Shown: positions 1-64,000 of the stretch, piece after piece
Layout: each line of letters starts with the position of its first letter
How positions within the stretch are numbered: position 1 is the first letter of the stretch
Origin: an uncultured Dehalococcoidia bacterium
GTDB lineage: Bacteria > Chloroflexota > Dehalococcoidia > DSTF01 > JACRBR01
Direction of reading: 5' to 3'
DNA length: 64,000 nt
Assembly: GCA_964371095.1 (NCBI GenBank)
Contig: CAYJMJ010000011.1
Coordinates: forward strand, 1,590 to 65,589
Made by a program: the position numbers and the translations under genes
Notes under the pieces: generated by a model
Seen by the model: only the letters and a program-made list of their open reading frames with translations
The model's database searches: none
What the model was told of the DNA's origin: nothing

Positions 1-375
1 CTTCAGGTGCACGGCGATGACGTCGTCCCACTCCTGCTCGGCCATGTTGAAGATCATCCGGTCGCGCAGGATGCCTGCCACGTTCACCAGGATGTCGAGC
101 CGCCCGAAGTTGTCGAGCGCCGTCTTGATCAGGTTTTCGCCGCCCTCGACGGTGGCCACGGTATCGAAGTTCGGCACGGCCTTGCCGCCTGCCGCGCGGA
201 TCTCGTCGACCACCTCGGCGGCGGGTCCGGAGTCGGGTTGCGAGCCGTCAACCTTCACGCCGTAGTCGTTCACGACGACGTTGGCGCCCTCGCGCGCGAG
301 CAGCAGCGCGACGCCGCGCCCGATGCCGCGCCCGCCGCCGGTCACGATCGCCGTGCGTCCGTCGAAGCGTCCCAT
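1..375 (-). CDS. SDR-family oxidoreductase, N-terminal ~125 aa (gene runs off window start). Paralog of the downstream SDR; start ATG overlaps the stop of the next gene (TAATG)
   Basis: Minus-strand translation from ATG at 375: MGRFDGRTAIVTGGGRGIGRGVALLLAREG... (TGxxxGxG Rossmann motif). ~75% nt identity to 975-1349. Confidence 0.75.
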   Translation of the reverse strand, partial: MGRFDGRTAIVTGGGRGIGRGVALLLAREGANVVVNDYGVKVDGSQPDSGPAAEVVDEIRAAGGKAVPNFDTVATVEGGENLIKTALDNFGRLDILVNVAGILRDRMIFNMAEQEWDDVIAVHLK

Positions 376-1349
376 TACGATGCACCTCCTGCGGCGGTAT
401 CCACGGTGCGGCCGGGCACGGCGAGGTCGGGCGGCGGCGGCGCCGGGTTGGGAATGCCCGTCATCAGCTGGTGCGGCACGGCGACGGCCAGCTCATCGAG
501 CGTCCACATCGCGGGCTTCCAGAGCGTGCGCATGGGCGTCGGGTGGTGCGCGAGTCCGACGTTGCCGCCGGCGACGTGGAAGATCTGCCCGTTGATGTTC
601 CATGCGTCGTCGGTGCAGAGGTACGCCACCATCGGCGCGATGTATTCGGGGTCGCGGAGCTGCGGAACGGCGGGGGGGCGGTTCGCTGCGGCACCGGTGA
701 TGCCGGCCCGCGCGCGCAGCTCTCGTGCGGCGTCCGGCACCGCCTGCGTCATGCGAGTCAGCGCGCCCGGCGCGATGGCGTTGCACGTGACGCCGTAACG
801 GCCGAGATCCTTGGCGACGACGCGGGTGAAGCCCGCGACGCCGCTCTTTGCCGCACCGTAGTTGGCCTGGCCGGGGTTACCGATGATGCCGGACGTCGAC
901 GAGAAGTTGACGATGCGGCCGTAGCGCTGCTGGCGCATCAGGATCGACGCCGGCTTCGTGCAGTTGAAGTGGCCCTTGAGGTGCACGGCGATCACGTCGT
1001 CCCACTCCTGCTCGGACATGTTGAAGATCATGCGATCGCGCAGGATGCCGGCGTTGTTGACCAGAATGTCGATGTGGCCGAGCGCATCGACCGCAGTCGT
1101 GATGATGCGCTCGCCGCCCTCGGCCTGGGCGACCGAATCGTAATTCGCGACCGCCGTGCCGCCCGCTGCCTTGATCTCAGCCACCACCTGGTCAGCCGGG
1201 CCATTGTCGTGGCCGCTGCCGTCGGTGTTGACGCCGGGATCGTTGACGACGACGCGCGCGCCCTCGCGCGCAAAGAGGAGCGCGATGCCACGGCCGATGC
1301 CCCGGCCCGAGCCGGTGACGACGGCGACCTTACCTTCGAGAGCGCCCAT
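375..1349 (-). CDS. SDR-family NAD(P)-dependent dehydrogenase, resembling the MFE-2 / 17beta-HSD4 N-terminal domain (3-hydroxyacyl-CoA dehydrogenase-like)
   Basis: 324-aa ORF with TGSGRGIGRG glycine-rich motif, NNAG, and Y-x3-K region. AGGAGA SD before ATG at 1349. High GC3. Confidence 0.85.
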   Translation of the reverse strand: MGALEGKVAVVTGSGRGIGRGIALLFAREGARVVVNDPGVNTDGSGHDNGPADQVVAEIKAAGGTAVANYDSVAQAEGGERIITTAVDALGHIDILVNNAGILRDRMIFNMSEQEWDDVIAVHLKGHFNCTKPASILMRQQRYGRIVNFSSTSGIIGNPGQANYGAAKSGVAGFTRVVAKDLGRYGVTCNAIAPGALTRMTQAVPDAARELRARAGITGAAANRPPAVPQLRDPEYIAPMVAYLCTDDAWNINGQIFHVAGGNVGLAHHPTPMRTLWKPAMWTLDELAVAVPHQLMTGIPNPAPPPPDLAVPGRTVDTAAGGAS

Positions 1350-1433
1350 AGGTTCGTCTCCTGGAAATCCGAGGCCAAGTGTCCGATGCCTGGGTCAGGC
1401 GCCCCGCGGCGTCGAGAGGCGGGCCTCCCGCGC

Positions 1434-1871
1434 TCAGCTTCGCGACGGCAGTGCCACTGTCGCTGTTCCGGGCGTCGTCTTCTTGCCGCTGGCGTCCTGC
1501 GTCCACACGTCCAAGTCCACGAGATTCTCGCCGCCCTCCTGGCGCTTCGCCGTGACGACGCCGCCGGCCGTGATCTCTTTGTTCAGCATGTCCATGCCCC
1601 GGTAGCTGACGCCGAACTTCTTCACGCGGCCCTTGTAGCCCGCGAACGCGAAGACGGCGCGCCCTACCTGGGCATACTTGAAGCGGCCGTGAACGATGTT
1701 CTCCGTCAGGCCCATCGGCTTGAGCAGCGGGAAGTTCTCGTCGAAGTGCAACGGGTTGAAGTCGCCGGACCCGGCCGCGAACTTCACGAGCTGCTGCTTG
1801 TCCGGCGAGATCTTGATCGGCGCGACCTCCTGGCCGACGGACACGTCCTCGAAATACAACTGGTCTGCCAT
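1434..1871 (-). CDS. MaoC-like (R)-specific enoyl-CoA hydratase/dehydratase, hotdog fold (HadB-like catalytic subunit)
   Basis: 145 aa. Hydratase-2 motif SGDFNPLHFDENFP. GAGAGGAAG SD before ATG. Confidence 0.85.
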   Translation of the reverse strand: MADQLYFEDVSVGQEVAPIKISPDKQQLVKFAAGSGDFNPLHFDENFPLLKPMGLTENIVHGRFKYAQVGRAVFAFAGYKGRVKKFGVSYRGMDMLNKEITAGGVVTAKRQEGGENLVDLDVWTQDASGKKTTPGTATVALPSRS

Positions 1872-1917
1872 CTGGATCTTCCTCTCGAACGCGGGCGCCG
1901 CGGCGTCCGGATAGACG

Positions 1918-2409
1918 CTAGTAGTGGATGCTCGTCAGGCGCTGCTTCGCGACGACCTGCCCGGTCGCCTTGTTCCGGTAGACCGACTCGTTGGTGATGA
2001 AGAGCATCTTGCCGCGCGAGCTGTCGCGGAGGTTGAGGTCGGCGAGGTGCGAGGTCTCGACGAGCACGTCGCCCGCGCAGATCACGTCGAGGTACTCCGT
2101 CTCGGTGCCGCCGTCAAGCAGTCCCTTGAACGGGATGTTCAGGCGCGGACCGCCCGCTCGTCGCGGGAAGCCGAACGTGGGATCGTTCTGCCCCGGAACG
2201 TACACCGGCGTGCCGAGATAGCCGAGCGGCGCGACGATGCTGCGGAAGCCCTGCGACTTCGCGAAGTCCACGTCGTAGTGGATAGGATCCTCGGAGCCGA
2301 TGCCACGCGCGTACATGCGGACGCTCGTCGTCGTGACCTCGTACGTCCACGGCTCGCTGTCGACCCCGAACTGGGCACGCATGTCGTCTGTGATCTCGAA
2401 TTCGTCGGC
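1918..2409 (-). CDS. MaoC_dehydrat_N-like hotdog protein (HadA/HadC-like non-catalytic partner). Start uncertain: TTG ~2409 or ATG 2382
   Basis: C-terminal 154 aa of ORF 1918..2802 is paralogous to 2912..3418 (YARGIGSEDPIHYDVDFAKSQGFRSIVAPLGYLGTPV). The N-terminal part of that long ORF is out-of-frame overlap. Confidence 0.6.
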   Translation of the reverse strand, partial: ADEFEITDDMRAQFGVDSEPWTYEVTTTSVRMYARGIGSEDPIHYDVDFAKSQGFRSIVAPLGYLGTPVYVPGQNDPTFGFPRRAGGPRLNIPFKGLLDGGTETEYLDVICAGDVLVETSHLADLNLRDSSRGKMLFITNESVYRNKATGQVVAKQRLTSIHY

Positions 2410-2459
2410 CAAGACAACCTCTCTTCTCGCGGCGCCCGTGCAGGCGCCGGTGCCTGATG

Positions 2460-2888
2460 CTAGTTCTTTCCGGGCAGCGTGACGAGCGCGGTGCCGGGCG
2501 ACGTCTTCTTGCCGTCGGGCTTCTCCGTCCAGATGTCCAGCTCGACGAAATGCCGGCCGCCATCGCTGTACGTCCGTTTGACAACGCCGCGGCAGAGGAT
2601 GTCCTGGTTCGGCTCGTCCATGCCTCGATACGAGCAGCCGAAGCGCCGGATCTGGCCCAGCTCGCCGACCCAGTCGTGGAGCAGCTGGCCGAGGAACGCG
2701 TTCTTGAGCGCGCCGTGGACGATCAACCCTTTGAGGCCGGTCGCCTGCGCGAAATCCTTGTCGTAGTGGATCTGGTAGAAGTCGCCCGAGCCAGCGGCCC
2801 ACAGGACCAGCTGCTGCGTGGAGCAGTTCTTCTTCAGCTGGGGGATCTCGTCGCCCTCGTGAACGTCCTCGAAGTAGACCTGAGCCAT
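2460..2888 (-). CDS. MaoC-like dehydratase, hotdog fold, degenerate hydratase-2 motif (second HadB-like subunit)
   Basis: 142 aa, paralog of 1434..1871 (MAQVYFEDV... vs MADQLYFEDV...). Motif SGDFYQIHYDKDF retains D and H. Confidence 0.8.
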   Translation of the reverse strand: MAQVYFEDVHEGDEIPQLKKNCSTQQLVLWAAGSGDFYQIHYDKDFAQATGLKGLIVHGALKNAFLGQLLHDWVGELGQIRRFGCSYRGMDEPNQDILCRGVVKRTYSDGGRHFVELDIWTEKPDGKKTSPGTALVTLPGKN

Positions 2889-2911
2889 CGTGCGCCCCTT
2901 CTCGGTCGTGA

Positions 2912-3418
2912 TCAGTACTGGATGAGCGTCCCGTACATCCTGGCGACGACCTTGCCGTGCTGGTTAGTGTAGGTCGTCTCGCGCGTCGTGATCAGCATCG
3001 GGCCGAGGCTGCCGGTCGCTTCCTCGAAGCCGCTGATCTTGGTGCGCGCGGTGATCGTGTCGCCAGCGCAGATCACGTCGCCGTCAGGCGGATCCGGCAG
3101 GTACTCGTACTCCGTGCCGCCGTTGAGAATGCGCTTGTATGGGACGCTGAAGGAGCGCCCGCCGATCTCGCCGGGGACGGCGCCTGCGCCGCCCGGGCGG
3201 AACACCGGCGTGCCGAGGAAGCCCGGCGGCGCGACGATGCCGCGGTAACCGCGCGCCTTCGCCGCCTCCTCGTCGTAGAAGATGGGATCGGTGTGGCCGA
3301 CCGAGCGCGCGAACATGCGGCAGTTCGTCTTCTCGACTTCCAAGACGGTCGCAGGGCCTTCGACGCCGATCGCGGCGCGCATCTCGTCGGTAATCACGGA
3401 GCCGGCGGCCTGCGTCAT
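2912..3418 (-). CDS. MaoC_dehydrat_N-like hotdog protein (N-terminal half of MaoC dehydratase family)
   Basis: 168 aa. ARSVGHTDPIFYDEEAAKARGYRGIVAPPGFLGTPVF. GAGGTG SD before ATG 3418. First gene of a minus-strand operon reaching position 1. Confidence 0.75.
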   Translation of the reverse strand: MTQAAGSVITDEMRAAIGVEGPATVLEVEKTNCRMFARSVGHTDPIFYDEEAAKARGYRGIVAPPGFLGTPVFRPGGAGAVPGEIGGRSFSVPYKRILNGGTEYEYLPDPPDGDVICAGDTITARTKISGFEEATGSLGPMLITTRETTYTNQHGKVVARMYGTLIQY

Positions 3419-3597
3419 GGGGCACCTCGTTGCGGCCGCGGGGGCTGGCGGCGCGGGAGACTCTTACGTTCACGTCAGGTTTACAGCGACACGAGAATAC
3501 AACCCGCCATATCGAGTGTCAACGGAATTGAGGACTCCGCGAGACCCGCGGGTCATCTTGATCATGGGTAGGGTGCACGTTAGACTTGCCGCGCTTT

Positions 3598-3632
3598 GAC
3601 GGAGGTGCCGTGGCGCCTCCGTTTGTGTGTCC
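3598..3632 (+). terminator. Terminator-like hairpin (10-bp stem with one G-U pair, CGUG loop) followed by a UUUGUGUGU tract, ~45 nt upstream of the hppA start. Possible attenuator or leader structure
   Basis: gacggaggtgccgtggcgcctccgtttgtgtgt read directly from the sequence. Confidence 0.3.
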
Positions 3633-3678
3633 GGGAATGACGTAACTCGCGCCAACCGGCCGAGTGGGAGGAGACGCC

Positions 3679-5952
3679 ATGACACTGGTATGGATGGTGC
3701 CGGTCACCGGGGCGGCGGCCGTGCTGTTCGCCCTGTGGCTTGCTTACGACGTCCTTCGGAGGGACACCGGCACCCCTGCGATGCAGGAGATCGCCGACAT
3801 GATCTTCGAGGGCGCGATGGCATTCCTGTCACGCCAGTACCGGACGATCGCGATTCTCGCGCTGCTGACGTCCGTGGGCGTCGCCGTGCTGGTCGGCGCC
3901 ATCTCGAACGGCGTCCACCCGATCATCATCTCCAATGGCCAGGTCGACTTCGACAAGAACACGATCTCGGTTGGCCAGTGGAAGGAAGGCATCATGACCG
4001 GCGTCGCCTTCCTTGTCGGGGCGGCGTGCTCGGCGCTGGCCGGATATATCGGCATGTTCATCGCGGTGCGCTCGAACCTGCGTACGGCGGCGGCGGCGCA
4101 GAAGAGCCTGAAGGACGCCGTTACCGTGTCGCTGCGCGGCGGCGCCGTCTCGGGCTTCCTGGTCGTGGCGCTGAGCCTGCTCGGCGTGTCGGGCATCTTC
4201 CTGACGTACAGCCGCCTGCTCGGCAACCCGGCCGAGATTGCGCCGTTCCTGATCGTCGGATTCGGCTTCGGCGCCAGCTTCGTGGCGCTCTTCGCACAGC
4301 TGGGCGGCGGTATCTACACGAAGGCGGCCGACGTCGGTGCCGACCTCGTTGGCAAGGTCGAGGCGGGCATCCCGGAGGATGACCCGCGCAACGCCGCCGT
4401 CGTGGCGGACCTCGTGGGCGACAACGTCGGCGACTGCGCCGGCCGTGGCGCGGACCTGTTCGAATCGATGTCGGCCGAGAACATCGGCGCGATGATCCTG
4501 GGCGTGGCCATCTTCAAGGTCACGGGCAACATCGAGTGGATCATGTTCCCGCTGGTGCTGCGCTCGTTCGGCATCATCGCCACCATCGTCGGCCTGACGA
4601 GCGTGCCGTTCTTCACGGATGGCAGCCCGAAGAGCAAACAGGATCCGATGACGCCGCTCAACTTCGGCTACTACGTGGTCTCGGTCCTCTCCGTCATCGG
4701 TCTCTTCATCGCGACGAAGGTGATGCTGGGCGACTCGTGGTACTGGTTCTTCTTCTGCGGCCTGGTCGGCATCGCGACCGGCATCGCGTTCGTGTACATC
4801 ACGCAGTACTACACGGCCGGCTCGTGGCGGCCGGTTCAGGAGATCGCCCGCGCATCGCGCACCGGTCCGGCGACGAACGTCATCATCGGAACGGCCGTTG
4901 GGTTCGAGACGACGGCGCTCACGGCGATCACCATCGGTCTGGCGCTTGTCAGCGCCTTCGCGCTCGGCTCGCAGGCCGACATCTCGACCGCCAGCGCGGC
5001 GGTGCCATCGTTCACCACCGGCATCTTCGGGACGGCTGTGGCGACGATGGGCATGCTGATGTCGGCGGCATACATCCTCAGCATGGACACGTTCGGCCCG
5101 ATCACGGACAACGCCGGCGGCATCACCGAGATGTCCGGCGCACCGGAGAGCGCGCGGGAGATCACCGACAAACTCGACGCGGTTGGGAACACGACGAAGG
5201 CGCTGACCAAGGGGTACGCCGTCGCCTCGGCCGGTCTTGCGGCGTTCCTGCTGTTCTCCGCCTACCTGGACAAGGTGAAGGAGCGGCTGGGCGCGCCGCT
5301 GACGGCGGAGCTGCCGGTTGACCTCGCAAAGGTCGACGTATTCGTCGGCGGGCTGATGGGCGTGATGCTCGTGTTCCTGTTCAGCTCGCTCGCCATCCGC
5401 GCTGTGGGCAGCGCAGCGGGCTCCATCATCGAAGAGGTTCGCCGCCAGTTCCGCGCCGATCCGGGCATCATGGCGGGGACGTCCAGGCCGGACTACGCGG
5501 CCGCCGTCGATATCACCGCGAAGGCGGCGCTCCGCCAGATGATTCTCCCGGGCATCCTCGCCGTCGGAATGCCGGTGGCGGTCGGCCTGATCTTCCGCTT
5601 CACGCGCCACGACTCCGTGGTGGTGGCCGGCACGACGTACGAGGACGCGTCCGGCTGGCTGGCTGTCGCGGGTCTGCTGATCGTCGGGACGATCGGCGGC
5701 ATCCTCATGGCGACGGTGCTGAACAACGGCGGCGGCGCCTGGGACAACGCCAAGAAGTTCATCGAGTCAGGCGGGCTGAAGGACGAGCAGGGCAACGTCC
5801 TCGGCAAGGGAAGCGAAGCGCACAAGGCGGCGGTCGTTGGTGACACGATCGGCGACCCGTTCAAGGACACCGCGGGCCCGTCGCTGCATGTGTTGATCAA
5901 GCTCCTCGCGACGATCACGCTGGTGCTGGCGCCGTTGTTCATCGCTACGTAA
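3679..5952 (+). CDS. hppA: Membrane-bound proton-translocating pyrophosphatase (K+-independent type; GNTTKA motif)
   Basis: 757 aa, many TM helices. Motifs GDNVGDCAGRGADLFES and DAVGNTTKALTKG. GGGAGGAG SD 5 nt before ATG 3679 (the ORF track starts at an upstream in-frame GTG, 3664). Confidence 0.9.
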   Translation: MTLVWMVPVTGAAAVLFALWLAYDVLRRDTGTPAMQEIADMIFEGAMAFLSRQYRTIAILALLTSVGVAVLVGAISNGVHPIIISNGQVDFDKNTISVGQWKEGIMTGVAFLVGAACSALAGYIGMFIAVRSNLRTAAAAQKSLKDAVTVSLRGGAVSGFLVVALSLLGVSGIFLTYSRLLGNPAEIAPFLIVGFGFGASFVALFAQLGGGIYTKAADVGADLVGKVEAGIPEDDPRNAAVVADLVGDNVGDCAGRGADLFESMSAENIGAMILGVAIFKVTGNIEWIMFPLVLRSFGIIATIVGLTSVPFFTDGSPKSKQDPMTPLNFGYYVVSVLSVIGLFIATKVMLGDSWYWFFFCGLVGIATGIAFVYITQYYTAGSWRPVQEIARASRTGPATNVIIGTAVGFETTALTAITIGLALVSAFALGSQADISTASAAVPSFTTGIFGTAVATMGMLMSAAYILSMDTFGPITDNAGGITEMSGAPESAREITDKLDAVGNTTKALTKGYAVASAGLAAFLLFSAYLDKVKERLGAPLTAELPVDLAKVDVFVGGLMGVMLVFLFSSLAIRAVGSAAGSIIEEVRRQFRADPGIMAGTSRPDYAAAVDITAKAALRQMILPGILAVGMPVAVGLIFRFTRHDSVVVAGTTYEDASGWLAVAGLLIVGTIGGILMATVLNNGGGAWDNAKKFIESGGLKDEQGNVLGKGSEAHKAAVVGDTIGDPFKDTAGPSLHVLIKLLATITLVLAPLFIAT

Positions 5953-5977
5953 CGCGCCGCGTGTGCATGTGATACGA

Positions 5978-6017
5978 CGAGAGGGCTCCCACTGGCGGGA
6001 GCCCTCTCGTCTTCTCC
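5978..6017. terminator. Bidirectional intrinsic-terminator-like hairpin between convergent hppA and fadD (13-bp GC stem)
   Basis: cgagagggctccc-actggc-gggagccctctcg followed by tcttctcc. Confidence 0.5.
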
Positions 6018-6045
6018 GGTGATCCCGGCGGCGCCGGGCGACGGC

Positions 6046-7974
6046 TCAGGCGGAGACCAGCGCCTCTTCGGGCTCGTCTGAGGCGGGTGGCGCCGTTGCC
6101 TCCAGATGCTCGGTCCAGGACTGCTCCCAGGTCCGCGGATCGAAGTTCTGGATCTCGGCCACCTGGCCGCGCATGATCTTCCGCAGTCCCAGCGTCCGCG
6201 GCAGCGGCGTGTCGGTCAGAACGAAATCGGTCGGCCGCTTGTACGCCGCGACGTCCACGAGGCACGCGTCGAGCGCCGCCTTCACGACGGCGCGGACGGC
6301 CTCCTCGGTCGGAGGGGTGCCGCCAAGGCGGGACAGAACCTCGTCGCGGTTCGGATAGATGACGGCGGACACCTGAGTCTTGCCACGCACCTTGCGACCG
6401 GCGACGACGATGTCCTCGATGACCGGACCACCGGTGATGATCTCCTCGATTTCGTCCGGGTGCACCTTCTCGCCCGAGTCGAGCACGATGACGTACTTAC
6501 TCCGACCCGTGATCCACACGTTACCCTCGTCATCGATGTATCCGACGTCGCCGGTGCGGAGCCAGCCGTCGACCTTGATCGCGCGTGTTTCCTCTTCGGC
6601 GCGCCAGTAGCCGGGTGTGATGTTGTCTCCGCGCGCGACCAGCTCGCCCTCACCGTGGAGGTGCACGTACAGCTCCTTCTCGGGCACGTCGATGAGGCCG
6701 ATCTCGACGCCGTCGAGCGCCGGGCCCACCGTACCGAAGTGGTCCTCGAAGTAGCTGGATGTGTAGAACTTGCGGGGATTCCAGCGCTGGATCGTCAGTG
6801 CCGGCGATGATTCCGTGAGCCCCCAGCCCTGAAGGACCGCGAGGCCGATCCGCGCGAAGCTGCGCCCGATCTCGGGGTTCAGCGCCGCGCCGCCGCTGAC
6901 CATGAACCGAAGACTGCTGCCGAGACGCTTGTGAATCTCGCGGAACACGATCCGGCCGATGTTGACGCCCGTCCGCTGTTTCGTCGCTTCGGCGATGCGC
7001 AGGGCCCGCTCGAAGCTCTCCATCCGTCCCTGCACCTCGATGCTGTGGACGATGTTCCGGTACATGATGTCGAACAGTGCCGGCATGCCGATGAACACCG
7101 TCGGCTTCATCTCGGCCATGCGGTCGCGAAGACGCCGCAGGTCGTTCTCGAATGTGATCTCACCGCCAACCCAGGGCGTCGCGATCGTGACGATGAACGG
7201 GAACGCGTGGTGCATCGGCAGCACCATCAGCACGCGGTCGCGCTCGTTGAACGGCACGGCGAGGTGGAGGCCCCGGAGGTTGGACATGAAGTTCCGGTGC
7301 GTCAGCATCACGCCCTTGCTGCCGCCCGTCGTGCCCGATGTGAACACGATGGACGCCAGGTCGTCGGGCCGGACCTCCGTCGCGCCGAGCTTTCGGCGGC
7401 TGTCGGGCGTGGCACGTCCGGCGACATCGGTGAGTTGCAGGACTTCCGGATGAGCGCCGCGGAGCAGGTCGCTCGGGACGCCGTCGCGGAGTTGCGCGGC
7501 GCCGATCACGATCGCGGTCCGCATGCGGGAAACGACGCCGTCGCCGAGCTTCGCGAGCACTTTCGGCGATGCGATCAGCACCTGCGCCTCCGTGCGCTCG
7601 ATCATGCCCGCGATCTCCGGCGGCTTGAGTTCGTAGTAGATCGGCACGGAGACGGCGCCGGTGAGCACCGTGCCGTAGTAGGCGAGAATCCAGTCGATGC
7701 CGTTCTCGGCGATCAGCCCGATCCGGTCGCCGGGCTCGACGCCCATCGCCACGAGTCCGGCGGCGACATCGTAGCTGCGCCGGTAGACGTCGGCGTGAGA
7801 GATGCGCTGCCATTCGCCGCGCACTTTCTGCTGGAACGCGATCTTGTCGCCCCATTTTCGGCGGTTCTGTTCGAGTAGCTCGCGGAAGGTGAGGGGGTCG
7901 CTGCCGGTGCTTCGCCGCGGGGTTCGAGCGTCGTCAACAGGCGTGCCGAAGCTGCGAAGTTTGTCAAGTACCAT
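6046..7974 (-). CDS. fadD: AMP-dependent synthetase/ligase (long-chain fatty-acid-CoA ligase family)
   Basis: AMP-binding motif TSGTTGGSKGVMLTHRN. Likely start MVLDKLRSFG at 7974 (the ORF track extends to 8070 through a low-complexity Arg-rich leader). Confidence 0.85.
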   Translation of the reverse strand: MVLDKLRSFGTPVDDARTPRRSTGSDPLTFRELLEQNRRKWGDKIAFQQKVRGEWQRISHADVYRRSYDVAAGLVAMGVEPGDRIGLIAENGIDWILAYYGTVLTGAVSVPIYYELKPPEIAGMIERTEAQVLIASPKVLAKLGDGVVSRMRTAIVIGAAQLRDGVPSDLLRGAHPEVLQLTDVAGRATPDSRRKLGATEVRPDDLASIVFTSGTTGGSKGVMLTHRNFMSNLRGLHLAVPFNERDRVLMVLPMHHAFPFIVTIATPWVGGEITFENDLRRLRDRMAEMKPTVFIGMPALFDIMYRNIVHSIEVQGRMESFERALRIAEATKQRTGVNIGRIVFREIHKRLGSSLRFMVSGGAALNPEIGRSFARIGLAVLQGWGLTESSPALTIQRWNPRKFYTSSYFEDHFGTVGPALDGVEIGLIDVPEKELYVHLHGEGELVARGDNITPGYWRAEEETRAIKVDGWLRTGDVGYIDDEGNVWITGRSKYVIVLDSGEKVHPDEIEEIITGGPVIEDIVVAGRKVRGKTQVSAVIYPNRDEVLSRLGGTPPTEEAVRAVVKAALDACLVDVAAYKRPTDFVLTDTPLPRTLGLRKIMRGQVAEIQNFDPRTWEQSWTEHLEATAPPASDEPEEALVSA

Positions 7975-8278
7975 CGTTAAGCGCGTCTCCCCGGCCTGCG
8001 GGCCACTCCTGCATACAGGCTGAACCGAACCGAGACGCGATCGGCCGCGCGAAAGGCCTGCGCGTCTCACAAGTATAGCGGGCCGACACCGGCGGACGGG
8101 ACATATGTTCTGTCAACCAGCTTCGTCGACGCCACTCCGCATCTTCATCCTATCGATGCTGCAAGCGTCGAGGGTGGTACGAATGGACCATCTTGGCAGG
8201 CTGGCGCGCTGCCGCCACGCTTCCGCGCCACGGTGCACTACGAATCCGTCGCCGCGGTAGACGACCGGACGTTGAGCG

Positions 8279-9751
8279 TCAGAAATCGCCTTCGCCGCGC
8301 AAGTTGCCGTTGGAGCGCCGCAGCTTCTCCAGCGCCTGCGCCTCGATCTGGCGGGCGCGCTCGCGGGTCACACCGAGTTCATTGCCGACGATGTCGAGCG
8401 TGCGCGGACGGCCGTCTTTGATCCCGAATCGCAGCTCGATGACCGTGCGCTCGCGCGGCGTCAGCACATCAAGGGCATTGCGGACGCGCTCACGCAGCAG
8501 CTGGCGCGCGGCTTCATCCTCCGGAGACGGCGCCATGACGTCCTCGAGGACGCTGCCGAGCGTACCCTCTTCCTCCTCGCCGACGGGCGTCTCGAGCGAG
8601 ACGACGGACTGGCGCAGGGCGCGGGCGGCTTCGCGCACCTTGTCCGGCGGCATGCCCATCAATTTCGAGAGTTCCGACGTCTTGGGCTCGCGGCCGAGGC
8701 GCTGGAAGAGCCGCTCCCGTGCCTGAGAGTACTTCGAGATCAGCTCCGTGATGTGAATCGGCAGTCGAATCGTCCGGCCCTTGTCGGCGATCGCCCGGCC
8801 GACGGCCTGACGGATCCACCACGTGGCGTACGTGCTGAAGCGGAAGCCGCGCCGGTGCTCGAACTTCTCGACGGCGCGCATGAGCCCGCCGTTGCCCTCC
8901 TGGATGAGGTCCATGAGGGGCATGCCGCGGCCCGCGTACTTCTTCGCCACGCTGACGACGAGGCGAAGGTTGGCGTTCACCATGTGCTCTTCGGCCCGCT
9001 GCGCGTGCTCCCGGGCGGCGGCCACGTGCGGCGCGAGGCTGCGAATACGCGCCGCGGACTCTTTGATCTGCTTCTTAGCTGCGGCTTCCGCCTCCTTGTA
9101 CTCCTTGAGCGCACGGGGGCTCGGCACCTTCTTGCCCCTGGCCGGTACCGGTTTCTCCGGCATGACCACGGGCTCGTCAAGGTCGTGAAGCGCCAGGTTC
9201 AACGTGTCGCGGATCTCGGCCGGGAAGATGCGCTGCGCCACCGCGAGCGAGATGAGCACCGGCCGGACCTGCGCGACGTCGCGCTTCGTCGACGTGGCGA
9301 TCTGCTCCTCGAACGCCTCGTCCAGGTGGTCCTGGATGCCTTCGCGCAGCGGTTCAAAGAAGAGCTGGTCCCCGTGGCCCTTCTGGGGGAAGCCCTTGAG
9401 CGCGCGAGAGCGGCGCACCAGCGCCAATGCGTCGCGCACCTGGCGCAGGAGCCGCTGGGTGAGCTGCTCCGTCGTCGGAGCGGTGAGGTGCTCCTCCATG
9501 TACGCGTCGCTCAGCTCATCGAGGATCCGTCCGTTCTCGATCTCCTTCGCCAGCGAGACTTCCTCGTCCGGGCGGAGGAGCTTGTAACGCGCGATCTCGT
9601 TGAGGTAGAGCTCGACGGAATCAGGCGTTTCGCCGAGCGGCTCTTCGACCACGGGCTTGGCCGGAACGGCCGGAAGCCGCTCCACAACCTCATCCGTCTC
9701 GTCCTCAACCGGGAGGACGCGCAGCGTTTCTCGTTCTCGTGCCTTAACCAT
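8279..9751 (-). CDS. rpoD: RNA polymerase sigma-70 factor, group 1/2 (RpoD/SigA-like), with regions 1.2, 2, 3 and 4
   Basis: Region 2.x [45 protein letters not shown]. Region 4 [14 protein letters not shown]...[31 protein letters not shown] before TTGATG start. Confidence 0.9.
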
Positions 9752-9844
9752 CAATCACCTGAATATGCTGCCCGTAGTTCTATAGACTGTGGGAATGTTC
9801 TCGTGCATTAGCCGGTTCAGTGGGGTAGAGACGCCGCCGAGGCG

Positions 9845-10027
9845 TCAGACGACATCCGGCAGCGGCCACTTGAGGTCGCAACTCAGACACCGTGCCTGGA
9901 CCATCACACCGCCGCTCCAGTAGCTGGCCGTGAAGTACTTCCGGCAGCGAGGGCACTCCGAATCGCCCATGCGCACCTCGCGGGACGGCGGGGCCGTGTG
10001 GTCATCCTTGACGTCCGGGGCGTTCAT
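9845..10027 (-). CDS. Small zinc-ribbon protein (CPRC...CLSC)
   Basis: 60-aa ORF with two CxxC pairs and high GC3. No homolog recognised. Confidence 0.45.
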   Translation of the reverse strand: MNAPDVKDDHTAPPSREVRMGDSECPRCRKYFTASYWSGGVMVQARCLSCDLKWPLPDVV

Positions 10028-10190
10028 ACACCTCTCCGGCTCTCATTGTACAACGCCTCCGCTTAGCCTTCTATAGCTTGCGGGATGGGATATTGACGTT
10101 CTTCATGCCTGTAAGCCGATCTGCCAGGGTCAAGTCCGGCCCGGGGGCGCGCGCCGGGCCGGAGCCACGTCTGCCGCCAGTCAGGACGGG

Positions 10191-10514
10191 CTATTCGACA
10201 TCGTCGATGTCGTCGTCATCGTCGTACTCGTCGTTGCTCTCGACCCACTCGCGGAACGTGGCGCACGCGCCGTCAACCTGCGGATGGCGGATGGTGAAGT
10301 TGCCGCCGCGCATCCGGTTCAACATGTGCCATTCGAATCCGACGAGCGCCTCGACCTCCTCGTCGGCCGTGATCTTGCCGAGGGCGATCGGGTAGGGCGG
10401 CGGCATGTAGCGGCGCTCGGCCAGGCTGCCGACGTACTTCCCGCAGCGGTCGCAAACCAGCCCGCTGCGGATCGCGGCGATGAACTCAGCGAGCGTGCCG
10501 GGTTGCTGTTCCAT
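10191..10514 (-). CDS. Hypothetical protein with a CDRC motif and a poly-Asp acidic C-terminal tail
   Basis: 107 aa, high GC3, tail NDEYDDDDDIDDVE. Confidence 0.5.
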   Translation of the reverse strand: MEQQPGTLAEFIAAIRSGLVCDRCGKYVGSLAERRYMPPPYPIALGKITADEEVEALVGFEWHMLNRMRGGNFTIRHPQVDGACATFREWVESNDEYDDDDDIDDVE

Positions 10515-10617
10515 GTCGGCATTGTAATCCGGGGTGGCTACTGGCGCTCCGAGGTGATGATACGATTAGGGGTATTCCCCGATAGCCCGCCGATCAGCGC
10601 CCTGATCTAATACGGAC

Positions 10618-11460
10618 ATGCTTGAACCGATCACCGCTCCCGCCCGGCGACCGCGGCGGGAAGTAAAGACTCCCCTCAAACTCGCCCGCGGCGGGCCGCG
10701 GCCGAACCGCATCATCACGGGCGACTGTCTCGACGAGATGCGAGCGTGGCCGGACGGCTGCATCGACCACTGCATCGTGGACCCACCGTTCAACATCGGC
10801 TCCGGCAGCGGCCGCAAGAGCAAGAACGGGCTCGGCTGGGCGTTCTCGTCGCACGTGACGATGGACGAAACGTGGGACGCGTTCACGAAGGACGACTTCT
10901 TCGCGTTCAACGTCGCGTGGCTGCGCGAAGTCTGCCGCGTCGTCAAGCCGAACGGAAACATCCTCGTGTTCGGCACCTACCACAACATCTACCAGCTCGG
11001 CTTCATCCTGCAGCACGTGCTCGACCGGCGCATCCTGAACTCGGTGGTGTGGTTCAAACCGAACGCACAGCCGAACATCACCGCGCGGACGCTCACCGAG
11101 AGCACCGAGCAGATCATCTGGGCGGTAAACGAGACGCCGGCACGTGCGACGGGATGGACGTTCAACTACTGGGACGCCAAGGAGATGAACGGCGGCAAGC
11201 AGATGCGCAACATGTGGGACTTCCCGGTGACGTCGAAGAAGGAGCGGGCGGCAGGCAAGCACCCGTCGCAGAAGCCGCTGGCGCTGCTGGAGCGGGCGGT
11301 GCTCCTGGCATCGCACCCAGGCGAGCTGCTGCTCGATCCGTTCGGCGGCGCGGGCACGCTCGGCGTCGCGGCTGCGAAGCACGGCCGGGAATGGCTGCTC
11401 ATCGAGAGCGTGCCGGAGTACGCCGAGATCGCGGAGCGGCGCGTCGCCGCCGCGAGCTGA
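10618..11460 (+). CDS. DNA methyltransferase, beta-class N6-adenine/N4-cytosine (N6_N4_Mtase family, CcrM-like), apparently orphan
   Basis: N-terminal motif IV IVDPPFN and C-terminal motif I LDPFGGAGTLGVAA. No restriction endonuclease gene adjacent. Confidence 0.85.
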   Translation: MLEPITAPARRPRREVKTPLKLARGGPRPNRIITGDCLDEMRAWPDGCIDHCIVDPPFNIGSGSGRKSKNGLGWAFSSHVTMDETWDAFTKDDFFAFNVAWLREVCRVVKPNGNILVFGTYHNIYQLGFILQHVLDRRILNSVVWFKPNAQPNITARTLTESTEQIIWAVNETPARATGWTFNYWDAKEMNGGKQMRNMWDFPVTSKKERAAGKHPSQKPLALLERAVLLASHPGELLLDPFGGAGTLGVAAAKHGREWLLIESVPEYAEIAERRVAAAS

Positions 11461-11464
11461 CGAA

Positions 11465-12568
11465 TCAGTGTGGCCGCTGAGGGGCCTCGCGCGGCGAATC
11501 CCCGGCATCCCACAGGACGCCCTGTTCGACCCGAGTTTCGCCCGCCAGCCTGGAACACTGGACGCCCAGCAACCGGAAGCGGTCGCCCGGTCTCGCCACC
11601 TCGGCCAGAAGGCGAGACGCGACGTTCGCGATCGCTTCGGCCGCATCGATCGGCATCGCGAGGCTTGATTGGCGCGTGATCGTGCGAAAGTCGGCGTACC
11701 GAAGCTTGATCGCCACCGTGTGCGCTCGCACGCCGGCGCGGACCAGGCGCTGCGCAACCTGACCGGCCACCCGGTCGAGGGCGGCGCGCAGTTCTGGGCC
11801 ATCCGGCAGATCCTCTGCGAACGTGGTCTCGGCGCCCACCGATTTTCGCTCGTGCTCCGTCACGACGGGAGCACCGTCGATGCCGCGGGCGACGTCGCGG
11901 AGGTGGCGGCCGCGCGAGCCGAGCAACCGCTCGGTCGCGGCATCGTCGAGCCGCGCCATGTCGCCGATCGTGCGCACGCCGAACCGGCCGAGCACGGTTT
12001 CGGTCTTCGGCCCGATGCCCCAGAGGGCGCGAACGGGCAACGGCGCCAGGAATGCCGCCTCGTGGCCCGATGGCACGATGAGGAGTCCGTCGGGCTTACC
12101 GAGATCGGACGCGATCTTCGCGATGCTCTTGCTCGCGCCCAGACCGATCGACACGGTGAGGCCGGTCGCTTCCTTCACCTGTCGCTTGAGGTCCCGCGCC
12201 ATGCGCTCGGCGGTCGCGGCGTCGATCGCGTGTGTGCTGACGTCGAGGAACGCCTCGTCGAGCGATAGCGGCTCGACGAGTGGCGTCAAAGCGCGGAAGA
12301 TTGCCATCACTCTGCGAGACAGCTCCATGTAGCGATCGAAACGCGGCGACACACGGACTGCGTTGGGGCAGATGCGCAGGGCGCGGCTCATCGGCATGGC
12401 GGAGTGCACGCCGAAGCGGCGCGCCTCGTACGATGCCGCGGCGACCACGCCGCGGCTCTCCGGCGGGCCGCCGACGACCACCGGCTGGCCGCGCAGCTCC
12501 GGATCGTCGAGCTGCTCGACGGACGCGAAGAAGGCGTCCAGGTCGGCGTGGATGATCGTACGCGGCAT
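11465..12568 (-). CDS. dinB: DNA polymerase IV (Y-family translesion polymerase)
   Basis: MPRTIIHADLDAFFASVEQLDDPELRGQPVVVGG... classic DinB N-terminus. 367 aa. Confidence 0.9.
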   Translation of the reverse strand: MPRTIIHADLDAFFASVEQLDDPELRGQPVVVGGPPESRGVVAAASYEARRFGVHSAMPMSRALRICPNAVRVSPRFDRYMELSRRVMAIFRALTPLVEPLSLDEAFLDVSTHAIDAATAERMARDLKRQVKEATGLTVSIGLGASKSIAKIASDLGKPDGLLIVPSGHEAAFLAPLPVRALWGIGPKTETVLGRFGVRTIGDMARLDDAATERLLGSRGRHLRDVARGIDGAPVVTEHERKSVGAETTFAEDLPDGPELRAALDRVAGQVAQRLVRAGVRAHTVAIKLRYADFRTITRQSSLAMPIDAAEAIANVASRLLAEVARPGDRFRLLGVQCSRLAGETRVEQGVLWDAGDSPREAPQRPH

Positions 12569-12604
12569 TGCGGTCAGGATATCGCCGCACGGGCTCGTCC
12601 GAGA

Positions 12605-13210
12605 TCAGCCACGGGACGTCCGGGCGCGGCCCCGCCGGGAGACGGCGCGGCGCATGATCGGACGACGGTCGTTCCGGCGGGCGACCTCGGTGAAACCCGC
12701 CGCGCCGAAGAGTTCTGCGACACCGTGGTACGCCTCGTCGTCGCGGATGCGGCGGCCATCGGTATCGACCGGGTACGCCTCGATCATGCGCGCGCCGTGC
12801 TCCGCCGCCAGCGATGCCGCGCCGTCGAGCAGCGCCCGGGCGATGCCACGGCCGCGGTATGCGGCGGCGATGAAGAAGCACGTGATCGACCAGACCGGGG
12901 CGTCATCGACCCGCGCCAGCGTGCGAGAGCGCTCCAGCCGCCCGTACGCCTCGCGCGGCGCGACCGCGCACCAGCCGGCAGGCCGGCGATCGACGTACGC
13001 GAGCACGCCGGGCGGCGGTCCGTCGTTGACGATGCGGCGGAACGCGTCGCGGTTCTTCGTGCCCTGATTCGCGCGGAACTCGGCCGTTGTCTCGCGGAAC
13101 CACATGCACCAACAGTCGTCGGTGACGCGATCGCTCCGGAACAGCGCGGACAGATCGCGCCAGCGGTCCGCCGTCAGGGGGTGGATCTCGATGTTCGTGG
13201 GCGCCTTCAT
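12605..13210 (-). CDS. GNAT-family N-acetyltransferase
   Basis: 201 aa. Acetyl-CoA binding region AAYRGRGIARALLDGA. Lies between dnaE2 and dinB on the same strand. Confidence 0.85.
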   Translation of the reverse strand: MKAPTNIEIHPLTADRWRDLSALFRSDRVTDDCWCMWFRETTAEFRANQGTKNRDAFRRIVNDGPPPGVLAYVDRRPAGWCAVAPREAYGRLERSRTLARVDDAPVWSITCFFIAAAYRGRGIARALLDGAASLAAEHGARMIEAYPVDTDGRRIRDDEAYHGVAELFGAAGFTEVARRNDRRPIMRRAVSRRGRARTSRG

Positions 13211-13255
13211 GAAGCTCTCCTTTGCTCGCGCTACGGTTCGCGTGACCCGACTCGC

Positions 13256-16200
13256 TCACCCGAAATTGTGCGACACCGGCGCCTGCATCGCCTGCGGCAC
13301 CGGCAGCACGGCGAAGCGCTCCGCCAGCACGTTGAGCGTGCCCTCCTTGCGCTGCAATTCTCCATCGATGATGACGAACGCCTCGCCCCGCACAAGGGCG
13401 CGCTGCCGCTCGTGCAGCCACGGCGGCACGATGACGTTGATCATCCCGAACTCGTCCTCGAGCAACAAGAACACGAACCCCTTGGCCGTCCCCGGCTGCT
13501 GGCGGCAGACGACCATGCCCGGCACGCGCAGCCGCATGCCATCCGGCATCGCCTGCAGGTGGCGCAGCGAAGGCAGCGACTCCCCGAGATGCGGGCGGAT
13601 GAGCTGCATCGGGTGATAGCCGGGCGAGAGCGAGAGCAGCCGGTAGTCCGCGGTCATCCGCTCCCACGTGCTCATGTCGCCGAGAGGCACGCAATCCTGC
13701 GCGACCGGCAGCGCCAGCGCGAGCTGGGCGTTCGGCGGCCGGTACAACAGCCCGGTCTGCCACAGCAGCTCGCGCCGGTTCATGCCGAATGCGTCGAACG
13801 CGCCGACCTGCACCAGGTGCTCGATCGCCTCTTGCCGCAGGCCGCAGTCCGGGATGCTCCCCATGCGGCGCACGAAGTCGGCAAGCGAGGCGAACGCGCC
13901 GTTGCGCCCGCGCTCGCCCGCGATGGCCCGCGCGACATCGGCGCCGATGCTCTTGACGTAGCCGAAGCCGATGCGCAGGGCACCCTCCTCGACGGTGCAG
14001 GCGGCGCTGCTGTGGTTGATGTCGGGCGAGAGCACGGTGACGCCGTGGCGCTTCGCGTCGTGTGTCAGGACGTGCGGGGGATAAAAGCCCATCGGCTGGG
14101 CGTTGAGCAGCGCGCAGGTGAACTCGACGGTGTAGTAGCGGCGCAGCCACGCCGACTGGAACGCGAGAAACGCGAACGCGGCCGAGTGGCTTTTAGGGAA
14201 GCCGAACTCGGCGAACGCCACGATCTTCTCGAAGACCTTCCGCGCGACCTCGTCGCTGACGCCATTGGCGCGCGCTCCCTCGATGAACATCTCCAGAAAG
14301 CGGTTCATGTTCTCGCGCGAACGCTTGCGGCTCATGGCGCGGCGCAGCGCCTCCGCCTGCCCCTCGCTGAAGCCGGCGACGGCGATCGCCGCCTGCAACA
14401 CCTGCTCCTGGTAGAGGATCACGCCGAGCGTCTCGCCCAGCACTGGCTCCAGGCTCGGATGGTCGAACGGCGGCTTGAACGCCGGGTCGGCGAGCTGCGC
14501 CTGCCGGTGCCGCACGTACGGGTTGACGGCGCCGCCGACGATCGGCCCCGGACGGATGATCGCCACCTGCACCGTCAGGTCCTCGATCGAGCGCGGGCGC
14601 GTGCGCGGCAGCATCTGCATCTGCGCGCGGCTCTCGATCTGAAAGACGCCGACGGTGTCGGCCTCGCAGACCATGTCGTAGACCTCCGCGTCGCTGAAAT
14701 CGATGCGGCTGAGGTCCTCGATGTGGCCGTGCTGCTCGGCGATCAGGTCGCTGCACTCCTCGACGAGTGACAGCATGCCGAGAGCGAGGAAGTCGATCTT
14801 GATGAAGCGGGCGTCATCGACCGAATCCTTGTCCCACTGGCAGATGTAGCGCCCGGCCATCGCCGCCTGCTCGACGGGCACCAGCTCGACGATCGGCTTC
14901 GTGGAGATCACCATGCCGCCGACATGCTGGCTGAGGTGGCGCGGGAAGCGCGAGATTTGTTCCGAAAGCTCGATCAGGTCGCGCCAGATCGGCGCGTCGA
15001 CCTTGCCGGCGTACTCGGGGTACCTCGCCATCTCGGCCGCGATGTCGCCGCCGCTGCCCCACCCAGCGCGCTTGGCCAGCCGGTCCAACTCGCTTTCAGC
15101 GATGCCCAGCGCCTTGCCGACATCGCGGATCGCGCTGCGCAGCCGGTACGTCGGGAAACTGGCGACGAGCGCGGCGTGCTCACGGCCGAACTTCTCGTAC
15201 ACGCGCAGGATGAGTTGCTCGCGGATGTCGCGCGGGAAGTCGAGGTCGATGTCGGGGACGGATGAGATCTCGTCGCTCAGGAAGCGGCCGAGGAAGAGGT
15301 TGTGCTTGATCGGATCGACGTGCGAGAGGCCGATCAGGTAGCAGAGGATCGAGCTGACCGACGAGCCGCGGCCGCGGCCGGGCGGCAATCCGGATTGACT
15401 GCGCGCGCTGTGTGGGCCACGCACCTCGGCCGCCACCTGGCGGCTCAGCTCGAGCAGTTCGCGGTAGATGAGGAAGAAGCCGGAAAGCCCGTGTTTGCGC
15501 ACGAGCCGCAGCTCCTCGCACAGCCGCTCATCGACGGCCGGCGGAATGCCGCCGCCGATGAGGCCATAGCGCTCGCGCGCCGCCTGCCGGCACACCGTCT
15601 CCAGGTACTCGTCGGCCGTCGAGCCGTCAGGCGTCGCGTAGTCGGGGAAGCGGTAGTCGAGGTCGGACGCCAGATCGAACGTGCAGCGCTCGGCGATACG
15701 TGCGCCCTCGTCGAGCGCCTCTGGCCACTCGGCGAAGAGCTCTTCCATCTCGGCGGGCGGTTTGAGGTAGTACTCGGAGTTTTCGCGCCGCTCGCGATGC
15801 GACGCCTCGAGCGTGCTGCGATGCCGGATCGCCACCATGACGTCCTGCAGGCGATGGCGCGCGCGTTCGTGGTAGTGGACGTCGTTCGTCGCGACGCAGC
15901 GCAGGCCGTGCTCGCGGGCGAGGCCGGCGAGGCGGCGGCAGCGCTCGCTGTCGCCGTGCACGAGGTTCTGCTGCAACTCGATGTAGAAGTTTTCGGGGCC
16001 GAACCAATCGACATAACGCAGCAGTGCCGCCTCGGCGGCGGCCATGTCGCCAGCCGCGACGAGGGCGGGCACCTCGCCGCGCTTGCAGCCGGAGAGCGCG
16101 ATCAGCCCGCGGGTGTGCCGCGCCAGCACGTCGAGCGGCAGCCGCGGCTGCTTGCGTACGCTGCCCAGGTGGGCGGTGGAGAGCAGGCGACAGAGATTGT

Positions 16201-16486
16201 TGTAGCCCTCGACGGTGGCGGCGAGCAGCGTCAGGTGATGGCCGTTGGCGAGCGTCACCTCGGCGCCGGTGATGGCGCGGATGCCGAACGCCTTCGCCGC
16301 CTGCGCGAACTCCATTGATCCGTAGAGCCCGTCGTGGTCGGTCAGCGCGAGGGCGGTGTAGCCGAGATCGCGCGCGCGCAGGATCAGCTCGTCGACGCTC
16401 GACGCGCCATCGAGCAGCGACCAGCAGGAGTGCAGGTGCAGCTCGGCGCGGTAGTGGTGGGCCGCTAGTACCGTTGCATCCACCAC
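13256..16486 (-). CDS. dnaE2: Error-prone DNA polymerase III alpha-like subunit DnaE2 (ImuC)
   Basis: PHP domain HYRAELHLHSCWSLLDGASS, pol III alpha core, ~1076 aa. Proposed start GTG 16486 with a GGAGGGGG SD (the ORF track extends to 16582). Confidence 0.9.
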   Translation of the reverse strand: MVDATVLAAHHYRAELHLHSCWSLLDGASSVDELILRARDLGYTALALTDHDGLYGSMEFAQAAKAFGIRAITGAEVTLANGHHLTLLAATVEGYNNLCRLLSTAHLGSVRKQPRLPLDVLARHTRGLIALSGCKRGEVPALVAAGDMAAAEAALLRYVDWFGPENFYIELQQNLVHGDSERCRRLAGLAREHGLRCVATNDVHYHERARHRLQDVMVAIRHRSTLEASHRERRENSEYYLKPPAEMEELFAEWPEALDEGARIAERCTFDLASDLDYRFPDYATPDGSTADEYLETVCRQAARERYGLIGGGIPPAVDERLCEELRLVRKHGLSGFFLIYRELLELSRQVAAEVRGPHSARSQSGLPPGRGRGSSVSSILCYLIGLSHVDPIKHNLFLGRFLSDEISSVPDIDLDFPRDIREQLILRVYEKFGREHAALVASFPTYRLRSAIRDVGKALGIAESELDRLAKRAGWGSGGDIAAEMARYPEYAGKVDAPIWRDLIELSEQISRFPRHLSQHVGGMVISTKPIVELVPVEQAAMAGRYICQWDKDSVDDARFIKIDFLALGMLSLVEECSDLIAEQHGHIEDLSRIDFSDAEVYDMVCEADTVGVFQIESRAQMQMLPRTRPRSIEDLTVQVAIIRPGPIVGGAVNPYVRHRQAQLADPAFKPPFDHPSLEPVLGETLGVILYQEQVLQAAIAVAGFSEGQAEALRRAMSRKRSRENMNRFLEMFIEGARANGVSDEVARKVFEKIVAFAEFGFPKSHSAAFAFLAFQSAWLRRYYTVEFTCALLNAQPMGFYPPHVLTHDAKRHGVTVLSPDINHSSAACTVEEGALRIGFGYVKSIGADVARAIAGERGRNGAFASLADFVRRMGSIPDCGLRQEAIEHLVQVGAFDAFGMNRRELLWQTGLLYRPPNAQLALALPVAQDCVPLGDMSTWERMTADYRLLSLSPGYHPMQLIRPHLGESLPSLRHLQAMPDGMRLRVPGMVVCRQQPGTAKGFVFLLLEDEFGMINVIVPPWLHERQRALVRGEAFVIIDGELQRKEGTLNVLAERFAVLPVPQAMQAPVSHNFG

Positions 16487-16752
16487 GCCCCCTCCGGCAA
16501 GTCCCGGTACACCGTCACCACGCGATCGCCCTCCAGCCGGAGCTGGTAGTACATGCGCGAGACCGGCGTCTCCCGCCACCACTCGTCGTCGATCCGCCAG
16601 CGGTCCTGGATCGCCGTCACGGCGCGCACGACGCCTTCGACCAGCACCGCGTGCGGGCGGCCGCGCTCATCGGCCTGCACCTGCAGGCGCGACGGCGACG
16701 CTAGAGGTCGTAGTCGATGAGCGCGTACCGGCGCTCCGGGATCCTTGACCAC
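16465..16752 (-). CDS. ORF encoding an ImuB C-terminal-domain-like Trp-rich segment (…DRWRIDDEWWRETPVSRMYYQLRLEGDRVVTVYRDLPEGAWWMQRY) in a frame shifted -1 relative to imuB. Either a split/frameshifted imuB 3' end or a separate small gene
   Basis: In this frame GC3 is low over the first 17 codons (which overlap imuB) and becomes high immediately after the imuB TAG at 16701-16703. Confidence 0.5.
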   Translation of the reverse strand: MVKDPGAPVRAHRLRPLASPSRLQVQADERGRPHAVLVEGVVRAVTAIQDRWRIDDEWWRETPVSRMYYQLRLEGDRVVTVYRDLPEGAWWMQRY

Positions 16753-17900
16753 GGCTCCACCTCCACCACGCGCGCCACCTGCGACTCGCCACCGAAGCGC
16801 GCCTTCAGCTGCCGCAGCGCCGCCAGCAGCTGCGCGCGCCGCCGCGCCTGCTCCGCGAACAGGAGGCTGCGCTGCTTCCCCGTCTCCGATGTCAGGCCGA
16901 TGAACTCCAGCACCATCTCCTCGACCGGCCCGGCGAGCTGCAACGGCTCGATCAACTTGCGCAGCACGAAGACGATGCCCGCCTCGTCGCCCAGCGGCTC
17001 GCGGAAAGTCAGCGTGCGCTCCCAGCTGCCGCCATCGAGCAGCACCAGACGCAGCCGCAGCTGCCGCACCTGCCGGTAGCGCATCGCCGGCCGCTGCAGC
17101 AGCCGTCCGGCGAGCTGCCGCGCGGCGATGAGCAACGCGCCGCTGTTCACCGTCGGCGCGGGCATCGACAGCGTGCCGGCGACCGGCTCGACGCGCGCGC
17201 GTGGCAGGAACGGCGTGGTATCGATGCCGCGCGCCAGCTCGTACAACCGGCGCCCCTCGCCGCCGAACTGCGCCTGCATCGAGCCGATGGGCAGCGCCGC
17301 GACGTCGCCGATGGTGTGCAGGCCATACAGCGCCAGCTTGCGGTGCGCCTCGTACGAGACCGGCAGGAACGATGTGCTGAGCGGCGCGAGAAAGGCCTGC
17401 TCGCGGCCCGCGGGCACGACAGCGGCCTCGCCCGGCGCGCTCACCGTCGCCGCCGCCCAGGCGACGAACTTGCCCTCGCCAGCTCCCGCGCTCGCATCGA
17501 CGCCGCTGCCGGCCCGCACTGCGCGCACCAGGCGCCCGGCGGCGCGCGATTGCGCGTCATCGTCCGCGTGCGGATCGATCGCGGCGAAGGCGGTGCCCGG
17601 CTCGCCGGGCTCGACGTGCGGCTCCGCGCCCTCGATCGCGTCGAGCAGGGCCTCGAAGGCGCGGCTGTAGAAGACGGGATCGGGCGGCAGCAGCACCATG
17701 TCGGACACGATCGTGCGCGCGTCGCGCAGCGGCATGCCGGTGCGGACGCCGCGCGCCGCCGCCTCGGGCGAGCAGTCGATGATCTCGTTCGCGCCGGGCG
17801 GCGGCTCGCCGATGGCGGCGGGGCAGCCGGCGAGTTCGGGCGCGCGCCGCCGTTCGAGGGCGATGCGGAAGTTGGGGACGGTGACACAGGCCAGGCGCAC
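16701..17900 (-). CDS. imuB: ImuB (catalytically inactive Y-family polymerase-like mutasome subunit)
   Basis: 399 aa. DinB-like fold without the acidic catalytic triad context. Sits directly upstream of dnaE2 in the canonical cassette order. Confidence 0.8.
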   Translation of the reverse strand: MRLACVTVPNFRIALERRRAPELAGCPAAIGEPPPGANEIIDCSPEAAARGVRTGMPLRDARTIVSDMVLLPPDPVFYSRAFEALLDAIEGAEPHVEPGEPGTAFAAIDPHADDDAQSRAAGRLVRAVRAGSGVDASAGAGEGKFVAWAAATVSAPGEAAVVPAGREQAFLAPLSTSFLPVSYEAHRKLALYGLHTIGDVAALPIGSMQAQFGGEGRRLYELARGIDTTPFLPRARVEPVAGTLSMPAPTVNSGALLIAARQLAGRLLQRPAMRYRQVRQLRLRLVLLDGGSWERTLTFREPLGDEAGIVFVLRKLIEPLQLAGPVEEMVLEFIGLTSETGKQRSLLFAEQARRRAQLLAALRQLKARFGGESQVARVVEVEPWSRIPERRYALIDYDL

Positions 17901-17986
17901 GAGCCGGCTCCGTTCGGGAGATGTACCCTCGGCCCGAAGAGGTGAACCGGGCTGCCCGGGAAGCGGGCGGAAGGGCTGACCTCAGT

Positions 17987-18027
17987 ATAGAACGGATGTG
18001 CTATCTGTCAATGGGAGACAGGTATAG
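17987..18027. promoter_or_regulatory. Candidate SOS operator/promoter region upstream of imuB. Contains a Cheo-box-like AGAACggatGTGCT (one mismatch from GAAC-N4-GTTC) and the palindrome CTATCTGTC-N7-GACAGgtATAG, plus TATAG(A) -10-like elements
   Basis: Read directly: cagtatagaacggatgtgctatctgtcaatgggagacaggtatag, in the AT-richer gap between imuB (start 17900) and the upstream gene. Confidence 0.3.
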
Positions 18028-18098
18028 CGGCCGAAAATAATGTGACATAAGCGAGCATCGGCGACGCCGCCGGTCCGGCGCCTCGCGGACGTACGGCG

Positions 18099-18524
18099 TC
18101 AGCCGTTTGACTCGCTTGAGTGGCCGTCGGTCGCCAGCGCGGCGACGAATCCCGCCGGGTCTTGGAGCGAGACGCAGATCGCTTCGAACCGCCACGGCAG
18201 CCGGAAGAGGCCGAAGCGCACCTGCCGCGGCTCGCGCAGCCGCACCTCGACGACGCCCGAGCGGGCGCCGATGAGGCCGATGCGCCGGTCGAGCGTCATC
18301 CGCCATCCGATGCCGGCCAGCAGCGGCCACCGCGCCTCCCGCACCGACGCGATGTCCACCCGCGCCACCGTCTCGTGGAAGATCACGCCGAAGCCGAACC
18401 GCACGTCGTTCTTGCCGACATCGACATACGAGGCGCCCTGCGTCCCGCCGAAGAGCGCCAACAGCGGCCGCCACATCGCGTCGAGCCGCATCGGAAACCG
18501 CGTCATCGCGTCGCTCATGTTCAA
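18099..18524 (-). CDS. Hypothetical protein (possibly bacterial PH-domain-like)
   Basis: 141 aa, very high GC3, no recognised motif. Confidence 0.5.
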   Translation of the reverse strand: MNMSDAMTRFPMRLDAMWRPLLALFGGTQGASYVDVGKNDVRFGFGVIFHETVARVDIASVREARWPLLAGIGWRMTLDRRIGLIGARSGVVEVRLREPRQVRFGLFRLPWRFEAICVSLQDPAGFVAALATDGHSSESNG

Positions 18525-18656
18525 CTCACGCTCCGGATGGACTCCTCAGCCGCCATTGTAGTACGGACCGCGGCCGTTTCCTCCCGTTTTCCGATACCCG
18601 CCGTTCATCTCCCGCTCCAACGTAGGCCCTGACACCCGACACGCTATCCTTTCCCG

Positions 18657-20234
18657 ATGCTCTTTGCGGAACACGTAGCGAAGTCCTTCGGCAACCTCGA
18701 CGTGCTGAGTGATGTCACGTTCATCGTGAGCGCGGGCGAGCGCGCCGGTCTCGTCGGCCCCAACGGCGCCGGCAAGTCGACGATCCTCCGCTTGCTCGCC
18801 GGCGACGACACACCGGATGCGGGCAGCGCCGGCCATCGCGGCGGCAGCCTCGGCTTCCTACGCCAGGAAGCGGGCCACGACCCGGCGCGTCCGCTGATCG
18901 ACGAGATGTGGACGGCATTCCCGGAGGCGCGCGCCGTCGACCGGGAACTTCACGAGATCGCCGGCCGCATCGACCGCGGCGACGGCGACATCGACGGGCT
19001 GATCGCCGAGCAGGGGGCGCTGTTCGAGCGGTTCGAGGCGCTCGACGGCTACCGCATCGACATGCACATCGGCCGCGTGCTCGACGGACTGGGGTTCGTG
19101 CCGGACGACCGGCAGAAGCTCTGCGGCGATTTCAGCGGCGGCTGGCAGATGCGCATCGCGCTCGCCAAGATCCTCGTCCGGCGCCCGGATCACGTCCTGC
19201 TGGACGAGCCGACGAACCACCTCGACGTCGCCGCGCGCGCGTTCCTGGCGGAGGAGCTGGCGAAGTACCGTGGCACGGTGCTGATCGTCACGCACGACGC
19301 CGACTTCCTGGACCGCGTGGCCACCTGCATCCTCGATCTGCGCGACGGTATCGTCGAGCGGTACACGGGCAACTACACGGAGTACCAGCGCCAGAAGGCG
19401 GAGCGGCTGCAGCAGCAGGACCGGGCCGTTGCGCGCCAGGACCGCGAGCTCGCGAAGCAGGAACGCTTCATCGAGCGATTTCGCGCCAAAGCGACGAAGG
19501 CCACCGCGGTGAAAAGCCGCGAGAAGGCAGTAGCCCGTGTCGAGCGCATCGAGCGAACACGCAAGGAGTCGGAGGTTCACTTCCAGCTCACGGCGCACGG
19601 CCGCACCGAGCGAGACGTGCTCCTGCTGGAGGAGATCGGACACGCGTACGATGAGAACGTCGTACTGATCGACGTGAACCTGCACGTCGAGCGCGGGCAG
19701 AAGGTCGTGCTCATCGGTCCGAACGGAAGCGGCAAGAGCACACTGCTCCGCATCGCGGCGGGAATCATCCAGCCGACGCACGGACGCGTCGAATGGGCGG
19801 AGCGGGCGCGCAGGCAGTACTACGACCAGCACCAGGACGAGGTGCTGGACCAGACAAGCACCGTGCTCGACGAGGTGCGCTCCGTCGCACCGTCGGAGCC
19901 TGAAGTGCGGCTGCGTACGGTGCTCGGGCAGTTCCTCTTTCGCGGCGACGACGTGTTCAAGAAGATCGGCGTGCTCTCCGGCGGCGAGCGAAGCCGCGTG
20001 GCGCTCGCCAAGTTCCTCATCCAGCCGACGAACGTCCTGCTGCTCGACGAGCCGACGAACCACCTCGATCGCACGACGCGGCGCAAGCTCATCGAGGCGC
20101 TGGAGAAGTACGAGGGGACGATCGTCTGCGCGAGCCACGACCCCGGCATCCTCGACCGCGTCGCGACCCGCGTGTACGAGGTGAAGGACGGCGGCTGTCG
20201 CGAGGTGCTCGAGCGGCGCCGGGAGATCGATTAG
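18657..20234 (+). CDS. ABC-F family ATPase (tandem ABC domains, no TMD; EttA/Uup-like translation factor)
   Basis: Two Walker A motifs (GPNGAGKST, GPNGSGKST) and two signatures (LSGGWQMRIALAKIL, LSGGERSRVALAKFL). 525 aa. Confidence 0.9.
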   Translation: MLFAEHVAKSFGNLDVLSDVTFIVSAGERAGLVGPNGAGKSTILRLLAGDDTPDAGSAGHRGGSLGFLRQEAGHDPARPLIDEMWTAFPEARAVDRELHEIAGRIDRGDGDIDGLIAEQGALFERFEALDGYRIDMHIGRVLDGLGFVPDDRQKLCGDFSGGWQMRIALAKILVRRPDHVLLDEPTNHLDVAARAFLAEELAKYRGTVLIVTHDADFLDRVATCILDLRDGIVERYTGNYTEYQRQKAERLQQQDRAVARQDRELAKQERFIERFRAKATKATAVKSREKAVARVERIERTRKESEVHFQLTAHGRTERDVLLLEEIGHAYDENVVLIDVNLHVERGQKVVLIGPNGSGKSTLLRIAAGIIQPTHGRVEWAERARRQYYDQHQDEVLDQTSTVLDEVRSVAPSEPEVRLRTVLGQFLFRGDDVFKKIGVLSGGERSRVALAKFLIQPTNVLLLDEPTNHLDRTTRRKLIEALEKYEGTIVCASHDPGILDRVATRVYEVKDGGCREVLERRREID

Positions 20235-20404
20235 CCGCCGCATGCGCGTCCTGTTACCAGGTGCTACGCGCGTGATAGAGCGTACGCTAACACTTGTCGG
20301 TGGCAACATCGATACCGTCGGAACGTGACTTTCGGCCCGATGCGACGGCGTACCATCTGACTACAATGACCGGCATGCTCCCAAGATCGGGAGCCGGGAG
20401 GCGT

Positions 20405-23086
20405 ATGTCTAGGGGAACGCCATCTTCCGCGTTTGCGGCGGCGTCATCGGACGAATTGCGCGCGATTGACGTCGCGACGTTGAGCGCCGATGCGGTGGTG
20501 TCCCTGCTGGGCGGGGACGCGTCCTCCGGCCTGACCGCGGCCGAGGCGGCGGCGCGGCTCGCGGCCGTTGGCCCGAACGAGCCCGCGCCGATCGCACGTC
20601 CCTCGTGGCCGACCACGCTGCTGCGGCAGTTCACCAACAAGATCATCGTCCTGCTCATCGCCGCGACGATACTCTCGATGCTGCTCGGCGAGTGGCTGAA
20701 CTCGGCGGCGATCGGCATCACCATCGTCGCGTCGGGGCTGTTCGGCTTCCTGAACGAGTTCCGTTCAGAGAACGAGATCGCTGCGCTGCACGAACTCTCC
20801 GCACGCCGCGCCGAGGTGGTGCGCGACGGCCTGCACGAGGACATCCTCGCGTCCGAGGTCGTCCCCGGCGACCTGATCGTCGCCGCCGAGGGCGACGTCG
20901 TGGCGGCCGAGGCGCGAGTGCTGGAAGCCCGCGGCCTGCTCGTCATGGAGTCCATCCTCACGGGCGAGTCGGCGACGGTCCCGAAGTCGGTCGAGGGGAA
21001 CAGCAACACATTGGATCCGACCGCGCCGACGGTGCTATATGCGGGCACGACCGTGGCCACGGGCAGCGCGCTCGCGGTCGTCTTCGCCACCGGGCCGCGG
21101 ACGGTGCTCGGCGGCATGTTCGCCGCCATGCAGCAGACCGGCCGGCGCGCGACCGTGCTCGAAGAGCGGCTCGACGTGCTCGGCAACCGGCTCGTGTTCG
21201 TCTTCCTCGGGCTCTGCGCGATGCTCGTGGCCGTGGGACTGGTGCAGGGGCGCGAGTTTCGGCTGGTGCTCGAGATGGCGATCTCGCTCGCTGTCGGCGC
21301 CATACCCGAGGGTCTGCCCGCCGTCGCGACGGCGTCGCTCGCCATCGCGGTGCGGCGGCTCGCGAGGACGCGCGTGCTGGTGCGGCGCCTCGACGCCGTG
21401 GAGGCGCTCGGCTCGACGAGCGTCATCGTGAGCGACAAGACGGGCACGCTCACGGAGAACCGGATGCGTGTGCGCGGCGTCTACCTGGCGGACGGCCGCG
21501 AATTTCGCGTCTCCGTCGAGACGACGGACAGCGCCGTCAGCACCACGTTCGAGGCAGCGTCGGAAGCCGGTGGTGCACAGGCCGTCGAGCGCCTGCTGCT
21601 CGTCGCCGCGCTCTGCAACGACGCCGTCGTGGAATACGACGAGGAGCGGGGCTGGCACCTTCACGGTGATCCGTCGGAAGGCGCGATCGTGCTCGCGGCG
21701 GCCGGGCTCACCGGCGGTGGCGAGGCCCTGCGCGCGGCGTACCCGCGCCTCGCGACCGAGCCGTTCACCTCGGCGAGCGGGATGATGCGCACCACCCATC
21801 GCGCGCCCGACGGCGGCACGCTCGTCGCGATCAAAGGCGCCTTCGAGCGCGTGGCGCCGTTGAGCGGGGGGGCGGTGGACCCGGCGCTGGCCGCGAGGAT
21901 CCATGGGGCCTCCGAGAAAGGTATGCGAATCTTCACGGTGGCCGAGCAGCACGGTGACGTAGCGCCGGCCGTGCTCGGTGCCATCGTGCTGGAGGACCCT
22001 CTGCGGTCAGACGCGGCGGCATCGGTCGAAGCGTGCCAGCGGGCCGGCGTGCGTTTGATCCTCGCCACGGGCGATCACGTCGCCACGGCGGAGAACATCG
22101 CGCGCGACGCCGGCATCCTCGGACCCGGAGGCGTGTCGATGCTGGGCACGGACCTCGATCTCACCCGACTCGACGACGTCGCCGTGGTCGCCCGAGCGAC
22201 GTATGCGCAGAAGGAGTCACTGGTCCGCGCACTCCAACAGCGCGGCGAGGTCGTCGCCATGACCGGCGATGGAGTCAACGACGCGTCGGCGCTTCGCACG
22301 GCCGACGTCGGCGTGGCCGTCGGACCGGGCGCGAGCGATGTGGCGGTGGAGGCGGCGGACATCGTCCTGTCCGACGGCCGGCTGCTGTCGCTCGTCGACG
22401 GCATCCGCGAAGGGCGCGACATCATCCGCAACCTGCGCAATGCCATCGTATACCTGCTGACGGCCAGCTTCGGCACGATCACACTGATTACCCTGGCGCT
22501 GGTGACGGACCGGCCGCTGCCCCTTTCGCCGCTCCAGATCCTGTGGCTAAACCTGGTGGTCCACGTCTTTCCAGCGCTGGCGCTGGCCACAGGGGGTGAG
22601 GCCGGCCCGCAGGACAGCGAGCCGTCGCGGGAGCTGTTGAGCGTCGCGCAGTGGCAGGAGATCGCCTGGCGTTCCCTGACCGCGTCGCTCGCCGGGCTGG
22701 CCGCGTTGCTCACCAGCAGGGCAATTGGCGAGACCGAGCCCCACGGACAGACGCTCGTCTTCCTGACGCTTGCGATGAGCCTCGTCGGCCAGGCGTTCCT
22801 GGCCGGCCTCGATTCTCCCCAACGCTTCCTGCGCCGCGTGTCGAGGCTGCCGCTGTGGGGCGCGAGCGCCATCTCGTTCGCCTTCCTCCTCATCGCGATG
22901 TACCTGCCGGGGCTGCGGGGCGCGCTTGCGCTGCAAGTCGCGGATCCGATCGACTGGATCACGGCGACGGCCTGCGCGGCCGGCTCGTGGGCCGCGGCGC
23001 AGGCGGGGAGCGCACTCATCCTCGTGCGGTCGCGGCGCGGCGTGATACGGGACTCCCCGAGCCGGCCGCACAGTAACGCGGCATGA
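20405..23086 (+). CDS. Cation-transporting P-type ATPase (type II-like; PEGLP, DKTGTLT, TGDGVNDASAL motifs)
   Basis: ~893 aa. Phosphorylation motif VIVSDKTGTLTENRM. Proposed start ATG 20405 after a GGGAG SD (the ORF track extends to 20294). Confidence 0.9.
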   Translation: MSRGTPSSAFAAASSDELRAIDVATLSADAVVSLLGGDASSGLTAAEAAARLAAVGPNEPAPIARPSWPTTLLRQFTNKIIVLLIAATILSMLLGEWLNSAAIGITIVASGLFGFLNEFRSENEIAALHELSARRAEVVRDGLHEDILASEVVPGDLIVAAEGDVVAAEARVLEARGLLVMESILTGESATVPKSVEGNSNTLDPTAPTVLYAGTTVATGSALAVVFATGPRTVLGGMFAAMQQTGRRATVLEERLDVLGNRLVFVFLGLCAMLVAVGLVQGREFRLVLEMAISLAVGAIPEGLPAVATASLAIAVRRLARTRVLVRRLDAVEALGSTSVIVSDKTGTLTENRMRVRGVYLADGREFRVSVETTDSAVSTTFEAASEAGGAQAVERLLLVAALCNDAVVEYDEERGWHLHGDPSEGAIVLAAAGLTGGGEALRAAYPRLATEPFTSASGMMRTTHRAPDGGTLVAIKGAFERVAPLSGGAVDPALAARIHGASEKGMRIFTVAEQHGDVAPAVLGAIVLEDPLRSDAAASVEACQRAGVRLILATGDHVATAENIARDAGILGPGGVSMLGTDLDLTRLDDVAVVARATYAQKESLVRALQQRGEVVAMTGDGVNDASALRTADVGVAVGPGASDVAVEAADIVLSDGRLLSLVDGIREGRDIIRNLRNAIVYLLTASFGTITLITLALVTDRPLPLSPLQILWLNLVVHVFPALALATGGEAGPQDSEPSRELLSVAQWQEIAWRSLTASLAGLAALLTSRAIGETEPHGQTLVFLTLAMSLVGQAFLAGLDSPQRFLRRVSRLPLWGASAISFAFLLIAMYLPGLRGALALQVADPIDWITATACAAGSWAAAQAGSALILVRSRRGVIRDSPSRPHSNAA

Positions 23087-23174
23087 CCCGGACGTGCGGG
23101 TCCGCGTAGCCCGTCCCGGGCGGTATCCTGTTGGCACTGAGCGTGAGCCGCGGGCTCGTGGAAGGGAGACCACG

Positions 23175-24268
<1,094 letters not shown>

Positions 24269-24272
<4 letters not shown>

Positions 24273-25189
24273 CGGCCCCGGCGGGAGCGTTACCGCGGCG
24301 CCGCCACGGAATGGCACGCTCGCTGCGAGGGCTCGCGGCGGCATCGCCGTTCGTCTTGCCGTCGATCGTCCTGTTCAGCGTGTTCGTGTTCTACCCGCTG
24401 GTGCGATCGGTGTACCTGGGGTTCCACGCGACGGATCCGTTCGGCCGGCACGAGGTCTGGGTCGGGTTGGCACAGTATCGCGACGTGCTGACGTCGTCCG
24501 ACTTCCGCCACAGCCTGTTCGTGACGGGCCAGTTCGCGCTGTACACAGTCATCGGATCGACCGCGGTCGGACTCTACCTGGCGTTGCTCGTGCATCGGCG
24601 GCTTCCGGGGATCCTCTTCTTCCGCACCGTGTACACGTCGACTGTCGCTTCGTCGGTGGCGGTGTCGTCGGTGATGTGGCTGCTGCTGCTGAACCCCGGC
24701 GTGGGCGTGCTGAACTACGTGATCGGTAAGGGCGGTATCGGCGCGCAGAACTGGCTCACCGATCCGGACCGCGCGCTCATCTCGATCGCGATGACGACGG
24801 TCTGGATGAACGTCGGCCTGGCGACGATTGTCATCCTGGCCGGGCTCCAGAACATTCCGGAGGAGCTGTACGAGAGCGCGCGCGTCGACGGCGCGGGGCC
24901 CTGGGAGCAGTTCGTCCACGTGACGCTGCCTGCGCTGTCACCGACGCTGCTGTTCGTGTCGGTCGTCGGCGTGATCTTCGCGTTCGAATCGTTCGGGCAG
25001 ATCGACATCCTTACGAAGGGAGGGCCGCTCAACTCGACGACGGTCATCGTCTACTCGATCTACCGTGAGGCGTTCCTGCACTACAACGTGGGCCTCGCCT
25101 CGGCGCAGGCGGTGGTGCTCTTCGTGATCGTGCTGCTGCTGACGGGCGTCCAGTTCCTTGCGGCGCAGCGCTGGGTGTTCTACCGATGA
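24269..25189 (+). CDS. ABC transporter permease (MalF/UgpA-like)
   Basis: 306 aa, 6 TM, EAA-like region. GTG start overlapping the upstream stop. Confidence 0.85.
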
Positions 25190-26037
25190 GCCTCACGCAG
25201 AGACTCGGGCGGCTGGCGATCCGCGCACTCTTGAGCGTGCCGATGTACGCGCTGCTGATCGCCTCGGCCGCGGTAATCCTGTTTCCGCTGTACATGACCG
25301 GCGTCGACAGCCTTCAATCGATCGACAAGCTGCTCACCTATCCGCCGGACTTCTGGCCCCAACACCCGAGCTGGTCGAACTACCGGTCAGCCTGGACCGA
25401 CATCCCGATGCCCCGCTACATGCTGAACAGCCTGATCATGGCATCGATCATCACGACCGGGCAGCTCGCCACGTCGACGCTCGCCGCGTACGCGTTCTCA
25501 TTCATGCGCTTCCCGTTTCGCACGGCGATCTTCTTCGTCTTCCTGTCGACGATGATGGTGCCGTGGGAGGCCTCGATCATCCCGAACTTCCAGATCATCC
25601 AGAGGCTGGACTGGCTGGACACGTACCAGGGGCTCACCGTGCCCATGCTGGCGACGGCCTTCGGCACGTTCCTCCTCCGCCAGCACTTCATGACGCTGCC
25701 GCGGGAGCTGAAGGACGCCGCCGACATCGACGGCTACGGCGACCTGCGGTTCCTGCTGCGGGTCGTCATTCCACTGTCACGGGCGGCGTTGGCGACGCTG
25801 GCCGTGTTCAGCTTTCTGCAGGCCTGGAACCAGTATCTGTGGCCGCTCCTGGTTACGAACGACCCGAACATGCGCACCGTACAGATCGGTATCGCCACGC
25901 TCACCGACCAGGAGGTGCAGCGCACGAATGTCGTGCTCGCCGGAACCGTCATCGCGCTGCTGCCGATGCTGTTCCTGGTGATCGCGTTCCAGCGCTTCCT
26001 CGTGCGCGGACTCACGGCCGGCGCGGTGAAAGGCTGA
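25186..26037 (+). CDS. ABC transporter permease (MalG/UgpE-like)
   Basis: 283 aa polytopic membrane protein, translationally coupled (ATGA overlap). Confidence 0.85.
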   Translation: MSLTQRLGRLAIRALLSVPMYALLIASAAVILFPLYMTGVDSLQSIDKLLTYPPDFWPQHPSWSNYRSAWTDIPMPRYMLNSLIMASIITTGQLATSTLAAYAFSFMRFPFRTAIFFVFLSTMMVPWEASIIPNFQIIQRLDWLDTYQGLTVPMLATAFGTFLLRQHFMTLPRELKDAADIDGYGDLRFLLRVVIPLSRAALATLAVFSFLQAWNQYLWPLLVTNDPNMRTVQIGIATLTDQEVQRTNVVLAGTVIALLPMLFLVIAFQRFLVRGLTAGAVKG

Positions 26038-26038
26038 T

Positions 26039-27412
26039 ATGCGACGATTCGCGCTGCTGGCGCTGATCGTGGCGGCTGCCGGATTCGGCGGCTGCACGGA
26101 CCGCGGTCTGCACTATGTCGGCGGGCGGGTCGAGGTGCGGTTCTGGCATTCGATGACCGGCGTCAACAATGACGCGCTCCAGAAGATTGCCGACGGGTTC
26201 AACGCGTCACAGAGCACCTGGAAGGTCGTGCCAATCTACCAGGGTGGTTACCCCGACTCACTCAAGAAACTCGTCGCGTCGTTCGGCACGGGCGCGATGC
26301 CAGCGATGATCCAGCTCGACGACATCGAGGTGCGTTTCATGGTGGACAGCGACGCGACAGCGCCGCCGCAGGACTTCATCGACCGCGACCTGGCCGCTTC
26401 GGGCGCCTCCCAGGGTTACGCGCCGCCGATCGACCTCTCCGATTTCGAGCCGCGCGCGCTCGCCTACTACACGCTCGACGGCAAGTTGCGCGCCATGCCG
26501 TTCAACCTGTCCGGCCTGGTGCTCTACTACGACAAAGAGGCGTTCAAAGCGGCGGGCCTCGACCCCGACAGGCCGCCGGCCACGCTCGAGGAGTTGCGCG
26601 CGGACTCGGAGAAGCTGCTGACGAGGGACGCCAGCGGCACCGTCACGCGGAACGGCATCGCGCTCAGCATCGACGCGTGGAAGTTCGAGCAGATGCTGGC
26701 GAAGCAGGGAGCGCTGTACGCGGACAACGGCAACGGCCGCGACGGTCTGGCGACCTCGGTGGTCTTCGACAGCCCGGAGGGGCGGGCGATCCTCGCCTGG
26801 TGGCAGGATATGGTTCGTTCCGGGCTCGCGACGAACGTCGGCCGTCAGGGTCTGCAGGCGTTCCTCGCGGTCATCACGGGCAAGAGCACGATGGCGATCG
26901 AATCCACGGCGTCCATGCGGACGATCCTGACTGCGCTCGGCCCCGCGTCGGCCAAGTTCGGCGCCGCGCCGATGCCGTCACTCGCTTCGGCCCAGGAGGG
27001 CGGCATCGTCCTCGGAGGCGCGGCCGCGTGGATCATGAAGGAGCGCCCGGACGTCGAGCAGCGGGGGGCGTGGGAGTTCCTGAAGTTCGCCACGCTGCCG
27101 CAGGTGCAGGCGCAGTGGCACGTCGATACGGGCTACTTTCCGGTGCGCGTCTCGTCGTGGGACATGGAGCCCGCCGCGACGTTGCATCGCGACTTCCCGC
27201 AGTTCACCGCCGCGCGCGACCAGGTGCTTCGTTCGCCGCAGAACGCCGCGACCGCGGGCGCCGTGATCGGCCCGTTCACGCAGGTGCGCGAGGCAGTGGA
27301 GAATGCGTTCGAGCAGATCCTCGTCGGTGGCGAGACTCCTCAAGAGGCACTTCGCCGCGCCGCCCACGACGCCAACCGCGCGATCGCCCGCTACAACCGC
27401 GCCGTCCAGTAG
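26039..27412 (+). CDS. Extracellular solute-binding lipoprotein (family 1 SBP) of the ABC importer
   Basis: Signal peptide plus lipobox LIVAAAGFGGC. 457 aa. Start ATG overlaps the permease stop (TGAtATG). Confidence 0.85.
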   Translation: MRRFALLALIVAAAGFGGCTDRGLHYVGGRVEVRFWHSMTGVNNDALQKIADGFNASQSTWKVVPIYQGGYPDSLKKLVASFGTGAMPAMIQLDDIEVRFMVDSDATAPPQDFIDRDLAASGASQGYAPPIDLSDFEPRALAYYTLDGKLRAMPFNLSGLVLYYDKEAFKAAGLDPDRPPATLEELRADSEKLLTRDASGTVTRNGIALSIDAWKFEQMLAKQGALYADNGNGRDGLATSVVFDSPEGRAILAWWQDMVRSGLATNVGRQGLQAFLAVITGKSTMAIESTASMRTILTALGPASAKFGAAPMPSLASAQEGGIVLGGAAAWIMKERPDVEQRGAWEFLKFATLPQVQAQWHVDTGYFPVRVSSWDMEPAATLHRDFPQFTAARDQVLRSPQNAATAGAVIGPFTQVREAVENAFEQILVGGETPQEALRRAAHDANRAIARYNRAVQ

Positions 27413-27504
27413 CGCGCGACGCTCCGTCGACCGGTTCGTCGCATCACCCGTTCGGCGGTGCCTGGATCGAACGCGCGGACGTACGATGAAGTCATGCTCC
27501 AAGC

Positions 27505-28470
27505 ATGGTGCCCGTCGTGACGGGCGGATCGTCTGCGCGCGGGATGATGCGGGCTGCGGGCGGAACGCAGGCGCCGCATCTTCCCGATGCGCTCCATCGA
27601 CGGTACGAGCTACTCATCTTCGACTGGGACGGCACTGCCGTGCCCGATCGGGCGGCGGGGGTGCCCGAACTGAATGGTGCGCTCGACGCGCTCCTCAGCC
27701 GCGGTGTCTGGCTCTGCCCGGTGACCGGGACGAACGTCGACAACCTCGAGCGGCAGTCGTTGCTGTCGATCACGCCAGAGGCGCGCCGCCACCTGCACGT
27801 GTGCACGAATCGCGGTTCGGAGGTGTTCGCGTACGACGATACGGGCACTCGCGTCGCCGCCTATCGCCGGAGCGCGAGCGTGGCCGAAGAGCACGCGCTG
27901 ACGCACGCCGCGGACGATCTGCGGCGCCGTCTGGCCGATCGCGGATTGCGAACGTCGATCGTGTACGACCGGCTGAATCGCCGCAAGGTCGACCTGATAC
28001 CGCTGCCGCAGTGGCGCGACCCGCCGAAGGCGCGTATCGGTGCGCTGATCGAGGCGACCGCGGCCCGCGTCCGCGCCGCCGGCTTTGCGCAGATCGTCGA
28101 CGTCATGCGCCTGGCCGAGCGGGTGGCGCGGGAGGCCGGGCTGCCCGATCCGCGGATTACCAGTGACGGCAAGTACGTGGAGATCGGCCTGACGGACAAG
28201 TCCGATTCGGTCGCGTGGATCGTGACGAACCTCGCCCGTCCGCACGGCATCGCGGCCAGCGACATCCTCGTGATCGGTGACGAATTCGGCGACGTGGGCG
28301 GGTTCGCTGGCAGCGACGAGCGGATGGTGACAGCGGCGTCGGCCGGCGCGGTCATCGTGTCGGTCGGGCGCGAGCCGAACGGCGTGCCGCGCGGCGTCCT
28401 CCACGTCGCCGGCGGCCCGGACACCTTCCTGGAGATCCTGCGATGGCAGTCAACGATCCGCCGCGCGTAG
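27505..28470 (+). CDS. HAD-superfamily hydrolase (HAD-IIB/Cof-like motifs); true start probably downstream of 27505
   Basis: Motif I LIFDWDGTAV. C-terminal VIGDEFGDVGG...SDERM. Confidence 0.65.
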   Translation: MVPVVTGGSSARGMMRAAGGTQAPHLPDALHRRYELLIFDWDGTAVPDRAAGVPELNGALDALLSRGVWLCPVTGTNVDNLERQSLLSITPEARRHLHVCTNRGSEVFAYDDTGTRVAAYRRSASVAEEHALTHAADDLRRRLADRGLRTSIVYDRLNRRKVDLIPLPQWRDPPKARIGALIEATAARVRAAGFAQIVDVMRLAERVAREAGLPDPRITSDGKYVEIGLTDKSDSVAWIVTNLARPHGIAASDILVIGDEFGDVGGFAGSDERMVTAASAGAVIVSVGREPNGVPRGVLHVAGGPDTFLEILRWQSTIRRA

Positions 28471-30695
28471 GTGTCGCCGCCGACGACGTGTGGATCCTTC
28501 TCCGCGAGGGGTTCGACCCTCACGTAGAGCGCGGCGTCGAGGGCGCGTTCACGGTGTCGAACGGCGCATTCGGTGTGCGAGCGTCGGTCGAGGAAGGCGG
28601 TCCCGCGTCGAACCCGGTCGTGCTGATCGCCGGTGTATACGTACCGACAGCCGCGCCGGCTGCGCAGACTCTGCTGGCACTCCACGACCCCTCTCTCGTG
28701 ACCGTGACGATCGATGGCCAGCATGTACAGATGCCCTTCGTCGACACACTGGAACACCGGCGGGAGCTGGACCTGCGCACGGGCGAGATGCGGCGGTCGT
28801 GGTCGTTCGTCGATGGAGTCGGGCGTCGCTGGCACGTCGAGTCGTTGCGGGCCGCCTCGGCGGCGGAACCAGAGCTGTACTTGCATCGCCTTGCGATTGA
28901 GGTCGTCGGGGACGACACGCCGGCACACCTGTCGCTGCGCTTCGAGGGCGTCGCGCCCGAGGCGCAGGAGACGGGATGGACGCTGGAAGGTCGCGTGGCG
29001 CGGCTCGTCGGCACCACGGATGTACCCGGGTTGTCCGTGGTGCGCATCGAGCGCAAGGCGAGCGGCCCGCTTGCGGTCGAGGACGGCGCGCTGGTCGCCC
29101 GCGCCTCGGCCGGCGAGCCAGTCGTCGTTGAATCACTGACGCGATTCGGCGGCGAATCAACGGACCGGCGAGCGCCGGACGCCCTGGCCCGCGCGCTGGA
29201 AACGCATCGTGCTGCATGGAGCCAGCGTTGGACCGACTGCGACGTGGCCGTGGACGGAGATCCGGCGCTCCAGGCGGGGATACGCTTTGCGCTGTACCAC
29301 CTGTGGTCGGCGTCCGCCGTGAACGACGGACGCACGTCGATCGGGGCGCGCAACCTGTCCGGCGAGGCGTATCACGGGCACATCTTCTGGGATACAGAGC
29401 TGTTCGTCCTGCCGGTGCTGTCAGTCACGCGGCCCGACGCCGCGCGCTCGGTGTTGCTCTACCGGTACCGGACGCTCGACGCGGCGCGGGCGCGGGCGCG
29501 CGCGCTCGCCTACCGGGGCGCTCTCCATGCGTGGGAATCCACGGACAGCGGCGAGGACCGGACACCAGCAGCGGCGATGCTGCCGGACGGCACGATGCTG
29601 CGAATTCACAACGGCGAGCAAGAGCACCACATCGCCGCGGCGATCCCCCACGCCGTTATGCGGTACTGGAGCGCGACGGGCGATGATGCGTTCATGCGAG
29701 AATACGGCGCCGAGCTGGTGATCGAGTGCGCGCGTTTCTGGGCGAGCCGTGTGACGCCGGGAGACGGGCATTTCACCATTCGCCGCGTCATCGGTCCAGA
29801 CGAGTTCCACATCGGTGTGGACAACAACGCCTTCACGAACGCCATGGCCGCCTGGACGCTGCGAACGGCGGCGACGCTCGGCGAGGGCATCGGCGGCGAC
29901 GAGTCCGGCGCCTCGTCAAACGCGCCGTGGGGCGCTTCGGCCCGGGAGATTGAGGAGTGGCGCCGCCTGGCGTCACGTCTGGCGTGTACGGCCTTCGCCG
30001 AGGATCGGTTGTACGCTCAGTTCGATGGTTTCTTCGGGCTCGACGCGGTCGACGTCACGCCGTTCCGGCGAGCCCACGTACCGATCGACATCGCGCTCGG
30101 CGCGGAGGCCGTGCAGCGCACGCGGGCGGTCAAGCAGCCCGATGTCCTTATGGCGGCGGTGCTTCTGCCCGAGCTCTGGACCGAGGCATCGTTACGTCGC
30201 AATTGCGCGTACTACGAGCCGCTCACCGCGCATGCAAGCTCGCTCAGCCCGCCGATGCACGCGCTGCTGGCCGCGTGGCTGCGCGACGGCGACGCATGCC
30301 GTGAGTACCTGGAGCAGACGATCGCCATCGACCTCGGAGACGGCTTCCGCGGCGCGGCCGGCGGCGTGCACGTGGCTGCGCTGGGCGGCCTCTGGCAGGC
30401 GATCGTGTTTGGACTGGCCGGGTACAAGTTCTCGCGCGAGCGGATCGATTTCGACCCGTTCCTCCCGCCGGGGCTGACGGGCCTCGCGTTCGGCCTGCGG
30501 TGGCAGGGCCGGCACGTCCGCGTGAAGGTCCGCGGCACGGTGATCGAGATCAGCGTCGACGGATCGCCGTGCACGGTTCGGGTGAATCGCGAAGTCCGGC
30601 GCGTCGAGCCGGAGCAGACGGCGACATTCACGTTCGATCCGGCCGTGACCTTCTGGTCCGCGACGCAGCAGGAGAGATCGTCCGATGCCCTCTGA
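28443..30695 (+). CDS. Glycoside hydrolase family 65 disaccharide phosphorylase (kojibiose/trehalose/maltose-phosphorylase-like)
   Basis: 750 aa. GH65 core YHGHIFWDTELFVLP and HIGVDNNAFTNAMAAW. Confidence 0.85.
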   Translation: MAVNDPPRVGVAADDVWILLREGFDPHVERGVEGAFTVSNGAFGVRASVEEGGPASNPVVLIAGVYVPTAAPAAQTLLALHDPSLVTVTIDGQHVQMPFVDTLEHRRELDLRTGEMRRSWSFVDGVGRRWHVESLRAASAAEPELYLHRLAIEVVGDDTPAHLSLRFEGVAPEAQETGWTLEGRVARLVGTTDVPGLSVVRIERKASGPLAVEDGALVARASAGEPVVVESLTRFGGESTDRRAPDALARALETHRAAWSQRWTDCDVAVDGDPALQAGIRFALYHLWSASAVNDGRTSIGARNLSGEAYHGHIFWDTELFVLPVLSVTRPDAARSVLLYRYRTLDAARARARALAYRGALHAWESTDSGEDRTPAAAMLPDGTMLRIHNGEQEHHIAAAIPHAVMRYWSATGDDAFMREYGAELVIECARFWASRVTPGDGHFTIRRVIGPDEFHIGVDNNAFTNAMAAWTLRTAATLGEGIGGDESGASSNAPWGASAREIEEWRRLASRLACTAFAEDRLYAQFDGFFGLDAVDVTPFRRAHVPIDIALGAEAVQRTRAVKQPDVLMAAVLLPELWTEASLRRNCAYYEPLTAHASSLSPPMHALLAAWLRDGDACREYLEQTIAIDLGDGFRGAAGGVHVAALGGLWQAIVFGLAGYKFSRERIDFDPFLPPGLTGLAFGLRWQGRHVRVKVRGTVIEISVDGSPCTVRVNREVRRVEPEQTATFTFDPAVTFWSATQQERSSDAL

Positions 30696-31530
30696 CACCA
30701 AGCTCCGCGTCCTCGTTCCCCTCGACGGTTCGGCTTCGGCCGAAGGGCCGCTCGAGATCGCCGCCGCGCTGGCGGACCTGATGGACGCCGAGCTGCACGC
30801 GCTGTTCGTCGGCCGCGAGCCTCTCGGGGACGAGGCCGTCGCTCGGCGGATGCGCGTTCCGCCGCGTTGGCGAGGTCACGTCACCGTGCACGGCGCGACG
30901 GGCGACGTGGTGGAGGAGATACGCCGTACGGCGCTCGAGCTCAACCCGATCGCGGTCGTCATCTCCTCCCACGGCGAGACGCGCGACCTTGCCGTGCCGG
31001 CGGGTCACGTCACGTTGGGTGTGCTCGAACGTCCACCGTGCCCGGTGTTCGTCGTCCGCTCGGCACTGAGCCCGCACTCGCAGCGACACCGGATCCGCCA
31101 CCTCCGCCGGATCCTCGTTCCGCTCGATGGAAGCGCCGAGGCCGCGCAGTCCATCGGCCACGGGTCGGCCCTCGCCGCCCGGACGAACGCGCGGCTTCTG
31201 CTGCTCCACGTCGTCGACGTGGCTGGCCGCGTCCCGCTCGCGGCGCCCGTGTACGCGGATCAGTCGCAGTACGAGATGGAGGCGTGGGTGGACGAATTCC
31301 TGCGCACCAGCTTTGCCCACGCGCCCTGTCCGAAGGACGTGCAGGCCGACGTCGCGTTACGCTTCGGCGAGCCGGGGAAGGAGATCGCGGCCTACGCGGA
31401 GGACGAGGACTGCGACCTGATCGTCGCCGCGTGGGGCGGCCGCATCTCCGCCGGTCGGGCCGTCGTGGTGCGGACGCTGCTCGAGCGAGCGCCGTGCCCG
31501 CTGCTGTTCCTGCGCGCCGGCGCGGCTTGA
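30685..31530 (+). CDS. Universal stress protein with tandem UspA domains
   Basis: 281 aa. Two repeats: RVLVPLDGSASAEG and RILVPLDGSAEAAQ, with a hydrophobic C-terminal box in each. Confidence 0.85.
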   Translation: MPSDTKLRVLVPLDGSASAEGPLEIAAALADLMDAELHALFVGREPLGDEAVARRMRVPPRWRGHVTVHGATGDVVEEIRRTALELNPIAVVISSHGETRDLAVPAGHVTLGVLERPPCPVFVVRSALSPHSQRHRIRHLRRILVPLDGSAEAAQSIGHGSALAARTNARLLLLHVVDVAGRVPLAAPVYADQSQYEMEAWVDEFLRTSFAHAPCPKDVQADVALRFGEPGKEIAAYAEDEDCDLIVAAWGGRISAGRAVVVRTLLERAPCPLLFLRAGAA

Positions 31531-31578
31531 TCCGAGGCGCGCGCGCTGCCCGAAGTCGTGGACAACGACGAGATCGCG

Positions 31579-32316
31579 CTAGTTTTCGCGCCAGCGCAGG
31601 CCCGCGACGCCCACCGCCAGACCGCCGGCCGTGATGGCAGCCAGAAGTGCGACCTCCGTTCCGAAGCCCCCTCGTCCGGAAAGGATGCGGTCTACTGCGG
31701 CGCCCGCGTGCGTGTACGGCGAGAAGCGCGCGACCCAGCGCAGCCAGTGCGGCAGCCGCTCGATCGGGAAGTAGACCGGCGACAGCATCGTGACCATGAT
31801 GCCGGCCATGTTCGCCATCACGTTGCCGACCTCGGCGCTGGGCGACCACGTCGCGATGACCACGGCGATGCCGGTCAGCGACAACGACGTCAACGCCAGA
31901 ACTGGCACCAGCCACCAACTGAGGTGGATGTCGATGCCGACCACCGGCGCGAAGCTCAGAACCGCGGCGCCCGTCAGCATGCCGAGCAGAAGCGAGAACG
32001 AAACGATGCCCGCCGCATACGACAACGGGTGCACCGGCGACGTGATCACGAGTTTCAGCGTGTTGTTGAAACGCTCGGTGAGCATGACTTGAGCCAGGTT
32101 GTTGACGGTCATCAGCCCGAGCGCGAACACCAGCGAGCCCGTCATCAGCCGCGTGCCGACGAGGTCCTCCGCGCCCGGCGGGATCAGCCACTTCGCGAAG
32201 TAGAGTGTGCCGATCGGGAAGACGATGACGGCCATCATGTAGAACGGCCACCACGCGCGCGCCTTCAGCATCTCGATCTCGAAGATCACCAGCGCGTCGC
32301 TCGCGAACTTGCGCAT
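31579..32316 (-). CDS. ABC-2 type transporter permease
   Basis: 245 aa, 6 TM. Translationally coupled to the upstream ATPase (ATGA overlap at 32316). Confidence 0.75.
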   Translation of the reverse strand: MRKFASDALVIFEIEMLKARAWWPFYMMAVIVFPIGTLYFAKWLIPPGAEDLVGTRLMTGSLVFALGLMTVNNLAQVMLTERFNNTLKLVITSPVHPLSYAAGIVSFSLLLGMLTGAAVLSFAPVVGIDIHLSWWLVPVLALTSLSLTGIAVVIATWSPSAEVGNVMANMAGIMVTMLSPVYFPIERLPHWLRWVARFSPYTHAGAAVDRILSGRGGFGTEVALLAAITAGGLAVGVAGLRWREN

Positions 32317-33216
32317 CAGGCCTCCAGCGCCTCGGCGGTCAGCTCCAGGTACACGTCCTCGAGGCTGGCCTTCGACAGCGAGAACGTCTCGATGCCGTTA
32401 GACGCCAGCTCGGCCAGCACTTCATCCGACGTCTCGCCGTGAACGAGCCCGCGACCATTCGGCGTCTCGTACGTGGCCTTGAAGCGATTGCGGCAGCGGC
32501 CACGAAGATCCTCCACCGTGCCCTGAATGTAGATGCGGCCGGCGCTGATCAGCGCCACCTCGTCGCACAGTTCCTCGGCCTCCTCCATGTAGTGGGTTGT
32601 GATCACGATGGTGTGGCCGCGTCCGCGCAGCGTCCTTAGCAGCGCCCAGACTTCGCGGCGCGAGTGCGGATCGAGGCCGGTCGTCGGCTCGTCGAGCACC
32701 AGCACCGGTGGGTCGCCGACGAGCGCCACGCCGACCAACAGCTTTCGCTTGAGGCCGCCTGACAGCTGGCTCGCACGATGGCCGGTGTGCTGCGACAAGC
32801 CGAGCGTCTCGATCAGCTCCGACGCCTGTCGGCGCGCGGCCGCGCGCGAGAGGCCGCGCATGCGCCCGAAGTACGCCAGGTGCTCGCCCGGGCGCAGGTG
32901 GTCGAACGGTTCCGCCTCCTGCGGCACGACGCCCATCAGGGCGCGCGCCGAGGTGTGCTCGGCGACGACGTCGACGCCCATGACGTGGACCGAGCCCTCC
33001 GTCGGACGCAGCTCACCAGTGATCTGGCGGACGAGCGTCGTCTTGCCGGCGCCGTTGCGCCCGAGCAGCCCGAGCGTGCTCCCCCTCGGCACGGAGAGGT
33101 TGATCCCATCGTTCGCAAGCGTGCCCGCCGCATATCGCTTGCTGAGACCGGCCACGCGAATCGCCACCTCGTCTGATGTGGCGCGGCGCGCGGACCGCGT
33201 TTCGAGTGTGACGCTC
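32316..33216 (-). CDS. ABC transporter ATP-binding protein (ABC-2 exporter)
   Basis: Walker A GRNGAGKTT, signature LSGGLKRKL. Start MSVTLETRS at 33216 (the ORF track extends to 33341). Confidence 0.85.
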
Positions 33217-33547
33217 ATGCCAATCCTGTTCCCAGTGCACCGAATTATCGGAGGGAGGATGCCGCCGGGGACAGGGAGTGCCGACTGCGGTTTTCGCAAG
33301 TTGACGGCGACACAAGACCGATCCACGCGGCGCCCTCGCATGGGCGAGCGTCGAATACCAGGGCCCTCACCGGCCGATCGGTGCGGGCAGGACCAGCGGC
33401 GCGGGCTGATAGGGATTGCCGGCGTCCTACCGGCGAGATCGCAACGCGCTTCTCTCCGGCGTACTCGACAGCGGTTCCTCGCAGGCGTATGATGTCGGAC
33501 GCTCGGTGGTCGCAGACGTTACGCCGATGCTCACGGACGGCGAGGCG

Positions 33548-34699
33548 ATGAAACACTTCGTTCTCTTGTTTGTGGCGCTCGTGTGCGCCATGGCGGCGCT
33601 GGTGTCCGACCGCGGGGTGTCGTTCGCCATGCCGGTCAACATCTGGGTGTTCAACGGGAACGTGGCTGCGGCAACGGCCGTCACGCCCGTGACGCCGGCC
33701 GCGTTCCACGCGGCGCTCACGACGAGCGCCGCGACGCGCGCGCCGTACCTCGGGCAGTTCGCCGCATTCCAGGCTCGAAGCGGCAGCCAGACCGCGCTGA
33801 CATCCGCAATCCCGTACGCGGGCACGACGTACATCGTGGCCGAGACCGAAAGTTCGACGTGGCCCGTGACGCTGAACGGGCGCGGGCTCGTGTGCACCCC
33901 CGCATGTGACGACGTTGCGTCGACGTACGCTGATGCCACAGACCACATGGTTGTATTTTCGGTCACCGGTACGGGTCCGCGTTCCATCGGCGACGCGCGG
34001 GTGGCAACCGTTCAAAATGAGGCCGTGACGTTCGATTCAACGGCGATCACGGTCGTGGGACACGCGCACGACGCCACGCTCTCGATGGTATCGGGCGACA
34101 CCGCGCTCCTGGCCGATGCGCCGAGTTGTCAACTGGGCGACAGCATCGCCGATCCGACGCGGGCTGGGGCGCTCTTGACCTACACCGACATCAACGGCAC
34201 GCCGCTCGTCGGCTACCAGACGGGATGGGACGTTGCGTCGTCACCTTTCGCGACGCTCGCGGCGGCTGCGTCCACTTCGTGGATTCGCCCAGACGGATAC
34301 CTCGCCGCGTACAACGTCGTGTGCGGCGTGTCGCCGGGCGGCCTGACGCTCCAGGCGAGCGCCGCGGACGGCGCGATTGAAGGCGTATCCGGCCCGCTCG
34401 TCCGCGCGCAGGCGCTGACGGTTACCGCGGAATTGGACTCGGACGGCGACGGTTATTCGGACGCCCAGGAGGCGCAGATCGGAAAGAACCCGAACGTGTA
34501 TTGCGCGGTCATGCGGGCTGACGTCAACAACGACGGCAAGGCGACGCTCGCCGATCTCATCCTGATCGCGGGATGGTACAACCAGTACGCACCGCCCGCG
34601 CCCACCCGGTACGATCAGAAGATCGATGCCAAGATGACACTCGCCGACTTGATCCTCGTCGCTCAGGTGTACCAGCACACCGTAAATTCATGCCCGTAA
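33548..34699 (+). CDS. Secreted protein with a C-terminal thrombospondin-type-3-like Ca-binding repeat and a dockerin-like double EF-hand module. N-terminal domain unknown
   Basis: Signal peptide MKHFVLLFVALVCAMAALVS. DSDGDGYSDAQE. Dockerin repeats DVNNDGKATLADLILI and DQKIDAKMTLADLILV. Confidence 0.7.
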   Translation: MKHFVLLFVALVCAMAALVSDRGVSFAMPVNIWVFNGNVAAATAVTPVTPAAFHAALTTSAATRAPYLGQFAAFQARSGSQTALTSAIPYAGTTYIVAETESSTWPVTLNGRGLVCTPACDDVASTYADATDHMVVFSVTGTGPRSIGDARVATVQNEAVTFDSTAITVVGHAHDATLSMVSGDTALLADAPSCQLGDSIADPTRAGALLTYTDINGTPLVGYQTGWDVASSPFATLAAAASTSWIRPDGYLAAYNVVCGVSPGGLTLQASAADGAIEGVSGPLVRAQALTVTAELDSDGDGYSDAQEAQIGKNPNVYCAVMRADVNNDGKATLADLILIAGWYNQYAPPAPTRYDQKIDAKMTLADLILVAQVYQHTVNSCP

Positions 34700-34869
34700 C
34701 GGAGGCATTCGCGCGCACGCGGGCGAAGTCGCGAAAGCCAGGCACGTCCCGGGTGGCGCTGGGCCGCGGCAAAGGGGAACTCCGCCGCGGAATGGTGTTG
34801 TGAGTTGGCGGGGAAGCATCCGGGTGTTCGGTACCGGACGCTTCCCCGCCGTGTCGCTGAAGTCGGACC

Positions 34870-36054
34870 TCAGGGAGTCGAGATCAGCGTCATGGCGTTG
34901 TAGCTCTGGCCCGGCGTATTTCGGCACGACCAGTTGCCACTCGCCTTCCCATAGATTAGCGCCACGCACCGGCCGAGTGCTCGCTCTCCAAACGCGTTTG
35001 GGTGCACCGATTCCTGGGCATCGCCCTGGCAGCATCCGGTGTTGACCCAGCGCACCCATTCGTGCACCACGGGGTTCGGCCCGCTGGACCCCACGAGCGA
35101 CGAGCTTCGGTTGCAGATCTCATGGCCATTGAGCGCATCGCGCACGTCGAGGAACTGAACACCCTTCTCGGCCGCGATGGCCCGCATGCCGTCGACGATG
35201 TACGGCGTGGCCGTGTTCTTCGCCCAGGTGAAGTCACCGTCGTAGAACGGGCACCCACCGAGCGTCCACCTGTCCGAACCTGAGTAGCGAACGTCAGTCG
35301 CGGCGGGAATCGGCGACGAGTATCCGGCAATGACGAACCGCCATTGCGAGGGACTGTATCCGGCGGCGGCCATCACCGCCCGCACCTCGTCGATCGCCTT
35401 GCGAAGGCCATTCTGCGCGGCGGGCATCGCCGCCTGCATGGATGCCTGTTCGGCCTGGTTGCATTCGCCAAGGCCCAGCACCCAGCGGGACGCGCAGTTG
35501 ATCACGTGGTCGGCGAACCCAAGATCGTTCGCCATGATGGTCAGGACGACCAGCTTCACGTTCTTCTGCTGGGCAACGGTCAGCAACTGGTCCGCTTGCG
35601 GGGCCTCGCCCTTGAAGCTTTGTCCACCCTGCGAGGCCCGCCAGATGTTGACGGTTTGCGCTCCAGAGCACGCGAGATTGATCCTCTCGTTGACCGAGAT
35701 GCCGGCGCTCTTGATGGTCGCCACATCGGATCGATGGCACCCGTTGCTGTACGAGGAACCGTAGACGCGGGTCGCATCGTAGGTGCACCAGCCCCACCAG
35801 GTGCATCTCGCGGCGCGATCTGTGCCGTCGCGCGTGAAGAACATGTTGAGGCTGTTGCCTTGCCAGCGGCCGGCCTCGCCCGAAATGAAGCTGTCGCCCA
35901 ATGACACGATCGCGGTCGTGCTGGACCCGGGACTCGCTTCGGACGGCCGCGCATCCGTCATCGTCGCCGCAAGCGCCACGGCCATCAGCGCGAAGACGAG
36001 CGTACGGCGCTGTTTCGCGAGCCGGATCAAGACGTTCCATGCATTCGAGGTCAT
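34870..36054 (-). CDS. Secreted SGNH/GDSL-family hydrolase (esterase/lipase)
   Basis: GDSFISGE block I, catalytic His in HPNAFG. N-terminal TM/signal. AAAGGAAG SD before ATG 36054. Confidence 0.8.
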   Translation of the reverse strand: MTSNAWNVLIRLAKQRRTLVFALMAVALAATMTDARPSEASPGSSTTAIVSLGDSFISGEAGRWQGNSLNMFFTRDGTDRAARCTWWGWCTYDATRVYGSSYSNGCHRSDVATIKSAGISVNERINLACSGAQTVNIWRASQGGQSFKGEAPQADQLLTVAQQKNVKLVVLTIMANDLGFADHVINCASRWVLGLGECNQAEQASMQAAMPAAQNGLRKAIDEVRAVMAAAGYSPSQWRFVIAGYSSPIPAATDVRYSGSDRWTLGGCPFYDGDFTWAKNTATPYIVDGMRAIAAEKGVQFLDVRDALNGHEICNRSSSLVGSSGPNPVVHEWVRWVNTGCCQGDAQESVHPNAFGERALGRCVALIYGKASGNWSCRNTPGQSYNAMTLISTP

Positions 36055-36343
36055 CGCCAACACTTCCTTTCTTCGTGTCCTCTCCACGTTGGCGACGAAC
36101 GTAAGACGGAATCCTCCGCTTGTCAAGACTTTTCTGCGGAGGGAGAAGGTCATGGTGGCGGGATGCCCGTCGGCGGCGACGGGAAGGCGGCGCGTTATGT
36201 TTTCTCATTGCTGCGGGAGGGCGGCGTTCTCGGCGAATGAGTGACAGGATCCCGACCGGGCGCGGAGGCAAATAGAGAGAGCACACGGATCACTGCGGTC
36301 GCTCGGAGATAGCGGCGCGATGCGCGGGTGGCTCATGGCGCGG

Positions 36344-37075
36344 TTACCCGGCGCAATGCGGGATCGGGGATGCCGCGCAGCGGCCGCGGCGGCAGTAGTC
36401 CTTGCCGAGGCGCGTCAACGCCGCCTCGAAGTGCCGGAAGTCGTATCCCGGCCGGGGATTCTGCTTCCAGGAAGTGCGCGGGTCGGCGATACCGATGTGG
36501 GCGGCGGCGAGCCGGGCGAGATGCCCGACGGGCGGATCGGCCTTCGGCCAGACGCCGCGCAATTCACGCAGGAAGATGCCCGCGGTCACAGGGCCGACGC
36601 CGTTGAACGCCATTAATCGATGGATGACGTCGTCGGCGTCCGATGCGGCGTCGTGCAGCCGGTTGAGGTCGCCGCGGTAGTCCTGGAGCAGCCTGCGGCC
36701 GGCGCCCTGGACCTTGCGGCTGGTGATTCCGTCGTAGCGGACGTAGCCGCCCTCGGCCATGATCTGGAGTAGCTCGTCGAAGTCCGCAGCAGCGATGGCG
36801 CGAGGCGTCACGAGTCCGTGCCGCTCGAACGCACGATAGGTCCGCACCGCCACCGATTCAGTGATGCGGGCGCCGAACAGCATTGACGCGAGGAACCACT
36901 TGAACAGTGCTCGGGGCCGCCGCGTCGTGAGGTCGATTCCCAGCTGTTCTGAGAACAGCTGGCCATGCGTCGCAAGCAGCCCGGCGAGGCCGAACTCCCG
37001 GCGAGCGTCGCGCCCGGCGGGCGCCGGCGACACCAACGGATGTGCGTCGCTCGGGGTGCGCACGATTTGCCTCAC
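36344..37075 (-). CDS. HhH-GPD superfamily base-excision-repair DNA glycosylase (endonuclease III-like)
   Basis: Helix-hairpin-helix FNGVGPVTAGIFLREL. C-terminal Cys cluster CRRGRCAASPIPHC. Start uncertain. Confidence 0.6.
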   Translation of the reverse strand: MRQIVRTPSDAHPLVSPAPAGRDARREFGLAGLLATHGQLFSEQLGIDLTTRRPRALFKWFLASMLFGARITESVAVRTYRAFERHGLVTPRAIAAADFDELLQIMAEGGYVRYDGITSRKVQGAGRRLLQDYRGDLNRLHDAASDADDVIHRLMAFNGVGPVTAGIFLRELRGVWPKADPPVGHLARLAAAHIGIADPRTSWKQNPRPGYDFRHFEAALTRLGKDYCRRGRCAASPIPHCAG

Positions 37076-37316
37076 GGCCCGCGTGCGGTTCTCATCGCGT
37101 GTGGTATTGCTCCGCGACGGTTCCCGCGCGTACGTTCATCGTACACCTCGTCGCTTCGCGCCAATCCAGGTCATCCATCGTGATGCAGATCAGCGCCGGC
37201 AGGTGGAGAGTTCCAGGGTCTATCGGCGCTCACCGTCCGCGCGCGGCGCCGCGGCGCTTCGTGTGCGCCGACGGGTGAGGTCCAGAAGGCCGGCCGCGCC
37301 GTCGCGATTCGGGAGG

Positions 37317-37743
37317 ATGACGTCTGCCGCGATCGCATTTCGAGATCCTCGAGCATACGGCCGATGCGGGCATCATCGCCCACGGCGGCACGCTGGGAGA
37401 GACGTTCGCCCACGCCGCCGAGGGGATGTATGCCCTGATGGTCAACATCGAGGGCGTGCGCGAGTCCGACGTGCGGGAGATCACGGCTTCGGGACAAGAT
37501 ATCGAACGGCTGCTGACGAACTGGCTGCTGGAACTGCTGTTCATGACGGAGACCGAAGGCCTCGTGTTCCGGCGATTTGATGTCGAGATCCACGGCGACG
37601 CGGTGCACGCCCGCGCGTATGGCGAGCCTCTCGATCGCGGGAGGCACGAGGTCGGCGGCATGGTCAAGGGCGTCACGCGACACATGATCGAAGTCGTGCC
37701 GGAGGACAGCGGCTTCCGCGCACGCGTGCTGTTCGACCTGTAG
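37317..37743 (+). CDS. Archease (RtcB activator) with an apparent +1 frameshift after codon 8: ATG 37317 with a GGGAGG SD is in frame 0, while archease homology (FEILEHTADAGIIAHGG...) is in frame +1 from 37339
   Basis: Removing one T from the ttt run at 37338-37340 yields MTSAAIAFEILEHTADAG..., a canonical archease N-terminus. Confidence 0.6.
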
Positions 37744-37758
37744 CGGGAGACTGCGGCC

Positions 37759-39216
37759 ATGACCGACTGGCGCCACGTCCTGCAACGCGTCGATGCGTAC
37801 CGGTGGGAGCTGCCGGCCGACTACAAGCCGGGCATGCGCGTGCCCGCCCGCATCTACGCCGACGAAGCGCTGCTCGCGATCCTCCTCGAAGAGCAGGCAC
37901 TCGAACAGACCGCGAACGTCGCGACGCTGCCCGGCATCGTCTGGCGCTCGCTGGCGATGCCGGACATCCATTGGGGCTACGGCTTTCCCATCGGCGGCGT
38001 CGCGGCGATGCGCGTCGAGGACGGCGTGGTCTCGCCGGGCGGCGTCGGGTTCGACATCAACTGTGGAACGCGCCTGCTCGCGACGAACCTCACCGAGCGC
38101 GACGTCGCGCCGCGAATCGTCGACGTCGTGAACCAACTCTTTCGAGACGTGCCCGCGGGGTTGGGCGAGAAAGGATCGCTGGTCCTCGGCGACGATGAAC
38201 TCGACGCCGTCATGGTTCGCGGCGCCGCGTGGATCGTCGAGCGGGGATATGGCTGGCCCGACGACCTGGAAGTAACGGAGAGCGGCGGCTGCATGGAGGG
38301 CGCCGACCCCTCCGCCATCAGCGCCCGCGCGCGGCAGCGCGGCTCGGCGCAACTCGGGACGCTCGGCGCGGGCAACCACTTCCTCGAGGTGCAGGTGGTC
38401 GACACGGTGTACGACGCCGCCGTGGCGGCGCGTTTCGGGATCAGCGCGCCGGGACAGGTGGTCGTCTTCTTCCACTGCGGCTCGCGCGGCTTCGGGCACC
38501 AGGTGTGTCAGGACTACCTCGACGTCATGGAGGTGGCCGCCGCACGCTATGACATCGAGTTGCCTGACAGACAGCTCGCGTGCGCGCCCATCCGGTCGGA
38601 CGAAGGACGGCGCTACCTGGCCGCGATGGCGGCGGCGGCGAACTTCGCCTGGGCGAACCGCCAGTACATCGCGTACTGGGTACGCCGATCCTTCGAGCAC
38701 GTCTTCCATCGCTCCGCCGAGGAGATGGGCATGCACATGGTGTACGACGTGGCGCACAACATCGCGAAGATCGAGCGGCATCGATTCGAGGGCGCGGACA
38801 TCGACGTGTGCGTGCACCGGAAGGGCGCCACGCGCGCGTTTCCGGCCGGCCATCCCGACGTTCCGGAACGCTATCGCGACGTCGGACAGCCAGTGCTCGT
38901 GCCGGGGGACATGGGCCGGTACTCGTTTCTGGCGGTAGGCCAGCCGCGGGCGATGGAAGAAACGTGGGGATCGACGTGCCACGGCGCGGGACGGGTTCGC
39001 AGCCGACATGCGGCCAAGCGCCTGCTCAAGGGCGTCGACGTCGCGCGCCGTCTCGCCGATCTCGGCATCGTGGTGCGCTGCCACAATCGTGGCGCGCTGG
39101 CCGAGGAGGCGAGCGAGGCGTATAAGGACGTCGCCAACGTCGTCGGCGTACTCGAGCACGCGGGTATCTCCCGCAACGTCGCGAAGATGCGGCCGATGGG
39201 CGTGATCAAGGGTTGA
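37759..39216 (+). CDS. rtcB: RNA-splicing ligase RtcB
   Basis: 485 aa. Conserved RtcB blocks (GGVGFDINCGTRLL, HCGSRGFGHQV, AHNIAKIERH, GTCHGAGR). Confidence 0.9.
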   Translation: MTDWRHVLQRVDAYRWELPADYKPGMRVPARIYADEALLAILLEEQALEQTANVATLPGIVWRSLAMPDIHWGYGFPIGGVAAMRVEDGVVSPGGVGFDINCGTRLLATNLTERDVAPRIVDVVNQLFRDVPAGLGEKGSLVLGDDELDAVMVRGAAWIVERGYGWPDDLEVTESGGCMEGADPSAISARARQRGSAQLGTLGAGNHFLEVQVVDTVYDAAVAARFGISAPGQVVVFFHCGSRGFGHQVCQDYLDVMEVAAARYDIELPDRQLACAPIRSDEGRRYLAAMAAAANFAWANRQYIAYWVRRSFEHVFHRSAEEMGMHMVYDVAHNIAKIERHRFEGADIDVCVHRKGATRAFPAGHPDVPERYRDVGQPVLVPGDMGRYSFLAVGQPRAMEETWGSTCHGAGRVRSRHAAKRLLKGVDVARRLADLGIVVRCHNRGALAEEASEAYKDVANVVGVLEHAGISRNVAKMRPMGVIKG

Positions 39217-39244
39217 CGGCCGTGTCCAGGCGATCAGCCCGAGC

Positions 39245-39292
39245 GGTGGACTTGGTGGAGACGGGGGAGAACCCACCTCCCACAAGTCCACC
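39245..39292. repeat. Imperfect 16-bp inverted repeat (GGTGGACTTGGTGGAG...CCTCCCACAAGTCCACC) between rtcB and the primase gene. Possible terminator or junction of an integrated element
   Basis: Read from the sequence; no U-tract and no tRNA cloverleaf. Confidence 0.4.
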
Positions 39293-39363
39293 ACGATTCC
39301 GAAGCTAAACCGCCCTTCCCCCCTGAAGCCTGGCGACTGGATCGTCGTCCACTGGGAGGTCGC

Positions 39364-40116
39364 GTGACCTCCCCAGCCAGATCGACGCTTGCAGACGTAC
39401 GGCGGCTGTTGGAGCGGGTAAGCGGCCCAGACCGGGCCGGTTGGTACACGGCACGCTGCCCCTTCCACGACGACCGCCACCCGAGCCTGCGGTTCACCGA
39501 TGCTGGCTTCAAGTGCATGGCGTGCGAGGAGCACGGCAGCTTGGCCGACCTCAGACGGCGACTCCCTGGCGCGTCCGCAGATTCTGCTGCGTCGACGCCG
39601 CAAGCGATGCCGACGCCGTACGACTACGTCGACGAGGGCGGAGCGTTGCTGTTCCGGGCGGTGCGGAAGCGCCCCAAGGGGTTCTTCCAGCGGCGTCCCG
39701 ATGGGCAGGGCGGCTGGATCAACGACCTCAAGGGCGTGCGGCTCGTCCTGTACCGCCTGCCCGAAGTCCTGTCCGCTGATCCAAACGCGGCTCTTCTTGT
39801 CGTAGAAGGCGAGAAGGACGCGGACCGGCTGTGGGCGGAGGGCATCCCGGCAACGACTAACCCGATGGGCGCCGGCAAGTGGCGACCCGAGTACAACGAA
39901 CACCTGCGCCGCCGTCACATCCTGATCCTTCCCGACAACGACGAGACAGGGCGCAGGCACGCCAGCGACGTCGCACGATCCTTGCATAGCTTGGCCTCGG
40001 AGGTTCGGGTGCTAGGTCTACCAGACCTGCCCGGGAAAGGTGACATAAGCGACTGGCTCAACGTGGGAGGGACGATACAAGAACTCCTCACGCTGGCCGC
40101 GGTCTGCGCAAAGTGA
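39364..40116 (+). CDS. Mobile-element-type DNA primase (CHC2 zinc finger + TOPRIM), terminated by an in-frame TGA
   Basis: CPFHDDRHPSLRF...KCMAC zinc finger. TOPRIM LLVVEGEKDADRL / ILILPDNDETGRRHA. GTG start with GGGAGG SD. Confidence 0.8.
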   Translation: MTSPARSTLADVRRLLERVSGPDRAGWYTARCPFHDDRHPSLRFTDAGFKCMACEEHGSLADLRRRLPGASADSAASTPQAMPTPYDYVDEGGALLFRAVRKRPKGFFQRRPDGQGGWINDLKGVRLVLYRLPEVLSADPNAALLVVEGEKDADRLWAEGIPATTNPMGAGKWRPEYNEHLRRRHILILPDNDETGRRHASDVARSLHSLASEVRVLGLPDLPGKGDISDWLNVGGTIQELLTLAAVCAK

Positions 40117-40360
40117 GCGCCCGAGGAAACCACGGTCTCAGACGAACCGAGAGGCGAATGCGCCCGCAGCGACGCCGGCAACGGCGATCTCTTCGCGCAG
40201 CTGTACGGCGACCGTGTTCGCTACGACCACCGCCGGAAGCGCTGGCTCGTCTGGAGTGGCCATCACTGGACCGACGACGCGGACGGCGACGTCAGGCGTC
40301 TCGCCAAGCTCGCTGTCCGTCACCGCCAACTCGACACCCACGCGATCAAAGAGACGTCGC
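40117..40360 (+). pseudogene. Same-frame continuation of the primase past its TGA, encoding a P4/D5_N-type primase C-terminal motif (NGDLFAQLYGDRVRYDHRRKRWLVWSGHHWTDDADGDVRRLAKLAV) with no start codon. Nonsense-disrupted or truncated primase-helicase gene
   Basis: Frame 1 is open from 40117 and shares the frame of 39364..40116. No ATG/GTG/TTG until 40537. Downstream helicase portion absent. Confidence 0.45.
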
Positions 40361-40726
40361 ATGCCACTGGAGAACAGGAACCTGGAGCCCGGGACCGTGC
40401 TGGTCGCGCGGTACAAGAAGCAGGATCGGACCTGCGAGGTCGTGCAGACCGAGGAGGGCCTGCGCTACCGGCTGGACGACGGGAGCGAGCACAAGAGCCC
40501 GTCGAGCGCCGGCAAGGCGGCGATGGGAGGGGTCGCGTGCAACGGCTGGCGCTTCTGGTCCCTGCAAGGGACGGAGCCCGCGCGCAAGCCCAAGGCCGAG
40601 AAGCCGGCGAACGCGCAGCCGAAGAAGGCGCCCGCCAAGGGCGACGCCTACGGCTGCGGCGCCTGCGGCGAGTCCTTCCCCACGATGAAGGCGGAGACCA
40701 AGCACGCGCTGATGCACACCGCGTAG
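40361..40726 (+). CDS. DUF2924-like mobile-element protein with a C-terminal C2H2 zinc finger
   Basis: LEPGTVLVARYKKQDRTCEVV...SPSSAGKAAMGGVACNGWRFWSL resembles DUF2924. YGCGACGESFPTMKAETKHALMH is a C2H2 finger. Confidence 0.65.
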   Translation: MPLENRNLEPGTVLVARYKKQDRTCEVVQTEEGLRYRLDDGSEHKSPSSAGKAAMGGVACNGWRFWSLQGTEPARKPKAEKPANAQPKKAPAKGDAYGCGACGESFPTMKAETKHALMHTA

Positions 40727-40900
40727 CGACTGGCTCCCGCGACAGCGCGCACAGCAGGCCTCACGCGGGGCCTGCTGTCGTTGTACGCGCCGCGCCCCCT
40801 CCCCCACCGTGGCCCCGATCACGAACCGCCCGGCCGGCGGCGACAGGCGCATCCGGCTCGCAGTAATCGACGCGCTCCTCGACGGCGCGGAGGAGGCGTG

Positions 40901-41107
40901 ATGGACCGCACCGAGGATCAGGAGGATTGGGAAGACGCCGACTGCGAGACCGACGAGGAGGGCGACCGTGTGGCGACGGACGCCGCCTGGTACCGCGTCC
41001 GCGACCAAAAGGTCGATGAACTGCGCCCGCTGGTCGCTGCGGGAACGCTCACGGGCAAGGTGAAGGGGAAGCGTCTCCAGATCGAATGCGGGTCGTTTTA
41101 CGACTGA
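40901..41107 (+). CDS. Small acidic hypothetical protein (68 aa)
   Basis: GGAGGAGG SD before ATG 40901. MDRTEDQEDWEDADCETDEEGDR... Confidence 0.45.
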   Translation: MDRTEDQEDWEDADCETDEEGDRVATDAAWYRVRDQKVDELRPLVAAGTLTGKVKGKRLQIECGSFYD

Positions 41108-41119
41108 CTCGGGAAGCCG

Positions 41120-41605
41120 GTGCCCGTGGTGCCGGACCTGGGCATCGAGTTCGACGTGCGGCCGGACGACCGAGCACGCGAGGTGCGCCGCGAGCGCGAC
41201 GACCACGAGTTCATCCGCAGCCTGCTCGACCGCGGCGCCTGCGACCTTGAGCTGCCGCTCGACATGGAGTCGCCGCTGGCGATGGAGCCACGCCCGAAGG
41301 GCTTCGGGCTGGAGCTGGCCCGCGTCCTCGCCCTGAGAATCCGCAGAGGCGTGCAGGAGAACTGGCGGGAGCTGCGGGCGATCGAGGAGCAGCTCGATTC
41401 CATGAGCGAGGACTTCGACGGCGAGGACGTGCAGCATCCGCGCGCCCGCGTGCCGTTCGACGAGGCCAAGGCGATGCTGGTCGAACTGCACGAGAAGAGC
41501 CGGAAGTACACCGGGCCGTTCGATCTGCCCGAGCCCGACGACGATCTGCGCGCCACCGTGCAGCACATCGTCGACAACGAGGTCAGGCACGTTCCGACGC
41601 GGTAG
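41120..41605 (+). CDS. Hypothetical protein (mobile-element cargo)
   Basis: 161 aa, high GC3, no recognised domain. Confidence 0.55.
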   Translation: MPVVPDLGIEFDVRPDDRAREVRRERDDHEFIRSLLDRGACDLELPLDMESPLAMEPRPKGFGLELARVLALRIRRGVQENWRELRAIEEQLDSMSEDFDGEDVQHPRARVPFDEAKAMLVELHEKSRKYTGPFDLPEPDDDLRATVQHIVDNEVRHVPTR

Positions 41606-41638
41606 CGGCTTGGCCAGGCGACGCGATGGCATCCTCGT

Positions 41639-41983
41639 TTGGAGATCGCGGGCGTCCCGGCGATGATGGCGGGCATGGTCATCGTACTGTTGCCGGGGAT
41701 GTACGTCCGGTTCGAGAGCGTCCGCACGCGGGAGACGCTGCTGGAGGCGCGACCCATCGCAGAGGAGGCCCTCATCGTCTGGGGCACCGCACGGCGAGAT
41801 CGCTACGACGTCGGACTCCGCGAGGGAAGCGTCCGGATCACGGGCACGCTCTGGGACCGCATCGCGCCCGCAGTCTCGTTCGGCCACGATGCGGTGCGGT
41901 TCCACACGCGGGTCAGCATCGACTCCGCCGCTCTTCCTGAGGGCTACGACGGCTCGTGGCAGCGGGACGAGTCGGCCGGCTGA
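41639..41983 (+). CDS. Hypothetical protein
   Basis: 114 aa, high GC3. TTG/ATG start ambiguous. Confidence 0.5.
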   Translation: MEIAGVPAMMAGMVIVLLPGMYVRFESVRTRETLLEARPIAEEALIVWGTARRDRYDVGLREGSVRITGTLWDRIAPAVSFGHDAVRFHTRVSIDSAALPEGYDGSWQRDESAG

Positions 41984-42435
41984 GCGCCCGGCCGCGCGCC
42001 GCGCCATCAACGCACACGATGGCCAGATGGTGCGCGCCTCGCTCGGCAACCGGTCAATCGTCAAGCCGCTCGGCCTCAGCAGGCGATCAGCAGTGGTACC
42101 CGAGCTTGAACTGCGAGAACGCGACTGAGCCTCTGCCGCGCCGATCGCGCCGTCCACGGGTCGAGTGCGGCGGTCAGAGCGGACACCGGGACGCTGTAGA
42201 AATCCCAGGAGTCGGAAGGCTCGAGCGCCGCGAACGTGCGTCCCCTTTCGTCGCTGCAAGCCGTCGCTGTCGGTGTCGGTCGTACATGCAGGCGTAGGTC
42301 AATGCCAGTCACCGGCGGCGGAATCGTCATCACTGCCGTCTCGACAAGCGGTGGTTGTCGAGTCCGTGCGGCGCATCACGAACGGGAAGAAACGCAGACC
42401 TAGCTCGGCCTTAGGGTGTCGTGGCCGCGGCGTCG

Positions 42436-43815
42436 TTATGCCGCGCGGCTGCGCCGCACCTGCTTCAGCGACAGCAGCACCTGCACCACCCGCGGGTCGA
42501 ACTGCGTGCCGCTGTGGCGCGCGATCTCCTCGCACGCCTCCGCCTCGCTGCGCGCCGACTGGTACGGCCGGTCCGACGTGATCGCGTCGAACGTATCCGC
42601 GACCGCGAAGATGCGCGCCGCCAGCGGGATCTCTTCGGCGCGCAGTCCGTCCGGGTATCCCTGCCCGTCGAAGCGCTCGTGGTGCGCCCGCACCAGCTGT
42701 GCCGCGCTGCCGAGGAAGCGCACAGCACGCAGCATTTGGTAGCCGTGCATCGAATGCGTCTTGATGATTTCCCATTCTGCCCCGTCGAGCGCGCCCGGCT
42801 TGCGCAAGATCGCGTCCGGCACGCCGATCTTGCCGACGTCGTGCAACAGCGCGCCGTGCTTCAGATCCAGCCATTCGCGCGTATGCGGCTTCATCCCCAT
42901 CGCGCGCCCCAACTCGAGCGCCAGGTCCGCCACCCGCCGCGAGTGCCCGTGCGTCTCGACGTCGCGCGCGTCGAGCGCCGAGACGAACGCCGCGAGCGTT
43001 TCGTTGTATGCTTCCGTCAGTTCGTCGGTCAGCGCCTCCACCTCGGCGTTCTTCGCCCGCAGCTCGCGCACCGTGCGCTCGGTGTGAGCCACGTACTGCT
43101 GCATCGTGAAGCGCGTCATCATCACGGGCAGCGTGAAGCCGACGATCCCGTAGCCCGACAGCGCGCGGTACGCGATCGTCAGCAGGAACGCCAGGAAGCC
43201 CAGCACGACGTAGTGCGGCGCCAGCCACGCGAACTTCTCCCACCACACCGCTCTCACGGGCGCGCCACCGCTGAACGCGATGATCGCCGCAACGAGCGCA
43301 CTGCTCGCCGCGAACTGAGCGAGCGCTGCGGCGACGATCGCCGATGCCTCGATCGGGCGCGCGCCGTATGGCGCCAGCGTCATCGTCAGCTCGTATGTGG
43401 CGCCCGCCGCCAGCGCCGCGAGCACGAATACCGCGACGTTGAAGATCAGCTTGTACAGCGGCCGCCCTCGCCCCGCGTGGCCCGCCAGCGCGATGGCCGG
43501 ACAAACAACGAGCGCCGCCGCCGGCCCGAACAACACCACCGCCGTCAGCGTAAACAGCGCGCTGACGGAGATCCGCCCCTCGCCGTATACGTTGATGTCG
43601 AACCGCTCCGCGGTCATGCCGAGCGCTGCGATCAGCAGGATGCCGGCCCATTCCCGGCCGATGACCGGCACGTCCGTGAACGGCGTCGCGATCACCGCCG
43701 CGAAGGCGGCGGCGGCGATGAGCAGGCGCGCGCGCACGGGCAGCGACGCCGGCGCCGAGCTGCCGGCTGGCGCCGATTCCGACCCGAGGTCGCGCGGAAT
43801 TGCGGGGATGCTCAA
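42436..43815 (-). CDS. Membrane-anchored HD-GYP domain c-di-GMP phosphodiesterase with an N-terminal multi-TM sensor domain
   Basis: HD motif LLHDVGKIGVPD, GYP motif RFDGQGYPDGL. ~7 TM N-terminus. TTG start. Confidence 0.85.
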   Translation of the reverse strand: MSIPAIPRDLGSESAPAGSSAPASLPVRARLLIAAAAFAAVIATPFTDVPVIGREWAGILLIAALGMTAERFDINVYGEGRISVSALFTLTAVVLFGPAAALVVCPAIALAGHAGRGRPLYKLIFNVAVFVLAALAAGATYELTMTLAPYGARPIEASAIVAAALAQFAASSALVAAIIAFSGGAPVRAVWWEKFAWLAPHYVVLGFLAFLLTIAYRALSGYGIVGFTLPVMMTRFTMQQYVAHTERTVRELRAKNAEVEALTDELTEAYNETLAAFVSALDARDVETHGHSRRVADLALELGRAMGMKPHTREWLDLKHGALLHDVGKIGVPDAILRKPGALDGAEWEIIKTHSMHGYQMLRAVRFLGSAAQLVRAHHERFDGQGYPDGLRAEEIPLAARIFAVADTFDAITSDRPYQSARSEAEACEEIARHSGTQFDPRVVQVLLSLKQVRRSRAA

Positions 43816-43966
43816 AGGCTCGCCCTTCTACTGCAGAAGTTGTCGTCGCTTCGCCCCGAGAAGAACAGGCAATTTCGCCGGATTCGTGCGCGGCTTCCCT
43901 TCAGACCCAGCCCGAGCGGCCGATTGATGGGTTGGAACCCCCTTAAGGGTTCCCGGACAACCGAAT

Positions 43967-44079
43967 ACACACCTCCGAAAAAGGCAAACCCGTCCGAAAG
44001 GCGGGGGCGCAAAGCCACGGGTCTACCCCCGCCGCGGGCGGGCACGACAGCCGGGCTGCCGGTTTCTTTGTTTCGGAGC
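43967..44079 (+). promoter_or_regulatory. c-di-GMP-I (GEMM) riboswitch aptamer in the 5' leader of the S8 protease gene. A terminator-like hairpin (~44083-44120) follows, before the SD GGAGGTGG
   Basis: Matches GEMM hallmarks: P1 CUCCGAAA...UUUCGGAG, GGCAAACC, GAAA tetraloop hairpin CCGUCCGAAAGGCGGG, GCGCAAAGCC, CGGG, CAGCCGGG, UGCCG. Confidence 0.65.
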
Positions 44080-44128
44080 CAAGGCCCCCGATCTCGGGCT
44101 GAGGTCGGGGGCTTCTCTCGTTACGGAG

Positions 44129-45655
44129 GTGGTCATGTTTACACCCTGGCGTATCCGTCTCTCCACTCTGGCCGCGCTGACCATCGTCGTGGCGGTGCTC
44201 TCGGCCGGACTGACGCCGGTCCGGTCCCAGCTCCACACGCAGGACGCCGTCTGGGCGTACCGCGACGCCCATCGCGGCGAATCGGTGCCAGTCATCGTCC
44301 AGGCGGCTCCCGGCGCCGATGCTGCGCAACTCGTGCGCGCCGCCGGCGGCGACGTGCGATCGACGCTCGGCTTGATCGGCGGCGTCGCGGCGAGCGTCCC
44401 CGGCGACCAGCTCCAGAAGCTTGCGGCGTCCAGCGACGTCGCGTGGATGAGCCTCGACGGCGGCATCACGTCGCTCGGCGGCGGCAAGAACAGCCTCGTC
44501 GCGGCCGATGGCGCCGTCGCCCAGACCAGCGTCTACCCCCAGGAGATCCACGCCGACAAGGTGTGGAACGACGGCAACTACGGCCAGGGCGTCGGCGTCG
44601 TCGTCCTCGACACCGGCGTCGTCCAGAGTGACGACTTCGTCACCAGTGGCAACAACCGCCTCGCCGCGACGATCGCGCCCGCCGCGGCGACGACCGCCGA
44701 CGGCTACGGCCACGGCTCGCACGTCGCCGGCCTCATCGGCGGCGATGGCAGCAACTCCAACGGCAAGTACACCGGCGTCGCGCCGCAGGTCAACCTGATC
44801 AGCGTCCGCGCCGGCGACGACTCCGGCGTAGCGCAGCTCAGCGACGTCATCAACGGCCTGCAGTGGGTGCTCGACAACAAGGACGCGTACAACATCCGCG
44901 TCGTCAACCTGTCGCTGCGCTCCGACGTCGCGCAGAGCTACACCACCGACCCGCTCGACGCCGCGGTCGAGCTGCTGACCTTCCGCGGCATTCTCGTCGT
45001 CGTCGCCGCCGGCAATACAGGCACGGTGGCCGATGCGGTTTCCTACGCGCCGGCGAACGATCCCTTCGTCCTCACCGTGGGCGCGCTCGACGACATGGGC
45101 ACGCCCGAGTACAGGGACGACGTCGTACCGGCGTGGTCGAGCCGCGGCGTCACGCAGGACGGCTTCGCCAAGCCCGACGTCTACGTGCCGGGCCGGCGCC
45201 TGATCTCTGTCCTCAGCCCGGGCAGCGTCCTCGCGACCGAATACCCGGACAACGTCGTCGGCACGTCGTACTTCCAGCTCAGCGGCACGTCGATGGCCGC
45301 CGGCGTGGCGAGCGGTGCGGCGGCGCTCGTGTTCCAGGCGCACCCCGACTGGACGCCCTTCCAGGCGAAGTCCGCGATTCTCAAGGGCAGCGTGCCGCTG
45401 CCGGCCAACTCCGGCGTCAGGGTCGAGCAAGTCGACCGCGTCATCGGTCAGAAGTTCGATGATGACGACGGCGCCCTGCCGGTCATCAAGCCCAACTACC
45501 TGCTGCTGGAGGCCGCCGGCATCGCCGACCCGCAGAGCATCAGCTGGGGCTCGATCAGCTGGGGCAGCATCTCCTGGGGGTCCATCTCGTGGGGAAGCAT
45601 CAGCTGGGGCTCGATCAGTTGGGGCAGCATCTCCTGGGGTTCGGCAGGGAAGTAA
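44129..45655 (+). CDS. Secreted subtilisin-like serine peptidase (S8 family) with a C-terminal 7x SISWG pentapeptide repeat tail
   Basis: Signal peptide. Catalytic D (VVVLDTGV), H (GHGSHVAG), S (GTSMAAG). C-terminus QSISWGSISWG...SAGK. Confidence 0.9.
   Translation: MVMFTPWRIRLSTLAALTIVVAVLSAGLTPVRSQLHTQDAVWAYRDAHRGESVPVIVQAAPGADAAQLVRAAGGDVRSTLGLIGGVAASVPGDQLQKLAASSDVAWMSLDGGITSLGGGKNSLVAADGAVAQTSVYPQEIHADKVWNDGNYGQGVGVVVLDTGVVQSDDFVTSGNNRLAATIAPAAATTADGYGHGSHVAGLIGGDGSNSNGKYTGVAPQVNLISVRAGDDSGVAQLSDVINGLQWVLDNKDAYNIRVVNLSLRSDVAQSYTTDPLDAAVELLTFRGILVVVAAGNTGTVADAVSYAPANDPFVLTVGALDDMGTPEYRDDVVPAWSSRGVTQDGFAKPDVYVPGRRLISVLSPGSVLATEYPDNVVGTSYFQLSGTSMAAGVASGAAALVFQAHPDWTPFQAKSAILKGSVPLPANSGVRVEQVDRVIGQKFDDDDGALPVIKPNYLLLEAAGIADPQSISWGSISWGSISWGSISWGSISWGSISWGSISWGSAGK
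45536..45640 (+). repeat. Coding tandem repeat: 7 x 15 nt (SISWG), with a 60-nt super-period (units 1-3 ~ units 5-7)
   Basis: agcatcagctggggc tcgatcagctggggc agcatctcctggggg tccatctcgtgggga agcatcagctggggc tcgatcagttggggc agcatctcctggggt. Confidence 0.9.
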
Positions 45656-45665
45656 GGCAACGGTG

Positions 45666-46493
45666 ATGATCAGCAAGAACGCAACCCTGCGCTCTACGAT
45701 CTTCAGCCTCCCGGCCGGCCGCGCGCTGCGAGCGTACGTGGCCGTGGTCACGGCCGCCGGCGCTACGGCAGCTGCCTTCGCTGCGACGGTCGGCCACGGC
45801 TCCGGAGACGTTGGCCTCATCGCCGGGCTCGTCGTTGCGGGCGCCGTCTCGGAGCGCTGGAAGGTTGGCCTCTTCGGCGATGCGCACGTCTCGCTCAGCG
45901 CAGCGGTGCTGATGGCGGCCGGGCTCGCAGGCGGACCGCGCGACGTAGCGATCGTCGCGCCGCTGCTCGCGGTGGCCGTTAACCTCGGCAGCGTCGTACC
46001 GCTCTACAAGACCGTCTTCAACGCCGCGACGTACCTTCTCGCTTCGCTCGCATTCCTCGTCACGGTGAACTTCTTCGTGCCGCAGCCCGATGCGGGCGAC
46101 TGGCTGCACGTTGTCGCTCCCGCCACCGCCGGCGTGGGCGTCTACTTCGCCGTCAACGCCGCTCTCGTCGCCGTGGCCGTCGTCCTCGCCAGCGGCGAGA
46201 GCATGCTCGACGTCGTGCGCGGCCGCTTCCTGTGGCTGCTGCCCAACTACCTCCCTGTCGGCGCCATCGCCGCCGCGTTCCTGCTCGGCTACGACTCGAT
46301 CGGCGCCTGGGCGATCCTCGTGTTCGCGGGTCCCGCGGCGGGCGTCCAGATCGCGCTCGTCCTCTTCGCCGCCGTCAAGCGGTCCGGCGAGGAGCAGTTG
46401 CGCGAGATGGAGGAGCGCATGCAGGCAGTTGAGCGCGAACTCGCGTTGGCGCGCCGCCTCGATGGCAACGGTGGCATCCCGAACGTCGCCTGA
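45666..46493 (+). CDS. Multi-TM membrane protein paralogous to the N-terminal sensor domain of the divergent HD-GYP protein (no output domain; C-terminal coiled-coil-like tail)
   Basis: Shared blocks: SERWKVGLFGDAHVSLSAAVL vs AERFDINVYGEGRISVSALF; VPLYKTVFNAATYLLASLAF vs RPLYKLIFNVAVFVLAALAA. Confidence 0.7.
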   Translation: MISKNATLRSTIFSLPAGRALRAYVAVVTAAGATAAAFAATVGHGSGDVGLIAGLVVAGAVSERWKVGLFGDAHVSLSAAVLMAAGLAGGPRDVAIVAPLLAVAVNLGSVVPLYKTVFNAATYLLASLAFLVTVNFFVPQPDAGDWLHVVAPATAGVGVYFAVNAALVAVAVVLASGESMLDVVRGRFLWLLPNYLPVGAIAAAFLLGYDSIGAWAILVFAGPAAGVQIALVLFAAVKRSGEEQLREMEERMQAVERELALARRLDGNGGIPNVA

Positions 46494-46744
46494 TCGGCTC
46501 TAATTGTGGGAGCCTAGCTGTAGTTCCCACAGACGTTATTGACAGTCCGCGAGAACTCGACGAGCAGCTGCTTCGGCCGCTCGTTCGTCTGCTTGAGCTG
46601 GGCGACTTCGACCTGCGTCCCGTGCCGGGTCGGCCTGCAGCCGCGTCACCCACCAAGTGGTCATGGTGATGGCCGCACGCCGGATGTCGGGGGCGGCGGT
46701 CGCCGACTTGTGAATCGATGCCACGTCATAGTCGCATGTGCGGG

Positions 46745-47074
46745 TTAGCGACCGTTAGCCCGGGCACGTCGGGTCACCATCCAGGTCACCAGAACGACGA
46801 GTGCTGACACGAGGGTGCCGAGCAACAGCACCTCGTCGAATGACAGGCCATCGAGGTTGGGCTGTAAGTCCTCCTCCGTTGCCCAGCCGAACCAAACCTC
46901 GCTGACGAGCAGGCCGCTCACCAGGTAGGCCACCGTCGCTATGATCCACAGCCAGTGGGTCGTTGCTCTCCACATAACCAGCTGGGCGACGACCCCGAAT
47001 CCGATCGACATTGCCAGAAGGAGCACGAGGCCCCGAAGTCCCAGATCCCACTCCATGATGCCAGCTCCTTTCAA
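46745..47074 (-). CDS. Small membrane protein (3 predicted TM), hypothetical
   Basis: 109-aa ORF. Probably starts at MEWDLGL (ATG ~47056). Confidence 0.45.
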   Translation of the reverse strand: MKGAGIMEWDLGLRGLVLLLAMSIGFGVVAQLVMWRATTHWLWIIATVAYLVSGLLVSEVWFGWATEEDLQPNLDGLSFDEVLLLGTLVSALVVLVTWMVTRRARANGR

Positions 47075-47192
47075 GGACAGTCACCTGTAGTCCTCGTAGC
47101 GCAGAGCCGCAATGATGTCCATAACTCACAACGTCAATAACACCAGCCAACACAGGTCAGATAATCCGGAGGAGACTTTGCGTCCTCGAGTT

Positions 47193-47415
47193 GGTCCTGA
47201 CCCCGAATCCTGATCCAGCCCGAGTGCAACTTTTCTGGTAGGCTCGGCGCCGACAAGGAGGCGCACGAATGACCAGGAAGGGGTTTACGGAGGAGCAGAT
47301 CGGCTTCGCTCTGCGGCAGGACTCGGCCTCTCGATGGTGGTTGCTGCGGCGACGTACAACGAAGACCGTCGAGACTTGCTGCGGGACAGCCCGAATTCAT
47401 ACCTCCTCACGATGA
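47193..47415 (+). mobile_element. Degraded mobile-element fragment: ~70-nt segment homologous to 62925-62993 followed by a 48-codon ORF remnant (MTRKGFTEEQIGFALRQ...). Sits in a low-GC patch (47080-47470)
   Basis: ~81% identity over 62 nt to the 5' part of the integrase pseudogene at 62.9 kb, and similarity continues into ATGACC. Confidence 0.4.
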
Positions 47416-47661
47416 AGAGCGACCTAGGTTAGCACCGACACGAGCGCGCCTAGACACTGGTGAGGCAAGAGCCTTCGCCTTTCTAAACTCGCCGCGCCAT
47501 CAGAGATAGGAATTGGTTCGCACGTCTGCACAGTCGGATGGAAGACCAAGGCTGTCCCGGACCCAGAGTCAGGGGGCTTCACACACTATTCTGCGATGGT
47601 GTGCGCTACGCTCATGGGTCGTCTGGCCGGGAAGGCGCCGCGCCTTGTAGGAGGAGGTTGC

Positions 47662-47982
47662 ATGTCTCACGTCACCATCGAGGATGTCGCCAAGACTGTC
47701 ACCGTCCAGGCCGGCGCCGTAGTGTCGAAGGTCATCCACCGCGACGCCGAGGTCGACGTCACCGTCTTCGCCTTCGATGCCGGCGAGGGGCTCACCCAAC
47801 ACACAGCCTCTCGCCCAGCGATCGTCCAGGTGCTCACCGGGCGGTTGCAGTTTACGGCCGACGGTGAGGACGTGAATGCAGTGCCGGGCACCTGGATCTA
47901 CATGAGCCCGGGCGCCCAACATGCCATCGTGGCCGTCGAGCCCACTGTGATGCTGCTCACGCTTCTGCGGCCGGAGCGTTAG
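47662..47982 (+). CDS. Cupin-domain protein
   Basis: 106 aa. GGAGGAGG SD before ATG 47662. Cupin-like beta-barrel motif region GTWIYMSPGAQHAIVAVEPTVM. Confidence 0.7.
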   Translation: MSHVTIEDVAKTVTVQAGAVVSKVIHRDAEVDVTVFAFDAGEGLTQHTASRPAIVQVLTGRLQFTADGEDVNAVPGTWIYMSPGAQHAIVAVEPTVMLLTLLRPER

Positions 47983-48118
47983 GCGGCGGACTTGGCGACG
48001 CCCCCGTGACGCCGGAGTGTCCTAGACGCGCGCCCGGAGGCATCGCACAATTGTGCCATCGTGTTCGCGTACGCCCTCATGCCGTCGACCCCAACCCCAG
48101 CACCGAGACAACTGCCGC

Positions 48119-49939
48119 TTACCAACTGCCGCCACCTCCGCCGCCACCGCCGCCACCGGAAGAGCCGCCGCTGAAGCCGCTGCCCCCGCTGCTCCCCGGC
48201 GTGCTTGCAATTACGCTCGACACCGACGACGAGAACGTCTCGAGGCTGCGCGAAAACTCGCCGGCGGAGAACATCACGCCCGGGGTCGTACCGCCGTACC
48301 ACCCCTGCAGCGCCGCTGTTGTGTCGATGTCGCGGAAGACGCGCGCCCACTTTTCGACGCAGCCGAAGATGATCGCGAACGGCAGGTACTCGGCGAAGAT
48401 GTTCGCCTGCTCTGCGAAGTTCGCCCTGTCCTTTTCCGCCGTGTCGATGAACAGCCGGAAGCCCAGCACGCGGCGCAGCGCCTCGCTCCCCTTGGCGGTG
48501 CGCCGCGGCATCAGATGCGCCGTCGCCGCCAGCAGCAGCCCGACGACCGCGACTGGGGCACCGATCATTGCCCCGCCGAACCAGCGTCCCAGCAGGTAGC
48601 CGAACCCGACGCCGGCCGCGACTATGATGAGCCCGGCGACGCGCCAGATCGTCCGGGTCGAGTCCGGGCTCGCGCCGAACCAGCCGTTCACCACGGCATC
48701 GTCATACAGTTCCCGCTCCGCCGTCTGCAACGAATCCGCATACTTCGTCTTGAGCGCCGACAGGTCGACCTCATTCCCAGTCTCGAACAACCCGTCGAGG
48801 ATCGTTCGCTCGAACGTCTTCAGGGTTGCGGCGTCCTTCATCTTCGTCAGGTGCCAGTCCTTCTTGCCGAAGATCCACGTCTTGTCCTTCTCGTCGATCT
48901 TGAGATGGCGGCGCACGGCCAGATCGATGATCGTTGCTGTCACGTCCTTCGTGTCGGCGCGCTCATCGAGCAACACGCCCATCTGGGCCGGACGCAGTCC
49001 GTCGGGCGGTGTGTATTCGACGACCACTGGATCGCGATGAAACAGTGGCCGTGTCCGCTGCTCGGGATTCTGCGTCAGGTAATAGATGCTGGTATACGTG
49101 CGGTCCCGTCCGGTGCGCCACCAGCCGTACAACAACGCAGCGAGCCCGATCACCAGCAGCACGCCCGCCACGATGAGGATCGCCGGCTCGAACGAGAAGT
49201 ACCGCTCGAACGCGTTCTTCGGCTTGTCGATGAGCCGTATCTGCGGCGGCGCGACGGTGCCTTTGGGGATCGCGACCGTCACCGTCAGCTGCTCGCCGCT
49301 CCGAAACGCGCGCGTCGCGCTGAACAGTGCGCCTTCGCCGGTATCGGAAACGAGGCTCCGGCACGCCTCCGTAGATCCGGTGGGACCTTCGAAGCAGGCG
49401 ATGCGCGGATACACGTCGCCGGGTATAAGAACGGTGGCCGATGCGCGGGTCGTTGGCGCGGGCCAGTCTGCCCCGTTGACGTTCCAGTACAGCTCGTCGT
49501 GATCTGTGAACGCGTTGAGCGCGTCGGTGATCCGGTACGTGATCCGGTACGACTGCTTGCCGCTGATCGTGCGATTGGCGTCGCCTATCTTGAGGCGCAC
49601 GTTCGCGCCGTTGCGGCTCTGCTCATAGTTCCACGGCCTGCCCGCGGCGTCGGTCACGGATAGCGCCTGGAATCCGTAGATACGGTTACTCTTCGCGTCG
49701 TAGTCGTACTCGATCGGGATTTCGCGGAAGATACCGTGCTTATCGAGGGAGCCGAAGTCGACGTCAATCGCTTCCACGATCAGCAGACTGCCGTCCGTCT
49801 GGACGTCGATGTTCGCCGCGAACCTGTCGATCGTCCAGCCTTCGTCCGCGGCCGCGTGGCGCGCCGAGATACCGGCGGAGACCGCCGCCGCAGCCGCGAT
49901 CAGCGCGAAGATGGCCACGGCGACAAGATGCTTCACCAC
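48119..49939 (-). CDS. DUF2207-family membrane protein with a Gly-rich C-terminal tail
   Basis: ~606 aa. N-terminal signal/TM, a central TM, further C-terminal TM helices. Ends ...SGGSGFSGGSSGGGGGGGGGGSW, typical of DUF2207. Confidence 0.75.
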   Translation of the reverse strand: MVKHLVAVAIFALIAAAAAVSAGISARHAAADEGWTIDRFAANIDVQTDGSLLIVEAIDVDFGSLDKHGIFREIPIEYDYDAKSNRIYGFQALSVTDAAGRPWNYEQSRNGANVRLKIGDANRTISGKQSYRITYRITDALNAFTDHDELYWNVNGADWPAPTTRASATVLIPGDVYPRIACFEGPTGSTEACRSLVSDTGEGALFSATRAFRSGEQLTVTVAIPKGTVAPPQIRLIDKPKNAFERYFSFEPAILIVAGVLLVIGLAALLYGWWRTGRDRTYTSIYYLTQNPEQRTRPLFHRDPVVVEYTPPDGLRPAQMGVLLDERADTKDVTATIIDLAVRRHLKIDEKDKTWIFGKKDWHLTKMKDAATLKTFERTILDGLFETGNEVDLSALKTKYADSLQTAERELYDDAVVNGWFGASPDSTRTIWRVAGLIIVAAGVGFGYLLGRWFGGAMIGAPVAVVGLLLAATAHLMPRRTAKGSEALRRVLGFRLFIDTAEKDRANFAEQANIFAEYLPFAIIFGCVEKWARVFRDIDTTAALQGWYGGTTPGVMFSAGEFSRSLETFSSSVSSVIASTPGSSGGSGFSGGSSGGGGGGGGGGSW

Positions 49940-50227
49940 GCCATCATGGGATGAACCCGCCTGAGCCGCAAACGCGCCTCGCATCGACCAGCGCGCACAC
50001 GCGGGCGGTCTCCTTCCGCGACGCTGCAAATCCCCACCATCATTAGGAATTCGGGATGGCCCCGAGTGCGTCCCGGGGCTTGTCGAGCGATTCGCTCTGC
50101 GGTTCGCTGCTGAACAGATCTAGGGGATCGGGCAGGGTGCCGAACAATCCGCGGCGCCAGGCGGACTTCCTGCCTCGCCGCCGCGTGCCGACATCTCCAT
50201 AGGCGGATAGAGACCGACCAAGCAGTG

Positions 50228-52321
50228 CTAATCGGCCAGCGTCCACCGCCCGAAGGGTTTCTGCACCGGCCCTCCGACCTCGAAGATGGCGTCGTCCACC
50301 TCGTCGTTGTTCGGTAACTCATTGCCGAACTCCAGCTGATGGCAGGCCGGGCTGGCCAGGCCTGTCTTCTTGCCGGCCGACCAGAACAACTCCGAACAAC
50401 TCTTCACCACGAGCAGGCTCTTGGCGATGTCCGACGACGCTGAAGACGGACCGTGTCGGAGACGATAGATGAGAATCACCGACTGGCTGGAGATCGGTTC
50501 GTACTCCGCGCCGTCTACACCGAACGCCTTCAGTTGCTCCGGCTTTGCGTTGTCGTCTCTGGCCTTGCCCGATTGCTCGATCTGCCAGGCCTCGTGCCTG
50601 CGCCACATCCACCAGGCGTCCCGCGCCGAGCGAGCCTTGTCCGTTAGCGAATCGAACATCGTTTCGGCGGCGTGGGCCACGAACACTCCGTTCATGGGAA
50701 TCATCCAGCCGAAGAAAGCCTTGGCCTTAAACGCGTCTTTCAGCGATGAACCAGCGCTCGATGAGCAGGTGTTGAGAAACACAAGCGTCTTGTCGAAGGA
50801 GACGGACTTCTGATCCCTCAACATCTGGAAGAACGCGGGAGTCACCCAGACCACCGCGCTCCCGTTGAATTCGGCACCGACGACGAGGGGCGCATCGCCG
50901 GATCCGTCCCAGGTCAGCCCGGACATCGTGACGAGCGCCTTCACGATGTCCGCGTTCACGTCGGGGCTGAGCTTGCGCCCGTTGACGGCCTTCTTCAGCT
51001 CGGGCCTGTCGAGGTCGAGCAACCCCATGTACATCCACGATTGGCTGTGTAGGGTGTACCAATGGTTGATGTTCGTGCCGTGCGACATGACGTAGAAGAC
51101 GCCGTACCGGTTCGTCGTGAGGAACTTGGCCAGCTCTTCAACGGCCTGATCGCCGGTGTGTACGGGCTTCCCGTTCTCCGTGGCACCGAGGATCGTGTCG
51201 ACGGTGTAGCCGGCGGTTGTCAGATCTGCTTGCATGCATTCGACGCTGGGCCCCACGGCGGCCTTGAAGCTCTCGTAGACCACGACCTTCCCGCCGTGAC
51301 CACGAAGCGGGTGCGCGAGCTCGTACGCGGGCGCGACCAGCAGGGCGCGTTTGGGCGGCGTGTCCGCGCTGGTGATCGGCTTGGGCTGCGCCTGTGCCTC
51401 ATACAGGCTGACGCCGTAGCCTCCCGCCGGATTGAGACCTTCACGTCCTGGTTCCGGAGGCCGCGATGTTGAGGGCGAGTCTGGGAGGGAGCCGCATCCG
51501 CTCGCAGTGCTGGAGGGGGCAACCGGCTTCGGCCGACGCGCCGCGACCGGCTGCGAGGACACCAGCAACTCCGACGACCGCGAGTCGATGGCCGCGGATG
51601 CCGCTGGATCGAGATCCGCGCGCTCCGTCACGACGTAGTCGCCCGTCCCGTCCTTGTACTTGATGGTGATGTTGAGGCCGTTCGGGGAGACCGTGGCATC
51701 GGCCACGTTCGGCAGCCCTTGAACGAAGGCGCGGGTCTCCTGCACAGCCTGCGACCACGTCTCGCCCTTCTCGTTGACCGCCTCCACGAAGCTCTTCGTT
51801 GCCGCGGCGCCTGCGTCCTTCTTGAGGTCCCAGCGCCCCCAATCGCTCTTCAGCGTCGCCGACGACGCAGGGCTGGCGGCGCTCTTCGCCTGCCCATCGG
51901 TTCGCTTCCATGTCGAGGAGCCAGCGCCCTCACTGAACATCTTCACCGGGATCTCGAGCGTCTCGCCGTCGAACTTGTACGGCTGATCGGTGGCCGATAT
52001 CCCCTGATCGCGAAACTCGATGGTCATGCGCCCATCGTGAATGCTGTAGGTGCCGGTGTCCGTGAGTTCGTCGCCGGCGCTCACTGCCTTCACGGACAGC
52101 GTCCCGTTGTCGAGCACGAGCGTGACGGTTGCGCCGGACTTGGGGCGAGTCCCGTCGGAATCCTGGACCGCAACGTATGTCCCGCCGATGTCGGTCTCGG
52201 AGACGGGCTTGCCAGTACCGGACGGGCTGGCCTTGCCGCCTCCGCAGGCGCCTAAGACCAAGGCAAGCGAGACGATGGCGCAGAGGACAAGCCGAGGACG
52301 GCGTCCGGTCGGAGAGGGCAT
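50228..52321 (-). CDS. Large lipoprotein, hypothetical (~697 aa)
   Basis: Lipobox LVLGAC after the signal peptide. Start MPSPTGRR at 52321. No recognised domain. Contains the motifs YVMSHG and LNTCSS. Confidence 0.75.
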   Translation of the reverse strand: MPSPTGRRPRLVLCAIVSLALVLGACGGGKASPSGTGKPVSETDIGGTYVAVQDSDGTRPKSGATVTLVLDNGTLSVKAVSAGDELTDTGTYSIHDGRMTIEFRDQGISATDQPYKFDGETLEIPVKMFSEGAGSSTWKRTDGQAKSAASPASSATLKSDWGRWDLKKDAGAAATKSFVEAVNEKGETWSQAVQETRAFVQGLPNVADATVSPNGLNITIKYKDGTGDYVVTERADLDPAASAAIDSRSSELLVSSQPVAARRPKPVAPSSTASGCGSLPDSPSTSRPPEPGREGLNPAGGYGVSLYEAQAQPKPITSADTPPKRALLVAPAYELAHPLRGHGGKVVVYESFKAAVGPSVECMQADLTTAGYTVDTILGATENGKPVHTGDQAVEELAKFLTTNRYGVFYVMSHGTNINHWYTLHSQSWMYMGLLDLDRPELKKAVNGRKLSPDVNADIVKALVTMSGLTWDGSGDAPLVVGAEFNGSAVVWVTPAFFQMLRDQKSVSFDKTLVFLNTCSSSAGSSLKDAFKAKAFFGWMIPMNGVFVAHAAETMFDSLTDKARSARDAWWMWRRHEAWQIEQSGKARDDNAKPEQLKAFGVDGAEYEPISSQSVILIYRLRHGPSSASSDIAKSLLVVKSCSELFWSAGKKTGLASPACHQLEFGNELPNNDEVDDAIFEVGGPVQKPFGRWTLAD

Positions 52322-52595
52322 GCGATCGGCCTTTGCGCGAAAAACCCCACCGCCTGGAGCCAAATCGGGTTTGGCTCTTCGTGTCGCGCGGTGCCGCGCC
52401 TAGCGATGCACGGCTAGCGTACTCGAACCCGAGCATTCGTGATAGAGCAGGATGACGGCCCGCAATTCAGCACGCGGTGCCCTGTCGCTCAGCCGATGAC
52501 AAACACCATGACTTCATCGTGTTGGCCCTTCGTATACGCGCACCGACGAGTCAGTCGAAGGGGGAACCACAAATTGGTCTCGTTCACGAAGTTGT

Positions 52596-53195
52596 TCACA
52601 GTCTCCGATCGGCGAGCGTCGTCGCGAGCTTGCGCATGCCGAGGCGCATCCGGCTCTTCACCGTTCCGACAGGGACGGTGCCCTCCGCGGCGATCTCCCG
52701 GCGAGTCAGCCCCGCGAAGTACGCCATCTCGATCGCGCGACGCTGTTCTCCCGGGAGCAAGCGCAGCGCATCCCGGACGTCCCGAGCCTCGTCCGCGCGC
52801 TCGGTCTCACGCTCCGGGCCGTCGGTTACGTATGTCGCGTCGGCGCAGTACGTGCCCTCGGTCCGCTGGCGCCTGGCACGCCTCCGAATGCCATCGATCG
52901 ACGTGTGCCGGGTGATCGTCAGGAGTAATCCCCGCATTGAGCCGCGCGACGGATCGAACTGCGCGGCGCCGGTCCAGAGTTTGAGAAATGCGTCCTGCAC
53001 CGCATCTTCGGCTCCCGGTCCGTCACCGAGGATCTGGTACGCGAGCCTGTAAGCGGCGCCACGATGCGCACCGTACGCAGCGACGAGAGTCGTCGGATCC
53101 AGGGCGGCAGGAACGGCCGGGCGCCAGCCGTTCACGGCTGGCCTATTGCCGGGCCAGGGTCGCAATGGGGTGGTTTCGATGGTTACGGTCGTCAT
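52596..53195 (-). CDS. ECF-subfamily RNA polymerase sigma factor
   Basis: Region 2 DAVQDAFLKLWT. Region 4 LPGEQRRAIEMAYFAGLTRREIAAEGTVPVGTVKSRM. Confidence 0.85.
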   Translation of the reverse strand: MTTVTIETTPLRPWPGNRPAVNGWRPAVPAALDPTTLVAAYGAHRGAAYRLAYQILGDGPGAEDAVQDAFLKLWTGAAQFDPSRGSMRGLLLTITRHTSIDGIRRRARRQRTEGTYCADATYVTDGPERETERADEARDVRDALRLLPGEQRRAIEMAYFAGLTRREIAAEGTVPVGTVKSRMRLGMRKLATTLADRRL

Positions 53196-53664
53196 ATTGA
53201 CCTCGGTTGGCGCGCACGCGCAACCAGCAGTGGGATCCCGAAAAGGGTAGGCGGAGAAGACGACGGGTCCAGGTCGGCTAGTTTGCTTCTTGAGAGTCGA
53301 GAGGGAGGCGCCGTCGCCTCTGCCGTGGATGCCCTACCGATGCGGGCTTCTGTCCGACTTTGGACCCGTACGGGGGTGTACGTGGTCGTCGGACTTCCCA
53401 TGCACCATACGCTCTTACCGGTCGGTACGCAAGATGACAAATGGAGCGTACGCTCGCGAACACTCGGAAATTGGGCAAATCAGCCGGGAGGGCGGTGCGT
53501 ATTCGGGAACGGGACTGCCGCGCGGTCATCTCGATCGCATCGCCGGTTCCGTCGCCGCTGAGTGCGAATCGACTCCAACAGGCATGCACGAGTGATCCGC
53601 CAAGCCTTGAGGCGCGGATAGAAGCATCCGTGAACAGACAACAGGCGCTCGGTGGAGGGATCTA

Positions 53665-53847
53665 ATGACGCTGGCGGAAATATGCTTCATCATCGCGGCG
53701 GCGGCGTTCGTGGTCGATGCTGTCCCGTTAATTGGGATAGCGTTCCCCTTCAAGCTCCTCCCCGCTGGTCTTGCCCTCCTGGCCTTGGGACTCGCATTGG
53801 GAGCTGGCCTCGCGGCCGATCTCGGCATCGATGGGAAGGTCCTGTGA
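53665..53847 (+). CDS. Small hydrophobic protein (60 aa, 2 TM), hypothetical
   Basis: GGAGGGA SD 6 nt before ATG. High-moderate GC3. Confidence 0.4.
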   Translation: MTLAEICFIIAAAAFVVDAVPLIGIAFPFKLLPAGLALLALGLALGAGLAADLGIDGKVL

Positions 53848-54506
53848 ACCGCGGAGTTCAATCGGCTCAGGAGCGGCCGCTGTGCCATGGATCCGCGTAG
53901 CCTTACTGCTCGGCGCCGCCCTCGCTCGAAGAACGACCTCGCGACAGGGCATCGCCCGCGAAGCCGGTAGTCATGCCCGGCGCGTCACGTTCGGAGCGGT
54001 GGCTTTAGTGCCGGGATCGCCGCGGCGGTGATCCATCCGGGCGCGATGCGCGGACTGGAGTAGCACAGAAGCGCCTGCATCGGCCGAGGATGCAGGCGCT
54101 TCTGAAGCGGACAACAGCAATGCGGATCGACGAGCACCCTGTGTTTCAGGTGCTGCGGCCTGAACCGCGCCTCCAAGTTGGTCGCCGCTACCCACAGGCG
54201 CAAAGATGGGCTGGCATCAGGCCCCGCCTCCGTCAGCCAACCCATCCGTGAAGAGCTCCTTTTCAGGGCTCACCAGCATTGTCCACCCGTGGATACTGGG
54301 TCGTCTGTCCGCCGTCGAACCGACACCGGCTCCAGCCCGGACGGACGCCCCGAGATGCACGCCGCCTCGGTCCCGAAAGCGGACCATACTCCGTTACGTC
54401 AGTACGCAAGCAGACACACTGTTCGTCCGCTCGAGGACAGTGCGGAACCTCGGCGACTCCGCCTCAGACCCGTCGGGAAGTGCGGCTGTCGCTGACGAGT
54501 TCGAGG

Positions 54507-55298
54507 TCAGGCGGATGCGTGTTCGCCCGACGAAAGAAGCCGCCGCCCACCGGAGGCGGCATGGCTGCGCCCGGGCAGCCGGTCAAAGCGCTCCCGGATG
54601 AGACGATAGCACTCGCAGCTGGCGGCCTCGAGGCCCGGGCGGTCCAGCACCGTGACCTTGCCGCGGTGGTACGTGATGAGATCCGCGGCCTGGAGGGCTT
54701 CGGCGGCTACGGAAACGCTCGGCCGGCGCACGCCGAGCATCTCTGACAGGAAGTCATGCGTCATCGGGAACTCGGCGGCGTCCACGCGATCGTGCGTCAT
54801 CAGCAGCCAGCGCGCGCAGCGCTGGACCATCGGATGCATGCGATTGCACGCCGCCGATTGCGCGACTAGGGCAAACAGCGCGACGGCGTAGTACCCGACC
54901 ACCTGGCGTAAGACAGGGATCTGCGCGACGTGCTCGCGAAAACGCGCGCTCTCCATCCGCATCGCGGTGCCCGGAACCTGGATCAGCAGCCTTGAGTCAG
55001 ACTCCTCCAGGCCAAGGAACGTGAAGAGATCGGCCAACCCTTCGTTGCCGATCGTGGCGATCTCGACCGCGACACCGTCTTCCATCACCGTGAGCATCGA
55101 GATGACACCGGTATTGGGGAAGTAGATGTAGGGCATCTTGTCGCCCGGCTCGTGGAGCGAGAGACGGAACTTGAGCGGTACCGCCTTCAGGTCCGGGAGG
55201 ATGCGTTCATAATCCTCGGGCGGGAGGGAGGAGAGAATTCGGTTCGCGACGATCCGTCGCGACGCGGTGGATGTAGGCACTGGTGCACGCCCTTTCAA
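54507..55298 (-). CDS. Crp/Fnr-family transcriptional regulator (cNMP-binding + HTH)
   Basis: cNMP-binding region followed by a C-terminal HTH (MTHDFLSEMLGVRRPSVSVAAEALQAADLITY). Confidence 0.8.
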   Translation of the reverse strand: MKGRAPVPTSTASRRIVANRILSSLPPEDYERILPDLKAVPLKFRLSLHEPGDKMPYIYFPNTGVISMLTVMEDGVAVEIATIGNEGLADLFTFLGLEESDSRLLIQVPGTAMRMESARFREHVAQIPVLRQVVGYYAVALFALVAQSAACNRMHPMVQRCARWLLMTHDRVDAAEFPMTHDFLSEMLGVRRPSVSVAAEALQAADLITYHRGKVTVLDRPGLEAASCECYRLIRERFDRLPGRSHAASGGRRLLSSGEHASA

Positions 55299-55690
55299 AC
55301 CGTGACGTTTCGCGGTTCAGTGGCGAGTGCGACGGTGGACGGGCTCTGAACCGCGGCGGGCTTTGTCTGGAGGCTCCGGATGGCGGTCGCAACCAGCTCC
55401 GAGTCCTGCGCGGAACCGACCCGCTGGCCGAGCGGAGACGTGCGGATGAGATTGAACTGATGCAGGAACCAGAATCGCGCTCCCATCTGCCACCGCGTCT
55501 CAAGCAGCGCCGAGTACTGAACGGCGTTGTTCACCAGCATCACCGTTCGACGGCCCCGGTCGAAGTAGTATCGAAACAGTGCGTCAGGCCGGGTCGCCCA
55601 GTCGACGACCAGCTGGCCGGAGGACCGTCCCAGATGCGAGGTGACTTCGGTGAGCTCCACTCCCTGTTCATCGAGCAGCGTGACCTTCAT
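55295..55690 (-). CDS. Hypothetical protein, translationally coupled (ATGA) to the downstream Crp/Fnr gene
   Basis: Start MKVTLLDEQGV with a GAGAGAGA SD (the ORF track extends to 55831). Confidence 0.5.
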   Translation of the reverse strand: MKVTLLDEQGVELTEVTSHLGRSSGQLVVDWATRPDALFRYYFDRGRRTVMLVNNAVQYSALLETRWQMGARFWFLHQFNLIRTSPLGQRVGSAQDSELVATAIRSLQTKPAAVQSPSTVALATEPRNVTV

Positions 55691-56189
55691 AGCGTCTCTC
55701 TCTGGTGACATGATATTGCGGATGCGAACTGGTGTACTTCGCTCCGGCATTTCGGCTGGAGCATCGAAGACGCGGTGCCAGAAGGCCTGTCTCCGCCGAT
55801 TACGCCCGTCGCATGAGCAGCACGACCACAACGATGAGCAAGATCAGGACAAGTGCACCGCCACCGATATACATGAAGCCTCCCACGATGGGCCCCGCGT
55901 GAACACGCGCGACTACCTCTATCCGTCCGGCGGGACACGATGGATCACTCGCCGAGAGATGCCGCGCCACACCAGGCGATACACAAATGGTAGGCATCGC
56001 CCCCTATCGCCGGTCTCACCGCAGCCGAAACCGGCGTTGCTGTCCCGTGGCGAAGGCGTCCGAGGCCGTCGCCTGAGCCTGACCAACTGGACGAACCTGA
56101 ACCGTGGGCGTCTTGTTACTTGCCCATGAGGCGTCACGTCACGCCACGGCGACGTTAGGCTCGCCGCACCAGCCCCCGATGCGGTCCTG

Positions 56190-56345
56190 AGCGCCCGACC
56201 TGCGACGCCGCCTGGGAACGCGAAGAAGGCGGTAGGGCCGTGCAGTGATCCACTGTCGGTCGGGCGGCGTATAGAAATATCCGTGTGAGAGACACGGAGC
56301 AGAATCCCCCTCTCGCCCGCCCGCCCGGGCCGAGAGGGGGAGCCT
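56190..56345 (+). repeat. Copy A of a ~150-nt conserved structured intergenic element (GGAAC block, TATAGA -10-like box, hairpin CCGTGTG-agaga-CACGG, 10-bp GC hairpin CCCCCTCTCG...CGAGAGGGGG). Precedes a small ORF and the APH/phosphatase genes
   Basis: ~80% identical to 58770-58920, with compensatory changes in hairpin 1. Confidence 0.5.
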
Positions 56346-56450
56346 CGAATAAAGCGGGTGCCAGTTCCAGGAACTGGCGTGCGCATGCTGCTACTGCGCG
56401 GGCGCTTCATATCGCACGGTCATGCATCTTGAAGGAGGCAATCAATAATA

Positions 56451-56669
56451 ATGAAGGCGCCACTCACCTCGGTTGGCGGCAATGACGAAATGAACGTCCG
56501 CCTGACTTGGCTTGAGATCGAAGCCGTCTCGCTTGGGCTTCGAACGTTGCTCATCACCCAGCCACACGACCAGGCGCTGTGCGGAGTGGCAACTGCAGGG
56601 TTGGCAAAGCTGCCTGAGGTCCTTCCGCCAGATGGCCAGTGGACCGCTACCGAGGCGAAAACAACATGA
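56451..56669 (+). CDS. Small hypothetical protein (72 aa) downstream of element copy A
   Basis: Strong GGAGG SD plus AT-rich spacer before ATG. GC3 ~65%, below the window norm. Confidence 0.35.
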   Translation: MKAPLTSVGGNDEMNVRLTWLEIEAVSLGLRTLLITQPHDQALCGVATAGLAKLPEVLPPDGQWTATEAKTT

Positions 56670-56842
56670 ATCTGCGATCGACGCTATCGGACTGAGGCCG
56701 GGCTCGAGCTGCGAAACGCATCTCTCCGGTCGGCTCCGCGCTTTCTCCGGCCGCGCACTACGAAGATGCCACGCCGGACGTGAGTGCAGCCGAGCACCGG
56801 TCCTGGCGGCGATATCCGGAAAGGTTGGATTGCGCTCGGACG

Positions 56843-57850
56843 ATGATGCGGCGTGACGTCACACCTGCAGCCAAACTTCTCCGTCAAGATGCCGGCGCGG
56901 CACCGGTCGATCTCAACGCCCTCAACGAGATGTTGGCTCCGGCGTATCCCGGCCAGAGGGCCATCGCCGCTGAACTCGTGAGCGGCGGCTTCGCGAATAC
57001 GAGCTTCAAGGTGAAGCTGTCGAAACTGGACGCGACGGTCGTAATTCGCATCTACGTGCGAGACCCGTCCGCAGCCTACCGGGAGGCGTCGATCCTCGAG
57101 TTAGTCAAAGAGCGCGTGCCGGTACCGGAAGTCGTCTACGTCTCGCCCGAGGCACATGAACCGCATCCGTATCTCATCCTGCGCTGGATCGAAGGTAGCC
57201 CGCTCGACCAGCTCATCGAGGAGGGCACGCCCTCGGACGCCAGGCGTGCCGCCAGGGCGACGGGGCGTGTCCTCGCGAAACTCCAGGAGTTTCGGTTCGC
57301 GAGATCCGGGTTTTTCGGAAGCACGCTCGACATCCGGACCCCATTCCCATCGGAAGCTCGCGTGGTTGTCGGCGTCCTGGAGCAGTGCCTGTTCAGAGAC
57401 TCCGGCGAAGAGCGGCTGGGCGCCGCGCTCACGCAGCGCCTGTGGCGATTCGTGACGCAGCACGCGGGGATGCTCGACGTGGTCGAGCACGATGCGATGC
57501 TGGTCCATGGAGACTTCAACGGACTCAACGTCATCATCCGAAGTACATCTGACGGGCCTAAGGTAGCGGCCGTCATCGACTGGGAATATGCGCACTCGGG
57601 GACGCCGCTGGTAGATCTCGGCAGCATGCTCCGGCGTCCCGGCCGTGCCCTTCCCCCCTGGTTCGAGGAAGAGTTGATACGGGGCTATCGCCAGGATGGC
57701 GGCATCCTGCCGGAGAACTGGAGGCAGGTTGCGCGAATCGTCGACCTCGTGAAACTCTCTGCGTTCGTGAGGTCGCCGAACGCCGGCGAGGTCGCCGTGC
57801 AGAGCGTACGCGCACTCATTGAGGCGGCGTTGGCGGACGAGCGCCAGTAA
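56843..57850 (+). CDS. Aminoglycoside phosphotransferase (APH)-family kinase
   Basis: Brenner motif HGDFNGLNVI and DWEYA. Start MMRRDV at 56843 (the ORF track extends to 56780). Confidence 0.8.
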   Translation: MMRRDVTPAAKLLRQDAGAAPVDLNALNEMLAPAYPGQRAIAAELVSGGFANTSFKVKLSKLDATVVIRIYVRDPSAAYREASILELVKERVPVPEVVYVSPEAHEPHPYLILRWIEGSPLDQLIEEGTPSDARRAARATGRVLAKLQEFRFARSGFFGSTLDIRTPFPSEARVVVGVLEQCLFRDSGEERLGAALTQRLWRFVTQHAGMLDVVEHDAMLVHGDFNGLNVIIRSTSDGPKVAAVIDWEYAHSGTPLVDLGSMLRRPGRALPPWFEEELIRGYRQDGGILPENWRQVARIVDLVKLSAFVRSPNAGEVAVQSVRALIEAALADERQ

Positions 57851-58072
57851 GCCGCGATAAGCTCCGTCCGGGCCCACCCGCGAGTCAAGATTGGGCTGGG
57901 TATCATCGTCCGGATGCTACAGCGACGCGATGTGATTGGAGTCCGGGTGGTGCACGACGTTTCGAATCCGGAAGAGATCGCGAACGCCGACGTTGAGCAC
58001 CGTATCGATGAGCGGGCCGCGCTCGAGGGCAGGCCGAGCCCACTCGATGTCGCATTTCTATCGAATCGCGGG

Positions 58073-58714
58073 ATGGTCACGGAGGTCTTCCTCGTGCGCC
58101 ACGCGCACCAGCACCTTGACCTGGCTGGCTCGATCGGCGGATTTGTAGACCCTCCGTTGAGCGGCCTGGGAGAACAACAAGCGCAGCTCCTGGGCGCCGC
58201 ACTTTCGACCAGGACGATCGATGCCGTGTATACGAGCCCTATGCGGCGCGCAGTGCATACCGCGGAGGCGATCGCCCGCCACCACCGGATCGAGCCCGTC
58301 GCAATCGACGACCTGAGGGAGATCGCGATGTTCCGCGACGCACCTCAACACCTTTCGTCACTCGAATTCATGGGTACGGAGGCGCTGGCGACGCTGCGCC
58401 AGCGTTTCATCATCGAGAGATCGTGGGACGTCTACCCCTACTCGGAATCGAGCGCCGAGTTCCGGCGCCGCGTCATCAACGTCATCGAGACGATCATCAG
58501 CGACCATGCCGGCCGGCGAGTCGCCGTGGTCTGTCATGGCGGCGTGATCAACGCCTACGTCAGCCACGTGATCGGCTCGAAATACGATATGTTGTTCCGG
58601 CCCGCCCATACGTCGATCAGCATCGTCGCCTCCGCCGATGGCATCCACACGCTGTACACGCTGAACGACGTGCATCACCTCAGCACCGCCGACCGGGACT
58701 TCCGCAGCGTCTAG
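58073..58714 (+). CDS. Histidine phosphatase superfamily (phosphoglycerate-mutase-like) protein
   Basis: RHG-type motif VFLVRHAHQ, C-terminal catalytic His region VVCHGGVINAY. The ORF extends upstream to 57914. Confidence 0.75.
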   Translation: MVTEVFLVRHAHQHLDLAGSIGGFVDPPLSGLGEQQAQLLGAALSTRTIDAVYTSPMRRAVHTAEAIARHHRIEPVAIDDLREIAMFRDAPQHLSSLEFMGTEALATLRQRFIIERSWDVYPYSESSAEFRRRVINVIETIISDHAGRRVAVVCHGGVINAYVSHVIGSKYDMLFRPAHTSISIVASADGIHTLYTLNDVHHLSTADRDFRSV

Positions 58715-58769
58715 GGCCTTCGCCCCTGACGAGTGACGCCGCGCCTCCGCTTCGGCGCAGGGCGTCCGA

Positions 58770-58920
58770 GGCGTTCCTTCGGAACGCGCAGACGAACCTC
58801 GGGCGATGCGGTGATCCATTGCGGGTCGGACGGCGCATAGAAGTATCTGTGTGGGCACACACGGACCAGAGTCCCCCTCTCGCCCGCCCGCTCGGGTCAA
58901 GAGGGGGGCCCTTGACAACT
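58770..58920 (+). repeat. Copy B of the conserved structured intergenic element (CATAGA box, hairpin CTGTGTG-ggca-CACACGG, GC hairpin CCCCCTCT...AGAGGGGG). Lies upstream of the YggT-like gene
   Basis: Aligns with 56190-56345 from the GGAACGCG block through the GC hairpin. Confidence 0.5.
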
Positions 58921-59324
58921 GAGGTGCCGGCGGAAGGATCCAGATTTCCGGCAAGGAGTGCCATCGCGAAACGGGGTTGCAGGGTGGGCGCGAACGCGAC
59001 AAACGCAGCAATTGACAGGGGCGATGGACTCGAGGCCACGGTGAAGCTCGCCGCGGGATCGGGTGGCGGTGCGACGGTGGAAACGTCAGGAGCGCCTGCC
59101 GCGGCAAGCAACGCCCCGATCGGGCCTGCCCGTGCATTGTGGATCTACTTGAAGCACCGGGGCGTGCTGAACGTCGATGAGTTCCGCCGGACGAACGCGC
59201 GCGGTCTGTAGAAGTATGGGGGCCGGCTGCGCGGCAGGATCTCTGCCGCTCATCACGACCGGAACGCTCAGCCATCGAACGCATCCGCGCGCGGACGCAA
59301 TCACAGGCATCGGAGGAGGCTAAC

Positions 59325-59810
59325 GTGCAAACGAGAACAACACCGCAGAACGAGCCCGGCACCGTCGGCGACAACAGGGTCGTCGAGAGAGAAGTCGAAA
59401 CCGTTCGGACACGGCAGCGCGTGGCGGGAGCGCCGGGCGATGCCACCGCGCCGTCTCTAGCGGTCGTCAGCGAGCGGAGCGGACGCTACTTCGAAACGCT
59501 CCCGGAGCGCCTGGGTGCCGTCATGGTTGCGGTGCTCAGCGGGATCGAAGGGCTGATGGGCATTCGCTTCTTGCTCCGCGCGTTCGGCGCCAACCCGAAC
59601 AGCGGCTTTGTCGGGTTCATCAACGACGTGTCGTGGCCCTTCGTGCGTCCGTTCTCCAACGTCTTCAGCAACCGTTCGTGGAGCCAGGGGGTCGTCGAGG
59701 TCTCGACGCTCGTGGCGATGGGCTTCTATCTCCTGCTCTTCGCACTCATTGCCATGCTGGTCACCGCGCTGGCGCCGCGGTTGAGCGGGAATACGGGCGG
59801 CGGCGCGTGA
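59325..59810 (+). CDS. Membrane protein, possibly YggT family
   Basis: 161 aa. YggT-like block FINDVSWPFVRPF and C-terminal TM. N-terminal ~50 aa polar. Confidence 0.5.
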   Translation: MQTRTTPQNEPGTVGDNRVVEREVETVRTRQRVAGAPGDATAPSLAVVSERSGRYFETLPERLGAVMVAVLSGIEGLMGIRFLLRAFGANPNSGFVGFINDVSWPFVRPFSNVFSNRSWSQGVVEVSTLVAMGFYLLLFALIAMLVTALAPRLSGNTGGGA

Positions 59811-59987
59811 TTACGCGCGTTGGACATCGACGCCGTTGTCGACGCCGGGGTTGTGACGGACCAAGCTCCCCAGCTCCGTCGCAGCCTCGACGCCGGCAAC
59901 GGAGCCCGGCGTCCCGCCCGTGGGCACCCGCGAAAAGCCGCGCCGCGTACATCTCGCCAACCGGCCGGCCGTTGAAGGTGATTGTAA

Positions 59988-60149
59988 ATGGACGCGCTGA
60001 TCGTAACCGCCGCCGGCGCCGGGTTGGCACTGGCGATGCTCCTGATACCGGCGGTGGCCGTGGCCACCGTAACGCTGGCCGCGATATGCCTGTTCATCGG
60101 CACGAGCGCTGCCATTCTGGCCTGCGTCGTCGGGGTTCCGGCGGTTTGA
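59988..60149 (+). CDS. Small hydrophobic membrane peptide (53 aa), hypothetical
   Basis: GAAGGTG SD 8 nt before ATG. Not in the ORF track (<60 aa). MDALIVTAAGAGLALAMLLIPAVAVATVTLAAICLFIGTSAAILACVVGVPAV. Confidence 0.3.
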   Translation: MDALIVTAAGAGLALAMLLIPAVAVATVTLAAICLFIGTSAAILACVVGVPAV

Positions 60150-60489
60150 ACGCCACGCGACGGCCGGTCAGATCGTCAGTGTTACGCGGATGAAATACAG
60201 TCATCCGCGTCGCAACTCCCGCGTATGCCGCTCGGGACGACAATGCCTTCATATAGAGGTACACACCGTGTCATCCGAGCCGTCCGGACGCGGGATCGGC
60301 GCCGCACCGCCAGGGAGACGGCGACGATGCCGATGACCGGCGGGTCGATCAGGCCCCACCTTCATGACGATGATTGCTGGCGTCGAAGCCAGCTCCCGGA
60401 CAAGTCGAGAAGCGGAGGATAGCAGTTTGATTACGCCTCAATTCACCCGTGCGGCCCGAAAGGTCGCGATCTTCGCCGGCTGGCGACGC

Positions 60490-61437
60490 ATGGCCGTGTG
60501 CATCCTTGCGATGGGCGTTGTTGCGCTGGCAGTCGCTTCGACGCCGAGCGCGCGCGCCGCCTTTACGGTCACGCAGTGCGACGGTGTCGACAACCAGGGT
60601 GGCAGGGCGGTGCACTGCACCGTCGAGATCGATATCGCCACTGACACCGTCACCGTAACGTCCTGTACCGGGTTCGCAAATGCGGCCGAAACGTGTATTG
60701 GCCCGACCGTCTCGACGCAATCGGTGACGGCGATTGACCAGTGCAACGGCTCAGGTAACGGCGGCGGCGCGACCGTGACGTGCGACGTGATCATCACCGG
60801 CGCGTCGCCAGGCACCGCCTCTGTCACGATCAGCCAGTGCGTCGGCTCCGGACAGGGGGGCGGAACGCAGCCAACGACGGTTTGCATCCCCAGTTCGACA
60901 CCGAACGACACCTCGGCGACCATCCAGCAGTGCGACAGTTCCGGGAACGGCGGCGGCGGTACGGAGCGCGTCAAGTGCAGCGTGACGCCGGCTAGCACGA
61001 CGGCATCGGTGCCGACGATCAAGCAGTGCAACGGATCCGCGAATGGTGGCGGCGCGCTGGCGACCTGCACCGTCACCATCAGCAGCGCCGGCGCCGCGGC
61101 CGGCACTCCGACCGCCGGAGCCACGACGACGGCGACCGCTGGCAGCGGCTCGGTTACTCCGACCGCGGTCGCTGGCACCGCGACCGCCGGCACCGGCTCC
61201 CTTACTCCCACCGCGGTCGTCGGCACGGCGACGCCACGCGCTGGCTTGATCATCGTGCCAAACACCGGCAGTGGCGGTGCCGGCGCCAGCCACACCGGCG
61301 TCTCACTGACCCTGCTGGCTCTGGTAACGCTCGGGTTATCGGCGATCGGCAGCGCGATCGTAATCAGGCGCGGCCACACGCTCTCGCGTGCAGTCAAGCG
61401 TGTCGCCGTCATGGGCGACGACAGTCTGGATGCGTAG
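60490..61437 (+). CDS. Secreted Cys-rich repeat protein (5x QC-G-GNGGG-x-C-V units), Thr/Ala-rich linker and a sortase-like C-terminal sorting signal (VPNTG + TM + RRGH)
   Basis: Signal peptide MAVCILAMGVVALAVASTPSARA. Repeats QCDGVDNQGGRAVHCTV, QCNGSGNGGGATVTCDV, QCVGSGQGGGTQPTTVCIP, QCDSSGNGGGGTERVKCSV, QCNGSANGGGALATCTV. Confidence 0.7.
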   Translation: MAVCILAMGVVALAVASTPSARAAFTVTQCDGVDNQGGRAVHCTVEIDIATDTVTVTSCTGFANAAETCIGPTVSTQSVTAIDQCNGSGNGGGATVTCDVIITGASPGTASVTISQCVGSGQGGGTQPTTVCIPSSTPNDTSATIQQCDSSGNGGGGTERVKCSVTPASTTASVPTIKQCNGSANGGGALATCTVTISSAGAAAGTPTAGATTTATAGSGSVTPTAVAGTATAGTGSLTPTAVVGTATPRAGLIIVPNTGSGGAGASHTGVSLTLLALVTLGLSAIGSAIVIRRGHTLSRAVKRVAVMGDDSLDA

Positions 61438-61501
61438 GGGCTGTGCGCGCTGGGTGCCGCCGAATCGATGATCGGCGAACCCCGGAGAGAAAGGATTCCA
61501 C

Positions 61502-62050
61502 GTGACGTCGGAGGCGCACAATTCTCCGGGCACTCCCGTCGGCATAGATCTGCGAGATTGTTGGCCGGGGATGCCCGCCTACAGACAACGCCTCGTGCCG
61601 GTCGGCCTTGGCGCGGTTGTTAGCCTCGTTCTGATCGGTCTGTCGATCGTCGCCGGCGGCTTCGTGGCTCACACGGTGAATGCGGCGTTCTTCGGCGGCA
61701 GTCAAGGTCAGATTCGAAGCGGATCGACGGTGATCACCTCCAGCCAGCAGGGCAGCCTGAAGCTACAGAGCAGGCTCGTCGAGCAACGCCGCGAAGCCGT
61801 CGCCACGTATTCCGCGCAGTTCACGGAATTCAAAACCGCGACAGCTCGCCCACCGGGTGCGGTGGGTATCAACCTCAGTGCCCGGGAGATCAGGCGCCGA
61901 GACGATGTGCTGACCGGCCTCGTACTTCATTGCATCGATGCGGCCGACCAGTACAACCTCGCCGCGCAGACACTCTCGGCGACGCAGTTGCAGTCGGCCG
62001 GCCTGCCCGATCGCTACGTATGGGCAGTCGACTGCGCGCCGCGGCCATGA
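61502..62050 (+). CDS. Hypothetical membrane-anchored protein (N-terminal TM)
   Basis: 182 aa, high GC3, no recognised domain. Confidence 0.5.
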   Translation: MTSEAHNSPGTPVGIDLRDCWPGMPAYRQRLVPVGLGAVVSLVLIGLSIVAGGFVAHTVNAAFFGGSQGQIRSGSTVITSSQQGSLKLQSRLVEQRREAVATYSAQFTEFKTATARPPGAVGINLSAREIRRRDDVLTGLVLHCIDAADQYNLAAQTLSATQLQSAGLPDRYVWAVDCAPRP

Positions 62051-62131
62051 GGCGGACCGCGCAAACGAAGAAGCCCTGATGCCGCGCAGGACAAGCGCGG
62101 CGCACGAGAAACGTACGCAAGGAGGTGATGC

Positions 62132-62335
62132 GTGTCAGCCCGGACGATGAAGGCAAAAGGACAGGCGAAAGAGGTCAAGGGCAACGTGAAGCAGGCGGTA
62201 GGACGCGTCACCGGCAACGATCGGATGAAGGCATCCGGCCGCGCCGATGTGTCCGAGGGCAAAGGGCAGGCCGCACTTGGCGGCGCCGGCCAGAAGGTCA
62301 AGAAGATCGCGAAGAAGATCGTCGGTAAGCGTTAG
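62132..62335 (+). CDS. CsbD-family general stress protein
   Basis: KAKGQAKEVKGNVKQAVGRVTGNDRMKASGRADVSEGKGQAA, typical CsbD repeats. AAGGAGGTG SD before GTG 62132 (ATG at 62147 is an alternative). Confidence 0.75.
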   Translation: MSARTMKAKGQAKEVKGNVKQAVGRVTGNDRMKASGRADVSEGKGQAALGGAGQKVKKIAKKIVGKR

Positions 62336-62365
62336 AGCGCGGCCCATAGCAATCGGGGGAAATTC

Positions 62366-62635
62366 ATGGGAATTCTGGCTTGGATTGTCGTAGGGCTCAT
62401 CGCGGGCGTGGTGGCGAAGGCCATCATGCCGGGCGGTGGACCTGGTGGCATCATACTGACCATCCTGCTCGGAATTGCGGGCGCGTTCGTCGGCGGCTTC
62501 CTCGCGTCCTTGCTCGGAGTCGGCGAAGGCATCGCCAGGTTCGATCTGCGCACGATCCTCGTCGCAATCGGCGGCGCGATCGTGCTGCTGTTCGCCTACC
62601 AGGCGTTGACGAAGGCCTCCGGCAAACATGCGTGA
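62366..62635 (+). CDS. GlsB/YeaQ/YmgE-family stress-response membrane protein
   Basis: 89 aa. MGILAWIVVGLIAGVVAKAIMPGGGPGG... family signature. Confidence 0.8.
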   Translation: MGILAWIVVGLIAGVVAKAIMPGGGPGGIILTILLGIAGAFVGGFLASLLGVGEGIARFDLRTILVAIGGAIVLLFAYQALTKASGKHA

Positions 62636-62804
62636 CGGCCGTGGAGCGGGAGATGCGCGGCTGCACAATTAGCGGCGCAGTCCCCCGCCAATGTCAGGAT
62701 CAGATTCACCGCGGCAACGCACCTGTGTATCGGCGCGAGCGCGCCCATTCAGACATCGTGACCCGAGCGTCCCTTAGCGGGTCAACGACCAGAGGAGAAG
62801 AGCG

Positions 62805-62888
62805 ATGAGCAACAACATAATCCTGGTAGCCGTAGTGGTGTTTGTCGTTCTTGTAGTCCTGGGCGTGGTGACTGTCAACGTGCGATGA
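62805..62888 (+). CDS. Tiny hydrophobic peptide (27 aa, MSNNIILVAVVVFVVLVVLGVVTVNVR)
   Basis: GGAGAAGAG SD before ATG. Lower-GC codons. Below the ORF-track threshold. Confidence 0.25.
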   Translation: MSNNIILVAVVVFVVLVVLGVVTVNVR

Positions 62889-62924
62889 GCCGATCGGTGC
62901 CGAGAATCTCCCTGTCGACACACT

Positions 62925-63450
62925 GGCCCCGACCGCGAACCCTGATCCAGCCTGATTGCAGCTCTCCTGCTAGGCCCGGCGCCCGCCGGCGGAGCGCCGA
63001 GGTGCTGAACATGACCGCCGGCGACCTCACGCAGGAGGATGGCGTGGTCTGGTACCGCTATCGGGGTATGGGAAACGAGCAGGGCTAGCGGGAGCCGAAA
63101 CCGGCCTACGTGGCGCTCACTGCGGCGCTGTCGGCATTCGGGCGGGACATCGCGGCCATGTCCCCGGATGCCTCGTTGTGGCCGTCCAGCGGGGCGACCG
63201 AGGAGTGACGTCGGGCACGTTCTACGGCAACCTGCGCCGCTACCTGAAAGCAGCCGGGTTGCCGCCCGCCGGCGTACACATCTTCCGGCATTCCGCAGCC
63301 AAACTCCGCCGGGACGCGGGACAGTCGATCGAGAACGTCTCTCGGTTTCTCGATCACTCGTCGCTGCGGGTGACGTCGATCTACCTCAGGCGGCTGGAGG
63401 GCGAAGCCGACGCAAGCTGGGGGAAGGTCGCCGCGGCGATCGGGGTGTGA
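62925..63450 (+). pseudogene. 5'-truncated, frameshifted tyrosine recombinase (phage-integrase family) remnant
   Basis: Box I-like RRSAEVLNMTAGDLTQEDGVVWYRYRGMGNEQG* (62885..63088) then, in other frames, ...LTAALSAFGRD... and the catalytic C-terminus HIFRHSAAKLRRDAGQSIENVSRFLDHSSLRVTSIYL (63178..63450). Confidence 0.6.
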
Positions 63451-63544
63451 TCGGTGCCGGCTTGACGAGAGTGACACTCAGCCGTCGTCGGAATGCGCGA
63501 TAGGGCGTAGAATCGGTCTCTCTCTACATCGGAGAGGAGACGAA

Positions 63545-64000
63545 ATGGGTCACATCCGCCTCGGCAGACTTCCGAAGACGCTCGCATGGCGCGACGTCAT
63601 TGGCCTGCTCGACACCGAGCCTGATGATGCTGCATCGATAGCATCCGCAACCGTTCGCGCCGCGGATTCCCGTCTCCGCAAACTGGCGAGCGACCCGAGC
63701 CTCGCCTTTTCCGTCTGGCTGCTGGTCAGGGCCATGACGGCGGCGCGGAGGACAACTTCCATGCCGAACTGAACCGGCTTGGCATCCCCGTCTCCGGTGA
63801 GACCTCGTCGCTGGGCCTTGTCGCGCAGATCGGCGACCGCGCGCGAGATGAACTGGCGCAGTTTGGCACCTCCGGTCACGCTCGGGAGATCGCCGTTCAG
63901 TCGCTACGCCAGACGTTGCACGAGACGGTCCTCCGGGTGGGGGCGGACATGTTCATGGCCTCGTCAGAGGACGCTCGGCGGGCGCTGCGTTCTTACTCCA
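63545..64000 (+). CDS. Hypothetical protein, partial (runs off window end) with an apparent -1 frame switch near 63700-63770
   Basis: GGAGAGGAG SD before ATG 63545. Frame 2 ends ...SMPN* at 63772, while frame 1 carries high-GC3 coding ...EDNFHAELNRLGIPVSGETSSLGLVAQIGDRARDELAQFG... to the window edge. Confidence 0.4.

Follow-up and report, generated by a model that had tools for sequence, protein, structure and literature searches.

A leader RNA resembling a cyclic di-GMP aptamer, located between a secreted protease gene and a cyclic-dinucleotide phosphodiesterase gene on the opposite strand, raises the question of whether these parts form one second-messenger circuit and, if so, in which direction the RNA would act on the protease. 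We analysed this locus within a stretch of 64,000 nucleotides of DNA from an uncultured Dehalococcoidia bacterium (the window).

The genes of the locus and the aptamer

42436–43815, minus strand: HD-GYP cyclic-dinucleotide phosphodiesterase, 459 amino acids (PF13487, E 2.5e-38; PF01966, E 5e-22)
43081–43758, within this gene: MASE9-like membrane domain (amino acids ~20–245), then a coiled-coil linker
42487–42984, within this gene: catalytic domain (amino acids 278–443)
43974–44064, plus strand: c-di-GMP-I (GEMM-I) aptamer (gathering-level Rfam match)
43983, 44011 and 44059, plus strand: G20, A47 and C92 of the aptamer, with a GAAA tetraloop at 43996–99
44060–62, plus strand: CGG, the 3' strand of aptamer helix P1
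44135–45655 (alternative start 44129), plus strand: secreted or membrane-tethered subtilase, 506 amino acids (PF00082, E 2.9e-41), with a signal or anchor helix (amino acids 4–23), an I9-like prodomain (~37–113) and an S8 domain (~134–437)
45536–45640, plus strand: seven tandem 15-nucleotide units encoding (SISWG)x7 at the protease C-terminus (TRF periods 15, 30 and 45)
45666–46493, plus strand: stand-alone MASE9-like membrane protein, 275 amino acids

An earlier, sequence-only reading of this DNA proposed that a GEMM (c-di-GMP-I) aptamer resides in the leader of an exported S8 protease gene, and both parts of this proposal are borne out. A search against Rfam (cmscan) yielded only one riboswitch match at gathering threshold in the window, at 43974–44064 on the plus strand, to model RF03167 of clan CL00126 (65.8 bits at E 2.5e-13; the gathering score is 59). 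The sequence blocks listed in that reading are all present, comprising GGCAAACC (43983–90), a GAAA-capped hairpin (43990–44007), GCGCAAAGCC (44007–16) and CAGCCGGGCUGCCG (44048–61). However, its assignment of P1 to CUCCGAAA (43973–80) and UUUCGGAG (44071–78) stands only in part. These segments are a genuine 8-base-pair complement, but the covariance model places P1 at CCG (43975–77) and CGG (44060–62), which makes the proposed helix an outer closing helix or an alternative one. Where the contig covers an orthologous leader in full, that leader always has a riboswitch match at the Rfam gathering level, and orthologous leaders score 61.7–80.2 bits to riboswitch models. In the leader alignment, the aptamer helices are maintained by compensatory changes, and the ligand-contact bases G20, A47 and C92 are invariant (13 of 13 leaders).

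The protein downstream of the aptamer carries a signal peptide and an intact catalytic triad, with D159, H196, N294 and S386 (numbered from the ATG at 44135) as catalytic residues, and the triad is invariant in 28 homologues. Its best solved relative is Tk-SP (3afg, E 2e-44), and its AF2 model has a pLDDT of 77.9 and a pTM of 0.79, with values of 26–32 for the pLDDT of amino acids 465–506. All protease orthologues, and a broad S8 subfamily of Chloroflexota, carry repeats of the (I/V)xWx form, and one population variant of the protease (L005) is shorter by 20 amino acids, equal to four repeats. As a new lead, these Trp pentapeptide repeats co-occur with the gene for the stand-alone MASE9 protein. 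The divergent gene was likewise read correctly as encoding a membrane HD-GYP phosphodiesterase, as judged by PF13487 and by the HD and HHERFDGQGYP motifs visible in the translation. Gene callers agree on the 459-amino-acid product, whose best solved relatives are V-cGAP3 (5z7c, E 6e-48), 4mcw and 4r8z.

Leader elements and the direction of switching

43900–43924, plus strand: promoter-like pair, (T/A)(T/A)CAGA at 43900–05 and CCGAT at 43920–24 (leader conservation)
43934–43953, plus strand: 5' hairpin GGAACCC/GGGUUCC upstream of the aptamer (folding)
43957–43967, plus strand: conserved single-stranded motif ACAAYYGAAUA, near-invariant in alignments A1 and A2
43970–43977, plus strand: anti-Shine-Dalgarno (anti-SD) strand CACCUCCG, overlapping the P1 5' strand (CCG, 43975–77)
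44071–44078, plus strand: decoy element Z, UUUCGGAG (alignment and pairing tables)
44084–44122, plus strand: terminator-like hairpin with a 12-base-pair stem (44084–95/44101–12) and loop GGGCU, then a pyrimidine-rich tract (44113–22)
44124–44131, plus strand: Shine-Dalgarno (SD) sequence CGGAGGUG, 3 nucleotides upstream of the ATG at 44135 (direct reading)

Upstream of the aptamer, CAG and CCGA of the promoter-like pair are invariant, with a fixed spacing of 15 nucleotides that needs no alignment gaps, across 13 leaders located before genes of three different kinds. A sigma-70 consensus scan found nothing at 43900–43924, and we infer that this pair is a promoter that an alternative sigma factor may use. 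A hairpin with unrelated stem sequences occupies the position of 43934–43953 in almost all related leaders (folding z-scores mostly −1.8 to −3.7), and no Rfam family matched this 5' extension of the leader. The ACAAYYGAAUA motif may alternatively pair (YYGAA/UUCGG) with the 3' element at 44071–78, and it also occurs in leaders that lack a counterpart of that element.

The anti-SD strand CACCUCCG is a perfect 8-nucleotide complement of 44124–31, and this 8-mer occurs only 8 times in the window on both strands. Among the S8 and 91-amino-acid leaders, the SD keeps the form (C/U)GGAGGUG. A helix between the anti-SD and the SD is present in the minimum free energy (MFE) structure of all 11 leaders folded, three of which have a different platform, and also in the RNAalifold consensus and the centroid structure. 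Because the leaders were gathered in part by a pattern that fixes CACCTCCGA, the anti-SD is conserved there in part because of how the leaders were chosen. States with the aptamer formed lie 7–15 kcal/mol above the MFE, a gap that tight ligand binding by class I aptamers and kinetic trapping can cover. Since the ligand-stabilised P1 uses the anti-SD strand, a translational ON switch is favoured, and from pairing and conservation the anti-SD/SD duplex is predicted to be the conserved switchable element.

In the ON model, the 5' strand of P1 lies within CACCUCCG, itself a perfect anti-SD. Without ligand, this strand would pair with the SD while the decoy UCGG(AG) would hold the P1 3' strand CCGG, and translation would be off. 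Binding of c-di-GMP to the nascent aptamer would lock P1 (CCG:CGG), thereby occupying the anti-SD and freeing the SD for translation of the operon. Decoy element Z has several pairing options, namely CUCCGAAA at 43973–80 (8 base-pairs), CCGG at 44059–62 (a small hairpin) and YYGAA at 43961–65. The TCGGAGCCAA portion of Z is invariant in 13 leaders, the CCGG:UCGG hairpin is part of the RNAalifold consensus, and in most of the leaders tested, folds of truncated transcripts have the aptamer closed by an X:Z helix. The same platform is found in the L029 leader, where it precedes TadE/TadG-like pilus genes. Pilus genes of this type are usually induced by c-di-GMP.

Several observations count against the ON model. 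The junction-adjacent P1 has only 3 base-pairs, which makes the ligand-bound architecture uncertain, and the helix that actually closes the aptamer may be the outer one of 6–8 base-pairs, CUCCGA(AA)/(UU)UCGGAG. In addition, CACCUCC is complementary to any strong SD. Finally, terminator-type OFF switches typically show what is seen here, a strong covarying hairpin followed by a pyrimidine/U tract.

This last observation bears on a different mechanism, in which c-di-GMP would let the 44084–44112 hairpin terminate transcription at the U/C tract, such that the protease and the sensor-only protein would be made only at low c-di-GMP, in line with other proteases that c-di-GMP represses. The sequence-only reading had described a GC hairpin and U-rich tract resembling a terminator. 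The hairpin is real, and its 12-base-pair GC stem is conserved with the tract in 13 related leaders, five stem pairs having pair-keeping changes on both sides. However, the tract (UUCUCUCGUU) is pyrimidine-rich with no clean U run (4 U among its first 9 nucleotides in the window), and any terminator platform is putative. Moreover, the hairpin is present in every fold, with or without an aptamer constraint, and truncated-transcript folds across the leaders revealed no conserved antiterminator or other hairpin-disrupting pairing, the partner of the 5' arm differing by leader. Three S8 leaders (L023, L026 and L028) lack this hairpin yet retain the anti-SD/SD pair. Repression does have precedent, since most characterised class I switches of C. 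difficile are OFF switches, including Cdi-1-12, which represses the protease ZmpI (PMC6200980). Also, in the close relatives L017 and L022 the P1 3' strand is formed by the SD, which is an OFF design. We judge a transcriptional OFF switch to be possible but rather unlikely. Under the ON model, the covarying hairpin between aptamer and SD would form in both states, perhaps for constitutive or partial termination or for leader organisation, and it may still terminate transcription.

The sensor-only protein, the conserved unit and the ligand

The 275-amino-acid protein gene starts 10 nucleotides past the S8 stop codon, which suggests co-transcription. Its product had been regarded as a free-standing copy of the HD-GYP membrane domain, and comparisons with the HD-GYP N-terminus identify it as a true paralogue of that domain (BLASTP: 28% identity over 212 amino acids, E 8e-16; hhalign profile-profile alignment: probability 99.85%, E 6e-31, 247 columns). 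Neither MASE9-like copy in the window reaches the Pfam MASE9 threshold, both being too divergent. The protein comprises seven or eight helices, two of them short and paired (amino acids 77–106), and a coiled-coil tail at the C-terminus (...EERMQAVERELALARRLD...NVA). A membrane domain of several helices with such a short pair, ahead of HD-GYP, is likewise found in T. maritima TM1467 and S. venezuelae HdgA, but the output-less stand-alone form in a protease operon is absent from the survey of MASE9-HD-GYP proteins (Galperin & Chou, bioRxiv 10.1101/2021.11.05.467447).

The 275-amino-acid protein could instead serve in substrate capture or transport (for example, of protease products) as an ECF S-component-type protein, the HD-GYP protein having borrowed this fold as a sensor. 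Its predicted model, which is of moderate confidence, resembles S components (CbiM, RibU, FolT, ThiT and BioY), and the highest Foldseek TM-scores (up to 0.63) are to this family, but with non-significant E-values of 0.7 or higher. There is no detectable sequence similarity to S components, and no Pfam S-component family matched even at E up to 10. The closest clusters in a profile search are stand-alone members of ~240–290 amino acids, although relatives are also fused to HD-GYP, GGDEF, GGDEF-EAL and histidine-kinase outputs. Relative to S components, the protein also has additional helices and a long coiled coil in the cytoplasm, the linker shared with HD-GYP being retained, and genes for EcfT and EcfA are absent among the called genes of every locus. 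A transport role is therefore improbable.

At least 10 divergent contigs of Dehalococcoidia/Chloroflexota carry the three-gene unit with its riboswitch amid differing flanking genes, the unit being complete in L007, L010, L013, L032, L035, L039 and L041 and partial in L009, L018, L023, L026 and L028. Among GTDB representatives, it occurs only in Dehalococcoidia MAGs. The HD-GYP gene runs on the opposite strand and has no riboswitch of its own, and gene order in L037 seems different, as might be expected if these genes were neighbours by descent only and their adjacency had no functional meaning. However, the divergent pair is retained from 100% to ~44% S8 identity while the flanking genes on both sides change completely, which makes such a coincidence quite improbable and strengthens the earlier proposal that the components form one unit.

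If the aptamer belonged to a variant class with another ligand (c-di-GMP-I-GGC or the 3',3'-cGAMP-sensing GEMM-Ib), the module would not read c-di-GMP. RF03167, which Rfam labels 'c-di-GMP-I-GGC', is the top-scoring model for the window and all 19 full-length relatives, the window sequence is very near its consensus overall, and 5z7c, the best solved relative of the HD-GYP protein, is a cGAMP-specific enzyme. Weinberg and colleagues reportedly defined the GGC variant in 2017 by a G at the A47 position. The RF03167 consensus has this G (ACGCGAAG), whereas the window and all relatives (20+) carry A (GCGCAAAG or ACGCAAAG), a mismatch left blank in the cmscan match line and a column that is invariant in alignment A2. 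Each RF03167 match, including that of the window, masks a lower same-clan match above its own gathering score, and RF01051 itself matches a 5'-truncated aptamer copy in L038 at 67.6 bits. Variants that sense cGAMP carry A at position 20, which is G here. On these grounds the 'GGC' label is best read as a cross-match, a variant ligand is very improbable, and the sequence identifies the element as a putative canonical class I c-di-GMP riboswitch.

Like the RF01051 representatives V. cholerae Vc2 and C. difficile Cd1, this element is a three-helix aptamer with a GAAA-capped hairpin and G20/A47/C92, passes Rfam gathering thresholds and is placed in the 5' leader of a gene whose product is secreted or surface-located. 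It differs in its very short junction-proximal P1 (3 base-pairs) with an outer alternative helix, in a P1 5' strand that also serves as an 8-nucleotide anti-SD, in its conserved 5' extension (promoter-like motif, hairpin and ACAAYYGAAUA) and in its host phylum, Chloroflexota.

Precedents and the proposed circuit

Riboswitch control of an S8 protease combined with a sensor-only paralogue had been considered undescribed, but control of a secreted protease by a riboswitch has a precedent, since the class I riboswitch Cdi-1-12 of C. difficile controls the secreted metalloprotease ZmpI (PMC6200980). There as well, a class I switch is located directly before an exported protease gene and ties the second messenger to surface-protein processing. 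In contrast to the present locus, ZmpI is a zinc metalloprotease rather than an S8 subtilase, Cdi-1-12 is an OFF switch acting via a terminator, and there is neither a co-transcribed sensor-domain paralogue nor an adjacent HD-GYP gene. Thus, the locus joins known parts, among them an established class of riboswitch, in an arrangement of genes that is new, and only the combination of S8 protease, sensor-only protein and divergent HD-GYP appears to be undescribed.

We consider it fairly probable that the conserved unit of canonical switch, two-gene operon and divergent MASE9-HD-GYP gene operates as the proposed ON circuit. High c-di-GMP would then lead to production of both the protease and a catalytically empty MASE9 paralogue, which has its membrane domain and the start of its coiled-coil linker in common with the phosphodiesterase. 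Given these shared parts, it is conceivable, purely by inference, that the two MASE9 proteins interact. The paralogue could compete for the ligand of the phosphodiesterase or form mixed dimers with it, and would thereby exert feedback on c-di-GMP breakdown.

The aptamer in the S8 protease leader and its class

A GEMM (c-di-GMP-I) aptamer in the leader of the S8 protease gene had been proposed in a sequence-only reading of this DNA, and a gathering-level match was found there when the Rfam covariance models were run. This match, to RF03167 (c-di-GMP-I-GGC, clan CL00126), covers positions 43974-44064 of the forward strand with 65.8 bits (gathering score 59, E 2.5e-13) and is the only one at the gathering threshold in the whole window, accompanied by one lower-scoring match from the same clan. 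Leaders of related loci yield 61.7-80.2 bits against the Rfam riboswitch models, and RF03167 is the top-scoring model in all 19 full-length relatives, each with a lower same-clan match underneath. The 5'-truncated aptamer of related locus L038 matches RF01051 at 67.6 bits, and locus L024 matches this same model at 44.4 bits (gathering score 35).

The GGC variant is reportedly defined by G20, G47 and C92, as opposed to G20, A47 and C92 in ordinary aptamers of this class. Positions 20, 47 and 92 of the cmscan alignment are occupied by G 43983, A 44011 and C 44059, all three of which are invariant in an alignment of 13 related leaders. In Vc2 numbering, G20, A47 and C92 are the ligand-contact nucleotides in crystal structures of the class I aptamer. 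At the diagnostic block, cmscan alignments give the RF03167 consensus as ACGCGAAG / GGGACGCGAAgCc, whereas the window carries GCGCAAAG / GGGGCGCAAAGCC and its relatives ACGCAAAG / GGGACGCAAAGCC, with the mismatch in the column right after GC. Membership in the GGC variant is rejected, given that the diagnostic G is absent and that A47 is found in both the window and its relatives. Specificity for 3',3'-cGAMP (GEMM-Ib), whose mark is presumably an A at position 20, is likewise rejected on the invariant G at 43983.

Because G20, A47 and C92 are invariant, and because of the same-clan matches in the relatives and the RF01051 score of L038, we conclude from sequence that the aptamer belongs to the canonical c-di-GMP-I class and that its RF03167 label is a cross-hit. 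The aptamer helices are retained in an RNAalifold consensus of the 13 leaders, with two-sided changes at pairs 129/136, 157/189 and 166/181; covariation backing is modest because most positions are invariant. RF03167 out-scores RF01051 on every full-length canonical aptamer of this Chloroflexota clade (the window and L007-L041), none of which carries the diagnostic G, and automatic annotation will therefore mislabel these aptamers as the GGC variant.

The expression platform and the direction of switching

Alignment of the 13 leaders gives the following layout.

Leader elements upstream of the protease gene (window coordinates, strand, description)
43900-43905 and 43920-43924, +, promoter-like pair (T/A)(T/A)CAGA and CCGAT, with a fixed 15-nt gap from the invariant CAG to CCGA
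43934-43953, +, hairpin whose stem sequence varies among leaders (alignment and folding)
43957-43967, +, motif ACAAYYGAAUA (alignment)
43970-43978, +, CACCUCCGA, overlapping the 5' strand of aptamer P1 (alignment)
44059-44062, +, invariant CCGG, followed by a short linker (alignment)
44073-44082, +, invariant UCGGAGCCAA (alignment)
44084-44095 / 44101-44112, +, GC hairpin of 12 bp with five compensatory pairs
44113-44122, +, pyrimidine-rich tract (alignment)
44124-44131, +, Shine-Dalgarno (SD) sequence CGGAGGUG, with the ATG at 44135

The 5' extension upstream of the aptamer (43900-43967), comprising CAG-N15-CCGA, the hairpin and ACAAYYGAAUA, is conserved across the 13 leaders. No Rfam family for it was detected in 43780-44180 at E up to 5, where only noise (HOXA11-AS1_3, P17) was returned. 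A consensus scan found no sigma-70 promoter in the intergenic region, and the CAG-N15-CCGA pair is unlike the sigma-70 consensus.

The covariance model places P1 at CCG 43975-43977 / CGG 44060-44062. The sequence-only reading had assigned P1 to CUCCGAAA / UUUCGGAG; this helix does exist, although not as P1 but as an outer helix of 6-8 bp that shares the 5' strand of P1. When transcripts were folded after truncation just downstream of the decoy element (44071-44078, able to pair with the P1 strands), the outer helix closed the aptamer in most leaders tested.

The 5' strand of P1 overlaps an anti-SD segment, CACCUCCG (43970-43977), which is perfectly complementary to the SD; counting both strands, this 8-mer is present only eight times in the 64 kb window. 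Each of the 11 leaders tested has the anti-SD:SD helix in its minimum-free-energy fold, and this set includes L023, L026 and L028, which have neither the decoy element nor the GC hairpin. The centroid structure predicted for the window leader contains the helix as well (z = -3.8), and the RNAalifold consensus combines it with a hairpin, CCGG:UCGG, in which the 3' strand of P1 is tied up. Structures in which the aptamer is imposed, with either form of P1, lie 7-15 kcal/mol above the minimum, an amount that tight class I ligand binding together with co-transcriptional trapping can cover. On ligand binding, the anti-SD strand would be held in P1 and the SD would remain accessible, which would make the riboswitch a translational ON switch, an assignment that we hold, from these folding results, at slightly better than even.

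The main alternative is that the GC hairpin, which the sequence-only reading had likened to an expression-platform terminator, does act as one, so that ligand binding would turn transcription off. The hairpin (44084-44095 / 44101-44112) is strong and covaries, and a terminator-type OFF switch has a precedent in Cdi-1-12/ZmpI of C. difficile (PMC6200980). However, the U tract that follows is poor, the tail UUCUCUCGUU holding four U in its first nine nucleotides, and an intrinsic-terminator consensus scan passes over the GC hairpin to call only the aptamer's own stem at 44049-44064. The hairpin also forms in both states, whether or not the aptamer is forced, and no conserved antiterminator partner of its 5' arm was found when transcripts truncated before the hairpin 3' arm and after the decoy element were folded. 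Three S8 leaders (L023, L026 and L028) manage without this hairpin altogether. Furthermore, a platform identical to that of the window precedes TadE/TadG-like pilus genes in L029, and genes of this class are usually induced by c-di-GMP. The hairpin itself stands as proposed, whereas its reading as a terminator needs revision.

Opposite logic is found on the same 5' strand, CACCUCCG, in two related aptamers, L017:314-409 (-) and L022:1280-1373 (+). In these, the P1 3' strand (CG-AA-GAGGUG) is the SD of a downstream secreted protein, which amounts to an OFF design; the direction of the switch can therefore flip within the clade.

Riboswitches of the window type also occur in other settings. Loci L020, L029 and L031 carry two of them about 420 nt apart, each before its own small ORF (for example L029:9914-10429, minus strand), and in L029 TadE/TadG-like pilus assembly genes follow the pair. 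At L016, L019, L021 and L030, the riboswitch and platform precede an ORF for a 91-aa membrane protein (for example L021:2042-2297, minus strand, with the ORF after it). The C-terminal tail of this protein (EERIRIIREELAQARRLD...HVA) resembles that of the stand-alone MASE9-like protein of the window (41% identity over 73 aa), and the tail common to both contains an RxxD-like RRLD motif.

The protease and the paired membrane proteins

Coding features of the unit (window coordinates, strand, description)
42436-43815, -, HD-GYP protein of 459 aa (PF13487, E 2.5e-38, 131.9 bits)
44135-45655, +, Peptidase_S8 (PF00082, E 2.9e-41, 142.1 bits)
45536-45640, +, 15-nt tandem repeats encoding (SISWG)x7, within the last 40 residues of the protease
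45666-46493, +, stand-alone membrane protein of 275 aa, with no match in Pfam or NCBIfam

The Pfam matches bear out both an S8 protease behind the riboswitch and an HD-GYP gene divergent from its operon. Across 28 sequences, the catalytic triad and oxyanion Asn of the protease (D159, H196, N294 and S386) show no variation. A hydrophobic helix at aa 4-23 is followed by an I9-like prodomain, and the closest solved structure is Tk-SP (PDB 3afg, E 2e-44). The HD-GYP protein carries HGHS, HD, H..H and HHERFDGQGYP motifs that align with V-cGAP3.

The repeat tail of the protease is given no confident structure by AlphaFold (pLDDT 26-32). Trp repeats are a hallmark of the family, with 7-9 copies in orthologues, and a wider Chloroflexota S8 subfamily carries SIKWG, KISWS, AIRWG, GIRWS, AIKWD, and SVNWG or SVQWG versions in up to ~25 copies; one search for Chloroflexota S8 proteins with (I/V)xWxx repeats gave 2325 hits. 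A literature search for Trp pentapeptide repeats of subtilases returned nothing relevant. The SISWG array varies in copy number within the population: the protease at L005:2633-4093 has 486 aa, 20 aa (four repeats) below the 506-aa form, in genes that are otherwise identical. An S8 orthologue of 602 aa on a 1.05 Mb contig (P0213) runs through the repeats in another frame (…SSGARSSGAASSG…) into MASE9-like sequence, which suggests that the repeats contain a frameshift or were misassembled; the S8 and MASE9 genes are again adjacent.

The stand-alone protein was correctly recognized in the sequence-only reading as a copy of the HD-GYP membrane domain. Aligned to the first 270 residues of the HD-GYP protein, it is 28% identical over 212 aa (E 8e-16), and profile-profile comparison gives 99.85% probability (E 6e-31) over 247 columns that include the start of the coiled-coil linker. 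The orthologous pairs all show this paralogy, at E-values as low as 2.5e-24. No Pfam or NCBIfam family was detected for the 275-aa protein or for the HD-GYP N-terminus at E up to 10, and this includes Pfam MASE9 (PF20972). Orthologue P0011 nonetheless reaches 26.6 bits against the PF20972 gathering score of 24.3 and P0012 reaches 17.8, while among profile relatives P0040 and P0041 pass and P0030, P0044 and P0051 fall just under the cut-off.

MASE9 is a promiscuous membrane sensor domain of about eight helices, two of them short (a re-entrant hairpin), that is fused to c-di-GMP or kinase outputs (bioRxiv 10.1101/2021.11.05.467447). The family of the 275-aa protein agrees with this description in its short helix pair and in its output fusions. 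The AF2 model (pLDDT 75.6) has helices at 19-42, 49-70, 77-89, 91-106, 113-137, 147-176 and 180-267, the short pair lying at aa 77-106. A profile search of 1.8 billion representatives identified 1194 relatives. Among these, the nearest 11 clusters consist entirely of stand-alone proteins (240-273 aa) or their fragments, and the next-closest are fusions to HD-GYP, GGDEF, GGDEF-HD-GYP and histidine kinases.

In Foldseek searches with the 275-aa model, ECF S components rank top by TM-score (up to 0.63), with E-values that are not significant. Neither a Pfam match to ECF families nor ECF genes in the examined neighbourhoods were found, and membership among the ECF-transporter S components is not supported; what is seen is a resemblance of fold. 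We regard an S-component-like fold of the MASE9-like domain as a supported lead from structure prediction. A literature search found nothing that links an S component to a c-di-GMP sensor.

The stand-alone protein keeps the membrane domain and the start of the signalling helix with no output, and the simplest reading is that it serves as a decoy or modulator. It would be expressed under c-di-GMP control beside the full-length HD-GYP enzyme and, by way of a shared ligand or mixed dimers, could exert feedback on c-di-GMP breakdown.

A more elaborate proposal, to which we give little credence, is that the operon forms a c-di-GMP-gated signalling device in which Trp peptides are released and then sensed by the S-component-like MASE9 domain. 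The predicted disordered pentapeptide array (GSISW here; KISWS, AIRWG and AIKWD elsewhere) would be cut after Trp into many small peptides, with the domain as their receptor, whether stand-alone or as part of the HD-GYP phosphodiesterase. This would close a loop of c-di-GMP level, peptide release and c-di-GMP breakdown, possibly acting from cell to cell. Such repeats are also found alongside stand-alone MASE9 genes of distant lineages: L037 (IRWS/IRWG), L039, L040 (AIRWG), L041 and L043 (IKWD/IRWD). At L038:1-1239, the contig start cuts a c-di-GMP-I aptamer, behind which lie genes for a signal-peptide protein of 69 aa, a stand-alone MASE9-like protein (P0025) and a TM+PAS protein, in that order. 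No S8 gene is present, and the 69-aa protein ends exactly in ...GGGASTDKISW*, with one 'ISW' unit left at its C-terminus, a layout that would fit cleavage after Trp into small peptides sensed by MASE9. A search for homologues of P0025 returned only itself, leaving the ISW-ending small protein as a single example, and L044 carries a stand-alone MASE9 gene without a Trp-repeat or ISW neighbour, which counts against the proposal.

Conservation and meaning of the unit

The exact 275-aa protein is found on 22 metagenome contigs, with identical context in all. Contigs of more distant orthologues (47-85% identical) were also examined, and further leaders were collected by a metagenome scan with the pattern CACCTCCGANAAAGGCAAACCCG. 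The complete unit, with HD-GYP on the minus strand, riboswitch, S8 and stand-alone MASE9-like genes, is present at L007/L008, L010, L013, L032, L035, L039 and L041/L042, and part of it on the short contigs L009, L011/L012, L018, L023, L026, L028, L037 and L040. Its neighbours differ wholly from locus to locus (for example HTH regulator and SDR; ABC-2 transporter and methyltransferase; sulfatase and thiolase). A riboswitch match at the gathering level is found in every leader not cut short by a contig end. This pattern makes a good case for selection holding the four elements together.

Named records that carry the unit are all Dehalococcoidia MAGs. A GTDB scan identified only two Dehalococcoidia species representatives, which is probably an undercount because the scan relies on short peptide patterns. 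Upstream of the window's unit, 39364-42000 holds a primase-like ORF of Toprim/zinc-finger type (39364-40116) together with several small ORFs, of which one has a weak RAMA-domain match in the L002 gene calls. These genes, which are not common to the other loci, may be a mobile-element remnant.

The overall description in the sequence-only reading was essentially correct, apart from P1 and the terminator. Its claim of novelty holds in part. The class I riboswitch is known, and a protease under such a switch has precedent in Cdi-1-12/ZmpI (PMC6200980). Literature searches found no paper joining a c-di-GMP riboswitch with a subtilisin, and no description of the full combination of divergent MASE9-HD-GYP gene, riboswitch, Trp-repeat S8 gene and stand-alone MASE9 gene. 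Since riboswitches, HD-GYP enzymes and subtilases are well known, what is added on the RNA side is one more member, not a new principle.

From a phylum that is little studied and largely uncultured, the unit offers a compact, conserved arrangement in which a riboswitch reader, an enzyme that degrades the messenger and a copy of that enzyme's sensor without an output are genetically tied, making feedback by a 'sensor-only' decoy directly testable. The predicted resemblance to S components would supply a structural rationale for ligand binding by MASE9 inside the membrane. Moreover, a large, unannotated subfamily of Chloroflexota subtilases with Trp pentapeptide repeats is linked to MASE9-type membrane proteins and, as we know of no ligand for MASE9, this link gives a hint of where to look for one.

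Follow-up and report, generated by a model that had tools for sequence, protein, structure and literature searches.

Two similar segments found 15.7 kb apart in a 64,000-nt stretch of DNA from an uncultured Dehalococcoidia bacterium (hereafter, the window) are most likely, with a probability that we put at about 0.8, the solo left ends of two different decayed insertion sequences (IS) of the IS3 family, located inside a larger island docked at the tmRNA gene (ssrA). A first-pass annotation had interpreted them as duplicated and decayed fragments of a tyrosine integrase, marking either the ends of a formerly integrative island or a rearrangement within it. Scars of IS ends are frequent debris; recognising them averts false annotations of this kind, be it "integrase duplication" or "island ends".

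Two left ends of IS3-family elements

The two segments form a 60-nt direct repeat (47192-47251 and 62924-62983) with 49 of 60 identical positions (82%), in which identity is unbroken over 12 nt at most. None of 100 shuffled controls gave a comparable match. The existence of two similar fragments in direct orientation was confirmed, with no third copy in the whole window (n = 2). A pattern scan using one genome per species located the core of the repeat in a single MAG, on two of its contigs. A complete 1.2-kb IS3-family element is carried by contig L001, whose MAG was binned as Candidatus Binatia and does not belong to the lineage of the window. The first bases of this element are TGGTCCTGACC... 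and the last ones ...GGCAAGACCA, and its two ends align as imperfect inverted repeats. In the four independent copies (4/4), homology starts exactly at TGG, and TGG is where both window copies start.

The L001 element exhibits the features of the IS3 family, in particular of ISMra1-like members: TG...CA termini, imperfect inverted repeats of ~45 bp, a leader of ~80 nt, an 88-aa OrfA with an HTH_Tnp_1 domain (4.8e-23) that starts with M-x-R-K-x-F-T-E-E-Q, an OrfB in the -1 frame with HTH_21, rve (the DDE core) and rve_3 domains, and a total length of ~1.2 kb. The orfA/orfB overlap, where the family has a programmed -1 frameshift motif, reads CCGAAAATGGTGA, and no canonical slippery heptamer was identified in it. 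The best annotated match was an "IS3-like element ISMra1 family transposase" and, with no more than 65.6% identity to this closest named transposase, the intact relative in L001 is probably an undescribed IS. Its flanks (...CGAC / CATG...) showed no target-site duplication, which in the IS3 family would measure 3-4 bp. The window differs from such complete elements in keeping left-end stubs alone, of 129 and 71 bp, which presumably come from members of the IS407 subgroup, to judge by the layout that we take to be typical of that group.

The left stub (47192-47320, + strand) matches the left terminus of the intact L001 element over its 129 bp with 99.2% identity. It contains the left inverted repeat (IRL, starting with TGGTCC), the leader, and orfA codons 1-17. 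The ATGACC at 47269 is the start codon site of orfA (MTRKGFTEEQ...), which is cut after codon 17, its translation reading MTRKGFTEEQIGFALRQ before it diverges. A non-coding, low-GC spacer (47321-47661; GC 0.56-0.62), which resembles neither the IS nor any of the relatives retrieved, separates this stub from the cupin gene. The low-GC patch reported near the left copy was recovered (GC 0.54-0.62 over about 47025-47620); the hairpin reported upstream of it was not, as a simple terminator scan of positions 46600-47700 detected no hairpin followed by a T-run.

The right stub (62924-62994, + strand; 71 bp) is more diverged, with 82% identity to bases 1-60 of the L001 element, and consists of the IRL and about 11 nt of the leader of a related IS3-family element. 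The same stub occurs in contig L007, from a relative, where it follows the IS collinearly up to base 137 and reaches orfA; identity between the window and L007 stops at 62994, and no orfA codons are left in the right stub of the window. The similarity had been thought to continue into an ATGACC-initiated reading frame in both copies, which does not hold for the right one: its local alignment with the IS ends at base 60 (62983), and the ATGACC found further on (63012) encodes the internal residues Met163-Thr164 of the integrase (...AEVLNMTAGDLT...) and is no start.

We found no right inverted repeat (IRR), transposase or other IS sequence anywhere in the window, and no target-site duplication was visible around either stub, both being without a right end. 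A DNA search of plasmids in distant mode with the left region gave no match. Having neither transposase nor right inverted repeat, both stubs are thus inert; moreover, since both are left ends, lie in direct orientation and share no identical stretch longer than 12 bases, they could support neither transposition nor homologous recombination. A reading of the stubs as MITEs was rejected, since no IRR-like sequence occurs in the window.

The promoter of an IS3-family element lies in its left end, and on general grounds it could read toward the cupin gene, which has the same orientation. The repeat could in that case be a conserved cis-element (promoter or leader), or else a small RNA, selected at two places. 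We consider this hardly credible, because the only promoter-like site found (47137-47165) is upstream of the left stub and outside it, 11 of the 60 positions are not the same in both copies, the gene downstream of the right copy is dead, and no Rfam family matched the repeat (the sole match in the window was an unrelated c-di-GMP riboswitch).

A truncated tyrosine integrase behind the right stub

The right stub is joined directly to codon ~155 of a tyrosine integrase pseudogene (62995-63450, + strand; codons ~155-310), which is interrupted by a TAG codon (63087-63089) and a frameshift near 63195. It matches residues 155-310 of the intact 310-aa integrases of contigs L031, L032 and L033 with 70-80% identity. 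The right copy had been described as the 5' end of this frameshifted pseudogene. The catalytic C-terminus (63178-63450; Pfam Phage_integrase), the stop codon and the frameshift were all verified, but the 5' end was not: the intact integrases of the clade have 154 further N-terminal codons, missing in the window, and integrase homology begins only past the end of the repeat. A functional tyrosine recombinase would need an intact ORF and the whole catalytic domain with its first Arg, and this pseudogene has neither.

That the two fragments might stem from a duplication of the 5' part of the integrase of the island itself, and mark both ends of a former integrative island, was suggested by the position of the right copy directly before the integrase pseudogene and by that of the left copy at a compositional step. 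However, the left copy runs into an IS3 orfA and not into an integrase, elsewhere the same 60 nt terminate a complete IS, and island-like composition extends past the right copy to ssrA. The intact L001 element and the alignment to intact integrases refute this interpretation, to which we attach practically no probability; neither fragment derives from an integrase and, both being IS3-family left ends, a duplication of the recombinase is not supported.

Comparison with other contigs provided clues about how two IS left ends might have come to lie where they do. In L031, a DUF2784 gene is followed by the intact integrase, and in L007 the order is stub, DUF2784 and integrase residues 247-310. 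Two IS (of ISMra1/IS407 type) would have entered the island, and internal deletion would later have taken their transposase genes and right ends. The left stub is probably recent, given its 99% identity to the copy that survives intact in the Candidatus Binatia MAG, and the right one may be older or come from a different isoform (82%). The right IS probably lay at first between the cargo and the integration module, where a deletion from the IS leader to integrase codon ~155 would have removed the IS body and the DUF2784 gene together with the first (5') half of the integrase. Such a deletion would explain why the repeat falsely looks like an integrase 5' end, and it would be an example of an IS-to-integrase deletion disabling one of the two recombinases of an island.

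Cargo and composition between the stubs

The genes located between the stubs (47662-62907; annotated with Pfam, GC3 0.73-0.83) encode a cupin, a DUF2207 protein, a 697-aa protein, an ECF sigma factor, a Crp/Fnr regulator, an APH kinase, a His phosphatase, a Cys-repeat protein, CsbD, GlsB and a 33-aa ORF, in agreement with the first-pass annotation. The anticipated deviation in GC and tetranucleotide composition was also observed: from 47.3 kb to the tmRNA gene, GC3 is lowered (0.775 vs 0.863 in the core, p = 1.4e-6) and the tetranucleotide distance from the core is raised. The left fragment sits at the GC3 step. The fragments are not the ends of the island, since the odd composition runs past the right one to ssrA (window-equivalent 66580). 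What persists from the idea of a once integrative island is the accessory nature of the region and its mobile-element setting; the fragments as its ends and the duplicated recombinase do not.

The coincidence of the GC3 change with the outer end of the left stub, together with the shared orientation of the two stubs, would also be expected if two directly repeated IS copies had brought the 15.7-kb segment as one unit, that is, as a composite transposon. IS3-family elements moreover seem to be active nearby, because contigs from other samples end at 47207, 47231 and 47291, all within the left stub. Several observations nevertheless make a composite transposon improbable. Instead of two complete IS, there are two left ends with no IRR and no transposase, and their respective 99% and 82% identity to the intact IS implies different elements or very different ages. 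L007 has the right stub with the 52.5-63.0 kb part only (it shares with the window positions 52508-62994, at 92-94.5% identity) and other DNA further left, and the right fragment is a synteny breakpoint between the two. The gene for the 697-aa protein is found alone in three other contexts, unrelated to each other, with homologues at 90, 87 and 80% identity that gave no island boundary. Finally, the same composition reaches ssrA, beyond the supposed transposon.

A probable island docked at ssrA

The integrase pseudogene belongs to a module composed of the tyrosine integrase, two genes (X and Y) and a large serine recombinase, which adjoins the tmRNA gene 2.6 kb past the end of the window. The first-pass annotation had proposed a search for a tRNA or att core close beyond 63.5 kb; the window contains no tRNA, and the RNA gene found past its end is this tmRNA gene. 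Gene X (63545-64000, + strand) extends past the window end and is frameshifted near 63749: in a tblastn search with the 260-aa L033 protein, residues 1-68 matched 63545-63748 and residues 70-232 matched 63751-64239 in another frame. The X and Y proteins had no Pfam match. L031, L032 and L033 share with the window's own lineage (L003) the gene order integrase, X, Y, serine recombinase, tmRNA, SmpB, CtpB, GGDEF, DnaJ. The serine recombinase of L003 (12982-14529; 515 aa, Resolvase and Recombinase domains) overlaps the tmRNA gene (14449-14802) by 81 nt, as happens also in L031, L032 and L033. It shows 58-61% identity to the recombinases of these relatives vs 70-75% among the relatives themselves; as a check on vertical inheritance of the serine recombinase, its pairwise identities were compared with those of core genes, and the correlation was weak and not significant (Spearman 0.33).

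The last 19 nt of ssrA (TGGTGGAGACGGGGGAGAA) are directly repeated at 39253-39271 (+ strand), which we propose as the distal att-type boundary of the island. This 19-mer corresponds exactly to the ssrA 3' end (L003 14449-14467, window-equivalent 66580) and has two copies in 72 kb, allowing ≤3 mismatches; no extra or degenerate copies were detected near 47.2 kb or elsewhere in the 72 kb, nor any within the 10-kb flanks in L031, L032, L033 and L035. The flank of the repeat (39229-39252, + strand) is similar to the 3' end of the serine recombinase gene as it adjoins ssrA in relatives. A 37-nt pattern made of CAGCCCGAGTGGTGGACT and the direct repeat matched at 39235 with 1 mismatch, the flank aligned with L032 and L033, 34 nt were 91% identical to L035, and residues 484-515 of the L032 recombinase matched 39229-39321 by tblastn. 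This likeness suggests that 39229-39252 is the fossil of an earlier element arm.

As judged from these sequence features, the structure hosting the IS stubs appears to be a 27.3-kb mosaic island at the tmRNA 3' end, from 39272 to window-equivalent 66579. It would be a fairly ordinary genomic island, in an uncultured Chloroflexota host. Its first gene (39364-40116, + strand) is primase-like, with CHC2 zinc finger and Toprim domains (Pfam domains of the 250-aa product predicted in L026) and an island-like GC3 of 0.75. The deviant GC3 covers 47.3-66.6 kb only, and the 41.1-47.1 kb part of the proposed island is core-like (GC3 0.89-0.92). Since no empty site was found among the relatives examined, the 27-kb boundary is drawn from the direct repeat and its flank. 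All 17 contigs with an identical RtcB carry the left part of the island (17/17), and relatives with 89, 81 and 80% identical RtcB show no synteny on either side and no tmRNA nearby. In L031, L032, L033 and L035, the core side is conserved (SmpB, CtpB, GGDEF, DnaJ, Na/Ca exchanger) and the DNA past the module differs in each. Integration at ssrA was probably catalysed by the serine recombinase, and the 19-nt repeat at 39253 and ssrA provide exact coordinates for excision tests.

Comparison with known islands at RNA genes

Islands at ssrA have been described in Dehalococcoides, with a 20-bp ssrA direct repeat, a serine recombinase 3' end overlapping att, and a six-gene module that includes DsiB, DsiA (a small serine recombinase), and RecF-like, ParB and Mom-like proteins (McMurdie et al. 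2011, PMC3146451). The primer used for their repeat (TGGTGGAGACGGGGGAGGG; PMC3146451) is close to the 19-nt repeat of the window island. Both kinds of island, in hosts of the same class, are docked at the 3' end of a single tmRNA gene and bounded by ssrA and a direct repeat (~20 bp there, 19 nt here). They also share a large (~515-540 aa) serine recombinase beside ssrA with its 3' end overlapping att/ssrA, a likeness by position, as well as variable cargo, deviant composition and synteny broken with respect to relatives. In contrast, the six-gene module is replaced here by the tyrosine integrase, two genes and the serine recombinase, beside which we found no second resolvase, ParB or Mom; the host is high-GC, there are no reductive dehalogenases, and one module and one distal repeat occur instead of tandem arrays. 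The ssrA-island pattern of Dehalococcoides extends to uncultured high-GC relatives with another integration module. We can speculate, although we deem it rather unlikely, that the integrase, X, Y and serine recombinase constitute a distinct dual-recombinase tmRNA docking module of high-GC, non-dehalogenating Dehalococcoidia, a second ssrA-island machinery beside DsiA/DsiB. This module may be a resident platform with exchanged cargo, the IS stubs lying at swap points.

The window island also resembles the tRNA and tmRNA islands that carry tyrosine integrases, with an integrase near the end of the island where the RNA gene lies and a direct repeat of the 3' end of that gene. It differs from them in that the integrase does not abut ssrA and is truncated, with a stop codon and a frameshift.

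Remnants of IS3-family elements

The 60-nt direct repeat (47192-47251 and 62924-62983) has 49 of 60 bases identical, with a longest identical run of 12 nt; its left copy lies within a low-GC patch (GC 0.54-0.62). A degenerate 25-mer derived from both copies matched just these two window sites at ≤3 mismatches and yielded zero matches in 100 shuffles. When we scanned the conserved repeat core across one genome per species, matches occurred on two contigs, both from one metagenome-assembled genome binned as Candidatus Binatia. One of them (L001, CAYJOD010000169.1) contains a complete insertion sequence (IS) of ~1.2 kb, with the left end TGGTCCTGACCCCGAATCCTGATCCAGCC... and, at the other end, an imperfect inverted copy (...CTGGATCAGAAACAGGGGCAAGACCA). 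The element codes for an 88-aa OrfA (HTH_Tnp_1, E = 4.8e-23) and, in the -1 frame, for a 280-aa OrfB carrying HTH_21, rve, and rve_3 domains, as is standard for IS3-family elements. The best annotated match of OrfB was an "IS3-like element ISMra1 family transposase" (65.6% identity). The other contig (L002, CAYJOD010000127.1) carries a second, truncated left-end copy.

The left copy in the window (47192-47320) corresponds, with 99.2% identity, to the first 129 bp of the L001 element and comprises the inverted repeat, the leader, and orfA codons 1-17 (MTRKGFTEEQIGFALRQ), downstream of which the window is unrelated to the IS. For the right copy, identity is 82% over IS bases 1-60. Homology starts exactly at TGG in four independent contexts (both window copies, L001, and L002), as expected for an element terminus. 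Since the window contains no right inverted repeat or any further IS piece, both copies are solo left-end stubs rather than MITEs. The first-pass annotation had considered these fragments as derived from a duplicated and decayed integrase, but both are IS scars, and no recombinase was duplicated. The ATGACC that it took as a shared start is the orfA start codon at 47269, whereas at 63012 it encodes the integrase-internal Met163-Thr164 (...AEVLNMTAGDLT...), so that the common hexamer is coincidental. Contigs of the same population from other samples end at window positions 47207, 47231, and 47291, all within the left stub, which is the usual behaviour of assemblers at sequences that are multi-copy in a sample. 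The window lineage resembles Dehalococcoidia by its best named homologues, whereas the host of the intact IS is labelled Candidatus Binatia; this could reflect mis-binning or an IS shared within a community or across two phyla.

The right stub and the integrase pseudogene

By Pfam, the ORF at 63178-63450 corresponds to the C-terminal part of Phage_integrase. The window pseudogene, which is interrupted by an in-frame TAG and a single frameshift, represents residues ~155-310 of the intact 310-aa tyrosine integrases present in three relatives (70-80% identity). Window 52508-62994, including the right stub (62924-62994), is 92-94.5% identical in L007, a relative from another study. There, the stub is collinear with the IS up to base 137; a DUF2784 gene comes next, and after it integrase residues 247-310. 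In another relative (L031), the DUF2784 gene is immediately upstream of the intact integrase. These gene orders point to the ancestral order cargo, IS, DUF2784, integrase, from which a deletion in the window lineage would have brought integrase codon ~155 directly behind the IS leader. The heptamer CCGGCGG, common to the IS leader (L007 version) and integrase codons 155-157, may have provided the microhomology for this deletion.

A recombinase module adjacent to the tmRNA gene

We extended the window using contigs carrying identical proteins. Beyond its 3' end follow a frameshifted gene X, the C-terminal part of a gene Y, and an intact large serine recombinase of 515 aa (Resolvase and Recombinase domains), whose ORF overlaps by 81 nt the 3' end of the tmRNA gene (ssrA), encoded on the opposite strand. 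Past the latter are SmpB, CtpB, a GGDEF protein, and DnaJ. Recombinase homologues (52-59% identity) occur in three other Chloroflexota/Dehalococcoidia assemblies in the order tyrosine integrase, X, Y, serine recombinase, tmRNA, SmpB, CtpB, GGDEF, DnaJ, and the DNA beyond the module differs in each. The locus is at 11047-14802 of the window-lineage contig L003 (window-equivalent 63178-66933), 3684-11824 of L031, 87-5594 of L032, and 6261-11805 of L033. A fourth relative (L035) has the tmRNA gene and the recombinase, with the tyrosine integrase absent alongside them. At least four lineages have such a module (tyrosine integrase, two unknown genes, large serine recombinase) beside the tmRNA gene, and in each the overlap of the recombinase ORF with the ssrA 3' end is ~80 nt. 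The window-lineage recombinase (L003 12982-14529) is 58-61% identical to those of L031, L032, and L035, which share 70-75% mutually, and the core proteins beside it are ~75% identical in all pairs. These identities suggest that its allele was replaced or that constraint on it was relaxed.

The last 19 nt of ssrA (TGGTGGAGACGGGGGAGAA) have exactly one exact recurrence, at window 39253-39271, in the same orientation and 37 nt 3' of the RtcB stop codon; a primase-like gene (CHC2 zinc finger and Toprim) follows directly. Sequence just before the repeat (39229-39252) is similar to the ssrA-abutting recombinase 3' arm of L032, L033, and L035, which makes a chance match of the 19-nt repeat very unlikely and suggests that the flank is a fossil of an earlier element. 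No island-free site was found among RtcB relatives, which share no synteny. The overall anatomy of the locus is like that of the Dehalococcoides ssrA-specific genomic islands, for whose repeat the primer TGGTGGAGACGGGGGAGGG was used (PMC3146451), but the integration module otherwise differs, the published one being DsiA/DsiB. At 40800-41500, contigs from several other samples end or drop to 92-97% identity, suggesting strain-level variation within the left part of the island.

Mosaic composition of the island

GC3 was 0.863 ± 0.029 for genes in 1-39.2 kb (n = 27) versus 0.775 ± 0.029 from 47.3 kb to ssrA (n = 13; Mann-Whitney p = 1.4e-6), with a mean of 0.82 past ssrA, and tetranucleotide distance from the core revealed the same deviant block at roughly 46-66 kb. 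Within the 27.3 kb bounded by the 39253 repeat and ssrA, the primase-like gene is island-like (GC3 0.75), whereas 41.1-47.1 kb, with a 161-aa ORF, the HD-GYP gene, the riboswitch, and the S8 protease, is core-like (0.89-0.92). This makes the island a mosaic, with the left stub located at an internal compositional step. As the first-pass annotation proposed, an accessory island exists, and the genes between the two fragments are those it listed; the fragments are located at junctions of the mosaic, but the island ends lie elsewhere.

Arrival of the 15.7-kb segment between the stubs as a composite transposon is unlikely, because the two stubs have very different identities to the intact IS, L007 holds only part of the segment, the gene for a 697-aa protein is found alone in three other contexts, and the deviant composition extends as far as ssrA.

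Other features of the window

The 697-aa protein (gene at 50228-52363, minus strand) lacks any Pfam domain, and the four neighbourhoods in which its gene is found are unrelated (the window, L034, L035, and L036): in L034 beside an intact, different, IS407-like IS (left end TGACCTGCCCCCC) and in L035 at 4 kb from ssrA. A c-di-GMP-I-GGC riboswitch (43974-44064, 65.8 bits) precedes the S8 subtilase gene (44129-45655, plus strand), divergent from the HD-GYP-type (HD_5) phosphodiesterase gene (42435-43814, minus strand). A 15-nt tandem periodicity (AGCATCAGCTGGGGC...) at 45536-45642 covers the protease gene's end and the beginning of the gene after it. The 57-nt repeat at 56292-56348 and 58859-58915 (86% identical) holds a 10-bp GC-rich hairpin (CCCCCTCTCG...CGAGAGGGGG) and matched no Rfam family; both copies are also present in L007. 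Internal repeats of 91 and 42 nt, 74-76% identical, lie at 60713-61088 within a Cys-rich repeat protein gene on whose strand gene callers conflict (60364-61437 plus or 60438-61412 minus). Finally, a strongly hydrophobic 33-aa ORF (62806-62907; MSNNIILVAVVVFVVLVVLGVVTVNVR) with a good ribosome-binding site is located 3' of the GlsB-type gene and is conserved in L007.

Follow-up and report, generated by a model that had tools for sequence, protein, structure and literature searches.

The window, a stretch of 64,000 nucleotides with a GC content of 67%, carries a gene whose product is a secreted, Cys-stapled, beta-rich protein of the DUF8253 family. Judged from its sequence, this protein is probably displayed at the surface and anchored to the wall or the membrane. 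Our verdict is that it resembles the surface proteins that are sortase substrates and has a variant of the sorting signal; we infer its processing by a sortase and its attachment to the wall. The features on which this reading is based, together with the neighbouring genes, are given in Table 1.

Table 1. Features of the DUF8253 gene, its product and the surrounding genes (window coordinates)
Feature	Position	Strand	Remarks
YggT-like membrane protein	59325..59810	+	syntenic, upstream
53-aa hydrophobic small ORF	59988..60149	+	conserved, upstream
Shine-Dalgarno-like GGAGGA	60414..60419	+	8 nt 5' of TTG 60427; read off the sequence
DUF8253 surface-protein gene	60427..61437	+	homologues with PF26781; start call on near-identical contig
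Signal peptide	60427..60558	+	basic n-region (R, R, K, RR), core MAVCILAMGVVALAVA, SARA/AF site; by inspection
DUF8253 domain	60562..61089	+	all-beta; 12 conserved Cys, six loops
Six Cys loops	60577-60618, 60664-60696, 60742-60783, 60838-60885, 60931-60978, 61027-61068	+
Disordered Thr/Ala/Gly/Pro stalk	61090..61254	+	residues ~201-255; low pLDDT
VPNTG pentapeptide, candidate sortase recognition motif	61255..61269	+	clade consensus xP[NDR][TV]G[SG]G
Gly/Ser-rich spacer SGGAGASHTG	61270..61299	+	between VPNTG and TM
Transmembrane segment (TM) VSLTLLALVTLGLSAIGSAIVI	61300..61365	+	by inspection; hydrophobic, 22 residues
Basic stop-transfer RRGH and ~19-aa cytoplasmic extension	61366..61434	+
182-aa single-pass membrane protein	61502..62050	+	all-alpha ectodomain, two conserved Cys; downstream
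CsbD	62132-62335	+	small stress protein, syntenic downstream
GlsB/YeaQ/YmgE	62366-62635	+	small stress protein, syntenic downstream
Tyrosine-integrase fragment	63178-63450		after GlsB

Coding strand and translation start

The earlier note on this DNA had placed the start of the gene at ATG 60490. This ATG is internal to a longer frame that runs from TTG 60427 to the stop at 61437 and specifies 336 amino acids, and a signal peptide beginning at ATG 60490 would have no charged n-region. From the sequence, a start at TTG 60427 appears more likely and displaces the former one, because it is preceded by GGAGGA, adds in frame the basic n-region TRAARK...WRR, matches the N-termini of two relatives (P0002 and P0005) and agrees with the start call in L088, a contig with 99.8% identity to the window. 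Near-identical contigs (99.6-99.8%) were found in two ENA assemblies. The N-terminal signal peptide that sortase substrates carry is recognizable by inspection (ARA/A site), and the AF2 model has a helix at residues 2-16 of this region. A Tat signal was considered and rejected, as the RR of WRRM is not conserved and relatives have RL or RF instead.

An antisense ORF of 324 amino acids (60438-61412) overlaps the gene and has a GC3 of 0.81, equal to that of the + strand gene; the GC3-based gene call in fact chose the antisense ORF. It could be argued that there is no gene here at all, high-GC DNA having left a frame open by chance, or that the antisense frame is the real one. Against this, the Cys pattern is kept on the + strand in hundreds of homologues, the + strand product belongs to a Pfam family and has a confident AF2 model, its gene shows conserved synteny, and the signal peptide, the TM and the Shine-Dalgarno-like sequence all lie on the + strand. 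As this strand holds the Cys pattern, the homologues and the signal and anchor architecture, the antisense ORF is best explained as a high-GC artefact; the chance-ORF or antisense reading is extremely improbable and already effectively refuted.

A Cys-rich repeat domain

Six Cys loops of the C-x9-14-C type follow the signal peptide. Five of them (C30-C43, C85-C98, C117-C132, C148-C163 and C180-C193, residues counted from ATG 60490) are QC-x-G-x-G-(N/Q)-G-G-G...C repeats. These are the five units that had been described before, and they are indeed mutually homologous: their scores exceed those of shuffled controls with z = 4.5-12.4, and the observed score was reached by 0-1 of 300 shuffles. The earlier tally had left out a sixth, divergent Cys loop, SCTGFANAAETC (C59-C69), which is second in order and only weakly repeat-like, with z up to 2.9 against the core units U3-U6 and 5.2 against U1. 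Units 3-6 are spaced at ~32 amino acids. In an alignment of 120 of the 688 homologues, each of the 12 Cys of the mature protein, like most of the loop glycines, is either invariant or conserved in at least 90% of the sequences.

The AF2 model of the domain is all-beta, with a block-mean pLDDT of 73-96, mostly above 90, over residues 21-200. The two Cys of a unit probably form a disulfide that closes it, a pairing that we infer. Neither sequence comparison nor Foldseek found a relative of the domain in the PDB, and as modelled the domain appears to be a new fold. Our default guess is a binding or structural role at the surface, as suggested by the conserved Gly/Asn loops, the Thr-rich strands and the exposure of the domain on a stalk. 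A pilin-like polymer was also considered and rejected, the DUF8253 domain having no conserved Lys in the alignment.

Family membership and distribution

The repeat had not been recognized as a known module when the sequence was first read. It is in fact catalogued, as PF26781 (named DUF8253 in Pfam), although the function of the family is uncharacterized and a literature search for DUF8253 returned no paper that mentions it. Our homologue search found at least 688 proteins; among the matches listed, PF26781 is precomputed on 120 of 120, with E-values from 1e-146 to 1e-29. Identity of the window protein to proteins with precomputed PF26781 is 66-95%, and it reaches 100% over 177 amino acids with a fragment that carries PF26781 (P0015). 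By homology, the window protein is a member of PF26781/DUF8253. The window protein itself had no match in Pfam or NCBIfam scans, and the Pfam set used was one without the PF26781 model; P0002, despite its PF26781 kinship, also matched 0 families in that set. The blank Pfam scan is therefore a gap in the library and not evidence.

Relatives occur at 223 loci among the GTDB species representatives, and some DUF8253 members have fn3 or DUF7507 domains added. The five closest relatives (66-78% identity) come from MAGs labelled Chloroflexia, Dehalococcoidia or Chloroflexota, and the remaining ones are nearly all from Actinomycetota, namely Acidimicrobiia, Microbacteriaceae, Frankiales, Mycobacteriales and Arthrobacter. 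The window protein shares the six-loop, 12-Cys pattern of the family, and its domain is in itself undistinguished; what sets it apart from the bulk of PF26781/DUF8253 is its place in a small Chloroflexota clade, which forms a separate long branch in a rough NJ tree, apart from the actinobacterial members. The homologues of the 182-aa gene next to it point to Chloroflexota as well, and we assign the window to a Chloroflexota soil bacterium, not to an actinobacterium or a firmicute.

The stalk and the C-terminal tail

The stalk is predicted to be disordered (pLDDT below 50 at residues 207-265), and its length and sequence differ even among close relatives. The tandem duplication formerly described in this Thr/Ala/Gly-rich region is real, with a period of 48 nt (16 amino acids) rather than the 45 nt proposed (TRF; 2.1 copies, 84% matches, 61132-61232).

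The C-terminus has the elements described earlier, namely VPNTG, a TM and RR. The hydrophobic span VSLTLLALVTLGLSAIGSAIVI is followed by RR, and the AF2 model has a C-terminal helix at residues 270-313. The pentapeptide has P, T and G, all three conserved among the clade members, and another residue in place of the Leu of LPXTG. Among 16 tails of the clade, P7, G10, G12 and G32 (in the middle of the TM) never vary and T9 is conserved to at least 90%, while the adjoining stalk is hypervariable; one member (L003) has PNVG in place of PNTG. That P, T, G and the GxG after them have been kept next to a hypervariable stalk supports the earlier reading of this region as a sorting signal.

The tail is long. 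VPNTG is followed by 55 residues up to the C-terminus, outside the range of 17-45 residues from motif to end that is used in sortase-substrate prediction (PMC4155245). This length results from the spacer of ~11 amino acids and the extension of ~19 amino acids past RRGH, which only part of the clade has, and in clade members that end at RRR the corresponding distance is 36 residues. The window protein did not match PF00746 (Gram_pos_anchor) or TIGR01167 (LPXTG_anchor), either as a whole (E <= 1) or with the tail alone (E <= 10). The full protein gave no match to GVDTG_CTERM (NF058571) either, and the tail alone scored 12.2 bits (E = 0.18) against this model, below its cut-off of 29; VPNTG aligns to the VDTG positions of NF058571, with its T-G on the T-G of the model.

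Tail types across the family

The tails of the DUF8253 family are always tripartite, and the motif varies with the host lineage. Most members from Actinomycetota have an LPXTG/LAXTG tail, a type that PF00746, TIGR01167 and the LAVTG model recognize. A second type, VPxGG-[VA]x[TA]G-GGSTSG, is matched by GVDTG_CTERM (36.1 bits for P0018; cut-off 29). Acidimicrobiaceae have VPVG-SPQTG-LGGA(A/S)H, Frankiales and Mycobacteriales have PAGLTGD, and the clade of the window has xP[NDR][TV]G[SG]G with a spacer of ~11 amino acids. Many DUF8253 members carry anchors of the LPXTG/LAXTG type that existing models recognize, which favours the sorting-signal reading. The GVDTG tail class is catalogued in NCBIfam and DUF8253 in Pfam, with no published work found on either, and our literature search on GVDTG and on Chloroflexi sortases found nothing useful. 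What the window contributes is a Chloroflexota clade whose motif is a further variant, recognized by no current model.

A profile of the tail, run against 1.84 billion representatives, showed that this type of tail also follows N-terminal regions of other kinds. It occurs, for example, on a Thr/Pro-rich secreted protein, where it reads LPNTGTG...RKR (P0127/L093), and on a fragment of unrelated sequence (P0129). When carried by non-DUF8253 fragments, xP[NDS]TG[STN]G tails score 18-23 bits with GVDTG_CTERM and 10-13 bits with LPXTG_anchor. Two further matches of the profile (P0130 and P0131) were rejected as sorting signals; they are repeated ISIHAPNTGSD peptides from repetitive DNA. The presence of one tail type on unrelated N-terminal regions argues for a recognized signal.

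Pairing with class F sortases

Class F sortases are widespread in Actinomycetota. We observed a class F sortase gene directly 3' of the DUF8253 gene in 15 of the 16 actinobacterial loci examined that have GVDTG or SPQTG tails. All 12 loci of the GVDTG type (L014, L023, L027, L036, L069, L071, L074, L076, L078, L090, L091 and L092) have the sortase ~10-70 nt downstream. Among the SPQTGLGGA tails, three of four (L060, L065 and L080) have an adjacent sortase, and in the fourth (L044) it is 6 kb away. Over all 15 adjacent pairs the distance is ~5-70 nt. The pairing was established from PF04203 in precomputed tables and from tblastn (45-62% identity). Full-length genes score 188-195 bits with NF033748, the class F sortase model (cut-off 166), and partial sortase segments from Acidimicrobiaceae score 156-164 bits. 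The sortase motif in these loci is LRL(L/I)TCGG, which a TLxTC-type pattern misses, so negatives from such a motif alone are weak. No class F sortase was found by tblastn near DUF8253 members with LPXTG/LAXTG tails.

These results show that the non-canonical tails most similar to that of the window protein stand directly upstream of a class F sortase gene, in agreement with the sorting-signal reading. They also bear on the proposal that the tail is recognized by a lineage-specific enzyme other than a sortase, a protease or transpeptidase comparable to exosortase, rhombosortase or archaeosortase. Consistent with this proposal, the NCBIfam entry GVDTG_CTERM is described as a 'sorting domain' with no enzyme named, the window tail falls below the thresholds of both LPXTG and GVDTG models, and to our knowledge no experiment has demonstrated anchoring by a sortase in Chloroflexota. 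Given the partnership of GVDTG and SPQTG tails in this very family with class F sortases, and with no candidate multi-pass sorting enzyme beside the gene in any Chloroflexota locus, we consider a non-sortase enzyme improbable and prefer a sortase as the processing enzyme.

It is conceivable that the GVDTG, SPQTGLGG and xPNTGSG tails form one class F sortase recognition class of the pattern [G/S/V]-[V/P]-x-T-G followed by a Gly-rich spacer, that DUF8253 is its dedicated cargo, and that the system was transplanted into Chloroflexota and its signal retuned there; we offer this as a tentative proposal that is more doubtful than not.

The genomic neighbourhood in Chloroflexota

The gene order around the DUF8253 gene is ECF sigma, Crp-like regulator, YggT-like gene, 53-aa ORF, DUF8253, 182-aa ORF, CsbD and GlsB. 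It is kept from ECF sigma to GlsB in four further loci (L002, L003, L083 and L084), and in the window an APH gene and a histidine phosphatase gene lie between the Crp-like regulator and the YggT-like gene. In three loci (L005, L006 and L081) the DUF8253 gene is placed elsewhere; in L081 it abuts an integrase. Beyond the tyrosine-integrase fragment, a serine recombinase and smpB were seen in L087.

The gene downstream (61502-62050) had been called a membrane-anchored hypothetical, and we arrive at the same description: its 182-aa product is single-pass and all-alpha, with an AF2 model that is helical (pLDDT above 90), and has no Pfam, NCBIfam or PDB match. The 40 homologues of this protein are all at least 52% identical to it; the only one with a labelled source is from a Chloroflexota MAG, and by tblastn the gene occurs in Chloroflexota loci only. 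It lies beside the DUF8253 gene in L002, L003, L083 and L084, and elsewhere in L005 and L081. A promoter and terminator scan, itself uninformative, found no terminator between the two genes. The possibility that the 182-aa protein is a cryptic sortase or sorting enzyme was rejected because its model is all-alpha and it has no conserved His; it also lacks LxTC.

As the earlier note had remarked, no sortase is evident in the window. Neither tblastn with a class F query nor a scan of the coding frames for H...LxTC...R found one in the 64 kb, the latter picking up only an ABC-F ATPase, an uncharacterized ORF of ~1,100 amino acids and out-of-frame ORFs. No sortase was found in the 8 kb past the window (L087). 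The same class F tblastn query likewise found none in the other Chloroflexota loci up to 10 kb from the gene.

The lack of a nearby sortase raises the alternative that the product is a plain C-terminally TM-anchored (type I) surface protein whose tail is never cleaved, its PxTG being a relic inherited from a sortase-bearing donor or conserved for some other reason. In line with this, the slot that holds the sortase in the actinobacterial cassettes is filled here by an unrelated helical membrane protein, the cytoplasmic extension past RR is longer and partly conserved, and the PNVG of L003 departs from the motif. A relic would nevertheless be hard to reconcile with the strong conservation of P, T, G and GxG in tails that are only 37-76% identical and stand next to a freely evolving stalk, or with the recurrence of the tail type on P0127/L093 and P0129. 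Housekeeping sortases, moreover, are usually encoded away from their substrates. We therefore regard an uncleaved type I protein as unlikely, if a serious contender, and retain a sortase-processed protein as the preferred reading.

Proposed mechanism and implications

In the explanation that we favour, with some reservation, the gene encodes a Sec-exported, stalked, sortase-anchored DUF8253 protein. The precursor would be exported by Sec and its signal peptide removed, and the DUF8253 domain of ~175 residues would fold outside the cell into all-beta units, each running from a strand through QC, a Gly/Asn loop and C to a second strand. The flexible, repeat-expanding Thr/Ala/Gly stalk would keep the domain off the cell, while VPNTG, the Gly/Ser spacer, the TM helix and RR would hold the precursor on the membrane side. 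Cutting after Thr and joining of the protein to the wall would then be the work of a sortase, most likely a class F-like one, whose gene lies elsewhere in the genome. Processing of the window protein by a sortase seems somewhat more probable than the contrary, and we put it no higher because the window and the 8 kb past it yielded no cognate enzyme.

Taken alone, the gene in the window adds another hypothetical surface protein to a DUF that is already catalogued. The pairing of DUF8253 with a class F sortase, which lies outside the window, is a concrete substrate-enzyme pair with a non-LPXTG motif that can be tested in vitro. This cassette matters because class F sortases have no known physiological substrates (PMC13251363); a 2026 study called their physiological roles unknown and reported a quadruple deletion without phenotype (PMC13251363). 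In the Chloroflexota clade the same cargo bears yet another variant of the motif, with no sortase gene beside it, and the clade thus provides a natural test of how a signal is retuned after cross-phylum transfer and of whether Chloroflexota use a sortase to anchor proteins to the wall. More speculatively, the Thr/Asn-rich Cys-stapled domain might be an ice- or surface-binding module, an idea prompted solely by the occurrence of cold-habitat genera among those genomes, isolates and MAGs alike, that have a named genus.

Comparison with known systems

The antifreeze protein of the insect Tenebrio is a disulfide-stapled, Thr-rich beta-repeat protein. Short repeats, regularly spaced Cys pairs and T-x-T/N strands are common to it and the DUF8253 domain, whereas the repeat is ~32 amino acids long in DUF8253 and 12 in the antifreeze protein, and neither sequence nor Foldseek comparison shows similarity of the DUF8253 domain to any PDB entry. 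This resemblance is only a lead by analogy.

With the LPXTG/LAXTG signal of class A and E substrates, the window protein shares the signal peptide, the PxTG core, the hydrophobic span and the basic tail. It differs in that the first position of the motif is Val, Ala, Pro or Gly in the clade, not Leu, and in that the spacer before the TM is longer. The (S/P)PXTG substrates of Clostridioides difficile SrtB are cleaved without Leu at the first position (PMC4155245); the organism, the sortase class and the cargo are different, and the parallel is an analogy only.

The closest likeness is to the tails paired with class F sortases. The window tail has the T-G motif, a Gly/Ser spacer of ~10 amino acids, the TM and the basic RR/RRR layout in common with GVDTG-CTERM (NF058571), and the same DUF8253 domain carries both tails; it is set apart by having no upstream VPxGG element and no adjacent sortase and by its score below the cut-off. 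The tail of Acidimicrobiaceae, SPQTGLGGASHS, closely resembles that of the window protein, VPNTGSGGAGASHT, and the spacer SGGAGASHTG is similar to the TGLGGASHS of the sortase-paired Acidimicrobiaceae tails.

Genomic context of the DUF8253 gene

The gene for the DUF8253 (PF26781) surface protein sits within a compositionally distinct segment of the window. The last ~18 kb (46000-64000) has a GC content of 0.64-0.66, compared with mostly 0.65-0.70, up to 0.73, in the preceding part (1-46000), and the GC3 of genes is ~0.74-0.84 in the former versus 0.85-0.94 in the latter. Gene calling based on GC3 was misled by a 324-aa antisense ORF, which covers the whole DUF8253 gene and has an identical GC3 (0.81); this ORF was rejected as a gene, being a typical high-GC shadow ORF. 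It is also evident that genes for integration or recombination are found close to DUF8253 genes in the window, in a near-identical contig (L087) and in another Chloroflexota locus (L081). These genes suggest that the DUF8253 gene adjoins the border of an island or a hot spot of integration. Elsewhere in the window, a c-di-GMP-I-GGC riboswitch is located directly 5′ of a secreted subtilase gene.

Coordinates of features in the window and in compared loci
Feature	Location	Coordinates	Strand	Remark
c-di-GMP-I-GGC riboswitch (RF03167)	window	43974-44064	+	65.8 bits; gathering score 59
Secreted subtilase	window	44129-45655	+	Peptidase_S8, E = 3e-41
DUF8253 gene	window	60427-61437	+	VPNTG tail
Antisense ORF	window	60438-61412	-	rejected
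182-aa membrane protein	window	61502-62050	+
Truncated tyrosine integrase	window	63178-63450	+	just downstream of DUF8253 neighbourhood
Region with serine recombinase and smpB	L087	11677-15159		after truncated tyrosine integrase
Region with integrase	L081	4580-9697		integrase directly adjoins DUF8253 gene
Protein O-mannosyltransferase (PMT)	L001	13329-15968		2.3 kb downstream of DUF8253 gene
Class F sortase	L090	10994-11686		beside DUF8253 gene
Class F sortase	L091	10976-11668		beside DUF8253 gene

The neighboring 182-aa membrane protein and its 40 homologs make up a narrow orphan family that has no Pfam entry; the sole source-named homolog is from a Chloroflexota MAG. The protein has two conserved Cys, and its ectodomain is a helical hairpin. 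In the closest MAG (L001), a PMT gene follows the DUF8253 gene, and the Thr-rich stalk of the DUF8253 protein could be a target of O-glycosylation.

Distribution of DUF8253

In a raw tally of the locus list, most of the named-genus genomes carrying DUF8253 (isolates and MAGs) belong to genera of cold habitats or come from samples of such habitats, including Cryobacterium (four), Glaciihabitans (two), Subtercola (two), Agreia (two), Lacisediminihabitans and Arthrobacter CAN_ strains, as well as palsa, Antarctic and glacier-stream MAGs. This raw tally of habitats, taken with the Cys staples and T-x-T/N strands, offers a lead toward a cold- or ice-related function. One 6.3-kb contig of 68% GC labeled Vibrio cholerae strain 35D (WNZI01000085.1, L034) also encodes a DUF8253 protein, and is almost certainly an actinobacterial contaminant of that assembly.

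C-terminal tails and class F sortases

Several tail types can be found among DUF8253 proteins. In Frankiales, Mycobacteriales and Jatrophihabitans, ORFs at six loci (L016, L017, L020, L022, L037 and L039) end in (F/P)xPPAGLTGD(S/T), followed by ~8-12 residues, a TM segment and R; no class F sortase was detected adjoining these six genes. A Microbacteriaceae subgroup of ~245-256 aa (P0081, P0085, P0087, P0094, P0098, P0102, P0104, P0120 and L075) ends in RLP(V/T)VSG without a TM segment or basic tail; the C-terminal signal here seems to be truncated or of another kind. At other loci, a gene with a GVDTG or SPQTG tail is part of a two-gene cassette, in which a class F sortase gene follows DUF8253 after a gap of 5-70 nt (L090, L091, L014, L023, L027, L036, L069, L071, L074, L076, L078, L060, L065 and L080). 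DUF8253 proteins with these tails are candidate dedicated substrates of class F sortases, enzymes whose roles have been described as unknown (PMC13251363).
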